NCBI GenBank assembly: GCA_050084515.1
Contig: CM114271.1
Location: forward strand, 27,528,001 to 27,592,000
From: Blasia pusilla
Lineage: Eukaryota
Reading direction: 5' to 3'
DNA length: 64,000 nt
Part shown: positions 1 through 64,000 of the stretch, piece by piece
How positions within the stretch are numbered: the first letter of the stretch is position 1
Layout: every line of letters starts with the position of its first letter
The notes under the pieces: generated by a model
Databases searched by the model: none
Told to the model about the DNA's origin: nothing
What the model saw: the letters and a program-made list of their open reading frames with translations, nothing else
Made by a program: the position numbers and the translations under genes

Positions 1-359
1 TTCCTAGGGATAAGATTTCCTTTAAGTTCCTCCATTAGTGGTACCTCTATCTCGTTAGTGTCTAAACATGGTTGCACAAAAACGGACAAGTCCATCTCTA
101 GGACAGACATGGATTACCAGAGGTGAGGCCCACACTTATAGTTCATGATGGAAGGTCGGGCAAGGGCAGGTGGGGCAATAAGGGGGGAGGAAGTGGGGGT
201 AAAGGGAGGAAGAAATAGGAAAGTCTCCTTTCAGGTTCCATTTTTTAAGGTTCACTTAAGGTTGCTTCTTGCTTTGAACTGAGTGCTTGCTAGGTTTTGA
301 ACCTCTTGGGTTTTGTCCTTGTCTCTTTGGGTTTCCTCTTGTTAAACTTGCCAAATGGT

Positions 360-749
360 GCTCCCGCCTTCATAGCTAGGACCATCTTGTCTCTTCTATC
401 TCTTCACTTGCCACTTTTTGATTTTCCATATCATTAATGGCTACCTTTAACTTCCCAAACTTGGTTTCCAACATTGCATTTTTCTTCCTCTGTTTCCTTT
501 TCAACTTATTTGGCATGGGCTCCATAACTTTTAAGACTTCGTTGGCTGGTGACATGTCATCAATCACCACCAACTTCTTTTGGAATTGAATGATGAAGCT
601 TATAATCGAGCCTCCCAACCACATCTACTGCAACTGAATCCTAGCTAGGATCTCTCATTCTAGAGCGCTTAACACCCCATCATTTTTAAGGTGAGCGCCC
701 TCAATCAAAGTTTGTAGTATTTTTTTTCCTTTTAGAATTCTTGATACCA
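360..749 (-). mobile_element. Degenerate LTR-retrotransposon fragment (PBS-like site followed by gag-like remnant)
   Basis: Minus strand TGGTATCAAGA at 739-749 resembles the tRNA-iMet PBS TGGTATCAGAGC. The downstream minus ORF 376-624 is weakly gag-like. No boundaries defined. Confidence 0.3.
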
Positions 750-1859
750 CATGAGTTCACATGCATGTTGCCAACTTCAAAGAGGCATTGACTCCCGATT
801 TGGCTCTTGAAATATGATAATTCCCGAAAAAATGCTCCATCTTAATCATCCACTTATTGAGGCACTTGATGTCTATCTCGTCCCTATACACAAGTAACAT
901 GTTCCTCACATCTCTCAATTGATACCTTGGGGACAAGATGGAAGTTGATCAATAAGACTTCATGGACTCTCCAACCATATTCTCCATTTGGGCTAAGGGT
1001 TGATCCTTCAACGCCTTAAAGATGGCTCTATAGACCTCAAGGAAGCTCACAAGTGGTTGGACCCCCATGAGCTTCTTTTAAGACTCCATGCTTGCCATCC
1101 TTTCTCACTAGAAATATGTGTGTGGGCTTTTGCACTTGGGTGTTGAGGCCCCCAACATTGAGCTAGCTCTTCCAATGAGTCACAAAGAGTCTTTTGAAAG
1201 GATTTTTTGCCAAACGATATTTCGTCCATGTATCCCTCATTCTAATTGGACATCTCATCGAATCTCTCAAGGTACAAAAAATTTAGTAGGAGATATAGGC
1301 CTATATTCTTAATCCACCATCCCTCCATCCTCCCCCATTGCAAGGAGGTTCAAGATCCATCACTTTCTTCTTACTACTACATGGCTTACCCTTGTCTTTG
1401 GCCATGTTGATCGTTGCTGCTGAAATTGCACAGTAATTGTGGCATGTTTCCTGGTTTATTATGCTACTACATCATAGACTTCAACGTCTACTCCCAATTG
1501 CCTATCTACAAAGCACTCTTGACCTTGAGATTTTCATGCATAAGTCTTAGGTCGAGTGTCATAGATCCAACCATTTACTCGGTCTGTACGTAGTTGAGTA
1601 ACTACCAAACACTAATCAGTTTTAAGTCTCCCAAGGTGCATAACATCTCCTTGGGAAGCTCCTTCCCCAATTCTTGACCAATCTCCTTAATTTTTTTTGC
1701 CTTTATTGGAGTGCTTTGCTAAATTCCTTAAGGTGCGCCCTTAATGGTTCCTTAAATCAAGCCTGAAAGATGGCCAAACATTCATCACAGTCAATCCCTT
1801 GTTCATGATATAGAGATAGTAAAAATTTCTCTAGTCTATGAACATTTTTTAGTAAGTCT

Positions 1860-2230
1860 CTAATTAGGACTCAATATTTGAGTCGTAGGCCAAGGTCCAA
1901 AGTTGGTGTCCATTACTTGTTCACTTGGACTTGGTTTGGTGTCAAAACCCCAATGCCAACCTCTCAATCCATCCCATGCCTTTGGTTCACCCCCATAGTT
2001 CCCCAGGTGGGGTTTAGGTTCCAAACATCCTTAAACATCCTCCTCATTATATATTGTTCTAGAGATCCCTACCCCTTCCCCACATATAGAGAATTCCTCT
2101 TGGGCCCCTCCTTGTGGCACTCAACCTAACTATCATTTTGAGAGTTTGTGGATGGTTTCTAGGTCTCTGCTCATGCATTTATATGGATTTTTAGTACGTT
2201 GGAATTATCTTCATAAATGTCCTACATAAA
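1860..2230 (+). repeat. Dispersed repeat family copy (probably LTR of a large retroelement)
   Basis: Shares motifs such as CTTGGTTTG(G/A)TGTCAAA...CC(C/A)AGGTGGGGTTT(A/G)GGTTCCAAAC with 8640-9200, 5290-5900 (inverted) and 26740-27068. Boundaries approximate. Confidence 0.6.
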
Positions 2231-3626
2231 TGCATTTATATGGATTTTAAGTACATAGATATCCTCATAAATGCAAATCGTTTAATGTCAAGTCTTTTGG
2301 GAAGCCCATCCTTGACATTGAATTGAATTCTAATAGCTAATCCCAAATTCTTCTTTTACTTAAAGTCTTAGGTTATCATATGGAGTACTTTGAAACATTT
2401 AGCTTCTTGTTCTTAGGTAACCATAGATTAGCCTCCTTGACCTGACCTAATAAGCTAACTAACTAAGCATTCTACCTAAGACTTCACTCGCTCTCAACAT
2501 GTAAACATCCCACTTCTTTACGAGGTCGCCAAGACATACTAATTTTGGATAGCTATTGAATTGGAATAAGATGCGTCACTAAGTTTACTTATGATTTCAT
2601 GAGTAAAATCACCCCAAGCCCCAAGATAGAGTAACCTATCTTGTCGACGCTAGACCAAAATTTGGTCTTCCAACATTTACTCTTGCTCTAGGTGCTTATC
2701 CAAATCAAATTGCTCTCCTCAAATATGACTTGCATCTCCTCTTGAGATACATCCTAAGCCCATGAAAAACTAATCATTTCTACGCACTCCAAGAAATAAA
2801 TTGCAACCTTCAAACTCATGCATTGAATCTCCAAATCCATCACTTTATTGAAAAATTGGCACATTCTAGATATAATGGATTTTGAGCCCCAAAATTCCAA
2901 TGGTCACAAGTCATATGCCTAGTATCTCTATGTTTTAATGCATGTGCTTTCCTTGCATTTATTTGAAGTCTTGTAACACCTCTTGATTATGTTCCAAATG
3001 GGCTTGTGCAAATCCAAGTCATCTCCTTTATTGAATCTTATTGGTCCTCACTCACATAATTCCTCAGTATCGGTTCACAACCAAGTTTACACACTCTTTC
3101 TCTCCATCTATTTGAGGATGAAAAGATGTGCTAAGGCAAAACTTCGTTCACAAAATTTTGAATCAATATTTGGATCTTGATATGAAACAGTTCTCATTGG
3201 TGACCTATGTGATTGCCACCAACTATCTATGAAAAGCCGAGAGATTGCATAAACCATCACAAAATCCAAATTTTGTGCAAACCTTGCCAACTTGTTAAAC
3301 CGAAAAAAAATCAAAAGTAATCCATTATTTATATCCCTCAAACTCTAGAGGACACTAGAACAGATCCTTGGTTTTTTGACTTATATGAGTCATATCTTAC
3401 CATCAATAACTAGAAATGACTAGTTACTTGTAGAGACACAAAAGCCAGATCATATGTTCCACATAATTTGAATGATTAGCATTTTTGGCTGACATGGTAT
3501 GAAAATGTGAGTCATATTGTGATGATTATCATGATTCTCATGTCAAGTGCATGAAATGGCAAGTGATTTGATGATATAGACTAAATTATTAAAAAAAACT
3601 GTCCAACCATATGCCCCATCCTCCAT

Positions 3627-3841
3627 CAAGGTTGCACAAGGACAAAGTTTGTGTCCGTACGGGCTCTGATACTCGTGGCTTGCACCTGTTTTGTGGCCCA
3701 CGCGGCGGGCTCTATGCGGGCCACAAAATGGGTGCGAACTTGGCCTACCCGGGTCTATGCGGCGGGCTTAGATGCAGGCCGCAAATATCCGAGTGGCATG
3801 TCCATCCCATGGACGAACTTGTCCGTTTCCATGCAACCTTG
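3627..3841. mobile_element. hAT-type MITE
   Basis: TIR CAAGGTTGCA...TGCAACCTTG with perfect 8-bp TSD TCCTCCAT (3619-3626 and 3842-3849). Confidence 0.85.
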
Positions 3842-4028
3842 TCCTCCATCTATTTTTCCATCCCTCCATACATTATTTCTATCCATGTGCCACACTCTCC
3901 ATCCACATTCCTCCCACCTCCCACCTTCTACCTTCTATCCGTCCATCAATTCCATTTCTTCATGCTTATTCCATTCATTCATCCTATCTATTCAAGCATG
4001 TCACCCTCTAGTTGTTCATCAAGTCCTT

Positions 4029-4654
4029 TGTCATGTCTCTTAGGATAGATCGGTGAGATCTAGTAGAGCGCCTTTTTGAGTAGCGGAGGACATGCTCAGT
4101 AGGTTGAGGATGACCTGCAGAGGCCCCGGGAAACCTGCTCTCGTTTCGGCTCATTTGGAGCTATATTGAGGATCTTACTATTTTAGGTAAGTACCATTTT
4201 GAGTATGTGATCGACTTTCTATTTTTTTAAGTGGCCCTTGACCTCCTACATCAGGTCAAGAGCCAAGGAGGTGACTTGGGAGCATAGGTTACCATGGAGA
4301 GAGCTTGGGAGAGGGGAGGGGTATACCTCAAGGAGAGAGAGTTTGAGAGCTCATTCTCTCTTTGTTGAACCTCTTGGCATGAGGCGGCGGAGCTATGGTC
4401 CCTTGCCTTGTGAGTGTAACCTAAGCCTCTCATTAGGAGAGTGGGTTTGGTTTGACATGAGAGACAATGCACACCTTTGAGAGCTATGGTGTGAGATGGT
4501 GTAGAGAGAGATTGGATCTTACTTTAATTGGAGATATTTTGGTACTTCTTGTCCTGTTGTTTAGATGCCATGATTTAGCATGGGATCGTGCGTGTTTGTG
4601 TAAGTGTTTAATGACAACGATGTATATTTTGTAGCGATGTGTATGCGCACGACA
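4029..4654 (+). mobile_element. Solo LTR of the DNMT/PHD Gypsy family
   Basis: TGTCA...CACGACA termini, 4-bp TSD CCTT (4025-4028, 4655-4658), and high similarity to the LTR at 43447-44088. Confidence 0.85.
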
Positions 4655-5289
4655 CCTTCTCCATCCATTAGCCCCATCCGTAAACTCCATTCGTCCATGC
4701 ATTCCGTCCTCTATCTATCCATGAACTCAATATCCATCTATCCATATATACACCCTATCTTGGATCCATCAACTTAGTCTACCAAAATACATCTTTGTTT
4801 GGATTCAAACCCAAGGTTACAAAAAAATAGACATATCCATAAACATGCCCAATAGTTATCCCATCCGGATTTTTTCGATACTCCATAGGCCCACGCGGGC
4901 TTGGGATACGGCTTTGGTTGCACAAAAAAGGGCAAGTCCGTCCTTATGAGGGAAATGGATAGACAAGTGTGGACAAGTCCACAAACATGAGTTGCAAGAG
5001 GTTGTTGCGTTCCTCATGACCAAACGAGTGCCAAAGCGGAACATCAAAACACTAGCGGGCTCACGCTAAGATGGTTTGCGCGTTGGAGTGGTCTCAGAGA
5101 CGAGACAAGAGACGAGACGCAAGCGAGGCTTCGCATTTCATATGTTGTGGTTGCAATTGAGAAACCTAGACCAAATGCGGATCAAGACTTGAGAGGAGTC
5201 AAGTCTAGGAAGTGGGTTGCCAAAGGAAGGAATCCGGATTTGGGACGCCACTAGCGTTTGAGAGTTTCTGACTGTATTTATGGCCATAA

Positions 5290-5900
5290 ATTTTAGCTCC
5301 AAAATGCGTTTAAGACGAATAAAGATGGTTGGAAAGCTTATGGAAATCCAGTTCAAATGCACTAAAGATCTCCGCAAACGCACAAGTAGCGGCTGAGAAA
5401 CAACCCAAAAACGACTCTAAGTAGAATCGGGTTGAGGGCCACAATGAAGGGCCCGACCATCCTTTTCCAAAGGTAGGGGATGTTTGGAGATCCCCAGAAG
5501 TACTAGTAAGGGGGAAGGTATCCAAGGGTGCTTGGAACTCGAACCCCACTTTGGGCGCTACCGGGCGGCTCAAGGGCATGGAACGGATCGGGAGTTTGGA
5601 GTTGGGCTTGAAAACCTGAACCAAGTCTATTGAGGTGATTTTAGAGATCCCTCTTGGATTCCAACCCGTGACTCAATTACTTGGGTCTTGGTTAGAAACT
5701 TGCACGAGGTCCGTTGAACAGTTGGAACCGCTAGGCGCGCAGGTGCCGTTTTAGGTTCCTGGACTAACCAAAAAGTCTGTTCCAAGTCTTGAAGGACTTT
5801 CCATTTTGGGAACCTAGGAAGTAAGGAAGGTTGAGCTTGATGAGATGCCGAGTTGAGAACTGGATGGGTTGGAAAGTCGCTTGATCCAAAGCCAGACTAA
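5290..5900 (-). repeat. Inverted copy of the dispersed repeat family seen at 1860-2230 and 8640-9200
   Basis: Reverse complement shares CCCAAAGTGGGGTTCGAGTTCCAA and neighbouring motifs with the other copies. Confidence 0.55.
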
Positions 5901-6279
5901 TGTGAGTGCGTTTGGGTGCAAGTCGGGGATGAGAGCGTGTCCCACTGAACGTACGCTTCCACAATACTAGAGATTGACATTCAAGGAGAGTAGGCGCACG
6001 ACAGAGGTGGGGCCCATACTTATAGTTCATGATGGAAGGTAGGGCAAGGGCGAGTGGGGAAAAAAGGAGGAAGGAAGTGGGGGGAATGAGAAAGAAGGGG
6101 AAGGTGAGGCCACATGGATAAATCCTTCCATAGGACGGACGTAAGTCCACAGACACAAATATTTTCCATATGTAACCTTAGAAATAGGAATGGGTACGGG
6201 CTCTGATTAAGGGAATAACAACAATCAAATATGTGTTTGGGCTTTGAGCCCTTGCTTGGCATCTATCAAGCTCATGCGT

Positions 6280-7551
6280 TGTCGTGTCGAGAGCCTTTCT
6301 TCGAGCAAGGACGGGCCTTCTAGCTGCGGTAGATGCGGTCGATGCAAGGTGAACTCTCTAAGAAGTTCTCCTTTTTCAATACAAAATTATGATGTACACT
6401 CTCCATTCTCTCACGACACGTATCACAAATGGAAGTGCCGAGGCGATCACTTCTTCGTAACATCGGACCCCGAAATTCCTAAGTATAAAATTCCTATAAA
6501 CTATTTTACGCTTGTACACGAGGAAGATAGCACAACTAGTGTTAAACCCTACTTGAGCAGGCCTATTGACATCCATGGATCGCTATATAAGGACGTACAA
6601 AGTACAATCCCATGTCCTTCCATATGTGACGATAGGAAGAATCACCGGAGTTGGAGATTGCATGACCTGGTTCATGAACGCCTCCCCAAAGTGATAAACT
6701 AAATATCGAGTGAACCAGTGTCTATCTACAAAGAGTACCTTAACATGGTATGGATTGAGGAAAGGAAAGTCGGGCACAACTCGTGCTCCACCCCTATCCA
6801 TGCTTGATAGACATTCTTTACTCTCCTCAAGAATGGGTTTTGGCGGAATTATTCTCCCAAGAGGGGTAATCCACTCTCATTGGGGAAGTAACAAGCCAAA
6901 AAATTCACTATTTTAGTATGACTAAACTCCTCTAAGATGACAAACCTCTCATCTCCACACACACACACCACACTCTAGAAACCTCTCGAAGAATAGACCA
7001 TGATCAAGTTACTCATCCAAGAGGGGTGATCCACTCTCATTGGAAGAGCAAGCAATCCCAAAGCCATACATTCAAGAGAGACACGAGAGACTCAAGATGT
7101 GGAATAGAAGGTGATGAACCCTTGAAGGTCCCTCCTCTTTATATACTCACAAGGGATCCACAAGAGTACGAAATAGAGCTTATCTTATCTTGTGCCATAT
7201 GACTTCCTCTCAAGGCTTAGCCAATCACATTTTGACACAAGTAGATTTCCTCTTATTTCTTCCAAAATATCCTCTTTTACCCACTTGATATTTTCCAAAT
7301 TACCCCAACTAACCTAGCCACCAACCAAGACTACTTTTGTTTTTCATTAAAGCAACTACTTTACTTTTAAAAAGTCATCTTTTATTTATTACCTCTTTTT
7401 TAAAAGTTGGGCCCGCATAAAAGAGGCACCATAAAGAGGTTTAAACATAAGAATTTCCTTTTTGTAAGCCAATTTACTTAATACTAATGAAACTCTATCT
7501 AACACTTAATGACGAAGGAATTTACATACTTGTTGATTTTACTATACGACA
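6280..7551 (-). mobile_element. 1.27-kb solo LTR, copy A
   Basis: TGTCGT...ACGACA inverted termini, 4-bp TSD GCGT (6276-6279, 7552-7555), near-identical copy at 47634-48906, and TATA-like TATATAAAG on the minus strand near 7140. Confidence 0.85.
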
Positions 7552-7599
7552 GCGTTGCCCGCGGCCACGCAAGTAAAAGGCATGTAAAAGTCACGCACT

Positions 7600-8077
7600 A
7601 TAGGCAAGGCTTATAGAGTGTGCGCTCTATGCAAGCATGTTGTAGGCTTAGGTGGGCTAAGCTTGCAACATATTCTTGTGATTGGAGTAGGAAAATTTCT
7701 CTTGCAAAGTTTCTTGCTAGAGATAGATCAATGTCCAACTCAGAAATCCACTTACTAAGCCAAAGGCCCCATGAAAGATTTGCATTTGAGACATCCTCAT
7801 GCCTAGAGCTTGTCAATGTGTTAGGAATCGTAGTCTCCTTGTCAGACTCTTGGTCATGTAATGGTTTGTCTCTTGGTTTTTATTGCTTGAGTGAGCATTT
7901 GGGAAAAGATCCATCTACCATTTCCATCCTAAAGCCTTCGTCCGTTTAAATCCTTTCCTCATCTCTTGCATCCCTCACCAAGTGTCTAGGCCTCAAATGA
8001 ACCTTGTCTTCTCCCAAACATCTAGTCAATACCTACGATCATGAGTTCAGGCTCACCAAAGATTGGCTCTAATACCA
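7600..8077 (-). mobile_element. Degenerate LTR-retrotransposon 5' internal fragment
   Basis: Minus strand TGGTATTAGAGC (iMet PBS-like) at about 8066-8077, followed by decayed coding-like sequence. Confidence 0.35.
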
Positions 8078-8095
8078 CATGTTGTGCACTTACTC

Positions 8096-8494
8096 TAGGG
8101 TTGCAAAAAAAAAAGTTTGTGTCTGCAGACTTATGTCAGTCCCTAAGACAAACATCTATGTGCGGGCCCCAGTACCCGCGGCTTGCACTAGTTTTGTGGC
8201 CCACAACCAAACCCGCACATGGCGGGATGGGCCTCCATTGGGGGGGCTCATGCTTGCGCATGGTGGGCTTGCATGCCATGCATGAGCCAGAGCCCACCCA
8301 ATGGGGGCCCATCCCACCATGTGTGCACCTTGCACCGGCCTGGCTTCATGCCACAAAACCGATGCGATAGCGATCAACCCGGATGCCCATTACTGGCTCG
8401 ACGGGCTCTAGGAGCGGGCTCATATGCGGGCCACTGGAACCCATGCAAAATTTCCGTCTCATGGGCGGACTTGTCTTTTTTCTGTGCAACCTTG
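8096..8494. mobile_element. hAT-type MITE (same TIR family as 3627-3841)
   Basis: TAGGGTTGCA...TGCAACCTTG termini. Flanks ACTTACTC/ACCTTCTC are a 6/8 match to an 8-bp TSD. Confidence 0.7.
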
Positions 8495-8639
8495 ACCTTC
8501 TCCCTTAAACTCTGATCTTTTGCATCTTAAAAGCTTACGTTCAATATGTTACGGTCTTCTTATTGATCTCCATCCAAAAAACACTCATATTAGCCATAGT
8601 TTAGATCCACGAACCTTGTGTCTATTGAGTTTTGGTCTC

Positions 8640-9200
8640 AAGGCATTCTTCAAGCTCATAATCTAGATGGGCCACATGATCCAACCCATCACTACCCAAT
8701 ATAGGAAAGTCATTCAAGACGCAAGACAAACTTCCTTGATGGTCTGGTGATTAGAAATGACGCTAGTACATGTGGAAATCCCAACTACCCAATGGACCTC
8801 GAACAAGTATCTAATCGAGACTCAATATCCAAGTTACGGATCAAGGTTTAAGGTTGGTGTCCATAATTGGTCCAGTTGGACTTGGTTTGATGTCAAACCC
8901 CAATGCAAGCCTCTCAATCCATCTCGTGCCCTTTGTTCACCACCATGGTTCCCAAGGTGGGGTTTGGGTTCCAAACGCTCTTTGAGACCCTCCCCCTTCA
9001 AGATAGTTCTAGAGAATCCCATCCCCTCCCTACATCTAGCGAAGTCCTCTTGGGCCGCTCCTTGTGGCCCTCAACCTATCATTTTGATAGTTTGGGGATG
9101 GTTTCTAGATCTATACTCATGCATTTTTCCATATTTTTGTGCGTTGGAATTAGCTTCTCACAAGCTTTCTAACACCACTTTAATTATTCATCCCAAATGC
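8640..9200 (+). repeat. Dispersed repeat family copy (LTR-like)
   Basis: Similar to 1860-2230, 5290-5900 (inverted) and 36140-36400. Confidence 0.6.
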
Positions 9201-9309
9201 ATCTTGGCAAACACTAGAGAGGATGGCACATGTTTTGGAATTTTCAAACACAATGTTTTTTGAAATATGGGATGAATCCCAACCAAGTGCAAGCTTCCTC
9301 CATCTCATA

Positions 9310-10244
9310 TCTATATTATTATTAGAGGATGTACTTTCACTCTTTCAAATATTTAAGTGCATGCCACATGTTATATACTATGACCTCTAAGATAAGGGTT
9401 CAAAGTTTGCTAACTCGTTTGAAAAAGTGAGTGATCTTCAAGCGTGAATCAAATTTGGTCTTGGAAGTAGTGGGAGAAGTAATGGCTATGTTTTGGAATC
9501 TTGTGTGAAGCACTAGCTCTTTTTCCACTCATACTATTCCCATTATTTTCTTTCATTTCAAAATAATTATCAATTTTAAACGCTCTTCTTTTTTTTCCTC
9601 AAAATTTCTCCATCATTCTCCTTTTATTGATTTTCCTTGATTTTCCTCTATCAAGGAAGGTTTCCCATTTGGATTTATTTTAACCTCCTCAATCAAAATC
9701 CAATAATCCTTCTTTCCCCTTTTCCAATATGTTTCATATAATCATACAATTAGTAAGTAAAAACTTAATGTAATTTACATGAAAGAATGAGTCATTGCTT
9801 CCTTAGCTAACAACGAATAACTGCAAGGGGCCATTTCTAGATGCCAACATCCGTGCTATTAGTGTATAACCATGTCTCGTAGTGCTTGCATGAGATGTCA
9901 ACACTTGACTATTTTGACTAATACGAGCTTCCCACCTGTCCCACATACCTTAAGATCACTCAAGTGTTGGTTTTGTGCTGCGATCAAGTTAATAGGTCCC
10001 ATTTTAGAATAATGATAGGTAATTTGAATTTCCCATCATTACTTGTGCATCATATGATGATATGAGGCATATGCTAATATCATAAGGAGAAGGACATAAA
10101 TGCTACATATATATTATTATTTGAGGGGCATTTCTCAAATGGTGACACGTGACGCACAAACACATATACATATAAACTTATAGAGCCGGGCCATACATAT
10201 GTAAAGGACCATGCACCGCACAGTCCCTCACGGGCCCTAACTAG
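9310..10244 (+). mobile_element. Putative non-autonomous Helitron
   Basis: Starts A|TCTATATTATTATT, the same 5' end as the array at 10512-11304. Ends with a degenerate GC-rich hairpin and CTAG|T at 10241-10244. Confidence 0.5.
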
Positions 10245-10511
10245 TCTTTGCTATTGATAGTCAACTCATGGTAGATTCATAATTTTTTGGAGCCTCCATG
10301 TCTACTAGAAATGTAACTTCTACATGGAATCAAGCTTTTGCAACATGTATGGTCTTGTACTAGTCAATCAATCATGTGGAATCCAACTCTAACAAAGGGC
10401 TCAAGGACACAAATTATCGTATTAGTATTTTGCGCAAGTTTACTTTTCTAGTTTTTTTCCCTTAGGCCACCTCCACCCGCTACATATAGCAAGCCATGTC
10501 CACTTGGTGGA

Positions 10512-11304
10512 CTAGTGGGCAGTCCGTGCCATACACCGTAGTGAAAAGACTAATCGTATTGCAATTTTTTTCTTGTTGCCTATAAAATGGAAAATAATTT
10601 TGTAGCTGCCATTACAAGAAGAAATATTTTCTTGCTGCTCAATTGCCAAATGTAAAGTACAAAGGTGTTTGCAAATTAAGAAAGTACTCTCTCATATTAA
10701 TATAGACTAGTAAGGTGCCCGTGCCATGTACGGGAAATTAAAAAAAGTGATTGAAGAGCTAGTGTAAAGCACGTGAAGGGAAGAGATTAATGATGTTGCA
10801 CATAAATTCATTTTTTTCTTGCTGTCCAATTGTCACGTGTCAAGCAGAGAGGTGTTTGAAAATCAAGAAGGCACTCTCCCATAATAATATAGATAAGGTG
10901 CCCGTGCGATGCACGAGAAAAAAAAGAGTGTTTGAAAAGCTAGTATATAGCCCGTGAAGGGAAGAGATTGATGATGCCGCACATAAATTCAAATTTTTTT
11001 TGGCTGCCCGTAGCATGTGAAAATTTTTCTTTCTGGCCAATTACCATGTGTCAAGTAGAGAGGTGTCTGCAAATCAAGAAGGGACTCTCCCATAATAATA
11101 TAGACTAGTAAGGTGCGCGTGCGATGCACGGGAAATAAAAAAGTGTGTGAAGAGTTAGTATATAGCCCATGAAGGGAAGAGATTAATTATACTACACATA
11201 AACTCAAATTTTTTTTTCCTCCCCATAACATGTGAAACATTTTCTTGTTGCCCGATTGCCACAACGTTTACAAATCAAGAATCACTCTCCCATAATAATA
11301 AAGA
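10512..11304 (-). mobile_element. Head-to-tail tandem array of four ~200-bp mini-Helitrons
   Basis: On the minus strand each unit runs 5'-TCT(A/T)TATTA..ATG(G/A)GAGAG...CCCGTGC-ATC-GCACGGG-like hairpin...CTAG-3'. CTAG|TC junctions at 10706/10707 and 11104/11105. The array sits in an A|T target. Confidence 0.8.
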
Positions 11305-11386
11305 TGTGGGGGAGGCCGAAGGGGTTCAAATGAGAGGAGAGGAGACCTAAAAGAAGGACTTGCTCAACTTGTTGCACATCAAAGTC
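11305..11386 (-). pseudogene. LecRK pseudogene, kinase subdomain XI fragment
   Basis: Reads DFDVQQVEQVLLLGLLSSHLNPFGLPH, matching the RLK 'L.LGLLCSHP.P..RP' motif. Continuous with 15365-15735 once the Copia is removed. Confidence 0.75.
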
Positions 11387-14300
11387 TGTTAAAAAAAGGA
11401 TGACCCTATAAACCCATAAGGTATGCACCGGGTTTAGGGCCACTCCAACTATATTAGCATTACTTAGAACCATAAGTCTAGTATATTAGCTAGACTCATT
11501 TCTTAGTGTTAAGGAGACTCTTTTCTCTCCTAAAGTGTGTCTTCTCTTTCTCTTTCATGTAGTACACTGATATGCTAGAGTTAACCTTGTTAATGAGATT
11601 TGGGACTTTGCATTTTTCTACTTTGGATTTTTATCATGGTATCAGAGCTTGGCTTAATGTGAGACTTGGCAATTGCTATGCTATGGTTTAATGTCAGACT
11701 TGGTAATTGCTATGTTGCAAAGTTCTTTCCATTGATTTATGTTTCTTTAGTTTTCCTATTTTTTCTTCTAATCTGAAAATTAGTCTTGCACTTCATATAG
11801 ACTTTTCAGTAGTAAAAGCTCATTGTCTTCACTTTTATTTCATTTCCATAGCAATGGCTTCTTCATCGTCCGATCATCGCCTTGAACGGCTTGATGAAAG
11901 AAACTGTAGCACGTGGTCCTTTTCCATGATGTATTTATTGAGTACTCAAAAACTCTTTAAATATGTAGAAGGAAAGATCGAGAGACCAGGTGAGGAAAAT
12001 GCTCGTGCGAGAGACAAATGGGATGAGGAAGAGATGGAAGCGAAGGGGATCGAAGCAAGATCCATAATTTGGATGAAAATGCATCCATCCAATTACAAGG
12101 CTATGATGGAGGTATGAGAAAATCACGAGGATTAGATGAGATGAATCTCACATTTTTGGGTCCTAAGGGAGAACGCACTCCCGTGATTGTGAAGAATGTG
12201 CATTGGGTGCCCAATGCATTAGATACGCTTCTATCGCTGCAACCTTATGCAAAAGGGGCTGCAAATTCAACTTGGATGGAGATAGGGTAGATTGGTTCCT
12301 ACCGTCTGGAGATCTACTTGCAAATAGGAAGCTTGAGGGAAAGGCTTATCTCATGTGTTGTGAAATTGAGGAGACCACAATTGTGGCGAAAGCTTCTCTT
12401 GCAGGTTGATCACTTCTAGAAAAATTGTTGGCAACAAGTTAAGGAGCTAATGCCAACATGTGAGGCAGGTATCGTTGGTAAGGCACACGGTCAGCCTTTT
12501 CCAGAGATGCATAAGCATGCCAAGGGAATTCTAGATGTGGTCATTTCTGATCTAGGATATTTTGATATGCCTAGCTTTGGAGGTGCTAAATGGATGGTTG
12601 TGTGGACAGATGAGTGTTCGTGATACACTAGCTTAGCTTTCCTCATGACTAAAGATAAAACTCATGAAGCATACAGGATTTGGGAGAGTGAAGTACAAAG
12701 AAAGATGGAGCGGAAGGTGGAAACTTTCCTGACTGACCAAGGCACGTAGTTCTTAAACCAGAAGCTTGGTTCATACTTCAAGGCGCATGGAATCCAAAAT
12801 ATGGTAACAACTTCATACACACATGAGGTTTTTGGGATGACACAATGAATGATGCGCACTATCTTTGAAGGAGTTTGCACACTCTTTGCAAGAGCAAAGT
12901 TAGATCGTTGCTATTGGGCCTATGCAGAAAAAATTGTTGTGTGGACTCTTAATCGGCCACCACATGCACAACTTGGTAGTAAGAAACCCTATGAAGCACT
13001 TTATAATGAGAAACCTTCTATTGCCCATGCTCATCTATTTGGTTGTTCTGCTTGGTATCATATACCAAAGGAAATCTGGAAAAAGCTTGATGAAAAGGCA
13101 AGGAAAGGTATTTTTGTTGGCTATTCTGAGATTGCAAACGGGTATGAGATTTATCTACCAGAGAGTAAGGAGATAATTCTTAGTCGTGATGTCATATTTG
13201 ATGAAAAGGAGGTAACAATTGTAACCTCTGACCTAGGTCCTTCAAAGAAAAATGACAACCAAGATGTTGACCTTCATGTTGTGAAGTTTGGTTCTTCCAA
13301 TCCGACAGAAGTCCCAAACACCATAGAAGTTGGTGATACAAATATTCTTGAAGAAAAGAGGAAATTGGCGGGGGCACAAAAATGGAAGGAGATGTTCATC
13401 TAGAACAACATGTGAAATCTCATGCAAGGAGTGGAATTGATCCTATCAACATTATCGATGGACCACGCAGGCGCCAAACACCTTGGAGAGAAGATGATGA
13501 CTTTGTACGAGAAGATTTTCTTTTGGAGATCATTGACTCAACAAATCTTCCTCCACACTCTCAACCCGATCCCAAGACCTTGGGAGAAGCTTTGAACTCT
13601 CCCTTTGCAAATGAATGGAAAATGGCCATGCAAGAGGAGTTGCAATCTCTAAAAGAGCATGGCACATGGGAGATCTTCCAGTTGGAAGAAAACCCATAGA
13701 TTCAAAATGGGTATTTCGCACCAAGGTTGCATCAAATGGATTAGTTGTGAGGTTCAAAGCATGGTTGGTTGCAAAAGGCTACTCCGAAGTCAAAGGTATT
13801 GAATACCATGAGACTTTTGCACATGTGGCACGTCTTGCAACAATTCGTGTGTTTTCTGCTCTTGCAGCAACTCTAGATTGGAGTGTTCAACAACTTGATG
13901 TTGTTTCAGCTTATTTGAATGGAAAACTTAAGGAGGAGAATATCTTCATGAGAGTACTTGAAGGTTTGGATACTCCTCCATAGCACAAAGGCAAGGTTGT
14001 GCGACTGCTAAAGACTTTATATGGTTTGAAGCAAGCTGTACGTGGGTGGAATGAGAACTTGGATTGCTCCTTGTTGGCACTTGGTTGGCAGTGCTCTAAT
14101 TCTGACCCATGTCTCTACACAATGAAAATGGATCAGTTGGTCCTTGCTCTTATTGTGTATGTTGACGATGTGTTGATTGGAGGGAAATTTTTTGAGATTT
14201 TTGTGGCTCAAAAGGAAGATTTGCAGAGGTGCTACAAGATGAAAGACCTTGGTAAGTTGAATCATTTTTTCTCGGAGCAAAGGAGATGGAGCCATTAGTT

Positions 14301-15364
14301 TGAGCCAAACAAAGTATATCTCTCAAAAGCTTGAAGAATTCGGGATGAAGGAGGCAAAAGTTGTTGCAACACCGATGGAGCCCGGGAATTTAACCATTCA
14401 TGAGAATGATATGCGGCTCGACTCAAAAGGGGTCAAATTGTATCAACAAGCATTGGGATCTTTGTTGTATTTGGCAAACGCAACTAGGTATAATATCTCT
14501 TTTTCTTGCCACCACTTTACGCAATATATGTCTCGACCTTGCACATCACATTGGCAAGGAGTGAAACGAGTGTTTTGATACTTGCAAGGGACTAAGAATT
14601 TGGTATTGCGGTATGGCGACAAACATACAAGCTTGCAACTTGTAGGATACAACGATGCAGATTGGGGAGGTTGCAAGGAGACGCGATGTTCAGTGGGAGG
14701 TTTTTTCTTTCACACTAGGCGGACCAGCAGTCTCTTGATCAAGCAAGAAACAGACAATAGTCTCTCTCTCTCATCAACAGAAGCAGAATATGTTGCCGTC
14801 ACTATTGCAGCAAAAGAGGCTCTATGGCTTCAAAAGGCAATGGGAGATTATGGGATCGAGCAACCATATCCAATCCTCATTCACGAGGATAGTCAGTTGT
14901 GTATTGCGATTGCAAAGAATCCTGCTCATCATGGTCGCACCAAACATTTTCACATTCAACACGTGTAAGGAAGTGCGTAGAAAAAGGAGAAGTGGAACTC
15001 AAGTATTGTCCAAGTGAGCAAATGGCGGCATATATCTTGACAAAACAACTAGCTAAAGCAAAGTTTATTGCTTGTAGAAATATGCTAGGACTAGTGAAAG
15101 TCTAATAAAGATGAGTTGCCTTTCCACGGAGGAGGAGTGTTAAAAATAGGATGACCTTATAAACCCATAAAGTATGCACCGTATTTAGGGCCACTCCAAC
15201 TATATTAGCGTCACTAACTATATTAACGTCATTTAGAACCATAAGTCTAGTAGATTAGCTAAATTCATTTCTTAAGGAGAGTGTGTGTTCTCTTTCATAT
15301 ATGCTAGAGTTAACTTTGTTCATGAGATTTGGGATTTTGCATTTCTTTACTTTGGATTTTATCG
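11387..15364 (+). mobile_element. Ty1/Copia LTR retrotransposon, internally deleted and decayed
   Basis: LTRs 11387-11636 and 15138-15364, PBS TGGTATCAGAGC 11637-11648, PPT GGAGGAGGAG before 15138, TSD AAGTC (11382-11386, 15365-15369). Domain order INT-RT-RH. Confidence 0.95.
11854..15105 (+). pseudogene. Copia gag-pol remnant
   Basis: Gag N-term (LDERNCSTWSFSM), integrase (KKLDEKARKGIFVGY), RT (KTLYGLKQA, YVDD), RNase H (DADWGG, SSTEAEYVA, HGRTKH). Many stops and frameshifts; most of gag is deleted. Confidence 0.9.
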
Positions 15365-15735
15365 AAGTCGCCACGTCTACGACGCTCAACAGGTTGTGTT
15401 CACTGAGCTCTCGCCACACCCGATCGATCGGGAGAATTGCGTCTTCGGGCAGGCTGAGATCTAACACCTTCCTGCCTCCATAGCAACAGTCCCTGACGCG
15501 AGAACATCCTTGTTGTTCGTGAACTTTCTAGTGTAGGCGAAGTAACCAGGAGTTCCAACTTCTTCTTGTGCTCCATCATCCGGGCTAGTCCGAAATCCCC
15601 CGGCATGGCATTGAATTGCTGATCCAGCGTGACGTTGCTGGATTTCACGTTTCGATGAAGCACCTTCACTCGGCAACACTCGTTTAGATACTGGAGAGCT
15701 GGAGCGAACCGTTCCAACCAAGATCTCAAATCTGG
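15365..15735 (-). pseudogene. LecRK pseudogene, kinase subdomains VIa-X
   Basis: LQYLNECCRVKVLHRNVKSSNVTLDQQFNAMPGDFGLARMM and VGTPGY, with deletions and frameshifts. Confidence 0.9.
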
Positions 15736-16036
15736 CAGGAATTTGCTTAAGTGGCCCCTTGCCCTACTTATGTTGCTTAAGTGGCCCCCCTGCGAAATCT
15801 CTTGCTTGAGTGGCCCCTATGAACTGCCACGTCAGAGTTCCCACCGGTTGGTAGAAATTTTCTTCTACGTAGTTACTCTAGCCCAAATTTTTTGGATATA
15901 GGAACAATCCCGAGTTAGGGTTTGTCACTTTCGAGTTAGGACTGTTGATCATGCAAATCGTGATCAACACTCGTACTCTGGCACATGTTAATTTGTTTAC
16001 TAATCAGTGTTTACTGTTCATAAGCTTGATTAGAGA

Positions 16037-16280
16037 ATGGATGGTGTCGAGCTACCCAAACATCCTAACCTCTCGTGTATTGATGACAATTTTCCAGACT
16101 TGAGCAGACAACATTTTCCTCTGGATGACAATGGATTTTCTGGTTCTAGTCGCAAAGACCAAAATTGTGGATCTTATGAACGAAGGCCATCATCAATAGA
16201 GTCATCGGCTACTTTCGAGTTATGGCGAGCCTCCACGTCCAAGAATGATCCCTGTCTCGAAGGGTTCAGCCTGGAAGAAG
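16037..16280 (+). CDS. Putative first exon of the MULE transposase gene
   Basis: ATG at 16037, open to GAAGAAG|GTAAGA donor (phase 1), phase-compatible with the acceptor GTGCAG| upstream of the DNA-binding-domain exon at about 17781. Confidence 0.45.
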
Positions 16281-16299
16281 GTAAGATGACGCCGGGTTT

Positions 16300-17670
16300 A
16301 GTGGGCGTAAAAATAGCCGCCGAGATGGATACTCGATCCAGAAATGATGATTATTGTCGCAATAGCCGCCACCATAATCGAAATAGCCGCCGTTGTAGAT
16401 TATTCGTTTCCTGAGAGGTGATCCTACTAAGAATAGCTGGGAAAATATCCGCCGTTGTAGTTATTTTGATTTCCTGAGATCTAAGCCTCCTCACAGTATA
16501 GCCGCCGAATTAGCTGCCGTGGTAGTTTTGTAGTTATCCTGAGAGGGTCGCCTTTTGAAATTAGCCTCCGATTTTTAGCCGCCATTGTAGTATTATTGTT
16601 GTCTTGAGAGTTGAGCCTAGTCATAAGAGTGGTCGACTTAGCGGCATTTGTAATTGATTTCCTTTCTTGAGAGCTTAGCCTACTGAGAATAACCACCGAA
16701 ATAGCCGTCGTTGTTGTTGTTTTGTTTTCATGAGAGGCGAGCCAACTCAGAATAGCCTCCAAATTAGCCGCCGTTGTAATTGTTTTGTTCTCTTCAGAGG
16801 TGAGCCAACTCAGAATAGCCGCCAAATTAGCCGCCGTTGTAGTTGTTTTGATCTTTTCAGAGGTGAGCTAACTCATATTTGTCGCCGAATTAGCCGCCGT
16901 TGTAGTTGTTTTGTTGTCTTTAGAGGTGAGCTAACTCAGAATAGTCATTGAATTAGCCACCGTTGTAGATGTCTAACTTTCCCTAGAGGTGAGCCAACTC
17001 AGAATAGCCGCCGAATTAGCCGCCGTTGTAGTTGTTTTGGTTTCGGGAGAGATTGGGCTTCTCAGAATAACCACCGAAATAGCCGTTGTTGTTGTTGTTG
17101 TTGTTTTGTTTTCATGAGAGGCGAGCCAACTCAGAATAGCCACCAAATTAGCCGTTGTTGTAGTTGTTTTTGTTCTCCTGAGAGGTGAGCTAACTCAGAT
17201 TTGTCGCCGAATTAGTCGCCGTTGTAGTTGTTTTGTTCTCTTCAGAGGTGAGCTAACTCAGAATAGTCACCGAATTAGCCACCGTTGTAGATGTCTAACT
17301 TTCACTAGAGGTGAGCCGAGTCAGAATAGCCGCCGAATTAGCCGTCGTTGTAGGTGGTTTGGGTTTTGGGAGATATTGGGCTACTTCGACTAGCCTCCGA
17401 AATAGCCGCCGTTGTAGTAATTTTGTTCTCTTCAAAGGTGAGGCTACTCAGAGTATCCTCCGTTGTAGTTGTTCGTACTCCTGATAGATGAGCCTACTCA
17501 AAGCAGTTGCCGTTGCAGTAAGAGGTGATAGTACTCAGAATAGCCGCCTAAATAGCAGCCATTGCAGTTGTTTTGTACTCCTGAAAGGTCACCTACTCGA
17601 ATAGCCGCCGTTTGCGGTTGTTTTGTACTTTCGAGAGGTTAGCCTACTCACAAGAGCCGCCGTAGTGGAT
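16300..17670 (+). repeat. Tandem array, 63-bp unit, within MULE 1
   Basis: Unit consensus about AGAGGTGAGCCAACTCAGAATAGCCGCCGAATTAGCCGCCGTTGTAGTTGTTTTGTTCTCTTC. Period 63 is seen between 16797 and 16860; roughly 20 variably degenerate units. Confidence 0.9.
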
Positions 17671-17780
17671 ATTTGGATGACATAATGTAAGTCTTCATTT
17701 TGCGATTTGTATTGGCGTGGCGTAGTCATCAGCCGCTGTGAAAGTTAGATTCATTAACAACCCTGGGTCATCATGTGCAG

Positions 17781-18170
17781 TAAGGAGGCATGCCGAGCGG
17801 ATACAATTGAAGCAAGTGTTCCGCAGCTTCGATGAGTTTGAGTTTTCACTAGATTGTTGGTGCTCGCTGAATTATAGAGTGAAGCATTGCGCATGCAGCA
17901 AGAAATGGTACCGGCTTAGAATATGTAGATTTGGCGCAAAGATCAGAGGCAAAGGCCTTCCTATTTTCCATGAGGACAAACCCTCTAGCGGTTCGACGAC
18001 TTCAAGAAATGGAACGTATCCTAAGAGGGAGGATACTCTTGTGAAGAAATGTAGTTTTGTATGCCATGGTATTAACAACATGTCCGACACCGGAGGATTG
18101 GAGGAAAATATTCAGGAATATTCAACGGTTGCTAATCACAGTGGAAAGAAGTCGCATGATGTTAGGGGGA
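17781..18170 (+). pseudogene. MuDR/FAR1-type N-terminal DNA-binding domain fragment
   Basis: IQLKQVFRSFDEFEFSLDCWC...RLRICRF...KKCSF...W...NH pattern typical of the MULE WRKY-GCM1 zinc domain; one apparent frameshift near 18060. Confidence 0.6.
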
Positions 18171-18514
18171 GCACGGCGGTTAATGTCAACGAAGTTGCAT
18201 TTAATGTGTGTGGATCCTCGCTTGGAGATATTGGGGGACATAGTGAAGAATTTCAAGACCCACATATCTCCCTTTTGAAGAAGAGGGAGGAAAAACAAGG
18301 AATGGAGGAGAAATGATTAGAGGAGAGGAAAAAAGTTGAAGAAGACGGAGGAAAAACTAGGAATGGAAGAGAAATGAAGGGAGGAGAGGAAAAAAGATAC
18401 TGAAGAGGGAGGAAAAACAAGGAAGGGGAGGGAAAAATTAAGCAGGGAATGGAGGAAACATGAAGGGAGGAGAGGGAGGGTGTAGAAGAAAATAAAATGG
18501 AAGGAGAGGGAGGG

Positions 18515-19652
18515 TGTGATTAGCCGCCATCCAGAAAATAGCCGCCGGCCTGTGATTAGCCGCCGTCCAGAGAATAGGCGCCGGCCTGTGATTAGCAGCC
18601 GTCCAGAGAATAGCCAACCGCCTAGAAAATAGCCGTCGGGCCTGTGAATAGCCGCCGTCCAGAGAATAGGCGCCGGCCTGTGATTAGCAGCCGTCCAGAG
18701 AATAGCCAGCCGCCGGGCCTGTGAATAGCCGCCGTCCAGAGAATAGGCGCCGGCCTGTGATTAGCAGTCGTCCAGATAATAGCCATCCGCCTAGAAAATA
18801 GCCGCCGGGCCTGTGAATAGCCGTCGTCTAGAGAATAGCCGCCGGCCTGTGATTAGCCGCCGTCTACAAAATAGCCGCCGGCCTGTGTATAGCAGCCGCC
18901 GTCCCGACAATAGCCGCCGGCCTGTGATTAGCCGCCGGACTGTGATTAGCAGTCGGACTATGATTAGCAGCCGAACTGTGATTAGCAGCTGTCCAGAGAA
19001 TAGCCAGCCGCCTAGACAATAGCCGCCGGGCTTGTGAATAGCCGCCGTCCCGACAATAGCCGCCGGCCTGTGATTAGCCGCCGTCCAGAGATTAGCCGCC
19101 GGCCTGTGATTAGCCGCCGTCCAGAGATTAGCCGCTGGACTGTGATTAGTAGCCGTCCAGAGAATAGCCAGCCGCCTAAAAAATAGCCGCGGGGCCTGTG
19201 AATAGCCGCCGTCCCGACAATAGCCGCCGGCCTGTGACTAGCCGCCGTCCAGAGATTAGCTGCCGGACTGTGATTAGCAGCCGTCTAGAGAATAGCCAGC
19301 CGCCTAGAAAATAGCCGTCGGGCCTGTGAATAGTCGCCGTCCCGATAATAGCTGACGGACCTGTGGATAGCAGCCGTCCCGACAATAGCCGCCGGGCCTG
19401 TGAATAGCGCTTGTCCCGAGAGTAGCTGCCGGGCTTGTGAAAAACAGCCGTCCTGACAATAGCCGCCGAGCCTGTGAATAGCAGCCGTCCCGAGAATAGC
19501 CGCCGGGCCTGTGAATAGCAGTCGGACTGTGATTAGTAGCCGTCCACAGAATTGCCAGCCGCCTAGAAAATAGCCGCCGGGCCTGTGAATAGCCGACATC
19601 CCGAGAATAGCCGCCGGGCCTGTGAATAGCATCCGTCCCGACAATAGCCGCC
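18515..19652 (+). repeat. GC-rich short-unit tandem array built on TAGCCGCCG
   Basis: Dozens of GCCTGTGA(T/A)TAGCCGCCGTCC(A/C)GA(G/C)AATAGCCGCCG-like units (about 16-36 bp sub-periods), flanked by purine-rich tracts. Confidence 0.9.
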
Positions 19653-19976
19653 AGGCTTGAGTGGAGAAGGGAGGAGAGGGAGGGATGGGAGTTAAACAAA
19701 CAAAAGCCTCAGAAAGAGCGAGGTGTAGCGTTTGGTGATTTAGTTCTCGGCCTGTGATTAGCAGTTATGGAGAATAGGCGTCACTCCAAGCCTGTTTCTT
19801 CTTGAACCGGGAAGGGTTTGGTCCATTATGGTTTGTGAACTTTAATACGTCACTGAGAACATACTTTGCATTCCAACATGAACAAATATCATAATTTTGC
19901 ACACCAAGAAACAAATGGGCTACATATGACAATTCCATCTGAGTTTATAAATTTCTTTTTGCAATCTGACATTCTT

Positions 19977-21300
19977 TCATGACTTCCTCGCCAAGCTAAT
20001 ATAAAATGCTTCTTCCTCTGGGTTCCACTGGGAATCAGTACCAAGTTCTACCAAGGATATGCCAGTATTTTGCTCCTCACAATCATCAGACTCTTCATCA
20101 GATTCAGACTTCCCATAAACAAGAGAAACACTCGGAAATACTAGACTATTTGGTATGCGATTAGAGGCGCTATTACCAAGATCCATAGGAGTGGAAACAT
20201 TCTCCATGGTAGACTGCACCAAATTTCCCCCTGATACAACACTACCCTTTACATTAAGTTCTTCAGTAGTATCTGCTCTAGTCTCTTGAGAATATAAACT
20301 TTCCACTCTTGAGTAAAGCCTACTCTGATATCCATACTCTGCTACAAACCGACTTGCATCGGGACGTCTTCGTGTTGGGTCATCAGATATAGATCTCCCT
20401 ACAAGTTGGTCCGCTTTCAGCACTTGGCCCGTTTTCCGATTATGCCCTTGAAGTGCATAATGGCCACAACGTCTTTCAAAAGTGCGGGCAACCCTTGTCG
20501 TTGGTGCCCTACGCCCGTTACGAATACCTAACGGACCTCGCTGGGGGATATACTCATGCTGGCCACTCCCAACATCATCTTCATTCACAAACTCTTCATG
20601 TACAGGATAAGAAATCTCTTCACCACCTCCTTGTCCTCTTCGCATCTCGCCACCTCTTCCACCAAGAATGCGCACATAACGATGTCTACCACGCCGAACT
20701 GCAGGAAGGGGAGGTCGGCAATCCCAAGATGGTATAAGTTCATCACTCTTCACAACTGGTATACTGCTTTTGTAGATCTTCCTTATGAAGTCATTGGTCC
20801 AGATAGGATCAACAAGTTTCTGTGAGTCCATTCCAGTAATGACATCCCAAGCCATTACATGCGTACATGGCCAACAAGTATCTTGGAACTCTAGGCATGA
20901 ACAACTGCACTCAGGGTGCAAGCGGACATGAAATTGGTGTGCACTACTTGTGGAAGTGACAAGTGCATTTGTTGCTTTTGAGGCTAGTACATCAAAACTT
21001 TGACAGTTGGCTTCATTCTCTCGATAACGAATAAGTGCATAAGTAGTCAGTTTGTTGGAGAACTTCTCTGGGTGACATGCCTCTACTTTTCTTGCTGCAT
21101 AAGTTTTCATCATGTAATTCCATAACTCACAAGCAATGACAAGTGGAGGTCCCTCCCTGATAGGTTTGATGGCGGAATTTATGACCTCTACAAGATTTGA
21201 ACTCACTTTGCCATAGCGTGGCAAAGGGAATGCACACCTCGCAAACTTCTCTGGTCCTATCTCTCGTATGTACGAGGCTACATTAGCTATTCGTTGAATA
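19977..21300 (-). pseudogene. MULE transposase C-terminal half (catalytic E region, SWIM zinc finger, degenerate zinc knuckle)
   Basis: RYGKVSSNLVEVINSAIK, CSCSCLEFQDTCWPCTHV (SWIM), RRGR, RRCGHYALQGHNRKT. The upstream DD part of the catalytic domain is absent. Confidence 0.85.
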
Positions 21301-21321
21301 TGACTCCTCCAATCCAAATGA

Positions 21322-22909
21322 CACTCACACCAACAGCATGATTCACCTTCACCTGTACATGGAGTGAAGAATGGAGAAAGCAATGGGAATGAGCAACGGA
21401 AGGATGGTATTTATGGCTTGGATTGGCAAGAATTTGGGAACTTGCCTGAATGGAACACTCAGAAGGTAGGAGGTTGGGAAGTTCCCAATGTTTCTCAGTT
21501 CGGGCCTTCACAACACCATAGGGAGTCTCTAGGCACAACAAGGAAAGACACGGCAGATGCACCTATGAAGATCACTACAGAGGGCCCTCATGGGAACATG
21601 GCAAGCGGCACACCACGTGCTCACCCTACAACAACGACCAAGGCCCAACTTTTCGTGGAGCCTATGGTGATTACCCGAGGCTCTCAAACCATGGACAAGT
21701 TTCTTGTGAACAGAATGAGTCAAACTGACCATATGCTCACAGTGGATCAACAATTGCAAACAGATAGTATCCCTGAGGTGCATATGGTTAACCGCTTATG
21801 CGAGACTGAGAGCGTGTACCATGTGAACAACTATGTGCAAACTGAGGACTCCACATGGTGGATGAATTATATGCGGTCCAAAGCGCTAGCAATGGTTCCA
21901 ACACGCGGTGCTCCACAACCCACACCATCAAGTGAAGATGGTATACTCCCTAATGTTGGGGGAGCTGAAGGTTTGGACGGAAAAGAAGATGGGCTCAAAT
22001 CACAGAAGGTATTATGCCAATCTTCAATTGCCCATCTTCCTTTAGATGGCCTCTATTCTCCAATCGTTCTTTACAAATTGCAGTAAGTTCTTATGGATTT
22101 TTGGCATTCTCAGTGGAGGAGTCAACGTATAGGTGAAGGTTTACTCTATATTTGTTGGATTGTCCCAAAACCCTATCCAAAAATCCTTAGTAATCACAAC
22201 CGGCGCCTATTCACTATGGACGGCTATTCACACAGCCTTAGTGATCACAACCGGCGGGTAAACATAGCCGGCGCTTATTCATAGTGGGCGGCTATGCACA
22301 TCCAATGCCAATTTCTAGGCGGCGGCTAATCACAATCAAAGGCTTTGTGCTAAGCACAAAGTGGGGCTAATCACACACGACGACTTTTTTCCATTGTAGG
22401 TTATTTCATGTACACATTCCGTTTGTCTTTGGATGTAGGAACCAACGGAAGAAGTACCAGAGGAAGACCCGAGTGTGCCACAAGGAGGGTTTTTGATTGA
22501 TGAGAGAATCATACAATTGTGGATTAACCATTTGGGGATGCCCGCGGAAGATGTGGTGCATTTGGAATGTTGGGAGGACAAAATTCATCTCACTGAACGA
22601 ACCACAGCTAGAGTAGACAAGTATGTTGAAGTCCTGGAGCTAAGGCACGCAGCTCTTCTCGCTGACAGAGGAGATCTCATTACAAAGTTAAGAGTGACCG
22701 ACTATGACAACAAAGATGGGTGGGAAGAAGCCTTGCGTAGAGTGACAACCTTGCAAGATTCGGCAGCAAGGAATTCACAGTTTTTTTGTGATCTCTTGAG
22801 TAGGCTAGGTGTGTCATCAGACGGCTTGGACGAGGCATCCTGTTTCTCCAGGGCTCTAGTGGCTATTGTTGACTTGCAGCGGTTGGATTCTTCAGGTCAA
22901 AGCATGTAA
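21322..22909 (+). CDS. MULE accessory gene of unknown function (predicted exons ~21322-22008 and 22439-22909; N-terminus probably missing)
   Basis: Two long ORFs join in frame via AAG|GT at 22009 and TAG| at 22438 (phase 0). The last exon is homologous to 51540-51920 in the second MULE. Confidence 0.55.
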
Positions 22910-23290
22910 TAAATCTTTGTAATGTTCCTTTTTGTTTTATGGTGAAACGATGATCACATCCATGTTGTATAATGTATGTCAAACGCTGAAATTTGTGCAC
23001 TTCCACCCCAAACCCTACAACCTGCGGCTAAGACGCTCATGAGCCCTGGGGCTGCGGCTACAACCTGTGGCTAACTCCAAACCCTAAACCCTAAACCTGC
23101 GGCTAAAACCTGCGGTTAAATTGGTCCATCCTCTCCCCCTTGGCTGAAACTTCATCAGCTCACTGCAATGCCATGACACACTGGAGCTGCGGCTAAATCC
23201 AAACTTCCACCCTAAACCTGCGGCTAAAACCTGCGGCTAAATTGGTCCCTCCTCTCCCCCTTGGCTGAAACTTCAGAACTTCTGCGGTTA
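22190..23290 (-). repeat. Reverse-oriented TAGCCGC motif clusters in the right half of MULE 1
   Basis: Many (C)GGCGGCTA/GCGGCTA copies at 22190-22370 (predicted intron) and 23020-23290 (subterminal). A telobox-like AAACCCTAAACCCTAAA lies near 23080. Confidence 0.75.
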
Positions 23291-23464
23291 AGTGCAAAGG
23301 TCTACTACTATAAAAATGGTGCTAGAACAATTACCGGACTTCCCGGTAGCTCATATCCCATGAACACGGTGTTATAGGTAAGAGCCCCACTCAAGCAAGA
23401 GATTTCGTAGGGGGGCCACTTAAGCAACATAAGTAGGGCAGGGGGCCACTTAAGCAAATACCTG

Positions 23465-24551
23465 CAAATCTGGAGCCCCGGGGTAGTGCGGACTCACGAG
23501 CCGGGCAGGAATTCGTACACTAGCAGAAACTCCTGTCCTTGAATGCACCAAGCCAATAAGCGAACGATGTCCCGATGTCGGATCTGGCTGAAAATTCCCA
23601 CCTCGGCCAGAAACTCGTTCTCGCCCTGTTTCGAGCCATCGCTCACTTTCTTCACCGCCACCAGCCGCCCCGAACCGCCAATCACGCCGCGGTATCCGTT
23701 GCCGACCTTTGCACGTTCGTGGAAATTATTGGTGGCCGCACTGAGCTCTTCATAAGTGAAGTTCCTTGTCTAACTTGAGTTCCAAATGCGACTGCTGCTG
23801 CGGATCTCGTCTGCTGAAGCTCCATTTCTTCGCTCGCTCGTTCGCTGCGAAAAAGAACGAGTCCAGAGACGATAGCTAGGAATGCAATGCCGGCGACCAC
23901 GCCTACTACAGTAGCGCGCTGACAGTCGCACTCGATGCAGACGAGGTGGTCGGCAGGGATGGCGAGGAAGAGGGAGATGGCGATATCCAGAGTGCGCGGG
24001 TAGAAGGGAGAGAACTTGTGAGTTTCCAATCGCAAACTGTGTAGAAGTTGTGACACTCACAATATCCAAAGGAGTTCGATCCCGAGAGTCCCACCCCGAC
24101 GAGATTCTCGTCGATCACCTCGGAAAGAGGGTCTGGAATTCTTAGTGCTGACCCTTACCTCCAGAATAGACACAAACGCGTTGTAATCGATCGAAGCGAA
24201 CAAACGGTTGCCAGAGACGCTGCCTCTATTCTGAATCTGAAACTTGTGCTGAAAGAGGCAGCCTGTTGAGTCGATACGTCGAGAACCTGTACAGGCTTGC
24301 TGTAAAGAGCCACTCCAGCAGTATCTTTGCAGAACCCCCCATGGCTCATCTCTATTGTGTGGATCCTGCGTGAGCTTCAACTCTCCTTCAAATTTAGTGG
24401 TCGCATTTCCCAGGCATGCGAGATTCCCACGCTCTCCGCATGAGAACCGAGAGTTGATATCAAGGGCGAACTCAGCTAACACACAAACTTGTCTTTTCTC
24501 TCCCACCCCGAACAGAGCCATGGCCAACACTAAGCCCACCCAAACGCTCAT
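23465..24551 (-). pseudogene. L-type lectin receptor-like kinase (LecRK) pseudogene, 5' part
   Basis: Signal peptide MSVWVGLVLAMALF; legume-lectin motifs LGNA..LKLT, AGVALYSKPV, ASFSTSFRFRI; TM VVGVVAGIAFLAIVSGLVLF; kinase FTYEELSAATNNF, VAVKKVS, EFLAEV, RHRDIVRLLAWC, LLVYEF. Multiple deletions and frameshifts. Confidence 0.92.
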
Positions 24552-27073
24552 TTCCAGCAGCCCGGAACGAGTTACGTTCTCTCGAACTCACACATGAACC
24601 ACAACTGGCCAGACTTACTTCCTACCGCAGAGCTCAGCTTTGGAGCCAGCGCAGGAAACAATTCTCTTGCGGCCGACCACCACTCTCGTGACCCGAAGCT
24701 CCAAGTCACCGGTTTACGATTTCTCCAGACGAAAATAGCACCGTGCTCTATCTTAGCCCTTTGATCGACTGCCACGGCCATCGATCACTACCGCGAGCCA
24801 GCCACCGCCACCGCACCATGTCAGTAATCTCAAGGAGAAAACTTGCCTGCAGACCACCTGTCTACCGTTCCATAATCCATCTGCCACCAACAGTATCATA
24901 CGGATTCACGAACCCGACCCGGAGACGATCTCTTCAATGACGAAAGCTCATGGTGAGTTTCAACCTCCGGGTTGCAGCCCAGAAGCCACAATAAACCGTT
25001 CTGGCTTTGGTGGGAGGAAGTGCATAATCCTGTCATTCACACAGAAATTGGGGACTGTCGTTCTTGAGCTTACAAGGTTTGAATTTGAGCTTCTTTCAAG
25101 AAATTGTCGATCGTTCCATTAGGGCGATCCTGTCCGCTTACGCTTTTTAGCAATTAAAGATGAGCGAGAGGAATTATTTATCAAAGTCCAAACTTTCTGA
25201 TTTTATGATAACCTGAGTTAAAAATCTTAGAAGGTTTTTTCCCCAAGTCAATCGAGAAGCGAATTAAAAACTGATATCCCATAATAACTTAATTCTTGTT
25301 TTGTAGTCTTGTAGGAAAATAATACTCATGGACTTGATTCTTGTTTTGTTGTCTCGTAAGAAAGTAATATTCATAGACTTATCGTACTTTAGGTTTCCTT
25401 TTCAAAATTCGTGTCTTCGAATTAAATTCTGAAGACTTAAGAGAATATTTTTGGTCAAAGATGAATAAGGAAAATACGATATTCTTACACCAAAAAAGGC
25501 AATGACACTTTTTTTTTCTAAGCTCTCCTCTCGAGACAACTTCAAACCTTGAAAGAAAGTTTTTCTTTCCATATTTTTGGCCCGTACAAATGGGTGAAAA
25601 AGAGGGTAAAGGTTTAGTTCTCAAATCCATTATTTTTATTTAATAATTAAATTAGCTTTTTTCAATGAAAATAGAGAATTTATGTTGGGAAAAACATTCC
25701 AGATGAGAGGTAAGGAATGAATAATATTGAGAAGCAACCTTTTCTTTATAAACTCTCTCTACATGGCACGTTTCCTGCCTTCCAAGGAGGGTTTTTTTTT
25801 TCACTTCTTCTATTTTAATTATAAGCTAAAATAAGGAAAACCCAATTTGGAGGAAAAAATAAAATATAATTTGAACTAAATTTGAGAAGATTAAAAAGTC
25901 TCAAAAGTACACACAAAATCTCTCAATACGAAGCTCTTATTGTCTTAAAAGCACATTTCAAAAGTCCAATTGTCTCAGTAGCCCACTTGCCTCAATTTCT
26001 TTTCACTATAAAATATCTTTTTAATCAGAAAAAAACACATAGAATAATTTTACAATTATTTCTTCGTAGCTCTCAACACCTAAAATATGATAGATGCCAG
26101 TAAAATAAATGTGTTCTCTAACTCCTTACAAATGAAAAAATAACTTATTTCACATGCAACAAAAGAAGTTGCATATTTAGACTTTTGTAAGGCATCAAAA
26201 GTAACATACCACATATAAACACATCATCAAGTTAATGAAAGGAAAACTTCATTAATTGCAATAGTTGCCTCATAACCAAGAAGTTATATCATATTATATA
26301 ATATTTCTCTACATTCACTTGAGAGAAAGGCTTTTTGCATGAGTCACAAAGCATTTTTGAGCATGACAAATTCTCCCCGTGTACCTTGTAAACTAAATGG
26401 CTATAGAAATTTGATGGTGTGAATTTTCTCCCTTTTGGGTTTGACTTGTGCACAACTTGGACTTTTTGAAATTCCCTCTCTTGTTTGTGTCTTAAGCTTT
26501 GAGTCCATACTATCATCGAGATTCGAGTCCCTTCCATTCATATCCTTGGAGTTCTCAAATAAGCTCCTAAGATGAATGCTTGCTATTTCCCATGCATCCC
26601 ACTAAAGAAGTGATTTCCATCTCTTGATAGTCTTGAAAAGTGCTTTTTTCCTTCTTATTCAATCTCCCAGGCAAGTGGATGCCACCTAGGAGGGTTAAAT
26701 TCTAAAAAAAAATGCATAAGATGCACATGAAAAGTTACTTAAGGAGTCCCAACTGCCCAACAAACTCCAACAAGTTTCTAACCCAGAACTCAATATTTGG
26801 GCCTTGTGTCAAGGTCAACCGCCCAAGGATAGTGGCCCGATGTCAAAATCTCAATGCCAACCTCTCAATCTATCTCTTTTCCTTGGCTCAAATCCAATGG
26901 TTCCCAAGGTGCAATTCAAATTCCAAAGTTCCAAACTCCCTTAGAGACCCCCCCTCCCCAATTCTTATGTATAGTTCTAGAATAATTCAACTTCTTCTTC
27001 ATCCAAAGAATCCCTCTTAGGCTCATCCTTATTGCCATTAACTATCATTCTCATAAATTTGCACCCATTTTAG

Positions 27074-30000
27074 TATTGAAGATTGAGTTACAGTCAAGCT
27101 CATGAGACACTTGAACTGCTCACACAAAGTAGGGAAGCTTAATCTTGGTTAGTCCGTTAAGCGCGATTATCTTAACTAATGTTAGTTAATCATAATTAGT
27201 CTAACTTAAGACTATGGTTAAGGTTAGGGTTAGGGTTGCTTGTACATACCCTATATAATTGAGAAGGTAAACAGCCTCCACTCATTCTCTCATTGCAAAT
27301 TTTGTCCTCCATAGCGGTGTGTGAGTGTGAGAGCCGTTTCCCACCAATTATGCTTCTTTAGCAGTTTTCCACATTGTATCAAAGCGATAGGAGAACATCA
27401 TTTGAAATTCTTGGTGTTTGAGGAGAGAAGACAGGAAAAAGAAGGTACAATTTCAGTTTGGGAGAAGGAAATTTTGTTCAAAGCTTAATGGGTGTAGATT
27501 TCAGGTGAAGCTTTGACGTTGATAAAACTTTTGAGGCATTTTTTAGGGCTTTCCCAAACGAGTAAGCCATCTGGGTCCACAGCGGCTAGAACGACACTAA
27601 ATTCCAGTTCCAGCCGACTGATAGAGTTTGTTGAGAGCTTTCCAACGCATCCAAAATTGCTCGATTCTGACATTCTAAGCTCATGCAGTAGCAATTTTAG
27701 TGTAGGAAAGTGCAATTAGTGAAGAAAAGTTGTGCAGCTTGCTCTCTATATGCCAATTTCGACTAGTTCTTTCATATCGTTGATCAATTTTGGCAAATTT
27801 CAGGTTGATTTTTGTGTAGGAGTGGTCTATGCTTCAATTGGAGCAGAATAGAGCCTGAAATTACATTTTTGTGAGTGAAATCGTTCGTCATGGAGTATTC
27901 CTCAGCAACAATCACAAGCGAGAAGCTAGATAAGCAGCATTACAATGTCTGAAAGTTTCGCATGAAAAAATTTCTCATGGGTCAAGAACTATGGGAGCTT
28001 GTTATAGTTGATGAGGCCAAGCCACAAGGTGACTCAACAAACTTGAATGTTCGCACCTAGAACAAACGTGCAAGGCAAGTAATCCACTACATTTCAATAA
28101 CAATCAGTTCGCCAATGATATGTCACATTCAAGATGTTGATACTCTGTAGGAGGCCTGGGATGCTTTGGAAAAGATGTTCCAGATAACTATGAAGGCCAG
28201 AAAGCTTCAATTGAAAGAAAAATTGAACGAAGTGAGGAAAGGATCGCAGAGTATCAAACATATTGTTGATTAGTTGAATAGCATTGGAGTGACAGTAGAA
28301 GATGATGATATGATTTTGTTCAATCTTCAAGGTGTTCCAAAGGATTAAAAGTCCTTTGAGACCTCTATCTCTGTGAGAGAGAAGTATCCAACTTTTCAAG
28401 AGTTAGTCCTACTGTTAATCAGTGAAGAGATGCGCATAGTAGGCAACGGTAGCTCGTCTAGTGTGCAAGAGAGTGCGCTATTTGCAGGTTATGGATCAAA
28501 CAGAGGCAAGGATCGTGGCAAAAGCTTCCGTGTTTGTGGTGGATATCAAGCATATGGAAGAAGAGGCATTCAATATAACGTCACTCAATCAACTACAAAC
28601 CACTACCAAACACAATCACAAGGTGGTGATGGTGGAAACCGTTGGGGTCGAGGTCAACAGTAGAGGGTCCCTAGATCTTGCAGTTATTGTGGGATAAAGG
28701 GTCACTATGCAAAGTTTTGCTTCAATAAGAAGGCAGATATGAAAACATGAGCCTTACAACAACAAAACTATGTGGAACAACAACACCAAGAGCAGTACCA
28801 AGAACAACAACATTCACAAAAAGAGCATCTCTTGGTCATGACTCATCATATGGGAACAATGGTCGAGAAAAACTCGACAACAGATTAGTACATTGAGTCT
28901 GGTGCATCAAATCACATGACCTGACAATTTAGTATTTTGGAGCCGGTGAAAGATCCTGCAATTGTGCTCACATGAGATGACACTTAACATCTTATCACAC
29001 ATACCAGTAAAGTTCAAATATCATTAGATGGTCTTTATGCTCTTGGAAATATTCTCTATGTTCCTACCATTGCAAGAAACCTGCTCTTTGTAGGACAGAT
29101 AATAGAACATGGTTATCAAGTAAACTTTAATGCAAATGGTTGTTTCATTGAAACAATGGATGACCAGACTACGATAGCCAAAGGAACTAGATATGCCATA
29201 ATGTTCAAATTAGATATTCTATGCTAGAGATTCAAACAACAATGTATGGTCAAACCGGCCAACAAGTCACAGATTTAAATGTGCGGCATAAAATAATTGG
29301 ACATATGAATCTTCAAAGATTACAGAGTCTTTCCTCATCTAATATAGTAATAGGACTCCTAAATTAGCGAGTCTTGCTATGTTAGAGATATGTCTTGCTT
29401 GCCAATTTGGAAAACAAGCTAGATTTCCTTTTCAAAATAAGATAGAAGAGCATCCAAGATATTGGATTTGATTCACAATGACGTGTGGACAACATCTCAA
29501 CATAGCCTTAGTGGTTGCCAATACTTTGTTTCATTTATTGATGACTCCTCTAGGTATATATGGATATAATTTTTGAAAGCCAAGTCAGAGGTATTCTCAG
29601 TAATCCAAACATTCAAAGTTCTAATAGAGAAGCACACTCGAGAACACATTCAAAAATTACGTTGTGATGGAGGAGGAGAGTATCTTTCAACAGAGTTTGA
29701 TGACTATTTACGTTAGAATGGCATCCAATGTCAAGTGACTTGACGTTACACTCCACAACAAAATGGAGTGGCTGAGAGGAAGAATCGACATATTGTTGAA
29801 GCGAGACGAGCTATATTGAATGAGAAGAATATGCCTTAGGTGTATTGGGCAGAGATTGTAGCATGTATAGTCTTCCTAATCAACCGAACTCCAACAACAT
29901 GAGTTCATGATAAAACTCCATTTGAAGTCTTCACAAGAAGTAAACCTGATTTTTCCCTCTTGAAAGTATTTTGCTGTATTTATTATGCTCATGTTCCTTC

Positions 30001-32339
30001 TGAGAGACGTAAAAAATTAGACCCCAAGTCTGAAAAATGTATCTTCATTGGCTATGGTGATGAAATTAAGGGGTATAAGTGCTACATTCCATCCTCTAGA
30101 CAGCTTATTATTAGTCGCAATATTGCCTTTGAGGAGCTAAAGTCATGGTATGCTCTATCTGAGCCTATTCCACCTCTAAACTCGTCTGTTCAGGGGGAAA
30201 ACATGATTTTTAACCAATAGACATTGTCTTCGACTTCCCCAAGTTCTAGTGCAGGATTAATGTAGGTCCTAGATTCATCAGTTAAATCTGTGAGTCCATG
30301 CACGGGAAGAGTACGTGTTTAGTCTATTGATACTAGTCACAACTCGAGCCAGGTGTTAGAGGCATCTACCTTTGAACAAAAACTTTGTAGATCAAGTAGA
30401 GTTACACATCCAGTTCATAGATTCATAAATGATAGTTTCCTTGCGACACATCATACATATAAGATGACTACCCTTCAAGAACAGGAGCCGAGTTATTTTG
30501 AAGAAGCTGTAGGTAAAGTCGAATGGATTGAAGCTATGGAGGAAGAGCTTGCTGCTTAAAGACATCAACAGACATGGGACCTAGTTGATATACCTTTCGG
30601 TAAGGAAGCTATTGGTTGCAAATGGGTTTACAAAATCAAACGCAATCAAGATGGTAAAACTAATAAATACAAAGTGAGATTGGTGGCTAAGGACTATGCA
30701 CAACAATATAGCATTGATTATGAGGAAATATTTAGCCCCGTTGTAAAGATGGCGACTACAAGAACTGTGGTTGCAGAAGTCGAGATTACATCACATGGAC
30801 GTCAAGAATGCGTTCTTGAATGGAGATCTATACGAGGAGGTATATATGATTCAACCACCTAGATATAAGCATCCTAAGTTTCCATTTTGCGTATGCAGGT
30901 TAAAGAAAGCTCTATACGGGCTCAAACAAGCTCCAAGAGCTTGGTAAGGCAAGATTATATACGTCTTACAAGAGTTGGGTTTTAGGGTATGTGATTCTGA
31001 CTCCTCGTTATATATCTTGAGAAGATAAGATCATACGGTTCTCATTGTGTTGTATGTTGATGATCTCCTGATTATTGGGAGTATTGAAGAAATGGTTCAA
31101 CAAGTCAAGTTTAAGTTACAAGTAGATTTTGATATGAAGGACTTGGGAGAACTCAAGTACTTCCCTTGTATTGAGTTTATTAAGGTTGGAGAGAGCATGT
31201 GGTTACTACAATGATAATATGCTCTTCATATGCTTTCAAAATATGATGTGACGGCTTGTAAGCCAATCTCTACACTGTTGGATCAGAGTGTGAAGCTAAG
31301 AGTGGATGAAGGAGAGTTGCTTGCAGATTCTAATAAATACAGGTGCATGGTTGGAAGTTTGATCTATCTAACTATAACCAAACCATATTTGAGTTATGTT
31401 GTTGGCCTAGTGAGCCAGTTTATGCAAGCTCGTATGCAAGCACCTTGAAAACCTCACCTTGATGGTGTGAGGAGGATTATGCGGTATGTGAAATTCTCTA
31501 TTCAATTCGGGTTTCAATTTGAAATTTCTCTGAGTTTTCAATTACTGGGATTCACAGATGCTGATTGGGCAGGAAGCGTGTCTAATGGACACTCCATATC
31601 TGGTTATTCATTTACTTTGGGAAGCGCTGCTATAAGTTGGGCTTCAAAGAAGCAACCTACAGTTGCTTTATCTTCAACTGAGGCTGAGTACACAGGAGCA
31701 ACCAATGCAGCATGTGAGGCAGTGTGGCTCCATTAATAACTTGTTGAGATTGGTGTTAGTATCTTAGGACCTAGTGTAATATATGCAGATAATATTAGTA
31801 GCATCAAGCTTGTTAATAACCTTGTGTTTCATGCTCGTACAAAGCATGTTGAGGTGCACTATCATTTTATCAGAGAGAAAGTGCTTGAAGGAGAAATTGA
31901 TCTTGTGTATATAGGTACAGATCAGCAAATTGCTCACATCTTTACAAAGGTATTGTCTAAATATAAGTTTGAGATGTTTAGAAATGATTTAGACGTTAGA
32001 GATATCGATATGAGCTTGAGGGGGAGTATTGAAGATTGAGTTACAATCAAGCTCATGAGACACTTGAACTGCTACATTTGGTACTGACACGAAGTAGGGA
32101 AGCTTAATCTTGGTTAGTCAGTTAAGCGGAATTATCTTAACTAGGATTAGTTAATCATAGTAAGTCTAACTCGAGACTATGGTTTAAGGTTAGGGTTAGG
32201 ATTGCTTCTAGATACCCTATATAATTGAGAAGGGGATCAGCCTCCACTCATTCTCTCATTTCAAATTTTGTCCTCCATGGTGGTGTGTGAGTGTGAGAGC
32301 CGTTTTCCACCAGTTATGCTTTGTTAGTAGTTTTCCATA
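27074..32339 (+). mobile_element. Ty1/Copia LTR retrotransposon, full-length but decayed
   Basis: LTRs 27074-27373 and 32027-32339, degenerate iMet PBS 27374-27385, PPT GAGGGGGAG, TSD TTTAG (27069-27073, 32340-32344). Gag zinc knuckle, INT (KKLDPKSEKCIFIGY), RT (LYVDD), RH (DADWAG, SSTEAEY, HARTKH). Confidence 0.95.
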
Positions 32340-35300
32340 TTTAGGACTTATACTTTTGGGGTTATCTAGATCTTGGAATCATCTACTTACAAGGTTTTCA
32401 ATCCGTACCTTATTCATTCCAAATACATCAATATGTTGGGTCAATTTTTTATGATCTGTCATGTGGAAATCCAACAAACAGATCATATTCCAAACTAGTT
32501 TTAAGTCTCTTCTAATTCTTTTGGGACTTGAGCTCTTCTGTAGTTCCAACATGTGTTGGGTCATGCTCCTCTACGTCACAACTATTACCATTTTATTACT
32601 AAGGATAAGTGCAATGGGATGGTTCCGTTGCAAGTCTTATTTTGTAAAGAGTTGCTCTCTTGTACGTAAGTCCAATTTGTGAATCTAGGTAGCATTGCAA
32701 TTTTGGACACTTGTAGAAGAGTTGCAAGATGCATATATGGGTCAAACTTGCTATGGGGCCACACTTTGCGGCTCCGTAAACTCCCAAAGTGCAACTTTTG
32801 AGACTCGCAAGGGGATCGCAAAGGACTTGAATATGATGGTGGTTCCATGGAATGCACTATAAGACTATCTATGAGAGAGGTGGGATCCTCAATTTGGTCA
32901 AGTGATATTGTGCTTGCTAGGAGATTGGGAATACACCAAAGAGTCAGGATGGTGATGTGGTCAGGCGCGAGTGCAACAAGATGCAAGAGAATTTTTTTCT
33001 TGTTGCTTCCTTGTACGAGAGATCTACGCTTGGTTGGAGTAAGTAAAAGTGGGAGTTTGGCCGTAGTATCTCCTAAAATATCAAAATCCATATCTACATA
33101 CGGGTGGACTGACAATGGCAGGTAGAGGCACCATGTTTGCCTCAAGTGTCTAATTTTGAACTTGAGGTGGTGTACCTTCACTTGGGGATCTAGTGACTCC
33201 AAGGTTGATATGAGATGCTTGAGTGCTTAACGTTGACTAGTCAACCTCGAACTCAAGGGGAGTTAGTGATGGAGGTAGCATGGATCGGATAAATGACATT
33301 ACAATCTTGTGGAGTAACATAGAATAATCCGCCCAAGTTGACCTGAAAGGTCGCATTATGTTTCTTCCCCTCATGTCCCCTCAATCATAGAAGCAATTTT
33401 TACAAGTATCTTGCGTCGTTGGTTGCCAAGTCTACGTCAGAGGAAAGGATAGAGAAAAATGTGCAAGTTACGCGCATGGAGGAGCATTTAACCTGCCTCT
33501 CCAAGCACAAGGAGACAATATATACACAACTCTAATTTCCCTATGATGAAGGGTAGTATCGAGAATCCTTGCGATGGAGGCGGAATTGGGTGGTGAGGCA
33601 ATAGCGGCTCCATAGGTGGACTGAGTGCACGCGCAAGAAAGTTGGGGTCCTTAGGAACATCATGTTGAGTACCTCATGCTATTCACCAACATTTGAGGCA
33701 AAGACATTTCTTCTCTTGATGGTAGACATTTTTATGTGTGGCACATGCAAGTGTGTATTGTGTGGGTAGACCAACAACTTGCATATCGACAATGCGTCCA
33801 AAACAGCATTATGTTTGATTTTTTGAATGGCACATGGACATCTCTAGAATGCATGCGGACCATGATATATTGCTTTACTTCCGTATAGTGATAGCGGCTT
33901 GTGAGGTGGTGCGAGAGGCTTTTGCGGTAGAGAAGTGAGAGGCATGGGTGTTGGATACTCTATTACCTGCGAACTACATGGTTGCATCATGGGTGTCAAT
34001 CTTGTTGAGGGATTTGGCACTATGGTGTAGTATAAGATGCCTATAGCCGATGCCAGTGTTTGGGCATTGATTGGCTTGGATCTGATTGCCAAATCAGATC
34101 ATTCACATGGTGACTTCCAAGGTGAGGAGGAGCAGGAAGCGAGTCTGGATAATGAGGAGATAAATCTTACTAAGCGTTTAGCCGCTCTAAGGAAAAGTAG
34201 GAGATCCTCCTTTGATAGTGGATTGGGTAGAGGTCTTGGGCCTATTCGTTGAAGGCAACAAAGTTTAAGATCTAGCATTACTAGCCCTACTAAGTCGAGT
34301 ATTAGGTTATCACGTGGCCGGAAAATGCCCTTAGGGACTTCTTCAAAAACCAAACCTTCTACAAGTTGTTCAATTCCTTGCATGCATGGCACATTAGGTG
34401 TAGGGCATTCTATAAATAGGCCTTGTGACTTGAGTTTTGCTATTGTAAAAAATTTCATCAATCTACAATTTTTTTGACATCTATCGTAGGTTTTCAATCC
34501 ACTTATATAACTTGACACAATGAATGTATGATTAAAATTTATGGAAGAGAAAAAAATTGTGGGTAAATTTATGAAAAATACCAAATTTTGTCTTATGGAA
34601 AAAACTATTTTTCGGCTTTGACGCAAGTTTGAAGATTTGCAACTACAAAGAGCTAAAAATTGCAAGTGTTTTGTGAGTTCTCTATGACCTTCTTGCCGCT
34701 TGGTTATCGGTCCCTTGTGAAATTTTGTGGCTCATTTACAAGTGTAATATAATGGGACTTCAAATATGTGTTTCAGCCGCAAAGTGTGAGTCCATTGTGT
34801 CCGCTTAACCCTCGTTAATTCGTTAATAACTTGGGGTTTCATTATTTATATAGAATTCTCTTGGGCTTTAGCTCTCGACCAAAGAGAGAGGCACGTATGC
34901 TCGACCCAAACCTTCGTTTTATGTTCTATAGGTTGAGACTTAATGTAGTCAGCTACCGATATCCGAGCCGCTCGGTCCTTTTTATCCTACTACCAAATGT
35001 ACTTGAGCACTTAAAAATCTATGACTTTGATTCAATGGAAATCTATTGCAGATTTAAAGCGACCTTACGGCTCCTAGGACTCGCAACGGGACCCCAAATG
35101 AAGTATTTTTTGAGATGACCATTAAGGCTCATGTCTCTCTTCTATAATTCATGTCTCATCTTTGTAGAGTTTGACCTCTTCTCCTCTTTTCTTCACCCCA
35201 AAGCACTCCCAACCTTGAGCTTTGCAAGTAGAAGTCATCGATTGAGTCTCAAAGACTCAATCGATTGCGCATTCCAAAGGTAGCCGAGAAGCCGCCAAGC

Positions 35301-38300
35301 GCTAATTGGATTGAGTCTTACCAAATGCATTTTGTCTCTCTAGGAAGCCTCTTCCCCAAGCCTTCACCGATCTCCCCAAGTTGCTTTCCTATATCCGGGT
35401 GCATCAATTATTTCCTACAGCTGTGCCCCAAACGATACCTTAGTTCAAACTTAAAACACAACCAAATAAGCATCATGGATTCATGGTTAGTCCCTTGTTC
35501 ATCGACTTTAGTGGGTAGGGAGAGAGAGTTTAGGGTAGAGACCCTTAGATACTTCTTGGGTTCTCCATGGGATCCCCACCTTCCTCATTATCCACCTTGG
35601 GCCCTTGATTCCCCCCCTCCAATCCAAATGTGGTTTGCAACCCACGAATCCACAATTGACTAGTTATCCTTCAAGATGGTTTGGCGGAGTCTTCTTGTAG
35701 ATTCTACAACTTCTAGCTCCCCAAACATATCTTTGAGCTTGGGCTCCAGTTTTGTGTGTCTCTTGGCTAGCCCCTACCTACCTTGAGTTGCATTGTTTGG
35801 TATCTCATAGTTGTATTGCCGCTCATCGTGTTTCATGATAAGTCTCATGGCGTCTCGCCCATCTTGACTCCTCATGTGTCTCTTGCTTCTCACCCTTAGC
35901 TTGACTTGGAGCTTGGATCAAGATTCTTACATCCTGCTTGCCTTGCCCTCATCCCCACAAGTAGTTATGCCGCTTTCTCACCTAAGGCTAGTCTCAAGGC
36001 GCTTGCCCATATTGCCTAGCTTACATTAGTCTCGTTTTGGTGCCTCTACTCTCTTGAACGTTGATCTTATATGCCACGGAGGATTCGTTCACTAGGTCAC
36101 GCTCTCCTTATTGATTTACACCCAAACATACTCACATAAGCCACGGTTTGAGTCAACCAGCCTTGCATGTCTTGAGTCTTGGGCTATCCTTCAAGCTCAA
36201 CCAATCTAGATAGGGTCAGATATATACCAACCTATCCCCTCACTCTTCAACACAGAAAAGTCCTTTGAGACTTTGGAAAGACTTCCTTGATGGTTTAGGA
36301 ACCTAAAACGTTGCTAGCGCGCCTAGCGATCCCAACTTCCCAATGGACCTTAAATGAGTCTCTAATGCCATTTTACTCATCCCAAATGCATCTTGGGTCA
36401 AGCCGTTATGACCTCAAACATGGAGAATCCCCCAACGCTAAGTCAAGTTCCGAGCCAAGTTGCAATCCCCTTGGTGCCCAAGTCTTGTGGGACTTGAGCT
36501 CTTCTTAAGTTCCTCTTGATGTTTGGTCTTTTCTGCTAGGTCATGACCTTCATTATTTGAGACGCCCATCAGGGCTCATGTCTTGGTTTTGCAACTCATG
36601 TCTCGCTTGTGAGACTTTGACATGATCCCATCCTAGTGTGAGCCCACTAGAGTTTTGATGTTCGGCTTTGGTGCGCGCGTTTGGTTATATAATTATGAGA
36701 GTCACAACATGTGCGGCCATTCCTAGTCTCATGATTGACTACCTAGTCTAGGTTCTCATTTTTGTGGGTCATACGGAGGTCTTTCCTCCTTAAACCTACA
36801 ATCAAGACTTGCTTCTTGGATCCCGCCAGCATAAGCACCATAAACTTAGCTATTTGCGATGCTCTGTAGTAAGACTTTGATGTGTTTTCATCCTAGTGTG
36901 AACCAAGTAGAATTCTGATGTTCCACGTTGACAACTTGGCAAGCATATGGTTATGACGGTCTTGAAAGTATATATGCGAAGTTCAAATTCCAAGTAATAA
37001 CTTGGGTTCAAAAGGGATGAAAGTGTAATATGGAATTGGAAGAGGTGAAAAAAATAAAATAAATTTGGAATACCACTAACGTGAGTGGAGCATCAAAGAT
37101 ACTATATATTTTCTTACTAAAAAAGACTTGCATGAATGTATAGCATATTTGAAAAATATACATACATTTCATGTAATTTTTTCACTTGAGATTATTCAAT
37201 TTTTTAGATTGTTAGGAATTTACAAGTCACCACTCAACTAGAGGAGCACAAAAAGCAATGCAAATGGGCAAAGGATGTCAAGCTTCTAAGACATGAAATG
37301 ACTTCCAATAGAGCAAAGTTAAGTGGATAAAATGTAAATCCAATCATGATAGTGGCAGATTTGGCTAGGAGGGCAATAGGGGATAGAGGCATCCAATGTC
37401 CATTCTCGAGGTTCAATCTACCCTACCTATGATATAGTCTTATAGTGAAAAAGGTATGTTAGCCCACTCACTCTCCCAAGGAATCATATGAAAAATAAAT
37501 AAATAAATATTTAGCTACTATTTTGTATTCGAGTGAGGGTATTGGAGGACATAAGGATGCATAAACCTTCCATTCAAGAACTCAATGAATAGTAGCTCAA
37601 GTGATAGAGAGGCCACACAATTAGGACATGTTAGTAGGATGATGAAAGTTTCTCACAAAGTTCTCGACCATCATAGCTTCACTTACACTAATCTAACTCA
37701 TTATCTCCACAAGGTAAATCACAAGTTGTACTTGAAATCTAATACCCTTAATGAAAAGAGAGAAGTGGAGGAATAGAAATCAAATAGATAATTCGAAAGG
37801 TAGGAGATAAAATGTGGGTCGCACGTTTCGTGGTTTAGGGTTTTTGATGTTTGGTTTCTCACTGCCATGCCCGTTGCCACATGGCTACATGTTCACAATT
37901 GCAAACTTACTCAAACATACTCAATAAAATTTTCCCAATATTTTGACGGGTTTTCACATGTTTAGCTACATTCTTTGACCAATCTTCTTGATTTCTCTCC
38001 GCGTTCATACTAGACTATAACATCGATTTCCCTAGCACTCATCTACTATTCCAACATTAAGTCTCTAGAAGCAAGTCCTAGGGAATAATGAATTATGCTT
38101 ATTTCCATGTCCTTTCGAATTAACAAGCCTATACAACGTAAGCATTTGGATTATCTATAGAGAGAATTGGATCTCCTAGTTGCACATAGTGAATATCCCA
38201 TCCTTCTCTTACCTTTCTCCTTTAAAGTCATAGTAAAAAAAATACATGAAACCAAGGACACATGATTGCCCACCCATATCAATAGTGCACACATACCTTA

Positions 38301-39193
38301 AGGGAATCGAGATTCTAACACTCTATCTCATACCAAACCATAAAAGTGAAAGTTTTGCAAAGGCTCAACATGATAAATATAGATCTTAAAAGCCATTGTC
38401 TTCCCAAAATATAGCCCAAATTGATAACTTGCTCACATAACTACATGTGACTTTTCATAAAATCAACATGTCATTTGACCCAAAATAGGAAAATAGATAT
38501 TTTTTTAGAAGTAAAGATTATGAGTGAAGAGAACTATAACTAACCTTATTCAACCACTAAAAATGTTTTTATAATCTACTTTTTTTTGGGTTCCTTATAC
38601 CATTCATAAGATAACTTTCGTTTTCTACTAACTATGTTATTAAGAAATGTCCATGATGACCTTCCATGGATGCGCAACAACTTCCAATAGTCAAAGTGGT
38701 TGGACCTACCATCAATCTTTTTTCTCGTGAACGCCAAGATATGATCATCACCTCATGGAGATAATTGCTTAAGAGGCCCCCTTGGGAACCATTTCCCCTA
38801 TAGCAACCCTCTAAGAACTCTCATAGGTCAAGCTTTATCGTGCCACCTAATCAATGTTGCACACAGAAAAAGTCCCTATCCGTGGACTTATGTCTGTTCT
38901 AGGGATGGACATGTTCCTACGGGCCCAGGTTTATGTTTCTAGCCCTGCCCAAAACATAGACTTGGGATTGGTCATCCATCACCCAGTCAAGCAACCCAAA
39001 GCCCATTCTTGCCACCCATTTTGTAGCCTCCATAGAGCTTGTGGAGACGCACATTGAGCCCATGTCTCGCCCATATCTAGCTAGTGTCAGCCCTCGTAGG
39101 GCTTGTAGAAGGCTCACAAAGAACTATCCATATGCGTCAACCATGGGCCTTGAGCTTGCCCTCTACGGAGCCTATAGGCCTTAGAGCCCATCC

Positions 39194-39640
39194 TCTAGAG
39201 CCCATTGCCCGCCTCTATGGTGGACCAACTTGGTGCCCCATGCGGTGTTACAGAGGGCGTATGCGAGAGTGGAGCGCCCCTCCCATTTGTTAGTGGATTC
39301 CATTCTGGATCCAGATCGTCGTTCACAGGCAATGAGGCACAATGATCGACCATCGTTGATTGTGGTCAATAGGGTACGCAAGCCGCGGGCAGCCTTTCCC
39401 ACATTTGTGAGTTTTCCGGCTTCCTATGCATACAAGGAGGCCGGTCCTGGCTTGGTTTGGGATGACCAGGTTCAGAGGTTGGTGGAGCCCAACGCCGACG
39501 AGAGAGAGCGGGCGATGGGATTTCCCACAAGAGTGACGGCAGTACCGTAAGTAGCAGAGGCATCACGACGCCATGTCTATGATCAGACGATGGACCTCAA
39601 CTGCTTGACATGGATCTTCAGCTTGGGAGTGGCTGAGCAG
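39194..39640 (+). pseudogene. Retrotransposon-borne C5-cytosine DNA methyltransferase domain, C-terminal part (DNMT3-like motifs VIII, IX, X)
   Basis: One frame reads SRAH(C)P(P)LWWTNLVP...FPTFVS...EPNADERERAMGFPTRVTAVP*VAEASRRHVYDQTMDLNCLTWIF, paralleling DNMT3 AAHRARYFWGNLP...EMERVFGFPVHYT...ARQRLLGRSWSVPVIRHLF. 5'-truncated. Confidence 0.75.
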
Positions 39641-39959
39641 CATCGGATGAGATCGCGACAGATCACAGCGGTTGCGTTGGTAAGCCCCATGCCTACCGAG
39701 ACGATGGGGGCAGTGGCTGGGGGCGAGAGCCGAGGAGATCGATACACTAGGGGAGATCGGGAGAGACACCCTTGGACTTCTTGGGATGTTTTGCAGGTAT
39801 GCCAGGAGATGTACGCCACAACATCAAGGGTGGTTCCGGGCACTGCATGTGGAGGAGATCAGAGTTTGCAGTTGGCTGCAGGAGAGCGGTCGAGTTTCGT
39901 TGTTCGAGATGGGGTTGCACCATAGCAACCACCGATATCTGCGCCGGAGAGTCCTACTG

Positions 39960-42900
39960 TAGTCACCATGGAGACTTGGGAGCCAGATATGGGCCCTAAG
40001 TTGACAGGAGGAGAGCCGCGCCGAATACATCACTTCCTCAGGACTTCTAGGAGCTGCTTTGCGTTTAGCATGGAGGATTTAGGTACGCTGAAGGTACCGG
40101 GGATCCGCATTGAGTTGTCGAGTGATACGCCGATCTTCCGACAACCCTACAGGTACAATGATATGGAGAGGGCTCTGATTCAGAGTAGGAGCCAAGACTT
40201 GGTTGGAGCATGGAGGATTTAGGTACGCTGAAGGGACCGGGGATCCGCATTGAGTTGTCGAGTGATACGCCGATCTTCCGACAACCCTACAGGTACAATG
40301 ATATGGAGAGGGCTCTGATTCAGAGTAGGAGCCAAGACTTGGAGGAGAGTATGCATTTGCCACTATCATGCCCGCCAAGAAGGATGTGCATGGCAACTAG
40401 ACGAATAGGCAGATATGTGCGGATTACCGACCTATCAATCGGTAGATGAAGTTCGATAGGTATGCCATGCCCACCCCTGAGGAACTCTTTGATGCGATTG
40501 GTCACGCAAAGTTCTTCAGTTCATTGGATTTGCGAGTCGGATACCATCAATTGCCTATCAGATTGGAGGACAGGAAGAAGACGGCATTTTGGGGCATCGA
40601 TCCTCACGGCAAGGATTGTTTGTACCAATGGCGGTTCTTACCATTTGGATTAAAGAATGCCCCGGTTGAGTTTTAGAGGGTCATGGATAGGATCTTGGCT
40701 GGTTTGGATTTTGCTAGGTGTTATATTGATGACATCGTAGTCTTTAGCCCCACGGTTGAGGAGCATGAGCGACATCTAGAGGAGGTGTTTCGACGATTGC
40801 AATTACATGGGTTGAAGCTACATCCAGGCAAGTGCAAGTTCTTCTATGACCAGATTGAGTACTTGGGTCATACGATATATCCAGGGGGCCTTGGTGTTCA
40901 GCAGACGAAGGTAGAAGTTATCTCACGCATTCCATTCCCTATAGATGTGAGCCGTGTTCGCGCATTCATGGGATTGGCGATACGTCAAGGGATTAAGTTC
41001 GATTGCAAAGCCGCTGACCTTGCTGATCAAGGTGGATCACGAGTGGCACTGGGGGGATGAGCAGAGAGTGAGCATTTCAATTGTTGAAGGACAGGTCGAC
41101 GTCTGCACCCATCTTGAGGAGATCGATCAGGGGGGCGTCCTTTCCATTGCACACAGATTGGAGCATGTTGGGGCTTGGAGAGGTGCTCACCCAACATGAT
41201 AATGAGGGTAGAGAGTTCGTGGTGGCTTACGCTAGCCGCTTGAATAATGCTGTAGAGGCGAAGAACAACTCGTATGAGGGTGAGTGCTTGGCTGCAGTGT
41301 GGGCTGTCGTGCATTTCAGGTGTTACTAATTCGGCAACCCCTTTACCATCATCACTGATCATCAACAACTGAAGTGGTTGATGGAGTCCGACAAGCTTAC
41401 ATGGAAGCTTGTGAGATGGGCTGTGTTGTTGCAAGAGTATGATTTTGAGGTGGTACATAGACCTGGGACGCTCAACCAAGATGCAGATGGGTTGAGTTGT
41501 AACCCATGCCCGAGTCATCGAGGTGCGACTGGTGCTCGATGGCATAGAGAGAGTGATGAGGAGTCAGTGCCAGGATGGCACGCATCAGCCTATTTAGGCA
41601 TGTTGGCTATGGAGAGCCAGAGTGTGGAGACTTCGATGGAGAGGTCTAGTGGAGAGTCCTTGGATCCCGAGGCCAGTGAGGAGACCACAAGTGGACGAGA
41701 TATTCGTGATGATGGAGTAGTCTTGGAGGACCTTCGTACTGGTAGCGTTGCGAGCATCGTGGGTGCTAGAGAGCGCAATCGGATCCTACAGCGGGCCAGA
41801 CAGTTCCGTTGGGAGGGGACATATGTTTTGAGGGTTTGGGAAGATGGCAGAGTATGCGTAGTGCCACATCCTTTGCAGAGAGCAGGACTAGTGCAGCATG
41901 CCCACGAGGAGTTGGGTCACTTTGGGGTGAAGCGGATGTACAACTTGCTCCAGATTTAGTGTTGGTGGCGAGGCATGCAGACTGACGTTTAGTAGTTTGT
42001 TGCCAGGTGTATGATCGGGTCCGGGCATCGTTCAATGCTGTGACTCCATAGTTGCATCCATTACCGATCATGGGCTTAGGGTATAGACGGAGTTTGGATT
42101 TTGTAGGACTTTTTCCTTTGACAGAGCGTCACAGTCGTTATGTGTTGGTGATGGTCCAGCACTTCTCAAAGTGGATCGAGTTGGTTGCATTGCGTGACAA
42201 AGCGAGTGAGGGAGTAGCTAATGCCTTCCTTGACTGAGTGCTGAGTCATTATGGCCTATTGGCTAAGGTGTTGACAGACCATGGTACCGAGTTTCGCGGT
42301 GAGTTCCAGACCTTGTGTGATCAGGCGCTGATCGACCACCCCACGACTTCGCGAGATCATCCTAAGGCAGATGGATTAGCGGAGAGAGTTGTGCAGACGG
42401 TGAAGAGGGGTTTACGCAAGTATGGCTTGCAGAGAGGTCATCTAGGAGATTGGGACCTCAAGTTGCCATGGTTGGCAATGGGATACAGATTCAGCAGGCA
42501 TGCATCCTTACCGTCTTTTGCACCGTACTTGCTACTTTATGGCCAAGAGCCAGATTTATCTACGGCCATTCGTCGAGATGTTGGTGAGGTGTTGGACCTT
42601 GATGACCCAAATGTATGGATGCGAGCATGTTCTCAAAGGGTTGAGTTGTTTCGGAGAGTGATGCCCATGGCATTTGAGAACTTGGCGATTGCGCAACATC
42701 AGGATATGTTGAGGTATGCGACTATTCGGGGTGATGGTTATCGACCAACTATCCGGCGGTTCCATCAAGGAGATTATGTCTACTTGCAGCACACGACACC
42801 GACGATATTGGATGTGACTATAGGGCGCTATCCTGAGAGTGCGTGACGTTTTGCCATCCGGTGTTCTCTTGCTAGAGGGACGCGATGGTATGGTATGGAA

Positions 42901-42990
42901 GGACCATGTGCGTAATTGTGCGCCATGTCACCTTCCTAATATTGATGGTACAGTAGATCCGAGCTTAGCAGTAGTTCCTGTAGGCTTGTG
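39960..42990 (+). pseudogene. Ty3/Gypsy pol remnant: RT - RNase H - integrase
   Basis: FSSLDLRVGYHQ, LPFGLKNAP, YIDD at 40722-40733, LHTDWS, SYEGECLAAVWAV, HEELGHFG, LTDHGTEF, DGLAERVV. Includes a 140-bp tandem duplication (40067-40340). Confidence 0.95.
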
Positions 42991-43125
42991 TGTATGTTGT
43001 GTGGTTCTGCTCGTGGTGCGGCCACGATGCTGATCTATGATGGATGTTCGAGAGGTTGGCATATGGCATGTCTGACGCCACCTCTCACTAAGGTTCCTTG
43101 GAGATGATGGATGAGTGCTAGATGT
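42991..43125 (+). pseudogene. PHD finger at the integrase C-terminus
   Basis: CMLC...MLI(Y)DGCSRGWHMACLTPPLTKVPWR*WM(S)ARC fits the C4HC3 PHD pattern 'CD.C.RG(F/W)H..CL.PPL..VP.G.W.C..C' with two decayed Cys. Confidence 0.85.
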
Positions 43126-43446
43126 ACATAGCAGAGATACTAGGCATGTTTCGATTCCAAATTTTTCTGTGACATGGATGATAGGAAGGTGACTAACGAT
43201 GGGGCCAAATGAGCATCCGACCTTTCTGCTCTCAGCGTCCTAGAGATGTATGTCGTGGTAGGTAGGGATAGATGGCTATTTGGAGTTAGAGGGACCTAAC
43301 CACCAGCAGGGGGACGATTGGAGATATTTTGGTACTTCTCGCCTATGTGTTTGGATGCCATGAGTTAGCATGGGATCATGCGTGTTTGTGTGTGTGTTTG
43401 GTGACAACGATGTATGTTGTGTAGCGATGTGTATGCGCACGACAAC

Positions 43447-44088
43447 TGTCACGTTTTTTTGGATAGTTCGGTGAGATTTAGGAGAGCGCCTTTGTGAGTA
43501 GTGGAGGATAGGTTCAATAGGTCGAGGATGAATTGTTAGGGCCCTCGGGAAACCTGAGAGAGCAGGTTTCCCCTTTGTTTCGGTTCATTTGGAGCCATAT
43601 TGAGCAACTTACTATTTAGATAAGTACCATTTTCAGTATATTATCGAGTTTTTATTTTTGGTAAGTGGCCCTTGACCTCCTATATCTGGTCAAGAGCCAA
43701 GGAGGCTACTTGGGATAATAGGTTACCATGGAGAGCGCTTGGGAGAGGGAAGGGGTATACCTCAAGGAGAGAGAGCTTGAGAGCTCATACTCTCTTTGTT
43801 GAACCTCTTGGCATGAGGCAGTGGAGCTATGGTCCCTTGCCTTGTGAGTGTAACCCAAGCCTCTCGTTAGGAGAGTGGGTTTGGTTTGACATGAGAGAGA
43901 GTGCATAACTTTGAGAGCTATGGTGTGAGATGGTGTAGAGAGATATTGGATCTTACTTTAATTGGAGATATTTTAGTACTTCTTGTCTCGTTGTTTGGAT
44001 GCCATCAATTAACATGGGATTGTGTGTGTTTGTTTGTGTGTTCGGTGACAGCGATGTATATTGTGTAGCGATGTGTATGCACACGACA
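43447..44088 (+). mobile_element. 3' LTR of the DNMT/PHD Gypsy element
   Basis: TGTCACG...CACGACA. PPT-like AGCAGGGGGACGA near 43305-43317. Preceded by an extra LTR 3'-end fragment (43318-43444) and followed by a partial LTR duplication (44089-44277). Confidence 0.85.
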
Positions 44089-44279
44089 GAGAGCTTGAGA
44101 GCTCATTCTCTCTTTGTTGAACTTCTTGGTATGAGGCAGTGGAGCTATGGTCCCTTGCCTTGTGAGTGTAACCCAAGCCTCTCATTAGGAGAGTGGGTTT
44201 GGTTTGACATGAGAGAGAGTGCACACCATTGAGAGCTATGGTGTGAGATGGTGTAGAGAGAGATTGGATCTTACTTTTT

Positions 44280-46600
44280 GGTCTGCACGTGCTCATCTGC
44301 CAATCGTCGAAGCTCCTCAGTCGAGCCCCACAACGGCACCTCTCTTCCAGGGAATCATGCGGCTACCATAACAATCCTCTCCATAGAAATGTCCGGAATG
44401 GGTGTATCCTCTGCATGGACCCTCAATCAAATCACTAGGCCAAGTGATGGCACTGCTAAATGCTGCTAAGGTCGCCACCTCTCTTGGCCGTCGCTCGATC
44501 ATTGCACATGTGAATCGAATGGGTAATGAGCTAAGGCGCCCATCATCAGATTGCCATCCTGGTCTGTAGCACGCTGATTTCTCCCAATATTCTTGGGAAA
44601 ACCCATTGGGTATAACACTACGTCATCAACCAAGACGTTGTAGGACTCTCCACCAGTCACTATCGCCTTGGCTCGCACCACGGACTCATCTGTAGGATGT
44701 CTGAGGTGAATCCTCACCATGATCTCCTGTCGGGTGATATATTGTGTGGTACTCGCTCCACCCAAGGATGACTATATCCGGAATGGACAACGCTCCACAT
44801 TAGCTCTCGTCAAGCCCAATCCTCTGAATGACGCTTTCCCCAACATCAGGGGTTGTACTCCTGAATCCAACAAGACGCGCTGCGGACTAAAAGCTCTACC
44901 TCCAGGACTCACCAACTGGAAGAGCGCTCCTCGGTTATCCAGCAACACAACACCAAGAGAAGCCATGGCACACTCTATCGCGGGTCTAGCGGGCATCTCC
45001 GCCATCCTAGTAGCCGCAGCTTGCCATGAATCTGACGTGGACGGCACGAGCATCCGCTCCAAGGGCAAGTCCATCACCTCCTCTGTAATCACCTCTAAAC
45101 GTGATGCAGGAACTCCAACTCCACGCTCACATAGTGAAGCGGCCAGCCAAAAAGCCTCGGCGGGCGTACCCCCCAACGTCATAACATCGGAAGCAGAAAA
45201 TAAAGGAGTGGGGTACACAACGGTGGCCGCCCCCAACAACGTGCTCGACACATGCCCCTCATGAGCATCAACAATAGGAGTCGTCGTACTCGCTTCTCCC
45301 ATTGTCCTTTGTGCCTGCACACCAACAACATCACCAACTCTCTAGGAACTCTGATCAGGACCCATCAATGGGGTCCTCATCGCCTTGGACAACGTGAAAG
45401 ACTGAGGAAGCCTAGTCTATTTCCTGGTTTCCCCTCGCTGTGGATCCAACTTTGCGGCTGCTCCACACGTCACAATTGCGGATGCCTCCATCTGGGCAAC
45501 CCCGCACATCCAACCAGGATCCTCCAGATCTCTGGCTTCTCCATATGATGTCGATGCCATAGATTCGGCATCAGGTAACCTCAATGCCATAACGGCAATC
45601 TGCTCATGTAGCTGCTGTATCTGAGCAGCCATCCCAGCCTCACGTCCGGCGTCTCCCTCGGCGCGTCTAGGTGATGGTACTCTACCTCCTCCATGGGCAG
45701 CTCCACCACCGTGTCGGGAAACTCCAGCTCCTCATCCCCCAACAGGACCACATGGTGCATAATCTCTAGGCCCACCCGGACCGGCTACTTGCTTTGGTGC
45801 CCTCTCTGCCCCTCGATCCGGACGTAACTCATGATGAAAACTGAAACACCTGGCGCGTGTATGACCATACCTCTGACAATAGTCATAATGATAACCTCCT
45901 GGTATAGCACCATCTCCTCCTCCATGTTGAGGCACACGTCCATGATCCTAACGAGTGTAATCGCGCTCATGATGGGCTCCACCACATGACCAACAAGTAA
46001 TAGTAGGCGGTTGCTGCTGAGCCGCATATGAAGGCGCACGTCTCTGTGGCACGGCCCCCCGGTATCCTCCTTGAACTTGTGGTGCCACAGTCGACCTATC
46101 TCGGAGTCCACGTTGCTGCATAGGTAGTGCAGACAATCGTGACTGCTCTCGCCCAGAACCCGTGGTGGCTACGCTCTCCTCCGCCATGTTGCACTCAATG
46201 TTCTCGGCGGTCTTGAAAACATCTCTCAATGTAGGGGATGTGTTCATAAGAAGCACCCCCTCCCGCACCCGTGTCCGCAGGGTCTGGTCTAGCATCGCTC
46301 ACCATGACTGGATAGCTTGAGCCTCTGTCATCCTCTGAGTGACGTTGATCAACCAGCGCAAGCGAGTCTAAGCCTCACGCAAACTCTCACCCGGGCGCCT
46401 CTGGAAGTCGTGGATGCTCCGCAACTTCTCCGTCCGTACCCCCTGGTAGCTCGCCCTCAACTGAGCAAAGAACTCAACCACAGGGTTGAACCTGGACAAA
46501 CCCGACTAGACAGTGCAACCAACTGCTCCCGTGCGAGTGAGCGTCATAGTCACCATCGCCGAGGATTTTTGGCTGGCCGTTTCACTATGTGAGCAGAGTT
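44280..46600 (-). pseudogene. Gypsy gag (two CCHC-like knuckles) and aspartic protease, inverted copy
   Basis: CWSCGGAHHERDY, YCQRYGHTRARC, protease VLLDSGVQPLMLG and YNVLV. Truncated at 44280 just before the expected methyltransferase N-terminus. Confidence 0.85.
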
Positions 46601-46639
46601 GGAGTTCCTCCATCACGTTCTGAGGTGATTGCAGAGGAG

Positions 46640-49065
46640 GGGATGGAGTTCCGGAGGTAGAGCTTTTAGTCTGCAACGCGTCTTGTTGGATTCAGGAGCA
46701 CAACCTTTGATGTTGGGGAAAGAGTCATTCACAGGATTGGTCTTGACAAGAGCTGATGTGGAGCGTTGTCCATTTCTGATACAATCATCCTTGGGTGGAG
46801 CGAGTACCACACAGTATATCACCCGACATGAGGTCATGGTGAGGATTCGACCGGGACATCCTACAGATGAGTCTCTGGTTCGAGCCAAGGCGATAGTGAT
46901 TGATGCAAAGTCCTATGACGTCTTGGTTGGTGGAGCAGTGTAATACCCGATGGGGTTTTCCCTGGATTATTGGGAGGAGTCAGCGTCCTATAGTCCAGGA
47001 TGGCAGTCAGGTGATGGGTGCCTTAGCTCATTACCCGTTCGATTTACAGGTGCAGTGATCGAGCGACGACCAGGAGAGGTGGCGACCTTAGCAGCATTTA
47101 GCAGTGCCATCACTTGGCCTAGTGATTTGATTGAGGGACATGTCCATGTAGAGGATACTCCCATTCTTGAAATTTCTATGGAGAGGAGTGTTATGGTAGC
47201 CGCATGATTCCCTGGAGAAGAGGTGCCGTTGTGGGGCTCGACTGAGGAGCTTCGATGATTGGCAGATGATTGTGTGAGAGTGGAGCGCCCCTCCCATTTG
47301 TTAGTGGATTCCATTATGCATGGAGGTCATCGCTCACACGCAGTGAGGCACGATGATTGACCACCGCTGACTGTGGTCAACATGATTCCCACGTTTGTGA
47401 GTTTTCCCGCTTCCTATGCATACAAGGAGGCCGGTCCTGGCTTGGTTTGGGATGACCAAGCTCAAAGGTTGGTGAAGCCCAATGCCGACGAGAGAGAGCG
47501 GGCGATGGGATTTCCCACAAGAGTGACGACAGTACCGTCAGTATCAGAGGCATCATGATGCCATGTCTTGGGTCAGGCAATGGACCTGAGCTACTTGACA
47601 GGGATCTTCAGCTTGGGAGTGGATGAGCAGCGTTGTCGTGTCGAGAATCTTTCTTCGAGCAAGGGCGGGCCTTCTAGCTGCGGTAGATGCGGTCGATGCA
47701 AGGTGAACTCTCTAATAAGTTCTCCTTTTTCAATACAAAATTATGATGTACACTCTCCATTCTCTCACGACAGGTATCACAAATGGAAGTGCCGAGGCGA
47801 TCACTTCTTCGTAACATCGGACCCCGAAATTCCTAACTATAAAATCCCTATAAACTATTTTACGTTTGTACACGAGGAAGATAGCACAACTAGTGTTAAA
47901 CCCTACTTGACCAGGCCTATTGACATCCATGGATCGCTATATAAGGACATACAAAGTACAATCCCATGTCCTTCCATATGTGACGATAGGAAGAATCACC
48001 GGAGTTGGAGATTGCATGACCTGGTTCATGAACGCCTCCCCAAAGTGATAAACTAAATAGCGAGTGAACCAGTGCCTATCTACAAAGAGTACCTTGACAT
48101 GGTAAGGATTGAGGAAAGGAAAGTCGGGCACAGCTCGTGCTCCACCCCTATCCATGCTTGACAGACATTCTCTACTCTCCTCAAGAATGGGTTTTGGCGG
48201 AGTTATTCTCCCAAGAGGGTAATCCACTCTCATTGGGGGAAGTAACAAGCCAAAACTTCCGCTATTTTAGTATGACTAAACTCCTCTACGGTGACAAACC
48301 TCTCATACCCACACACACACACCACACTCTAGAAATCTCTCAAAGAATAGACCATAGTCAAGTTACTCTCCCAAGAGGGGTGATCCATTCTCATTGGAAG
48401 AGCAAGCAATCCCAAAGCCATACACTCAAGAGAGACACGAGAGACTCAAGATGTGGAATAGAAGGTGATGAACCCTTGAAGGTCCCTCCTCTTTATATAC
48501 TCACAAGGGATCCACAAGAGTACGAAATAGAGCTGATCTTATCTTGTGCCACATGGCTTCCTCTCAAGGCTTAGCCAATCACATTTTGACACAAGTAGAT
48601 TTCCTCTTATCTCTTTCAAAATATCCTCTTTTACCCACATGATATTTTCCAAATTACCCCAACTAACCTAGCCACCAACCAAGACTACTTTTGCTTTTCA
48701 TTAAAGCAACTACTTTACTTTTATAAAGTCATCTTTTATTTATAACCTCCTTTTCCTAAAGTTGGGCCCGCATAAAAGAGGCACCATAAAGAGGTTTAAA
48801 CATAAGAATCTCCTTTTTCTAAGCCAATTTACTTAATACTAATGAAACTCTATCTAACACTTAATGACGAAGGAGTTTACACACAGGTTGATTTTACTAT
48901 ACGACAGCGGTGGATGAGATTGCAAAAGATCACAACAATTGCGTTGGTGAGCCCCATGCCTACCGAGACGGTGGAGGTAGTGGCTGGGGGCAAGACCTGA
49001 GGAGATCTACACACAAGGGGAGATTGGGAGAGACACTCTTGGACTTCTTGGGATGTTTTGCAAGA
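46640..49065 (+). pseudogene. Second Gypsy fragment: protease - linker - (deletion) - DNMT motifs IX/X, interrupted by a solo LTR
   Basis: VLLDSGAQPLMLG...YDVLVG, then RVERPSHLLVDS...KPNADERERAMGFPTRVTTVPSVSEAS*CHVLGQAMDLSYLTGIF (about 47276-47610). Resumes at 48911 after the insertion. Confidence 0.85.
47634..48906 (-). mobile_element. 1.27-kb solo LTR, copy B
   Basis: Near-identical to 6280-7551, flanked by GCGT/GCGG. The paralogous empty site near 39635 has a single copy of the target. Confidence 0.9.
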
Positions 49066-49561
49066 TTGACCATAAATTTTTACTCGCAACTCCAAATTGC
49101 ACACCGTTTGTTGCCCAACGTGCACAATTTCACAATCTACAACGGCGTCAAAAAATATTGGGAATTTTGACATTTGAGTAAGAATTGATAGGGATTGTCG
49201 TAAAGCCCAATGTCTCTTTCTCCTACATAAAATTTTGCGGCGCTTCCGCGCTGATTTCTCCCAACCGAAATGTAAAACCTGTAAAAATACAAATCAGCAA
49301 GCTACATAGTGCTTGCGAAAGCACCAACATGGGGCAACCCGCCCCCATAATCAATCCCTATTAGAAATTGAGCAGCGCTTCCGCGCGCCACTCTTCCACA
49401 CAAAAAATCGGGAAATGCAAAGAACAATCAAAGCGGCCCTTGCTCCGATGAGCACTCCCATGAGCCACTGAACGGGGAACACGGTCCCCAACCTACAAAA
49501 ACGATGAGTGACCAGCGAGCTCCCCCATGAAGCTCTCTCACTCTCTCATTCTCTCTTTGTG

Positions 49562-50074
49562 AAGTAAGATCCAATCTCTCTTTACACCATCTCACACCAT
49601 ACCTCTTAAAGGTGTGCACTATCTCTCATGTCAAACCAAACCCACTCTCCTAATGAGAGGCTTGGGTTACACTCACAAGGCAAGGGACCATAGCTCTACC
49701 GCCTCATGCCAAGAGGTTCAACAAAGAGAGAATGAGCTCTCAAGCTCTCTCTCTCCTTGAGATATAACTCTCCCCTCTCCCAAGCTCTCTCCATGGTAAC
49801 CTATTCTCCCAAGTCATCTCCTTGGCTCTTGACCTGATGTAGGAGGTCAAGGGCCACTTACTAAAAGTAGAAAGTTGATCATATACTCAAAATGGTACTT
49901 ACCTAAAATAGTAAGTTGCTCAATTTGCTCCAAATGAGGCGAAATGAAGGGGAAACCTGCTCTCTCAGGTTTCCCGGGGCCTCAGCAGGTCATCCTTGAC
50001 CTGCTGAGCATGTCCTCCATTGCTCACAAAGGCGCTCTACTAGATCTCACCGATTTATCCTAAAAGACTTGACA
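49562..50074 (-). mobile_element. 5' part of a DNMT/PHD Gypsy LTR, inverted
   Basis: Reverse complement starts TGTCAAGTCTTTTAGGATA and matches about 4029-4525; truncated at GGATCTTACTT. Confidence 0.85.
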
Positions 50075-51539
50075 TGCCAGACCAGTTGGATGGGGGCCAA
50101 TCACATGCTATATGCAAGATTTTTTGGAGAGGGCTAATAGCTCATACATGTCTTCAATCCTTGCTTGCACCTATTCTCACATTCCAAGCCCGCACGGGCG
50201 CCTGAGATACAAAAGAAACCCGGGAGGGGGACCCGTTGGGCATGTCGGTCCCATGGACAACAAGTTTGCTTCGTGCAACCTTGCACGTAGAATGAGGAAT
50301 AGGTTACCTAGATGGTTCTTATATGTTTCTAGCATAGGAGGAAAAATGTTTGATATGAGAGGATAGCCCAATATCCCTTTTGGAAGACATGATTGAGATG
50401 TGTGCTTCAAAAACTTGATACACTAGAGTGCTACGTAGTAAATCTTGAGATTGTCAACCCATGTTACTTTCAAATTACTTATTGACACTAACCATTCTCC
50501 CATTGTTCATCCTACCTACATCTCTCACAATGGATGGTAGAGAGTCACCCACAATTCCATTGGCATATCGCCAAAAAATTATGCTCCAAACTTAAGCAAA
50601 CACCATTTTCTTGTGGATGAGAAGGGAATATCTGATGGTGAACAAGACAAAGAGAAGAAGTGTGGTGCTTATGGATAACTACCATTAGCGTCATAGTCTT
50701 GAGATGCATTTCAGCATTTGACTTATAGAAAGCTTCCACATTCAAGCATTAGCCTAATCTTGAAGGATAAATGTTGGAAGACAATAATAACTCTTCAATT
50801 ACAAGTAACATTTTATGAAAGTTGTAATGGGATGAGGCATTGCTTAAGGCTGTTTTTAGCACTAGTTAAGAAGGATATCCTAGGAAAATACCCTCCATGG
50901 AAGATATATGGTATTGCAAATTTGCAATTGATGGAAACGAAACGTTAAGCATATATGAGGTATTCTTGTCTTATGACACGACTTATTTTCATAGCTAGAT
51001 GTATGTTTGCTCATTTTGACTCACTCTCTACCAGAATTTTGGATTTCTAAGTGACATCGTGAATGTACATTTGCACATTTTGAGAATTTTTTACTCACTC
51101 TCTAGATTTTGGTAGAGAGTGAGTCAAAATATGTCAAATGAGCATGTCTTGGGTCAAAATGCAAACCAACAAATATGGGGCTAAGATACAAGGGAAAGGT
51201 CTCCCTAAAAAACTTGAGGCTAAGTTGTGGAGTGGAAATGCGCCTCTAAAACATGATGGTAGGTTTTTCGAAGTAGAATGGAGACGACAACTACTTACAT
51301 AGTGCTTTAAAAACACCCTTATAAGGCATTACCGATAGTATACATGTATATTTGAATATGAAACACGAGGGTGTGGTAGTGGTAGGCAATCGCTGCTACA
51401 ATATTCCTACAACCTATCTTGTTGGAAAAAAACCCTTTGAAATAGAGCCACCATAGCTTCTGAGGCACTTACACATGTTTCTTTTACAGGCTATGAGTAT
51501 GTCTCTGTAGTGGCATCTAAACAGTGAAAATGACTATAT

Positions 51540-51920
51540 TCAACAGTGGGGCATGTCTTATGTAGGGGTGAAGCTTGAGCATTCATTGCATCTACACTAC
51601 TAGGAGGAGAAAATAGATTCAAGAGAGAAATCAGCTACTAGATTACACATAGACACACCATGCATATGTTGATATGTGAGGGGGAGGACCTCTTTTTGAA
51701 CTTAGGACTATGTGGGTATGATTTAAGAGCTTTATGGCTTGAATCATTGGAAAGAGTGTCTACCATGAAAGAGGCTATCACTAGGAGTTCTACATTCATG
51801 AGTGAACTCATGAGTAGGCTAGGTGTCTCAAAAGAAGAAGGAGATGAGAGGTCTATCCTAAGCAAGGCTCTAAAGGAAGTAGAGAGATTAAAGAGCATTC
51901 CTCATACTACTACAAAGGAG
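51540..51920 (+). pseudogene. Homolog of the MULE 1 accessory ORF
   Basis: HLHY*EEKIDSREKSATR vs HLECWEDKIHLTERTTAR, and WLESLERVSTMKEAITRSSTFMSELMSRLGVS vs WEEALRRVTTLQDSAARNSQFFCDLLSRLGVS. Confidence 0.75.
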
Positions 51921-52309
51921 ATGTCGTGGCCGTTGGATTTACCTTTTGTCTCATGTACTACCATATCAATCCCTTTCATGTAAACAATCTTCAAGTTTTT
52001 TCCATCTATGATATATCATTGATTACAAGAAAAAAAAGGAGTTTGAAAAGTTTGCATGGCCATCAAAGATTAGTCTCACATGTAAGTGCATGACAAATCA
52101 TAGCTACTCATGTGTAAATTTACTCACCAACGTTACCATGGCAGTGCCTATTTAGCTGTTGGTAGCATGGAAAACTAACATTGGTAGAATAGATGATAAT
52201 AATATGAAAACTAACATAGGTAGAATATACAATGCAAACTTTACAGCTTTATTTATGGATTCGAATGCAACGCTACAATCAAAATATATTCATCGGATCC
52301 TTCTTGCAT

Positions 52310-53150
52310 GATTAAATATCCTTTCCATCACGTAGTGTGCCCTTTAGCTAGATGACCAAAGTATTATTAATTGCATGGGAGGTACTAAGTTGACGACGAA
52401 GTTCTTCAAGTTGGGTATGAAGAACATCCATATTAGCTGCATTGTAATGTAGTTTCTTTTGCAAACCTTTAGCCTCTACTAGGACACTAGTGAGGGTAAC
52501 AACAAACCTCTATTGAATGCCATCGCTAAGACAATGTTCTCTAAGAGAGGTAGTCACATCTTCTATTGATACCACTGATATTTTATCTATTTCTTGAAGG
52601 TCTTGACAAACATATACTCCAAGTGGAAGGGACTTCATGGGCGGGATAGTGGGCGAGATAATGTTTCGAGTTCCGGTATGAATAATTTATTTATCATCTC
52701 ATGCACTATCCTCCACAAAAAAGTCCAAAAACCACTTGATTGTGCATGAGAAATCTATTTCTTCATACTCATCTTCTCAAATTAAAAATAGACATCCCTG
52801 TAAACTTGTGAAGATTATGTGGCATGTATTCAACCATTTCATGATCAATTAAGCCTAGAAAAAATATCCACTTAGTCAATGATCCATGCTCGCTACATAT
52901 ATGATCACTACATCCACGTATGCTACTTGAGGGTCGACCACCCTATTGGAATTTCCCTTTTGTCTACTTCATGTGAATGTGCAAGCACGGCATGTATAGC
53001 ATCTTGCCTTATTAGAAACAACTTGCACCATGTGGGAGGGAATGACATATTGGCTCGCCTTTCTTCGTCCAATATACTCAATTTTGACACGGTAATTCCT
53101 CGCCTTGGCAACATTGATGGAAATCTTAAAACATCCTTCCATTGCAACAT
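52310..53150 (-). pseudogene. Possible second MULE 2 accessory gene (decayed, coiled-coil-like C-terminal part)
   Basis: Long near-open frames 52923-53150 and about 52310-52625 (AKGLQKKLHYNAANMDVLHTQLEELRRQLS), starting near the right TIR. No family recognised. Confidence 0.35.
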
Positions 53151-54735
53151 GGTAGCATCAATATTTCCCTATATTTAGCCGTTGATACTCCCATGCCACC
53201 CTGATAATCTTTCCCCTGTAATTCTACTTTCACGCTTTCAACACCATATTATAACCACATACTTAGCTTTACACAAACTAAACTTCCTCGTCATATAGTA
53301 TGAGAACACTACCGCTCCATCCGATTGGAACTCCTTGCCAAAATCAACTAAGACGAAGTGAAGGGGCCAATTGAGCAACAAATGTTCCCAAGGGGCCGCT
53401 TTAGTGACAATGGTTCCCTAGGGGGGCCGCTTCAGCAACTACCTCTGCCTCACGGGATTCCAAATCTATGTAGCAAATTACAAATGAAAGAATTTAAAAT
53501 AAAAAAATGATGAATTAAAAAAAAAACTAATAATTTAAGATTTATATTATTATTGAAGAGTGCCTTCTTCAATTTACAAACACCTTTCTGTTGGACGCAT
53601 AGCATTTGGAAAAAAAAAATTCCAAAAAAAAATTTGCTTTTGAATTTTATGAAATATCATTATTTTTTTACACCTTACTAAAAAAACATAAATATATAAT
53701 GTCTCAGATCGTATGGCAAATATTGAAGACCGAGCAAGAATTAAAATGGAGGTTCTAGCTCTATCGTCCCATGTACTTGAGCATGTTTGTTGGGTCTCGA
53801 CCACCTACTCATGAGCATTGAGCACCGCGCTACTACTACCATTCACCACACTCCAAGATCTGCTCCACTCTTGGCCGCGCCGAGTGGATACATGCAGAGG
53901 CCACAAGTTCACCCCCCGGACAATATTCACTTGTATCTATCTACAAGTTCCTGTCCTGCCAATGTTGAGTGCAGATTTAGTCGCGAGCACGGTCCATGGG
54001 TGCCGGCCGTAAAAGCCTAGCTCGCGTGAAGTAGTGGACCGTCGTCACATCACATGCGGACACTTTCCCATGATTCGATGCTTTAAGCCTTTTCTTAATT
54101 TTGACAAGGTCCAACCGGTTGACCGATTCTGCTCACCGCCGACATCTACAGCTTTAATTTGCGCGCAGGTGCTATCTCTAATCGTGTTGCGGGAGCACAT
54201 GTGGAAGACTGGAAGTTCGGTCTCCGGTTCGTGTTCTCCCTCCCTTTGTTTGCCCTGTGTTCGAGCGAGCGAGCGAGCGAGCGAGTTAAAGTGGGGAGAT
54301 GCTGTGCCAGCTATGGTAGCACCCGATAGCGTACCCTGGGAATTCTGACATGTGCTTGACAGCTGAAGTCCTCGCAGTGCTAAAAAACAAGTCGCGCTGC
54401 AAATGTCGGATATGACAGCCCTGCTTTGTTTTGTTTTCGGGCCACAGTGCGGGAGGCGACGTCCGTGATGCTGTGGGCCTTTCTAGCATTGCAGCCCCAG
54501 AGGAATCCTTCAGGATGTCATAGCGGAGGTTGCTTAGACACGTTGGGGCCTTGGCGGAGTTCTCACATTGGATCCGATACTGAATTTCTGAGGTCGAAAG
54601 TTGTACCGGTGAACTCGTGCGCTGCCTGCTTCTTGCCGATCCTTACATTAGAGGGTCCACCATTGAACTCATTCGCTGCCAGCTTCTTACATTAGGAGAT
54701 CACTACTTCTAATGGAGGGGGGATCCGGGGTTACA

Positions 54736-54879
54736 TGTTGTAGCTGGAAGAATTTGAGAATTTCCGATTCAGTTTTCGAGTTAATTCTCTAGTGAATCGG
54801 AAACTCGTGTTGTAGTTGGAAGAATTTGAGAATTTCCGATTCAGTTTTCGAGTTAATTCTCTAGTGAATCGGAGACTCG
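54736..54879 (+). repeat. 72-bp direct tandem duplication
   Basis: Two near-identical copies starting at 54736 and 54808. Confidence 0.9.
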
Positions 54880-57800
54880 AGTTGGCACAGCATCTCCCCA
54901 TTTTTTCGTGACAACCGGTACATTTCTGGCCAATATACAATTTTCGAACCTTTTTTATATTCCGGCCGGCTAAAACAAAACAAAGCGCTATGAATTGTAT
55001 TTAATTCTCTAGTGTCAACATAGGAAAATAGGAAAACCCTGGGAGGATAGGAAAATCCATCTTTTGTTAATAGTATAGATGAGGGGATTATTATTTAAGT
55101 AGAAGGGTAAGAAAAAACTTCCATAATAAGAGAAGCATCTGAATTAATTTACACCTCAGTTTACATGCATGTGAGTTTCTTTTCATCCAACAAATTCTCA
55201 AAGAATCTTGTAAGGTGCCCACGGAGGGCCTAGGAAATTGACATAAAATATCTAGGTTAAGATCACAGTCACTCTATTCCCCGACATAGTATGGCAGTTC
55301 TTATCGGTAGAGTATGAATGGGAGGGTTTGCCTTTCAAGTTGGAGGGAAAGGGGCCTCTCTTTTCATCTTGCTTGGCTAGTATGCATCCAATGCTTCAAT
55401 TCGATGTGCTATCGTGTTGTTGATTTGATTAGAAGTTGCAGCAAATTGGAAATCGACGCTTAAGGTTGGGAGTGATCTTACCTCCATTAAAATTTCAGGG
55501 TATGTCGCCTTGCATTACTTTTGATTTCAGCGATTGTCCACTCCCATTCAAAAACATGATGTTGCTTTGAAGTTTTTGATTTCAAGAGACTAAGGACTAA
55601 GGACTTGTAAGGGATTGTGCCATGTACGGATCCCTATTTAATAATTCATGTTAATATATCATTCTTCTTACCTATATGACCCCAAAATTATTTTTGAGGG
55701 AGTAGTGACACTGTCAAATAGAGGAGTAGTAAAAAACTAAGACTATCCTCCAATTAGTATATAGATAGATGATTTCAATTTTGGCATTTCAATTGATGAT
55801 TAATTTCCAAGTGAGCAATTTGGAGACACATACTGTAATTTAGGGAGGGATTGAATTTTGCTTTCCCTCCACGTTTTCTTAAATTTAAGTCTGGTCAAAG
55901 CTTGCAAGAGGCTAGAGGTACCGTAAGTTCAAGTGACCATCAAGTCAAGAGATTTATATCTTTTTTTCCTCCCAAGATTGGAATTATATATTTAAGCCAC
56001 TTGTAATTTGAATGGTTGGAAACGAAGAATGATGATGAAAATGGGAAAAAAAGAAGTTGGTTGGATATTTTGAAAAAATATTTTGAAAAAGTGCCATAGG
56101 AAAATGCTTTGGTTGAAGATTTTTAGCCAAAATTTTTTTGGCACACCAAAAAGAAATTCAGGTTCGGGTGATGCAATTAAAATTATCCATCCCTATCATA
56201 AAAGTGTGTCTACTTACTGAACCAACCCCTACAAAAGTTAACCCACTTCTTAAATAACTTCAAGTGATCCTCTTGGTTGAGAGGAGGAGTACCAAAAGAA
56301 GTGGTTGAAAATCAAGAGGACACTATCCCATAATAATAATAATAATAATTTTATTATAGCATGCAAAAAATAAAAATAAAAATAATTTTCAATTTTGTTG
56401 CCTAATATGTCCAATGAAAAAATAATGTGAAATCATTTTATTTCAAATAAAATTTTTTTATTACCTCTTATCACTTAGAAAAAAAATTTCAAATATAAAT
56501 TTTTTGAAACTTCTCCCAACCAATTCCGAAAATACGTGATTAACCATTTAAAAATGAAAATTGGGAGAAATTGGTCAAATATTGAAAATGGGAGGGAAAT
56601 TTGGGGATCTAAAATATTTCCAAGATAAAAATAAACCCTATATAAAAGTCTTGAGAAATTTTTAGGGAAACTTGAAAAAACTAAAAATAAGTTTAAGATA
56701 AAAAATAAACTTAAAGATTAAATCTAAATCCTTTCTTTTTCCATTTTCCCCTTAGCTTAGTCTAGGGTAATATCAAAACAAATTCAAGTGTGAAAGGTTT
56801 CACACTTGCATGCAAAGAGAACTTTTCAAGAAAGAGGCCCATGCCGCCCATGCAAATTAATATGATAAGGATGCCATGGTTTTACCATACTAGCATGCAT
56901 GTTCAATTCTTAGCTCTTGTTGCATCCTAATTTCTAATGTATTTTTTAAAATTTAAAAAAATCCCATTTCCACCACTTCTTTAAAATATCTCTTTTCTAA
57001 ACTTTTCCTTTTGAAAAAAAATGTTTTTTTCTTTTAAATTTATTTTTCCATTTCTTTTAAGTATTCCTTTCCCCTTTTCATTTAAAAAAAACCCCCTATG
57101 ATATTTCACCTTAAATAATTCTTTGACATGTTAGAATTATGATAAACCTTGGATAAATCTTGATATCGCTTTCTCGTCATAATATAGGCTAGTTGGAATT
57201 TCCATGCTGGAGAAAAGGTTGAGATTTAAAAAATCCCAACCTTTTATTCCATCATTTGTAGTCCTCCTCTTGATTTTAAACTCAAGTCTAAATCTTCCTA
57301 CATCTCATTTTGAAATTTGAAAAAATCCCAAATGTCCACTCTTAGTTGAAATAAAGAAAGACACCCTTTTGTTAAAAAAATAGAAAAAAAAAACCCACCC
57401 CCTTCAACTTATCTATTTCAGAAAAAAAGAAAATTTCTGAATCCCTTGAAATCTTTTCTTAATTGAACTAAAAAAAACCTTTACCACCAAGACATCCCAT
57501 TTTCTTGTTTTCAAAAAAAAAATTTAAAATATCCCCACTTTCCACTATTCCAATACCCCATCTCTTTATATTCTCCTAGTTATATGCCCACTTATCCATA
57601 AAAATCTACATATGCTTTTACTTTACTTCCAGGAACTAGTGCCCAATTGTATGACATATTTCATATAATGAGCAATAATTTTAAACACAATTTTGTATTA
57701 GCCCATGCTTACCTACTCTTCTTGTCCATGTCACCAACAGCGAGTGGTCATCCCCCTTGCTCCCACACTTCTCTTGACTAGCCTTGGCCCTACAACTTAC

Positions 57801-58272
57801 TTTTCGCCCATGGATATCTTAAGAGAGTCCCAAAGTTCTCAACTTTCCCTAGTCTCTTTAGTTTAGTCTAGGTTTTATCTTATAGTAATCTCAAGATTCG
57901 TCCTCCATTTGATCCATCATCATGACTTGTTTCTTGAGTCTTTCCTATCTTAAGACAAAGCTATTCATAAAGAAGATCTGATGGCTATTATCATCAAAGA
58001 ATTCTTGTTGTGATTAAAAAGAAATAATTTTTTTCTTTAATAGGGAGTGTAAATTTGATCCTTCCTAATCCTTGCTATTAAGAAATCCAATGGCACATGA
58101 TCCAATCAAAGTGGAAGTCTTAAATCTTATGGATTTAACACTAAAGAATTTGATGTTGCTTAGTTGTAAATCAATGGTTAGAAACTTGGTGGCTATTAAT
58201 TACCAATCCCCTACCCTAATTACCTAGAGTCCTTTGGTAGTTCCAATCCAATGGCATAACCTTAGGTGTTGT

Positions 58273-61200
58273 TGTCACGTTGTGGTCCTTGGTTTTTCCA
58301 AACATAATAGCCCTTATTACTCCCGTTTCCATTGGCTATTTTTCTTTCCAAAAAATGTCTTAATTCATTTTTTAGTCTATTATAGTAAATTATAAAAGAA
58401 CTTGTGTGATGAAAAACATGGCCAAACTACCATTCTCTATCCCAATAACCATCTCTCAATTGCAAAAAGCTTTTTTTTTTGGAAATAAAATCCACCCAAA
58501 AATTATCAATATTCTATTGTTAGTTACATGGTTATTGTAAGATGGTCCATATGACACTCCCCTTTGGAAAGGTTTATATGAAACCTTGGGATGATGGAAT
58601 AGTCAATAAGGTAGGTAATTTTATGGTCTATTTGAGTGCATCACATAAGAATTCACACCCACTAGAAAAAGGTGTGAATTATCTTTTGCACCTACTATCT
58701 TGAACATCCGTCTTGTATGATGTGGAAGCATGCATTCAACTTGTCATGCTCTCGTTCCTCACTTGCACCCAAACACATTATCACGTCTTTTGGGATGGAT
58801 CAAGTCTAATCAATAAGTCTTTTGTAGAATACCTTCCGGGATATTGGAGTACAACCTCAAGAGATCGAGGATAATCTATTGGGGCCTCGGCTAATCCGAG
58901 AAAGCAGATTTCCCTTTCGTTTTAGCTCATTTGGAACTATATAGAGAAGCTTACTATTTTTAGTAAGTTACCGTTATGAGTATAGTTGACTTTCCATGTA
59001 AAGAAGTGGCCCTTGACCCCCTACAACAAGTCAAGAGCCAAGGAGGTGACCTATGAGCATAGGCCACCATGAAGAGTTTGGGAGAGGGAAGGGGATACAC
59101 TCAAGGAGACAAAGCCGTTGCCCATTTTTTTTTATTTAGTTTGAGTCTTGAGATGGAGTTATTCCTATTGGTGCTCCTAGTAGCATACTTTAGCTTTTTG
59201 GATTTCATTTGTACAGGTTTGCAATCTTTTGAGAATGAAATCACCTTGGAAGTGTTGCCGAATTTTTTGTATGAGCTTAGGTCGTGGGCTACAATATAAT
59301 TTCCGCTAGTTTCATATGGAAGGTTGGTAGAAGGAGCTCATTTGATGATATTTTTTATGAAGGAGTTATGCACCTTGTCGAAGAAATGGTGTGCAATTTC
59401 AACACTGGAGCTCAAAGTGTGGTCATACTAATGGGGTGCCATAGCCAACACGTGAAATCTTGTAACTTTGTTTGGTGGGTTAGGAAAAGTAAAAATCCTT
59501 TTATTTTAGTGCATAGCAAGACAAGGGAAAAAATAATTTGACGGTGAAGTAAAGTGAAAACTTTATTTAGTGGAGTATGAGCCAAATTTGAGATAATTTT
59601 GGTGAGTTGATCTTGTTTAAGGGGTTAGTGGAATGGAAAAAAAACATTGACTTTTGAATAAGGTTAAAATAGAGCCATGTTTACCTATGTGTGACATAAC
59701 ATAATTACCATTGACCTTCACCAACCATCTATTGTTCAACCACGGTCGTCTATTCGATGACTGTCAAGTACCGCTTGTCACTATTCGTGTGTCGTCGATG
59801 TATGGGGTCAAGTTTCGAGGTATGGTTAATCATGCATAGTGATTGGTAGCTGCTTGAAAATGATTGAGTATCATGCCATGATTCCCATACACGCAATGCG
59901 CCACCGATTGTTGCGCCGTGATACTTGTGGCCGCACCTTCTTGATCACAAAGACGCACGAGCACTAAGGAGTAGAGCGTGTATTGCTAATAGATGAGGGG
60001 ATGCCATTGTATGTCCCCTCCCATCACCTAATACAATGTTATTTTTATTTCTATTGTGCAGTATCGTACCGCAGTACCCTCCACTACACATCGAGGAGGT
60101 TTGAGCATCGTCAACATCGGGGGAGTAGGACTTGCTGACTAGAGGAGTTATCTTCACAATTGAGTTGGGATCTAGGTTTGCAATTTTTGGGGAGCAAAAA
60201 TGACATTGTTTCCACATTATCCATTCTAGTCTTTTGCCCTACTTGTGTGAGGGAATTCCGAGTATTGGGTAGTTTTTTTGGCATATAGGGTTTGTACGGA
60301 TGTTGAGAGCGTCATTGATGTATGAAATTAGGGGACATAGAGCTATGTGGGATTTCTAGAGTTCTGGGTATGCTATGTGGATGAGATGATAGACCAGTGA
60401 TTTGTCGCACGATGCCACTTGTTGCCACACTACGCACATCTCGATGGGAGGAAGTGGAGATTGAGTGCCGCACATGTTAGTTCTAAGTGATTGAGGGATT
60501 GCTCGTAGGATTGAGAGTGATCGTATGAGGGGGCACGAGGGTCATCATGGCATCTTTTCAGTACTTTGAGAGGGAAGGTGGTGTGTCTACGAGTAGCTCT
60601 AGAGGTCTTCCGTGGAGTGGCACGAGGTTTCATGGGTCTCTACATGAGGGATTACCTTGACCTCCTTCTGTATTGTCCTCAAATGAGGAAGAAGATATAG
60701 AGGGTGATTTTGTTAGTGTACTATCCTACGCAATGAGTGTTCCTATCGTTAAGGCGTACGAGATGGATGACCAAGGTAGAGGACCACATAGGTTTTTGGA
60801 TGTTGTGGATACCATAGAGTTACACAACTTCATTGCGGAGTTTAGAAGATGGTGTGACTCACACAAGGCCAAGAACTCCAGAGAGTTCAACTCTTTTAGA
60901 ACATGGAACGGGATGTTCTAGCAACTAGAGGTCCATGGATAATTATCATGAGTTTTCCTAGAGGTACTCACCGGAGATTGAGGCTTGGAGCCTATACTAT
61001 GATCCGCACTACGTGTCGTGTCATAGACTAAGCCATTTCTAGATGAGGAGGAGGAGCTAGGGGAGTCTACTTCCTCTGCCATAGGGATGAGTCAGACTAG
61101 GGCAATTGCATCGTCCAGTTGGCCGGGTTTGGCCTAGGTTCAACCCCGTGGTGGAGTTCTTTACGGAGTTATGGAGGAATTATTAGGGGAGACGGATTGA

Positions 61201-61680
61201 GAAGTTGTGGAGCATCCATGACTTCCATAGACACACGGGAGAGGGTTTTTGTGAGGCATTTACTATCTTGCTTTGTCTGATTAGTGTCACTTAGGGGTGA
61301 TAGAGGCACAAATTGTTCAAGCATGGTATGGGATGCTGGAATCAGACATGCGAAAATGGGTGAGGGATGCAATACTTATGATGCACACCTCACCTACATT
61401 TAGAGATTTGTTTAATATGGCGGAGTGCATTGAGTGCAACATGTCCAAGGAGAGTGTAGCAGCCATGAGTCATACGCAAGAGCAATCACGATTGCCTTCA
61501 CCACCAATGCAGCAACGTAGATTTTGAGAGAGTGTGGCACCACAAGATCAAGGAGGTTACCGTGATCATGTGCCATAGAGACCCATGCCAGCATATGCGG
61601 TTTAGTAGCAACCGCCAAGAGTTATTTGTTGGGCATGTAGTGGAACCCATCGCCAACAAGATTGCATCGTCAGGGAAGTG
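58273..61680 (+). mobile_element. Older relative of the DNMT/PHD Gypsy (LTR remnants plus gag)
   Basis: 58880-59110 resembles the family LTR (AAGTGGCCCTTGACC...TCAAGAGCCAAGGAGG). Gag MLESDMRKWVRDAILMMHTSPTFRDLFNMAECIECNM matches 45948-46295. Left boundary (TGTCACG at about 58273) is tentative. Confidence 0.65.
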
Positions 61681-61686
61681 GCGCAT

Positions 61687-62301
61687 CAAAGCTACATACA
61701 TACAAAGTCCATTTCCGTGCGCGCATGGGTACTTGCGGCGAGCACTAGAGCCGGCCTTGCACGCAACATACATCTGGGCTCAGCTAGCCTGCACCTAGTC
61801 TAAGAATATGTCATATGTTTGATTTGTAGCCCTCACCAACCCGCCCTAATCCCGCATTGGCCCACGGTGGGCCCAAGGAGTGCGGGTTCCGCTCACAGAA
61901 GGCGGGATCTATGAGGGAGGGGGCCTCTACGGGCCAAAGCCCTCACTATGCAGAACCTATGCGGGCCAATGAAAATGGCTTTGGCCCACACAGGCCAAAG
62001 GAGTGGAGGCTCTATGAAGACAAGGGCCTCTAAGGAGCAGAATGTCCTAGATAGGGCGGGCTTCGTCCCATAGAGGCCCCTCTCCTCATAGAGCAGGCCT
62101 TTCATGGGTCGAGCCCGCACTCCTTGGGCCTACCTTGGACTAATGCGCCCTTAGGGCGGGCCAATATAGGCAATTTCCAGCCCACCTCTCTTAATTTGAA
62201 CCCGCACCCATTCTTGTGTCTCAAGCCTGCGCAGGCCACTTGGGTACCAAAAACACCCGGATGGGGAAATTCTTGGGCATGTATGTTTTTGTGCAACCTT
62301 G
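61687..62301. mobile_element. Probable hAT MITE of the CAAGGTTGCA family
   Basis: Right end TGTGCAACCTTG, degenerate left end CAAAGCTACA, and a GC-rich GGGCCC-type interior like the other copies. No convincing TSD. Confidence 0.45.
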
Positions 62302-63927
62302 GGGCAAGTGCTCCATCTTGGAGGAGGTGATGAGCCCACACCAAGAGTATACGAGTGTGATCACGGGGGCTCGTGTTGTGGCAGGAGAGAGGAAGAGAGG
62401 AGAGGAAGAGAGGAGAGTCTCTCTTAAAAAAAAAGGGCCAAATCCGCCTCCTCTCTTCAAAAAATTTTGACATATTTGAAATTTTTGTTTGCTTTCAAAT
62501 TCATGAAATCTTTAGAAGAGAGTAGGTAGTGGTCCACATTCGGGCCTTAAGAAACCTCCTTTTTTCAGAGGGCGAAAAACAAGTAGACATCATAAGACCA
62601 CTACAAACATTTTTCCATCACTCTCCATGTGAGCCTAAGTTCCTTCACATTGCCTGTCTCGCCTGATAAGTTGTGCCTGTGGCTATTTTTTTGGAGGACC
62701 ATTGGCAAATAATGTGACCAGAAGTAGCAATCTCATCTCAATGAAAGGTTCAAATAAAGACCAACTTTGTGAAATGTGAACACAGGAGACAATAATTAAA
62801 CCAAAAGATTGTTAGCTGTCTGGAGTAAAGAGAAACTGATGTCCCTTCATTCAGATCCTAAATCTGATAAACCGAGAAGCTGCACTCCTCCCAACCCGTC
62901 GGAATTTTATAGGTTCCAACTCTTGCAACCCATCGGAATTAGATGGCTTGCACCCCTTGCAAGCAAGCTTACCATAACAAAGGAAAGATTTGAGAAGTGA
63001 TTCCATTCCACCCTGTACCCACGAAAATTTAACTGTTTGGGAATCCGAAATGGCAATCCGACAGGTTATAAGAATCCAGCACGTCTTAGAGAAGAAAAGA
63101 AGCCTAAGATTGGTTTGATGATACTAGGGGAACGAGCCAAAAGTGAAGAAGCCCGTCACAATGCCTCAAAATTTGGTCTCCCAGGGAAAAATTCGGATCA
63201 CTCAAGTAGCCAACCTGTCAAAATCCGACAGCTTGCCTAGAAATGGTTGAAAAGTTGCAGTGGTCAAAAAGTGAAAAGTTGCAACCCATCGGAATCCGAC
63301 GGGTTGCAAAATTGTAATTCTAAGTAGCTAGACGAACACAATCCACAAGTCCAAAAAAAATATTCAGCAAAATTTTACAAACACCATTATCGGTTGAAAA
63401 AATCTCGTCCTTTATTACATCCGAAGGAATCTCGGAAATGTACATGTGATCTAGTCTATGATTTCTTCAGCCTTCTCATCTACAAATTTGCTCATGACTC
63501 TCCTAGGTTCCTGTACAAAAGGAATGTCTTGGGATACAAGTGGCTCCTTTGGCCGATTGTAGACGGGGATCGAAAATGTTGGCGAATTCGAGAGCCTTGG
63601 CCCCCCCCTAGGTACACCATAACGGTCCCATGTAACCTGATTTGAGTCCCATCGCCTTCCTCGGCAGTATATCTTGTACGCTCTGCAATGTGACATCCAT
63701 CCAATATCAATACGTGCTCCGTCCTTGGAAATACCATGATGGCAATCCCACAGGTAGTAGGAATCCAACATGTCTTGGAGAAGAGAAGAAGCCTACGCCT
63801 TGTTTGATGATACTAGGGGAAGGTGCTAAAGTGAAGAAGCCCGCCAGAATGCCTCTAAAGAGTCCGAAAGAGTCCGATCACTCACGCAGCCAACCTGTAG
63901 GAATCCGACAGGTTTCCTGGAAGTGGT

Positions 63928-64000
63928 TGTCGTGCGCATACATATCGCTACACAACATACATCGCTTCGTCACATCTATACCACACAACACCGATCTTCC
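63928..64000 (-). mobile_element. 3' end of an LTR related to the DNMT/PHD Gypsy family, continuing beyond the window
   Basis: TGTCGTGCGCATACATATCGCTACACAACATACATCG is essentially the reverse complement of the LTR end at about 43408-43444. Confidence 0.75.

What the first reader, a model, noticed from the sequence alone, without database searches (positions are those of the whole stretch)
16300..23290. Oriented TAGCCGCC motif arrays plus an accessory gene in a MULE: candidate VANDAL/VANC-like anti-silencing system
Seen: the same short motif TAGCCGC(C) is amplified in structurally unrelated repeats (63-bp array, short-unit array, predicted intron 22190-22370, subterminal 23020-23290). It is concentrated in non-coding or intronic parts, on the + strand in the left half and the - strand in the right half. 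The arrays stay rich in CG/CCG while neighbouring TEs are CpG-decayed. Known: Arabidopsis VANDAL MULEs encode VANC proteins that bind short motifs multiplied by tandem repeats in non-coding regions and cause sequence-specific demethylation. Inference: an analogous, possibly independently evolved, motif/protein pair. Alternatives are transposase-binding subterminal sites, or CG retention simply because the element is young.
Basis: partly seen in the sequence, partly recalled or inferred. Interest (0 to 1): 0.7.

Follow-up and report, generated by a model that had tools for sequence, protein, structure and literature searches.

The report
Liverwort transposon with VANC-fold helper gene
A jumping-gene family in a liverwort-like plant carries a second gene whose predicted shape best matches the Arabidopsis anti-silencing protein VANC21, plus hundreds of copies of one short DNA word in its introns, suggesting a self-protection system so far described only in flowering plants; binding and function are untested.

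Summary
The motif is real: 43 TAGCCGCC versus 0.6 expected. The window holds a broken 7.7-kb copy of a 14-19-kb two-gene Mutator family; a private inversion and two deletions removed the catalytic core and the key accessory domain. In intact sisters 105 of 106 TAGCCGC lie outside exons. The motif persists in unalignable introns of subfamilies whose synonymous sites are saturated, and is absent from the TIRs. The accessory N-domain has no sequence homolog, but its AlphaFold model (pLDDT 75) ranks the VANC21-DNA crystal structure first in both searches (Z 7.5, next 3.6; Foldseek E 0.68, not significant alone). The host is liverwort-like, whereas VANC is described as dicot-specific. Against: motif CGs decay like other CGs, so CG richness is no sign of protection; TIRs are intact, unlike VANDAL. 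Best reading: VANC/PMD-fold protein plus cognate motif acting against silencing (0.55); binding is not shown. The scan earlier noted a similar layout in a moss with an unrelated protein (e1-7226253, unchecked).

The parts
15727..15735 (+). left 9-bp target-site duplication CAAATCTGG
   Evidence: printed ends; same 9-mer at 23465-23473
15736..15813 (+). left TIR, three copies of its own 16-mer (TTGCTTAAGTGGCCCC-like), no TAGCCGC
   Evidence: (79 nt, 96%)
16037..16280 (+). transposase exon 1 (predicted)
   Evidence: in-frame join to exon 2; homologous LEEG|GTAA donor in four subfamily copies; not tested with RNA
16281..17780 (+). transposase intron 1 holding the 63-bp array (16379-17452) and 50-bp units; 15 TAGCCGC on +
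17781..18270 (+). 5' part of transposase exon 2; the following ~1.5 kb with the MULE (DDE) domain and intron 2 is deleted in this copy
   Evidence: PF10551 E 6.9e-13 in a sister
18275..21313 (-). segment inverted only in this copy (family consensus 4018-6865)
18515..19656 (+). array 2 (18/36-bp units), 28 TAGCCGC; intergenic, on the - strand in intact copies
19977..21313 (-). transposase exon 3 (SWIM-like C-x-C-x-C...H motif, weak PF04434 E 0.03 in a sister), displaced by the inversion
21308..22008 (+). 3' part of accessory exon C; ~7.4 kb upstream, including the VANC-fold exon A and the palindromic motif array, is deleted here
22009..22438 (+). last accessory intron with motif cluster on the - strand (2 exact, several degenerate)
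   Evidence: 2 RNA reads in one run span the homologous junction on sister L062 (table 5c)
22439..22909 (+). accessory exon D, conserved helical C-terminal domain (42-88% identity across subfamilies)
22910..23386 (-). 3' non-coding and subterminal repeats, 6 TAGCCGCA on -
23387..23464 (-). right TIR
23465..23473 (+). right target-site duplication

Best explanation
The window holds a dead derivative of a two-gene Mutator family in a liverwort-like genome. Gene 2 encodes a ~880-aa protein: an N-terminal ~220-aa domain with the VANC21/PMD fold, a long low-complexity middle and a conserved helical C-terminus. Most likely this protein binds A[A/T]TAGCCGC[C/A]G, which the element multiplies by tandem duplication in introns, intergenic and subterminal DNA, and this binding relieves host silencing (DNA methylation and/or H3K27me3) of cognate copies so that the transposase is expressed. 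The transposase would act separately at the TIR 16-mers. Shown: element anatomy, motif enrichment and conservation, purifying selection on the domain, low-level spliced sense transcripts from family members. Predicted: the fold. Inferred only: binding, and any effect on chromatin.
For: Motif: 105 of 106 consensus sites non-exonic; 139 sites in 7 subfamily elements versus 0.4-0.9 expected each, 5 of 139 in coding-matched DNA that is 33% of the length; retained although synonymous sites between subfamilies are saturated (pS 0.74-0.81) and non-coding DNA does not align; the same intron carries different repeat units in different subfamilies: 63-bp array, a longer exon-end-containing unit x4 and x2, or one inverted pair, as described for VANDAL21 (PMC5735166); genome-wide 2012 AWTAGCCGCMG versus 167 reversed controls, 95 of the first 100 listed in clusters at family loci (my count); 92 palindromic sites with 5-nt spacer versus 0 control. 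Protein: dN 0.14-0.28 against saturated dS; model pLDDT 75, pTM 0.78; VANC21-DNA is rank 1 in Foldseek (TMq 0.47, other listed rows 0.18 or less) and in the independent wide search (Z 7.5, 201 of 223 aligned, rmsd 4.5, next Z 3.6 of 48,161 chains; second look Z 7.7); ESM features gave DUF1985, PMD, Transposase_32, ATHILA clusters at 0.80-0.83 (one source, leads only). A distant family (transposase ~30%) has a homologous domain in 4 of 7 loci and lacks the motif (0-5 scattered per 20 kb). TIRs have their own repeat and no motif.
Against: No binding or chromatin data. Foldseek E 0.68 is not significant, identity is 7-10%, and the tool warns that best Z of 7-8 is common; a 9-row alignment gave no usable model (pLDDT 36). 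No Pfam, PDB-sequence or database homolog. Motif CGs decay like other CGs in inserted copies: 30/1299 versus 109/4005, p=0.48, so no protection footprint. The motif did not diverge between subfamilies at ~65% domain identity, unlike VANC21 versus VANC6, so motif/protein co-variation is shown only as presence/absence. The distant family shows at most a weak (A/T)CCGCA enrichment and no arrays. The motif contains the GCC box. Transposases alone can bind and activate cognate elements.
Confidence: 0.55

Rival explanations
1. The accessory protein binds the motif, but its job is in transposition (a TnpA/MURB-like scaffold or partner of the transposase) rather than anti-silencing.
For: Motifs also lie in subterminal repeats; MURA-MURB interaction is reported (PMC12973397 passages); no protection footprint.
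Against: Most sites are in introns and intergenic DNA kilobases from the ends; the closest fold is an anti-silencing protein.
Confidence: 0.14
2. The motif is bound by the transposase itself, as internal or subterminal sites, possibly with transposase-driven activation as for AtMu1.
For: AtMu1 transposase binds cognate motifs and causes hypomethylation (bioRxiv 10.64898/2026.08.24.746577 section 7). The transposase is as conserved as the motif across subfamilies (58-78% identity), and the distant family differs in both proteins, so presence/absence cannot tell the two apart.
Against: AtMu1 peaks were at TIRs; here the TIR has its own thrice-repeated 16-mer, kept across subfamilies, and the first TAGCCGC is 587 nt in. 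The apparent mirror orientation is due to a private inversion.
Confidence: 0.14
3. The element amplified a host transcription-factor site (GCC box AGCCGCC, AP2/ERF) to gain stress- or germline-linked expression; the accessory gene does something else.
For: TAGCCGCC contains AGCCGCC, the GCC box (recalled; term co-occurs in ERF papers, listing only).
Against: The last C is A in 91% of subterminal sites, 30% of palindrome sites and 49% in subfamily D02-D05, while the upstream A-W-T is conserved; strict 5-nt-spaced palindromes and intronic placement fit a dedicated binder. That ERFs need the last C is recalled, not tested.
Confidence: 0.13
4. Neutral minisatellite expansion in a young element.
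For: Copies are 0.9-2.7% from consensus in exons; arrays vary in length; CG richness follows from youth and the motif.
Against: The same word recurs in unrelated repeat units and survives saturation of synonymous sites in unalignable introns.
Confidence: 0.04

Closest known systems
Arabidopsis VANDAL21 (Hiun) / VANC21 and VANDAL6 / VANC6 (PMC5735166; PDB 9LNJ, 9LNK)
   Same: MULE transposase plus separate accessory gene; one short motif multiplied by tandem repeats in introns, intergenic and terminal non-coding DNA, locally in one orientation, with gain and loss of repeats between relatives; accessory domain model best matches VANC21.
   Different: Liverwort-like host, not a eudicot; intact 79-nt TIRs, whereas VANDALs have degenerate TIRs; no DUF1985/DUF287 hit, 7-10% identity, shorter domain (223 aa against VANC21 289-584); GC-rich motif with palindromic form; motif not diverged among subfamilies; no functional data.
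PMD proteins MAIN/MAIL1/MAIL2 and MULE-borne PMD-C (PMC5418596; bioRxiv 10.1101/2024.09.27.615353)
   Same: Reported to share the VANC fold and to act through DNA motifs, one palindromic; PMD occurs on MULEs; this genome has a candidate domesticated copy of the domain.
   Different: No PF10536 hit; described PMDs are angiosperm and on MULEs are fused to the transposase, here a stand-alone gene; no solved PMD structure appeared in the searches, so PMD versus VANC affinity is unresolved.
Spm TnpA and MuDR MURB accessory proteins; AtMu1 transposase self-activation
   Same: Element-encoded factor recognising repeated cis sites.
   Different: Those act mainly at termini; here most sites are internal, and the fold match is to VANC21.

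Membership tests
Mutator/MULE superfamily | MULE DDE transposase | tested here: met
   PF10551 E 6.9e-13 in sister S07; deleted in the window copy
Mutator/MULE superfamily | TIRs and 9-bp TSD | tested here: met
   79-nt TIR, 96%; right TIR found in 16 of 20 sisters within 19 kb, most with a matching or near-matching 9-bp TSD
VANDAL/VANC | degenerate TIRs | tested here: not met
   TIRs 96% complementary; VANDAL trait from PMC10398659 passage
VANDAL/VANC | accessory protein with DUF1985/DUF287 by sequence | tested here: not met
   no hit up to E 10; ESM leads under 0.9 only
VANDAL/VANC | VANC21-like fold | tested here: met
   rank 1 in both searches, Z 7.5-7.7 over 201-205 of 223 residues, next Z 3.6; moderate strength, predicted model, Foldseek E 0.68
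VANDAL/VANC | family-specific short motif at high density in non-coding tandem repeats | tested here: met
VANDAL/VANC | motif and protein diverge together between families | tested here: inconclusive
   same motif at ~65% domain identity; motif absent in the family at 23-43%, whose own motif is unclear
VANDAL/VANC | local CG hypomethylation at motifs | tested here: inconclusive
   indirect only: no lower CG decay in inserted copies; consensus non-coding CpG o/e 0.62 near versus 0.29 far from motifs, confounded by repeats; no methylome
VANDAL/VANC | sequence-specific DNA binding and demethylation in trans | not testable with these tools
   needs EMSA/DAP-seq and transgenic methylome
PMD (PF10536) | profile match | tested here: not met
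   ESM PMD cluster 0.82 with 20% of members annotated

The most novel reading that the evidence does not exclude
VANC/PMD-fold anti-silencing modules on Mutator elements are not a eudicot invention captured from MAIN but an old land-plant transposon module: two deeply diverged liverwort MULE families carry the domain as a stand-alone gene, one with its own amplified, partly palindromic motif, and the host has domesticated a copy (intact 1182-codon frame, gene-like CpG). In a lineage where PRC2 silences Mutators, it may be a transposon-encoded anti-Polycomb factor, which would reverse the proposed host-to-transposon direction of origin.
Probability: 0.3. Interest if true: 0.9.

Novelty: new variant of a known kind. 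Interest (0 to 1): 0.74.

Why it matters
VANC is the best-understood sequence-specific anti-silencing system and is described as dicot-specific and probably captured from MAIN-like genes (PMC13547354); PMD surveys covered angiosperms (PMC5418596). A VANC-fold gene with the matching cis layout in a liverwort-like genome means either an origin before the bryophyte/vascular split or a repeated recruitment of the same fold. It supplies a named protein domain, an 11-bp candidate site and an intact accessory gene copy (L062) to test in Marchantia, where PRC2 represses Mutator elements, so the open question whether transposon-borne PMD-fold proteins oppose Polycomb (raised in bioRxiv 10.1101/2024.09.27.615353) becomes directly testable. 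It would also add a new specificity for targeted epigenome editing.

Tried and rejected
Sequence homolog searches for the accessory N-domain found nothing: Pfam, 5.8-billion library three times, phmmer on 1.84 billion (3 hits, repetitive or unrelated proteins, judged spurious), PDB sequences. First AlphaFold run with 9 rows failed (pLDDT 36) and was not searched. Viral fold library: no match, TMq 0.17 or less. Own-genome scans with PF20167, PF09331, PF10536 gave nothing, but controls rang nowhere, so they are uninformative. Rfam: no match over the element. Mutation footprint of protection: none. A motif for the distant family: only weak ATGCGG/TCCGCA excess (59 versus 25-28) in non-independent, decayed copies. 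No listed indexed holder was on record as RNA; raw-read runs were laid instead. A homodimer prediction for the C-terminal domain was not run, so oligomerisation is open. No profile-profile test against DUF1985/PMD was possible, as no members were in hand. Rejected: mirror-symmetric subterminal design (inversion artefact); CG retention as evidence; pure GCC box; neutral repeats. Sasaki 2022 EMBO J and Tanaka 2026 GGS were not held and may bear on VANC range and DNA-contact residues; bioRxiv supplements (M1M/M2M logos, PMD lists) were not seen.
Full report
OBSERVATION. TAGCCGCC occurs 43 times in the window (41 +, 2 -), all at 16314-22328, against 0.60 expected. TAGCCGC occurs 51 times in the element and 6 times in the remaining 56,271 bases. 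Arrays are as described: 63 bp x16.9 and 18/36-bp units. The subterminal sites are the variant TAGCCGCA. Across nine regions of the family the shared word is A[A/T]TAGCCGC[C/A]G. CG richness is mostly the motif (array 1 CpG o/e 0.95, 0.49 masked).

THE ELEMENT. It spans 15736-23464 with 79-nt TIRs and a 9-bp TSD, inside a kinase gene whose halves hit Pkinase and which is itself out of frame. At least 40 copies of the left end exist (40 of 138 candidates scored). I fetched 19 kb for the 20 best non-self hits; 16 of 20 had a right TIR, giving elements of 13.8-18.7 kb. The window copy equals consensus 1-2513, then 6865-4018 inverted, then 14295-16608; the junction tested occurs once in the genome. 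So the DDE core, transposase intron 2, the palindromic array and the first accessory exons are missing, and array 2 is flipped. The consensus used 15 of the 16 complete copies (S17 left out because it held a second TIR match). Exonic divergence from consensus is 0.9-2.7% and most copies carry stops or frameshifts.

TWO GENES. Gene 1 is a three-exon MULE transposase (PF10551 E 6.9e-13). Intron 1 has a homologous donor in four subfamily copies and joins in frame; this intron was not tested with RNA. Gene 2 lies 6.7 kb downstream on the same strand: exons A, B, C, D, about 880 aa (predicted; the B-C boundary is uncertain). One copy (L062) has exons A, C and D without stops. Three RNA runs (6-12% read) laid on it gave low sense-strand depth on exon D and the end of exon C (about 1-6x), 0-0.03x in the bin inside the last intron, and 2 reads in one run across the predicted C-D junction, with letters matching a related subfamily. 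Most reads were 90-99% alike, so they come from other copies; antisense reads are also present. This shows weak transcription of the family, not of this copy.

THE MOTIF IS UNDER SELECTION. In the consensus 105 of 106 TAGCCGC are outside exons, which make up 5829 of 16608 bases. In the middle of intact copies the motif forms palindromes with a 5-nt spacer; 92 exact sites genome-wide, 0 for the reversed control. I fetched 10 loci with diverged exon A. In the 7 with both genes, 139 sites were found against 0.4-0.9 expected each, 5 in coding-matched DNA; D02, D08 and D10 were left out for lacking a transposase match, and D10, the most decayed, had 1 site. Between subfamilies the domain has dN 0.14-0.28 and pS 0.74-0.81, and non-coding DNA mostly does not align. 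Intron 1 holds different repeat units in different subfamilies. The TIR carries its own 16-mer three times, and the first motif is at position 587. Genome-wide AWTAGCCGCMG counts 2012 versus 167.

THE ACCESSORY DOMAIN. No sequence search named it (see Tried and rejected). ESM features returned DUF1985, PMD, Transposase_32 and ATHILA clusters at 0.80-0.83, below the 0.9 line. A second MULE family, transposase about 30% identical, carries a homolog on the opposite strand in 4 of 7 loci (HMM E 7e-27 to 1e-12) and has 0-5 scattered TAGCCGC per 20 kb. Adding it gave a 25-row alignment and a model with pLDDT 75, pTM 0.78 (the other four models 57-65). Foldseek ranked VANC21-DNA (9LNJ) first, E 0.68, TMq 0.47, other listed rows 0.18 or less. 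The search that does not use Foldseek ranked 9LNK first of 48,161 chains, Z 7.5, rmsd 4.5, 201 of 223 aligned, next 3.6; second look Z 7.7. Neither score is decisive alone and the tool notes that Z 7-8 is a common best value; the weight comes from coverage, the gap to rank 2, and the fact that this target was named before the search. I put the fold assignment at about 0.8. A shared fold shows no function.

HOST. A flanking Lhca3 scores best against PDB 9LUT (437 bits; next 408), which a search ties to a Marchantia structure paper (listing only). With about nine large contigs, this points to a liverwort; the karyotype link and the identity of the next hits as moss are recalled.

AGAINST. Rare CG transitions among copies: in motif 30/1299 (2.31%), far exon 90/3324, far non-coding 19/681, A/T sites 0.27-0.37%; p=0.48. 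Inserted copies have therefore been methylated at the motif like elsewhere. Consensus non-coding CpG o/e is 0.62 near and 0.29 far from motifs, a weak and confounded hint. Motif specificity has not shifted among subfamilies. The distant family shows no clear arrays. Presence/absence cannot separate accessory from transposase binding.

MECHANISM. Most likely (0.55): the accessory protein binds the amplified motif and counters silencing of cognate copies, while the transposase uses the TIR repeats. Rivals: accessory binding for transposition (0.14), transposase binding (0.14), host ERF sites (0.13), neutral (0.04).

KNOWN WORK, as seen. PMC5735166: outline and Results. bioRxiv 10.64898/2026.08.24.746577: abstract, section 7, passages. 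Passages only: 10.1101/2024.09.27.615353, PMC13547354, PMC10398659, PMC12973397, PMC13317346, PMC5418596, 10.1101/2022.10.24.513474. Listings only. In searches and these passages I saw no report of a VANC-fold accessory gene in a bryophyte MULE; the library lacks most subscription papers, including Sasaki 2022 and Tanaka 2026. It works like VANDAL/VANC in layout and predicted fold but is not filed as a VANDAL: TIRs are intact and no DUF1985 match exists. Earlier scan notes describe a similar layout in a moss with an unrelated zinc-finger protein; unchecked, and not used as support; no note matched this protein.

VERDICT. New variant of a known kind; interest 0.74. Most novel reading (old land-plant module, possibly anti-Polycomb, with a domesticated host copy): probability 0.3, interest 0.9.

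Noticed in passing
L080:4628-8173 (+): Intact 1182-codon frame with the same N-domain (30% to the window family), GC 0.56, CpG o/e 1.13 against 0.53-0.57 for transposon copies, no transposase match in the 20 kb fetched: candidate domesticated host gene, parallel to MAIN/MAIL.
   Followed up: partly
L066-L079, L082-L088: Second, older MULE family (transposase ~30%) with a homologous accessory gene in convergent orientation; weak ATGCGG/TCCGCA excess that shares CCGC with the window motif.
   Followed up: partly
L082:8300 to L083:9900: Unrelated two-gene element (divergent genes, weak SWIM hit E 0.005) with its own dense non-coding arrays of a palindrome GCAACCCGTCGGA..TCCGACGGGTTGC; accessory ORFs have no Pfam match: a second motif-array transposon in this genome.
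   Followed up: partly
L062:5990-7030 (family consensus ~10300-11700): Intact copies carry pieces that match an abundant spliced transcript with loose ends (GT-AG intron, 25-48 reads a run): probably captured host gene fragments, Pack-MULE style.
   Followed up: no
family consensus 8900-9700 and 11200-11300 (e.g. L062:7700-8050): Palindromic motif pairs with fixed 25-nt unit upstream of the accessory gene suggest a dimeric binder and autoregulation; deleted from the window copy.
   Followed up: partly
window 18275-18513; family consensus 6700-8200: Long CT/GA-rich 61-bp array next to array 2; GA repeats are Polycomb response elements in Arabidopsis (passage), so motif arrays may flank a silencing-attracting tract.
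   Followed up: no
window 15400-15735 and 23465-23770 (-): Receptor-kinase-like gene split by the insertion; frame is broken across the empty site, so a pseudogene.
   Followed up: partly
family alignment: CWG sites mutate faster (about 4%) than CG (about 2.7%) and CCG (about 2%), against 0.3% at A/T, implying strong CHG methylation of these copies.
   Followed up: no

What the first reader, a model, noticed from the sequence alone, without database searches (positions are those of the whole stretch)
39194..47625. Gypsy retrotransposon carrying a DNMT3-like cytosine methyltransferase between protease and RT
Seen: upstream of RT, one reading frame gives SRAH[C]P[P]LWWTNLVP (39194-39238; TGC could be CpG-decayed CGC), then about 95 aa later EPNADERERAMGFPTRVT and, from two copies (39480-39620 and 47475-47610), consensus SRRHVLGQAMDLNCLTWIF. 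The second copy places this block directly downstream of the protease (LLDSGA). Known: these match C5-MTase motifs VIII, IX and X as in DNMT3A (AAHRARYFWGNLP; EMERVFGFPVHYT; ARQRLLGRSWSVPVIRHLF). No motif I follows motif X, so the order is DNMT3-like, not the permuted DRM order. As I recall, DNMT-bearing retrotransposons have been reported in dinoflagellates and the charophyte Klebsormidium; I am not aware of a description in a land plant. Inference: the ancestral polyprotein was gag-PR-DNMT-RT-RH-INT-PHD and might methylate its own cDNA or target sites. Limit: motifs I-VI, including the catalytic PC, are missing from all copies here.
Basis: partly seen in the sequence, partly recalled or inferred. 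Interest (0 to 1): 0.92.

Follow-up and report, generated by a model that had tools for sequence, protein, structure and literature searches.

The report
Dead liverwort-type Gypsy copies with DNMT3 remnant
These are broken copies of a highly repeated jumping gene, closest to liverwort elements, whose intact relatives carry their own DNA-methylating enzyme; here only the enzyme's tail end survives.

Summary
Both blocks read as described (39194-39655 and 47280-47645).

They are real remnants of a C5 cytosine methyltransferase, not chance motifs:
- A search of 1.84 billion proteins gave 620 relatives (best E 3.7e-56).
- Intact relatives place PF00145 in the same polyprotein. They carry motifs I, IV (PC), VI (ENV), VIII, IX and X in DNMT3 order.
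- The family profile hits DNMT3A best in the PDB (2.6e-18). A confident model matches the DNMT3A/B/C fold (TM 0.79-0.81).

The gag-PR-DNMT-RT-RH-INT order is seen in single relatives. The PHD finger is confirmed in copy A.

Named closest relatives are liverworts (18 Marchantia polymorpha proteins, Calypogeia, Riccia) and Sphagnum. A sister group in green algae has the order RT-RH-DNMT-INT-PHD.

The window copies are dead. Copy A is cut off at 39194. Copy C lacks 240 residues covering motifs I-VIII. Both carry stop codons, and copy A also has frameshifts. No motif I-VI remnant exists in the window.

Other copies in the same organism continue the DNMT frame upstream of 39194. The family is highly repeated and transcribed in sense.

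I file it as a new member of the known Gypsy-DNMT3 kind (Klebsormidium, 2018). Seven literature searches found no description in liverworts or mosses, although the proteins already sit in public annotations.

The parts
39194..39655 (+). Copy A: C-terminal part of the DNMT3-like domain (motif VIII, target-recognition stretch, motifs IX and X). The copy is cut off at its 5' end at 39193/39194. It has one in-frame stop, and both motif VIII arginines are replaced (C and P).
   Evidence: Profile hit at positions 306-459, E 1.3e-64. Equals Marchantia P0161 residues 1023-1215. Nothing upstream matches. 57 (X1) and 20 (X5) contigs run on differently before 39194.
39656..40343 (+). Copy A: linker between DNMT and RT. 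It includes a 136-nt tandem duplication (40067-40202 and 40207-40342, 99% identical) that shifts the frame.
   Evidence: P0183 residues 689-779.
40344..40979 (+). Copy A: reverse transcriptase.
   Evidence: PF00078, E 1.6e-29. tblastn with P0183 and P0053.
41072..41833 (+). Copy A: RNase H, in a different frame from the RT.
   Evidence: PF17917, E 8.4e-29..
42001..42729 (+). Copy A: integrase core, in a third frame.
   Evidence: PF00665, E 7.8e-9. tblastn with P0053 residues 1941-2181.
42991..43125 (+). Copy A: C-terminal PHD finger.
   Evidence: PF00628, E 1.6e-6, 28.4 bits against a cut-off of 24.
43317..44277 (+). Terminal-repeat (LTR) region after copy A. One unit spans 43317-43960. A partial second unit spans 43961-44277.
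   Evidence: Direct repeats D2 and D5. This region has the highest word depth on the laid stretch.
44283..46586 (-). Copy B: gag, protease and the spacer before the DNMT. It ends where the repeat region of copy A begins.
   Evidence: Equals P0161 residues 111-807. Inverted repeats I1, I4 and I6 with copy C. RNA reads lie in sense to it.
46629..47279 (+). Copy C: protease and the spacer before the DNMT.
   Evidence: P0161 residues 638-807, P0183 residues 137-350.
47280..47645 (+). Copy C: DNMT remnant from just after motif VIII to motif X. It is joined in frame to the spacer, so P0161 residues 808-1047 (motifs I-VIII) are missing.
   Evidence: P0161 residues 1048-1177. Profile hit E 1.9e-40. 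83-91% DNA identity to copy A (D1, D6).
48905..49063 (+). Continuation of copy C after about 1.26 kb of other repeated DNA.
   Evidence: 87% identical to 39638-39795 (D3). tblastn.
49562..50074 (-). Inverted copy of the terminal repeat.
   Evidence: Inverted repeats I2, I3, I5 and I7, 78-95% complementary.
60763..61665 (+). Fourth fragment of the family: gag only, with many stops.
   Evidence: Equals P0161 residues 4-329. Translation.

Best explanation
What it is. The window holds at least four broken, rearranged copies of one highly repeated Ty3/Gypsy LTR retrotransposon family. In this family the Gag-Pol polyprotein reads gag - protease - DNMT3-like C5 cytosine methyltransferase - RT - RNase H - integrase - PHD. 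The host is probably a liverwort.

State of the window copies. They keep only the C-terminal third to half of the methyltransferase. Copy A has motifs VIII-X. Copy C has the stretch after motif VIII through motif X. Neither can methylate anything. The AdoMet-binding motif I, the catalytic Cys of motif IV and the ENV of motif VI are all gone. Stops interrupt both copies and frameshifts also interrupt copy A.

The family elsewhere. Intact family members exist in other liverworts and in Sphagnum, and more complete copies exist in this same organism. They conserve the catalytic residues.

How the intact element most likely works (inferred, not shown). The enzyme is made as part of Pol and travels with RT and integrase in the particle. 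It methylates the element's own newly made cDNA, or the DNA at and around the insertion. This is the idea put forward for other retrotransposon-borne DNMT3s. I give that mechanism about 35%, against other roles: acting in trans on host chromatin, acting on RNA, or serving only a structural role.
For: Homology
- 620 homologues, best E 3.7e-56.
- PF00145 lies next to or over the block in 6 of 6 long hits and in 5 of 8 further relatives.
- Alignments show motifs I, IV, VI, VIII, IX and X in that order.
- Of 31 PR-DNMT-RT-type full domains, 30 keep Cys+ENV and 26 keep PC.

DNMT3 class
- Profile against the PDB: DNMT3A 2.6e-18, DNMT3B 1e-15, DRM 7e-10 or weaker, M.HhaI 2e-5.
- Model of relative P0160: pLDDT 82.8.
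- Foldseek: every one of the 35 rows printed is DNMT3A, 3B or 3C. Best is 6w89_A at 3.9e-18, TM 0.79 over 320 columns.

Gypsy backbone and collinearity
- RT, RNase H and integrase; PHD.
- P0053/P0152 read zf-CCHC, protease, DNMT, RT, RNase H, integrase in one protein, collinear with copy A.
- Marchantia P0183 and P0195 read DNMT, RT, RNase H.

Decay
- Truncation at 39194 and the 240-residue gap at 47279/47280.
- At least 3 frame changes in copy A and 5 stops in copy C.

Same organism
- Contigs of runs X1 (57) and X5 (20) continue upstream of 39194. Their consensus, translated in the block's frame, reads AVFLDAASVG. That is the stretch preceding motif VIII in relatives.
- Word depth jumps from 21.6 to 17983 (X1) and from 15.6 to 3930 (X5) at the element's edge.
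- In both RNA runs the reads lie in sense to copy A and to copy B.

Placement
- In a DNMT tree, copies A and C pair (96). They sit with Marchantia P0161 and the unnamed P0158 (95), inside the PR-DNMT-RT group (97).
Against: - Pfam finds nothing in the window pieces themselves, even at E<=10. The DNMT assignment of the window block therefore rests on homologues, not on a direct profile hit.
- No copy in the window shows motifs I-VI.
- For this organism I saw only 10 residues of upstream continuation, not a whole domain.
'Liverwort' rests on the nearest relatives of a mobile element.
- Most RNA reads are under 95% alike to the window: 157 of 6022 (X22) and 191 of 6808 (X23) are 99% or more alike. 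They show expression of the family, not of these copies.
- Enzyme activity has not been shown for any member. The Klebsormidium Gypsy-Dnmt3 domain gave no methylation in yeast, which the authors call inconclusive (PMC5890265, section 10 read in full).
Confidence: 0.92

Rival explanations
1. The three motifs are a chance resemblance. The stretch is just a fast-evolving protease-RT linker with no methyltransferase ancestry.
For: Pfam gives 0 families for the window translations at E<=10.
Against: Homologues at E down to 3.7e-56 carry PF00145 in continuity with the block. The whole domain of a relative, including the part that survives here, folds like DNMT3A/B/C. The profile hit on the window has E 1.3e-64.
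Confidence: 0.01
2. The block is a fragment of the host's own DNMT3 gene. It lies beside, or was locally captured by, one Gypsy insertion and is not a feature of the element family.
For: The domain is DNMT3-like. Copy A is flanked upstream by low-depth, apparently unique DNA.
Against: Two copies in the window are joined in frame to Gypsy parts: RT downstream in A, protease upstream in C. The block itself has the several-hundred-fold word depth of the element. 53 of the 330 DNMT-profile-matching proteins place the DNMT after a protease or before an RT, RNase H or integrase.
Confidence: 0.02
3. The in-frame form lacking motifs I-VIII (copy C, perhaps copy B) is not a local accident. It is a propagating subfamily that keeps a non-catalytic DNMT tail, for example as a spacer or as a partner for full-length enzyme, in the way DNMT3L partners DNMT3A.
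For: The junction at 47279/47280 is in frame. In intact relatives both sides of it read VVQ, which would fit template switching during reverse transcription. Copy B's match to relatives ends at the same residue, 807.
Against: Copy B is simply cut there by the repeat region of copy A. The B-C likeness ends at 44293/47269 and the A-C likeness begins at 39262/47273. The junction could therefore be a local inverted duplication joined to an A-like piece. Word depth over 47224-47574 is among the lowest of the element's bins. Copy C has 5 stops.
Confidence: 0.1

Closest known systems
KnitGypsy-Dnmt3 of the charophyte Klebsormidium nitens (de Mendoza et al. 2018, PMC5890265; passages and section 10 read)
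   Same: A non-rearranged Dnmt3-type domain lies inside the Pol polyprotein of a Gypsy-type LTR retrotransposon in a streptophyte. Key catalytic residues are conserved in intact copies.
   Different: Here the nearest hosts are land plants (liverworts, Sphagnum). The paper does not mention Marchantia or Physcomitrella (0 occurrences each). Its domain order is given only in a figure I could not see. No named hit or 46 is from Klebsormidium. Common descent with that family is therefore untested.
Animal DNMT3A/3B/3C catalytic domain (PDB 6w89, 6brr, 6kda, 8tci)
   Same: Same fold and motif order I-X. This is the best sequence-profile match and the best structural match.
   Different: Only 19-22% identity. 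No PWWP or ADD domains. The domain is embedded in a retrotransposon polyprotein and is about 40 residues longer. Motif X reads GQAMD.
Plant DRM (domains rearranged methyltransferases; PDB 4onj, 7l4c)
   Same: Distant homologue within the DNMT3 group.
   Different: DRM is circularly permuted. It matches only profile positions 36-162 and far more weakly, at 7e-10 to 2e-7.
Green-algal Gypsy elements with the order RT-RH-DNMT-INT-PHD (Haematococcus, Monoraphidium, Hariotina, Chromochloris, Cymbomonas proteins)
   Same: Homologous DNMT domain (33-40% identity to the Marchantia domain), related RT and integrase, and a C-terminal PHD finger.
   Different: The DNMT sits between RNase H and integrase. 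In the DNMT tree the two orders fall on opposite sides of one branch (97). The proline of the PC motif is E in 67 of 128 algal-type domains.
SymbioDIRS-Dnmt3 and SymbioLINE-Dnmt of dinoflagellates (PMC5890265)
   Same: A retrotransposon-borne DNMT. For the DIRS type, de novo CG methylation was shown in yeast.
   Different: Different retrotransposon classes (tyrosine-recombinase DIRS, LINE) and a different host lineage.

Membership tests
C5 cytosine DNA methyltransferase (PF00145), as a working enzyme | Motif I (AdoMet binding, FxGxG) | tested here: not met
   Absent from all window copies: no profile hit outside positions 306-459 at E<=10. Present in relatives: the first Gly in 31 of 31 PR-DNMT-RT-type domains.
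C5 cytosine DNA methyltransferase (PF00145), as a working enzyme | Motif IV catalytic Pro-Cys and motif VI ENV | tested here: not met
   Absent from the window. In relatives, Cys+ENV are kept in 30 of 31 and PC in 26 of 31.
C5 cytosine DNA methyltransferase (PF00145), by descent | Motifs VIII, IX and X in homologous continuity with a PF00145 domain | tested here: met
   In copy A both motif VIII arginines are replaced. Copy C lacks motif VIII.
DNMT3 class (as against DRM, DNMT1, DNMT2 or bacterial enzymes) | Linear motif order I to X, and best similarity to DNMT3 catalytic domains | tested here: met
   Tested on relatives. PDB profile search: DNMT3A 2.6e-18, ahead of DRM, M.HhaI and DNMT2. Fold search: TM 0.79-0.81 to DNMT3A/B/C. 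No phylogeny with host DNMT3, DNMT4 or DNMT5 was possible here.
Ty3/Gypsy LTR retrotransposon | Order PR-RT-RNase H-integrase with a gag zinc knuckle | tested here: met
   RT, RNase H and integrase in copy A. Protease and gag in copies B and C by homology to P0161. zf-CCHC and protease by Pfam in P0053/P0152.
Ty3/Gypsy LTR retrotransposon | A pair of long terminal repeats flanking one copy, with target-site duplication | tested here: inconclusive
   Only a 3' repeat region (43317-44277, partly duplicated) and an inverted copy (49562-50074) are seen. No copy in the window is complete.
Gypsy-DNMT3 retrotransposons (KnitGypsy-Dnmt3) | Dnmt3-type domain within the Pol ORF of a Gypsy element | tested here: met
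   Met in relatives as single proteins. In the window it survives as in-frame remnants.
Gypsy-DNMT3 retrotransposons (KnitGypsy-Dnmt3) | Shared descent with the Klebsormidium elements | not testable with these tools
   No Klebsormidium sequence came back in any search.

The most novel reading that the evidence does not exclude
Liverworts and Sphagnum harbour an undescribed Gypsy lineage that is still transcribed and high in copy number. It encodes a catalytically competent DNMT3-like enzyme between protease and RT. It shares a single ancient capture of DNMT3 with the green-algal RT-RH-DNMT-INT-PHD elements, and the domain later moved within Pol. If so, retrotransposon-borne DNMT3 is as old as the green lineage. 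Its function could also be tested genetically in Marchantia polymorpha.
Probability: 0.3. Interest if true: 0.7.

Novelty: new member of a known kind. Interest (0 to 1): 0.45.

Why it matters
Retrotransposons that carry their own DNA methyltransferase invert the usual picture, in which methylation is the host's weapon against them. What the enzyme does for the element is still open (PMC5890265, discussion passages read). The described cases are in dinoflagellates and one charophyte alga, which are hard to manipulate.

This finding, followed outward, shows the same kind of element in land plants. The catalytic residues are conserved, and there are many annotated copies in Marchantia polymorpha, which I recall to be a genetically tractable model. 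That would make the question testable.

The window itself adds little beyond being the pointer, because its copies are dead.

Tried and rejected
This does not refute homology, because the surviving part is the poorly modelled C-terminal third.
- **My idea that 38851-39100 holds decayed motifs IV and VI in other frames.** Rejected: there is no profile hit, only noise in relaxed tblastn, and the one upstream extension is gapped and weak.
- **My first reading of PLWGS in copies B and C as motif VIII.** Rejected: the alignment shows it is the spacer before motif I.
- **First structure model** (12-row alignment): mean pLDDT 44.7, unusable. It was replaced by a 32-row alignment.
- **Whole genome of the window:** not held. 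Full-length copies of this organism could therefore not be collected.
- **Run index:** no RNA holder listed.
- **Link to Klebsormidium:** none of the named hits is from it.
- **Literature.** Seven searches (and the passages read) found no description of Gypsy-DNMT3 in liverworts or mosses.
  - A 2026 preprint (10.64898/2026.05.21.726589, passages) speaks of 'streptophytes (Gypsy-DNMT3)'.
  - PMC12344493 (passages) cites only the 2018 paper.
  - Supplements are closed and may list such elements.
The residue count was then made by position numbers.
Full report
**What is in the sequence**

A second copy at 47274-47657 lies in one frame with a protease (LLDSGAQ) at 46629 onward, with five stops. 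Within the window these are the only two copies of the block. A 53-residue continuation lies at 48905-49063.

Downstream of the first copy lie, by Pfam:
- RT (E 1.6e-29), RNase H (8.4e-29) and integrase (7.8e-9);
- a PHD finger (1.6e-6, above the cut-off).

These domains sit in three different frames. The region is 50-54% G+C, against 43% for the window.

**Is the block a methyltransferase remnant?**

Pfam on the window pieces finds nothing, even at E<=10. A phmmer search of 1.84 billion representative proteins finds 620 relatives at E<=1e-3, of which 282 are at E<=1e-10. Most of the listed 150 match query residues 4 to about 150, so the block is a bounded domain.

- All 6 long hits I scanned carry PF00145 directly before or overlapping the matched stretch. 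Five are above Pfam's cut-off.
- So do 5 of 8 further relatives, including Marchantia and Calypogeia proteins.
- Alignments of 55 relatives' regions and of 12 short relatives show a full set of motifs in linear order: motif I (LFGGISTG), IV (GWPCQG), VI (ILENV), VIII (GSRAHRPRLWWTN), IX and X.
- Of the 346 proteins fetched, 330 match my profile of the domain and 190 span it from motif I to X.
- Among the 31 full domains of the PR-DNMT-RT type, 30 keep the catalytic Cys with ENV.

**Which class of methyltransferase?**

A profile of alignment A1 against all PDB sequences ranks as follows:
- DNMT3A first (2.6e-18), then DNMT3B (1e-15) and DNMT3C;
- DRM (7e-10 to 2e-7), matching profile positions 36-162 only;
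- M.HhaI (2e-5) and DNMT2 (3e-4).

The DNMT3A alignment is collinear, with a second stretch over motifs IX-X.

A first model from 12 sequences was poor (pLDDT 44.7). A model of relative P0160 from 32 sequences is confident (pLDDT 82.8, over 90 through residue 330). Foldseek returns only DNMT3A, 3B and 3C among the 35 rows printed. The best is 6w89_A at E 3.9e-18, TM 0.79 normalised to the target, over 320 columns. The part that survives in the window therefore belongs to a DNMT3-type fold. I could not make a tree with host DNMT3, DNMT4 or DNMT5.

**Architecture**

- P0053/P0152 (2188 and 2327 residues) read zinc knuckle, protease, DNMT, RT, RNase H and integrase in one protein. They are collinear with copy A.
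- Marchantia P0161 reads gag-PR-DNMT. P0183 and P0195 read DNMT-RT-RNase H.
- Of the 330 proteins with the domain, 53 show the PR-DNMT-RT order, 143 show RT-RH-DNMT-INT, and 134 show the DNMT alone. My queries biased this sampling.
- Named members of the first order are Marchantia polymorpha (18 proteins over), Calypogeia fissa, Riccia sorocarpa and three Sphagnum species.
- Named members of the second order are green algae: Haematococcus, Monoraphidium, Hariotina, Chromochloris and Cymbomonas.
- I built a quick maximum-likelihood tree of 49 DNMT rows. It used all 13 first-order rows left after dereplication at 70% identity, 34 of 107 second-order rows, and the two window blocks. The two orders fall on opposite sides of one branch (SH-aLRT 97). 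The window blocks pair (96) and sit with Marchantia P0161 and the unnamed P0158 (95). The tree is unrooted.

**State of the window copies**

I mapped the copies with Marchantia P0161.

- Copy B (minus strand, 46586-44283) covers residues 111-807.
- Copy C covers residues 638-807 (46779-47279) and then residues 1048-1177 (47280-47645). The 240 residues holding motifs I-VIII are missing at one in-frame junction.
- Copy A begins at residue 1023 (39194).
- A gag fragment lies at 60763-61665.

My profile hits the six-frame window only at the two blocks. Relaxed tblastn and a targeted alignment show nothing credible upstream of 39194.

Whether the copy C junction marks a subfamily or a local rearrangement is open. 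Relatives read VVQ on both sides of it. But the B-C likeness ends at 47269 and the A-C likeness starts at 47273.

**The same organism**

The run index gave coded runs. The best holder had 37% of the sampled words. I laid runs X1 and X5 (contigs) and X22 and X23 (RNA reads) on 38800-49300 at 85% likeness.

- Summed word depth rises from 21.6 to 17983 (X1) and from 15.6 to 3930 (X5) at the bin that starts at 39151. This measure is not a copy number. It does show that the element is highly repeated and that the upstream flank is not.
- 57 (X1) and 20 (X5) contigs run on before 39194 with a shared consensus. Translated in the block's frame, it reads AVFLDAASVG, matching the residues before motif VIII in relatives. 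More complete DNMT copies therefore exist in this organism, and 39194 is a true truncation point.
- RNA reads lie with the first mate on the minus strand over copy A and on the plus strand over copy B. By the usual stranded-library convention this is sense to each.
- Only 157 of 6022 (X22) and 191 of 6808 (X23) laid reads are 99% or more alike to the window. The transcripts come mostly from other copies.

**Mechanism**

Nothing here tests function. The conserved catalytic residues across relatives argue for a working enzyme in intact elements.

The 2018 paper (PMC5890265; section 10 read in full, other sections as passages) reports:
- de novo CG methylation in yeast by the dinoflagellate DIRS-borne DNMT3;
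- an inconclusive negative result for the Klebsormidium Gypsy domain;
- the proposal that cDNA is methylated on reverse transcription.

I adopt that as the most likely role, at about 35%. A position between protease and RT would put the enzyme in the particle with the cDNA. This step is inferred.

**Known or new**

Gypsy-DNMT3 is a described kind (Klebsormidium nitens, 2018). That paper does not mention Marchantia or Physcomitrella. Later papers I could read in passages cite only it. Yaari 2019 and the Marchantia sperm-methylation preprint do not mention such elements. I found no description in liverworts or mosses in seven searches. Supplements were closed, and subscription journals are outside the library.

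The proteins themselves are already in public annotations. One Marchantia entry bears a UniRef name beginning 'DNA (cytosine-5'.

**Verdict**

The window copies are non-functional. The family is a new, land-plant member of a known kind, of moderate interest.

Noticed in passing
window 19977-21410 (-): An open 477-residue frame with no Pfam family. The protein atlas places it with SWIM/MULE transposase-like clusters of streptophytes (score 0.93, 183 shared features). It is probably a Mutator-like element.
   Followed up: partly
window 12849-13403 (+): The ORF carries the retroviral-polymerase SH3-like domain PF25597 (E 2e-27). This is a different retroelement from the one studied.
   Followed up: no
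window 40067-40342: A 136-nt tandem duplication, 99% identical with a 140-nt period, lies just before the RT of copy A. It is young compared with the rest of the decay.
   Followed up: no
window 43317-44277 and 49562-50074: The repeat region after copy A is arranged as unit a, middle, unit b, then a and b again. Contigs of X1 join 44278 back to 43319. The figure legend for KnitGypsy-Dnmt3 describes DIRS-like split repeats (PMC5890265). Whether this family has the same layout needs a complete copy.
   Followed up: partly
window 47646-48904: About 1.26 kb of other highly repeated, transcribed DNA interrupts copy C. RNA lies mostly with the first mate on the plus strand. Many reads begin at 48634-48657 and run off at 48906. 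Its first 80 bases also occur at 6277-6357.
   Followed up: no
window 42969 and 40980: RNA reads leave copy A at 42969 (63 and 67 reads, agreement 0.99) and at 40980 (60 and 72 reads). A 54-base skip 40980-41035 is seen in 16 and 23 reads. Either the expressed copies differ from copy A there, or there is splicing.
   Followed up: no
relatives of the RT-RH-DNMT-INT type: The proline of the catalytic PC motif is E in 67, P in 44 and S in 13 of 128 algal-type domains. The V of ENV is T in 64. The Cys is kept in all 128.
   Followed up: partly
protein P0322: A 1974-residue Gypsy polyprotein with this DNMT is labelled in NCBI as coming from a Minisyncoccia bacterium MAG. This is most likely eukaryotic DNA binned into a bacterial genome.
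   Followed up: no

Follow-up and report, generated by a model that had tools for sequence, protein, structure and literature searches.

Features of the locus

The window is the whole stretch of DNA analysed here, 64,000 nucleotides of the liverwort Blasia pusilla (GenBank assembly GCA_050084515.1, contig CM114271.1, positions 27,528,001 to 27,592,000 of the forward strand), and coordinates refer to it. A decayed Gypsy pol region was located on the plus strand at about 39194-43131. Its parts and the repeats of the element are listed below.

39194..39922, plus strand: 3' half of a DNMT3-like C5 methyltransferase and linker, 5'-truncated (homology to full-length copies begins at 39194)
39923..39931, plus strand: in-frame stop TAG, then CAACCA (CAR YYA context), separating the Gag-protease-DNMT frame from the RT-RNaseH-integrase-PHD frame (copy alignments)
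40446..41057, plus strand: reverse transcriptase, disrupted by stops, by frameshifts and by an internal duplication upstream (PF00078, E 4e-08 and 6e-15; translation)
41072..41440, plus strand: RNase H (PF17919, E 1e-19; PF17917, E 2e-14)
41879..42843, plus strand: broken integrase portion comprising the zinc-binding domain, the DDE core and the first part of the tail (PF17921, E 0.0015; PF00665, E 0.005)
42824..42990, plus strand: remainder of the integrase tail (beta-strand, SH3-like) with the linker, in another frame (translation; deletions relative to copies L029 and L156; model strands 306-356 of an unbroken copy)
42991..43125, plus strand: C4HC3 PHD finger, decayed, final domain of the frame (PF00628 match and other copies)
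43317..43444, plus strand: terminal repeat B, first copy, 128 bp, ending in CACGACA, with a short G-rich tract before it (repeat comparison)
43447..43960, plus strand: terminal repeat A, second copy, 514 bp, starting with TGTCACG (repeat comparison)
43961..44088, plus strand: terminal repeat B, second copy, the 3' end of the element (first and second B copies 86.7% identical)

The stretch 42991-43125 was matched by the PHD profile PF00628 with 29.3 bits (E 8.7e-07; cut-off 24), a score obtained with the internal stop read as X. The first Cys codon was found at 42991-42993, the His codon at 43060-43062 and the last Cys codon at 43123-43125; one further codon precedes a stop at 43129-43131. An earlier reading of the letters alone (the sequence-only reading) had placed a PHD finger after the integrase tail, and both the Pfam check and the C4HC3 positions bear this out. 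The plain PPT/LTR that it had placed behind the finger was not found; split repeats in the order B-A-B lie there instead.

The finger of the window copy has lost two ligands, the third being Tyr (43036-43038) and the seventh Ser (43114-43116), and is interrupted by a TGA at 43105-43107. Relative to two other copies, L029 and L156, 2 bases were deleted after 42828 and 1 base after 42990, and the 54 codons of integrase tail between both deletions are out of frame. As the deletions shift the integrase tail, the PHD finger cannot be translated from the window integrase. The finger is real, yet the window copy cannot make it. Past the PHD stop, no frame of chromodomain length was found in L156, the single copy read there. 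A conserved NCAPCHLP motif was observed in the integrase tail just before the PHD linker (window 42912-42935). It has two Cys positions, and one Cys together with Pro is invariant among 56 sequences.

The DNMT piece of the window copy is without motifs I, IV and VI, which other copies have. The first A copy, which forms the 5' end in full elements, is missing as well. The inner B-A junction (43438-43453) consists of CACGACA, two bases and TGTCACG, and looks like the joined ends of circular cDNA inside the element.

In total, the family accounts for about 11.4 kb of the window. A solo A+B unit lies at 4029-4654; a second one, flanked by its own 4-bp duplication, was seen in L061. More family pieces (inverted Gag-protease, protease, DNMT tail and a minus-strand 5' end) occupy 44280-47633 and 48905-50074. 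Copies L034, L050, L064 and L066 terminate after the first B. Pieces of a more divergent subfamily, 70-78% identical, were found at 58842-61675, and divergent subfamilies with a PHD of their own also occur in L037, L048 and L061. Tandem arrays with 63-bp and 18/37-bp units are present at 16397-17595 and 18515-19659. The retroviral SH3-like domain at 12849-13400 (PF25597, E 2e-27) probably comes from another LTR element.

The family in the liverwort genome

Searching the 390-Mb genome with a 501-base query gave 4,556 first-look candidates, 40 of which were scored (the 39 others were 90-91% identical), and a PHD peptide query gave 9,173 genome candidates, 150 of which were scored; both totals count candidates and are not copy numbers. 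An NF-YC gene of the host is closest to proteins of Riccia and Marchantia, which points to a complex thalloid liverwort. From 29 other copies chosen for their likeness to the stretch under study, 26 were scored, and the integrase core and the PHD were in frame in 16 of them, 15 at a distance of exactly 693 nt. The other 10 were frame-shifted by seven different distances, as decay gives. All eight PHD ligands were kept in 11 of the 26. Six loci, selected for long frames out of the 150 scored, were unbroken from the integrase zinc domain through the end of the PHD (417-584 aa) and then ended in a stop; the D, D and E motifs were all matched in three of the six. It had been considered beforehand that other copies might lack the PHD, or might never carry it in frame with integrase; the in-frame copies and the unbroken loci show that neither is so.

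An AlphaFold2 model of one open locus contained the zinc domain, core, long helix, beta tail and a PHD, the last at pLDDT 84-92. Foldseek matched the integrase model to the PFV and Ty3 integrases. In copy L031 the integrase core matched PF00665 with E 6.5e-11.

Full copies are about 9.4 kb long and contain a Gag-like region with two zinc knuckles, an aspartic protease motif, a C5 methyltransferase, RT, RNase H, integrase and PHD. The Gag and protease labels are presumptive, taken from motifs (zinc knuckles, LLDSGA), and rest also on Pfam matches in the relative P0115; Pfam did not recognise the Gag, protease and DNMT pieces of the family itself. The DNMT assignment rests on PDB and pairwise matches. 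The best PDB match was DNMT3A (E 3e-10), and the catalytic motifs FGG, PC and ENV were found in 18/22, 22/23 and 20/22 copies, respectively. That the element also encodes a DNA methylation writer had been proposed from the sequence alone, and the DNMT3A match and the motifs in most copies agree with it: the enzyme is DNMT3-like.

The ends of the element are split repeats in the order A (514 bp)-coding-B (128 bp)-two bases-A-B, starting with TGTCAC and ending with CACGACA. The A-coding-B-A-B plan was also present in the relative L132. Several Ty3/gypsy features were found, namely TG...CA ends, target duplications and the order protease-RT-RNaseH-integrase with a DDE integrase. The two equal LTRs with a tRNA primer site of Ty3/gypsy elements were not; the repeats are split, and in all six copies read the 5' repeat was followed by a purine-rich stretch and no TGG. 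Among the 11 pairs that could be read at both ends, nine had an exact 4-bp target duplication, and the other two agreed at 3 of 4 bases. Active ancestors of these copies inserted by means of a DDE integrase. The 11 duplications had no sequence bias, and none had a central CG; they are uninformative as to chromatin. Membership in the Phygy group of REXdb, for which the available text of PMC6317226 gives the insertion preference NCGN, was rejected since that preference appeared in 0/11 duplications.

In nine elements the two A copies were 86-96% alike, which indicates that those nine insertions are old. Pairwise transitions among copies reached 10.8% at CG and 12.9% at CHG sites, against 4.1% at CHH. 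Such CG/CHG decay is as expected of methylated repeats, and it fits silencing after insertion equally well.

As shown by three stranded RNA runs, the family is transcribed. About 6,000 reads per run, of 10-12 million, matched one copy at 85% identity or more, across all 30 bins, and depth in the PHD bin was 139-179 in the sense-indicating direction against 5-8 in the other. Since most reads were 85-95% alike to the copy used, they stem from other copies. Depth changed in a step of about 1.5-fold near the DNMT-RT junction. No pile-up of read starts was seen at the step, and none of the 15 splice joints listed (there were 93 more) was canonical; a subgenomic RNA is a possible source of the step. 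The liverwort host carries thousands of candidate copies that are old but transcribed in sense.

A conserved stop between DNMT and RT

In 18 of 18 copies, the DNMT and RT regions are divided by a stop codon in frame with them (TAG in 17, TAA in one), with CAACCA next in 17. The junction codon was a stop in all 23 covering alignments, and the next commonest stop site was one in 5/23; a decay hot spot at the junction was rejected on this difference. UAG followed by CAR YYA is the readthrough signal of TMV according to the available text of PMC2754532, and CAACCA in 17/18 copies places the junction stop in this TMV-type context.

Six of 75 metagenome loci had DNMT together with an RT match of at least 63%. 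In five of the six, the stop lay 87 bases before the RT match, the same place as in the family; the sixth was heavily decayed. The stops of these five relatives were followed by CAACC and then C or T, so that 5/6 CAR YYA positions match, and ATG or GTG came next. Because these relatives lack the A of the sixth position and have a potential start codon next to it, re-initiation rivals readthrough as an explanation. Six more distant metagenome loci, which form a separate sub-lineage, had a linker without the stop, and DNMT and Pol were continuous in P0115 (one frame of 2,811 aa) and in K. nitens P0206.

In the liverwort branch, PHD and DNMT would share a polyprotein only via readthrough or re-initiation. 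The sequence-only reading had combined the reader and the writer in one polyprotein, a view that the invariant stop (18/18 copies, 23/23 alignments) does not support. From the conserved stop one would expect far more methyltransferase than integrase, and the prediction makes the question of self-cDNA methylation by the element's enzymes testable in a liverwort. No account of a DNMT-RT stop was found in a literature search whose reach ended short of figures, bioRxiv supplements, Repbase, theses and most subscription papers.

The lineage across green plants

When the integrase tail plus PHD was used as query, PF00628 was found in 46 of 47 matches. An RT-RNaseH-only query gave PHD in 84 of 120 among the matches listed, as scored with a profile made in this analysis, and most of the 36 listed matches without PHD were cut short or were outgroups. 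In P0144 and four proteins of Closterium the sequence ends after the integrase tail, without PHD, which indicates that the finger is dispensable. The chromodomain profile PF00385 was found in 0/47 integrase relatives and in 0/120 RT relatives among the matches listed; membership in the chromoviruses was rejected for want of a chromodomain. The PHD occupies the position of the chromovirus chromodomain, as had been suggested.

Named members were found in Marchantia, Coleochaete, Closterium, Klebsormidium, Haematococcus, Pleodorina and Hariotina. The family was sister to Marchantia proteins (0.99) in a tree of 125 RT sequences, and the lineage formed one group against three outgroups (support 0.90), with two K. 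nitens proteins on separate branches. Streptophyte-type branches of the tree have DNMT ahead of RT; in the chlorophyte-type branch (0.93) it comes behind RNase H. PHD and DNMT occurred together in 48 of the 125 proteins, in both main branches.

The closest named relatives, P0140 and P0141, are the Marchantia polymorpha gene models Mp2g26090 and MARPO_0091s0058, both DNMT-RT-RNaseH remnants. Elements of this kind can inflate the numbers of DNMT and PHD genes counted in bryophytes, Mp2g26090 being an example. In chlorophyte-type members (P0188, P0207, P0209, P0232 and others) DNMT is situated between RNase H and integrase, and 300-600 extra residues often follow the PHD. P0080 and P0217 are lineage members labelled bacterial in metagenome bins; the labels probably reflect plant or algal contamination.

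Comparison of the PHD with 11 relatives gave a pooled dN of 0.33 and dS of 1.57, a ratio of about 0.21 (integrase tail, 0.18), where dS is near saturation and all pairs share one query. A within-family dN/dS (0.56 for the PHD) was set aside because the copies had been picked by likeness to the stretch under study. The PHD is a true, selected C-terminal integrase domain in the family. The window copy by itself, out of frame and broken, would suit a one-off captured host fragment without function. The probability of such a capture is close to nil, given that elements of liverwort, Coleochaete, Klebsormidium and chlorophytes all have the PHD at this place and that it is under purifying selection. 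We take the stretch 42991-43125 to be the decayed last integrase domain of a Ty3/gypsy lineage of green plants that is kin to KnitGypsy-Dnmt3.

The joint occurrence of PHD and DNMT in both main branches might mean that the finger acts like the ADD of DNMT3, positioning or activating the element methyltransferase on H3K4me0 chromatin, and the unmodified-tail class of the finger (see below) would suit that role. Coupling of this kind, which the sequence-only reading had drawn from host DNMT3 enzymes, is weakened by the two positions of DNMT in the lineage, which differ between the branches (ahead of RT or behind RNase H), and by members such as those of Closterium that keep DNMT without PHD. Moreover, in the family the stop parts DNMT from PHD, the two are about 1,000 residues apart with a protease in between, and no ADD domain was among the 60 PDB matches listed. 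We consider it distinctly improbable.

Predicted ligand of the PHD finger

The best solved PHD matches were KDM5 PHD1, CHD4, PHF12, KAT6, DPF PHD2, PHF21A, ATXR5, BAZ2, AIRE and UHRF1. Apart from those named in the next sentence, most of these best-match PHDs also read the unmodified H3 tail. KDM5B, BHC80, AIRE, UHRF1 and DPF3b are given as readers of the unmodified H3 tail in the available text of PMC4225485, where the KDM5B contacts to H3 Ala1 and Arg2 are L325, D328, P347, G349 and W351. As shown by alignment to KDM5B, the Ala1 pocket (L325, P347, G349, W351) and the Arg2 acid (D328) are kept in the family PHD. The acids D308, which contacts K4, and E321, which contacts T3, are missing in this branch; at the D308 position no acid was found in the family, and one was found in 2 of its 12 closest relatives.

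The full PHD pattern was found in 106 of 156 proteins scanned. Asp followed Cys3 in 95 of these 106 lineage PHDs, and the terminal Trp or Phe was present in all 106. The cage Trp, two residues before His, was present in 0/106; Gly, Ala, Leu or Pro took its place. Judged by these residues, the finger is of the unmodified-H3-tail class, without the H3K4me3 cage. It would probably bind H3 Ala1 and Arg2 with no preference for K4me3, and its discrimination at K4 is predicted to be weak in this branch.

Many PHDs read H3K4me3. A finger that did so here would steer insertion to promoters, and the sequence-only reading had proposed that the PHD reads the H3K4 methylation state. K4me3-binding PHDs do exist, e.g. 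those of BPTF, ING2 and TAF3 (PMC4225485, available text). No chain of ING, BPTF or TAF3 was among the top 60 PDB matches, however, and no aromatic cage was seen in any of the 106 fingers, which makes H3K4me3 reading very improbable. This branch also lacks the acid that binds K4, a further point against reading of the H3K4 methylation state.

Among the 12 closest relatives the PHD has a net charge of 0 to +3; the median for chlorophyte-type fingers is -4. Since the D308 and E321 acids are absent and the finger is neutral to basic, its affinity for histone may be low. The same charge and the missing K4 and T3 acids would also suit a PHD kept for a non-histone role, either as a structural or protein-protein module of the integrase or as a binder of DNA or of the nucleosome surface. 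The conserved Ala1/Arg2 pocket (Asp in 95/106, Trp or Phe in 106/106) argues against this, though these positions are also partly structural. We regard a non-histone role as unlikely, yet as the strongest of the alternatives to binding of the H3 end.

Proposed mechanism

Binding of the H3 end leads to the mechanism that we favour by a modest measure of confidence, in which the finger would tether processed integrase, or the intasome, to nucleosomes with free H3 ends, while DNMT, in excess, would act separately on cDNA. Active ancestors of the element had Gag-protease-DNMT3-like, then the conserved stop, then RT-RNaseH-integrase-PHD. If Pol was made via readthrough of the stop, the methyltransferase would have been as abundant as Gag, and integrase-PHD scarce. 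The protease would release integrase-PHD, and the finger may then bind the free N-terminus of histone H3 (Ala1, Arg2), tethering the intasome to nucleosomes. Insertion would be biased to bulk or silent chromatin, away from H3K4me3 promoters, and DNMT would most likely work separately, on new cDNA. Chromodomains are thought to bias insertion away from active promoters. The steering of integration by chromatin state that the sequence-only reading had suggested is plausible.

A wider proposal is tentative, and we hold it less probable than its contrary. According to it, a leaky stop in the liverwort branch would set DNMT at the level of Gag and keep integrase-PHD low; the particle would methylate its own cDNA, and the unmodified-H3 reader would place it in silent chromatin. 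The DNMT3-bearing and the PHD-bearing Gypsy elements would belong to a single unnamed lineage that dates back as far as green plants themselves and remains abundant, and transcribed, in land plants. If true, this would be a non-chromovirus route to heterochromatin targeting with self-methylation.

Comparison with known systems

The nearest described system is KnitGypsy-Dnmt3 of Klebsormidium nitens, reported with Gypsy domains, DIRS-like repeats and a coding region that includes a Dnmt3-like enzyme (de Mendoza et al. 2018, PMC5890265, available text). The liverwort family likewise has a Dnmt3-like enzyme and A-coding-B-A-B repeats on a Gypsy body. Its DNMT is 41% identical to KFL_009030040, K. 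nitens proteins fall in the same RT tree, and its integrase tail plus PHD shares 47% identity with a different K. nitens retrotransposon protein, which has PF00628 at its end. The two differ in that DNMT lies in the Pol ORF of KnitGypsy-Dnmt3 (PMC5890265, available text), whereas a conserved stop separates DNMT and RT in the liverwort family, and in that the host of the latter is a land plant with thousands of candidate copies. The text and three supplement files of PMC5890265, which do not include Fig. 4c, name no PHD. In its available text, PMC12344493 only repeats the 2018 Gypsy-Dnmt3 report.

The Chlamydomonas element Gypsy-7a_cRei resembles the liverwort family in that its Gypsy polyprotein includes a PHD, and its insertions fall between genes 2.6 times more often than expected (PMC9940879, available text). 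It has been proposed there that the PHD finger of Gypsy-7a_cRei and REM1 limits harmful insertions (REM1 is also cited in PMC6673714). The comparison is by description, and the same text names no methyltransferase for Gypsy-7a. PHDs in retrotransposons have been called widespread (PMC6673714 and 10.1101/2021.11.30.470311, in the parts available).

Chromoviruses also have a chromatin reader at the integrase C-terminus (PMC6317226). The liverwort family differs from them in its PHD in place of a chromodomain, its split repeats and its predicted ligand, the unmodified H3 end and not methyl-lysine. In the available text of the REXdb paper (PMC6317226) there is no mention of PHD or methyltransferase. 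EpiLTRs combine a chromatin reader and a DNA methyltransferase in one LTR element; these are chromodomain, DAM and DNMT4-like (bioRxiv 10.64898/2026.05.21.726589, available text), in contrast to PHD and DNMT3-like in the liverwort family. The finger itself is like KDM5B PHD1 in its Ala1 pocket (Leu, Pro, Gly, Trp), its Arg2-binding Asp and its lack of an aromatic cage (PMC4225485, available text), and unlike it in the non-acidic residues at the D308 and E321 positions in this branch.

Gypsy PHDs, Gypsy-Dnmt3 and reader-plus-writer LTR elements are already known from the literature available to us. The sequence-only reading had rightly cautioned that PHD-bearing Gypsy elements may be catalogued already: Gypsy PHDs and Gypsy-Dnmt3 are in print from algae. 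No account of a PHD-tailed Gypsy-Dnmt3 or of land-plant members came up in the literature search; Supplementary Table 6 of 10.1101/2021.11.30.470311 may list such fusions. By that search, a lineage uniting PHD and DNMT3 across green plants is new, as are its massive presence in a liverwort, the finger's class and the conserved stop. Transposon methylases were said in 2019 to be absent from land plants such as tracheophytes (PMC6338049, available text), and the family extends methyltransferase-encoding retrotransposons to land plants, at high copy number. It may also provide a second, chromodomain-free candidate for chromatin-guided integration, with a prediction at the level of single residues: H3 Ala1/Arg2, not K4me3.
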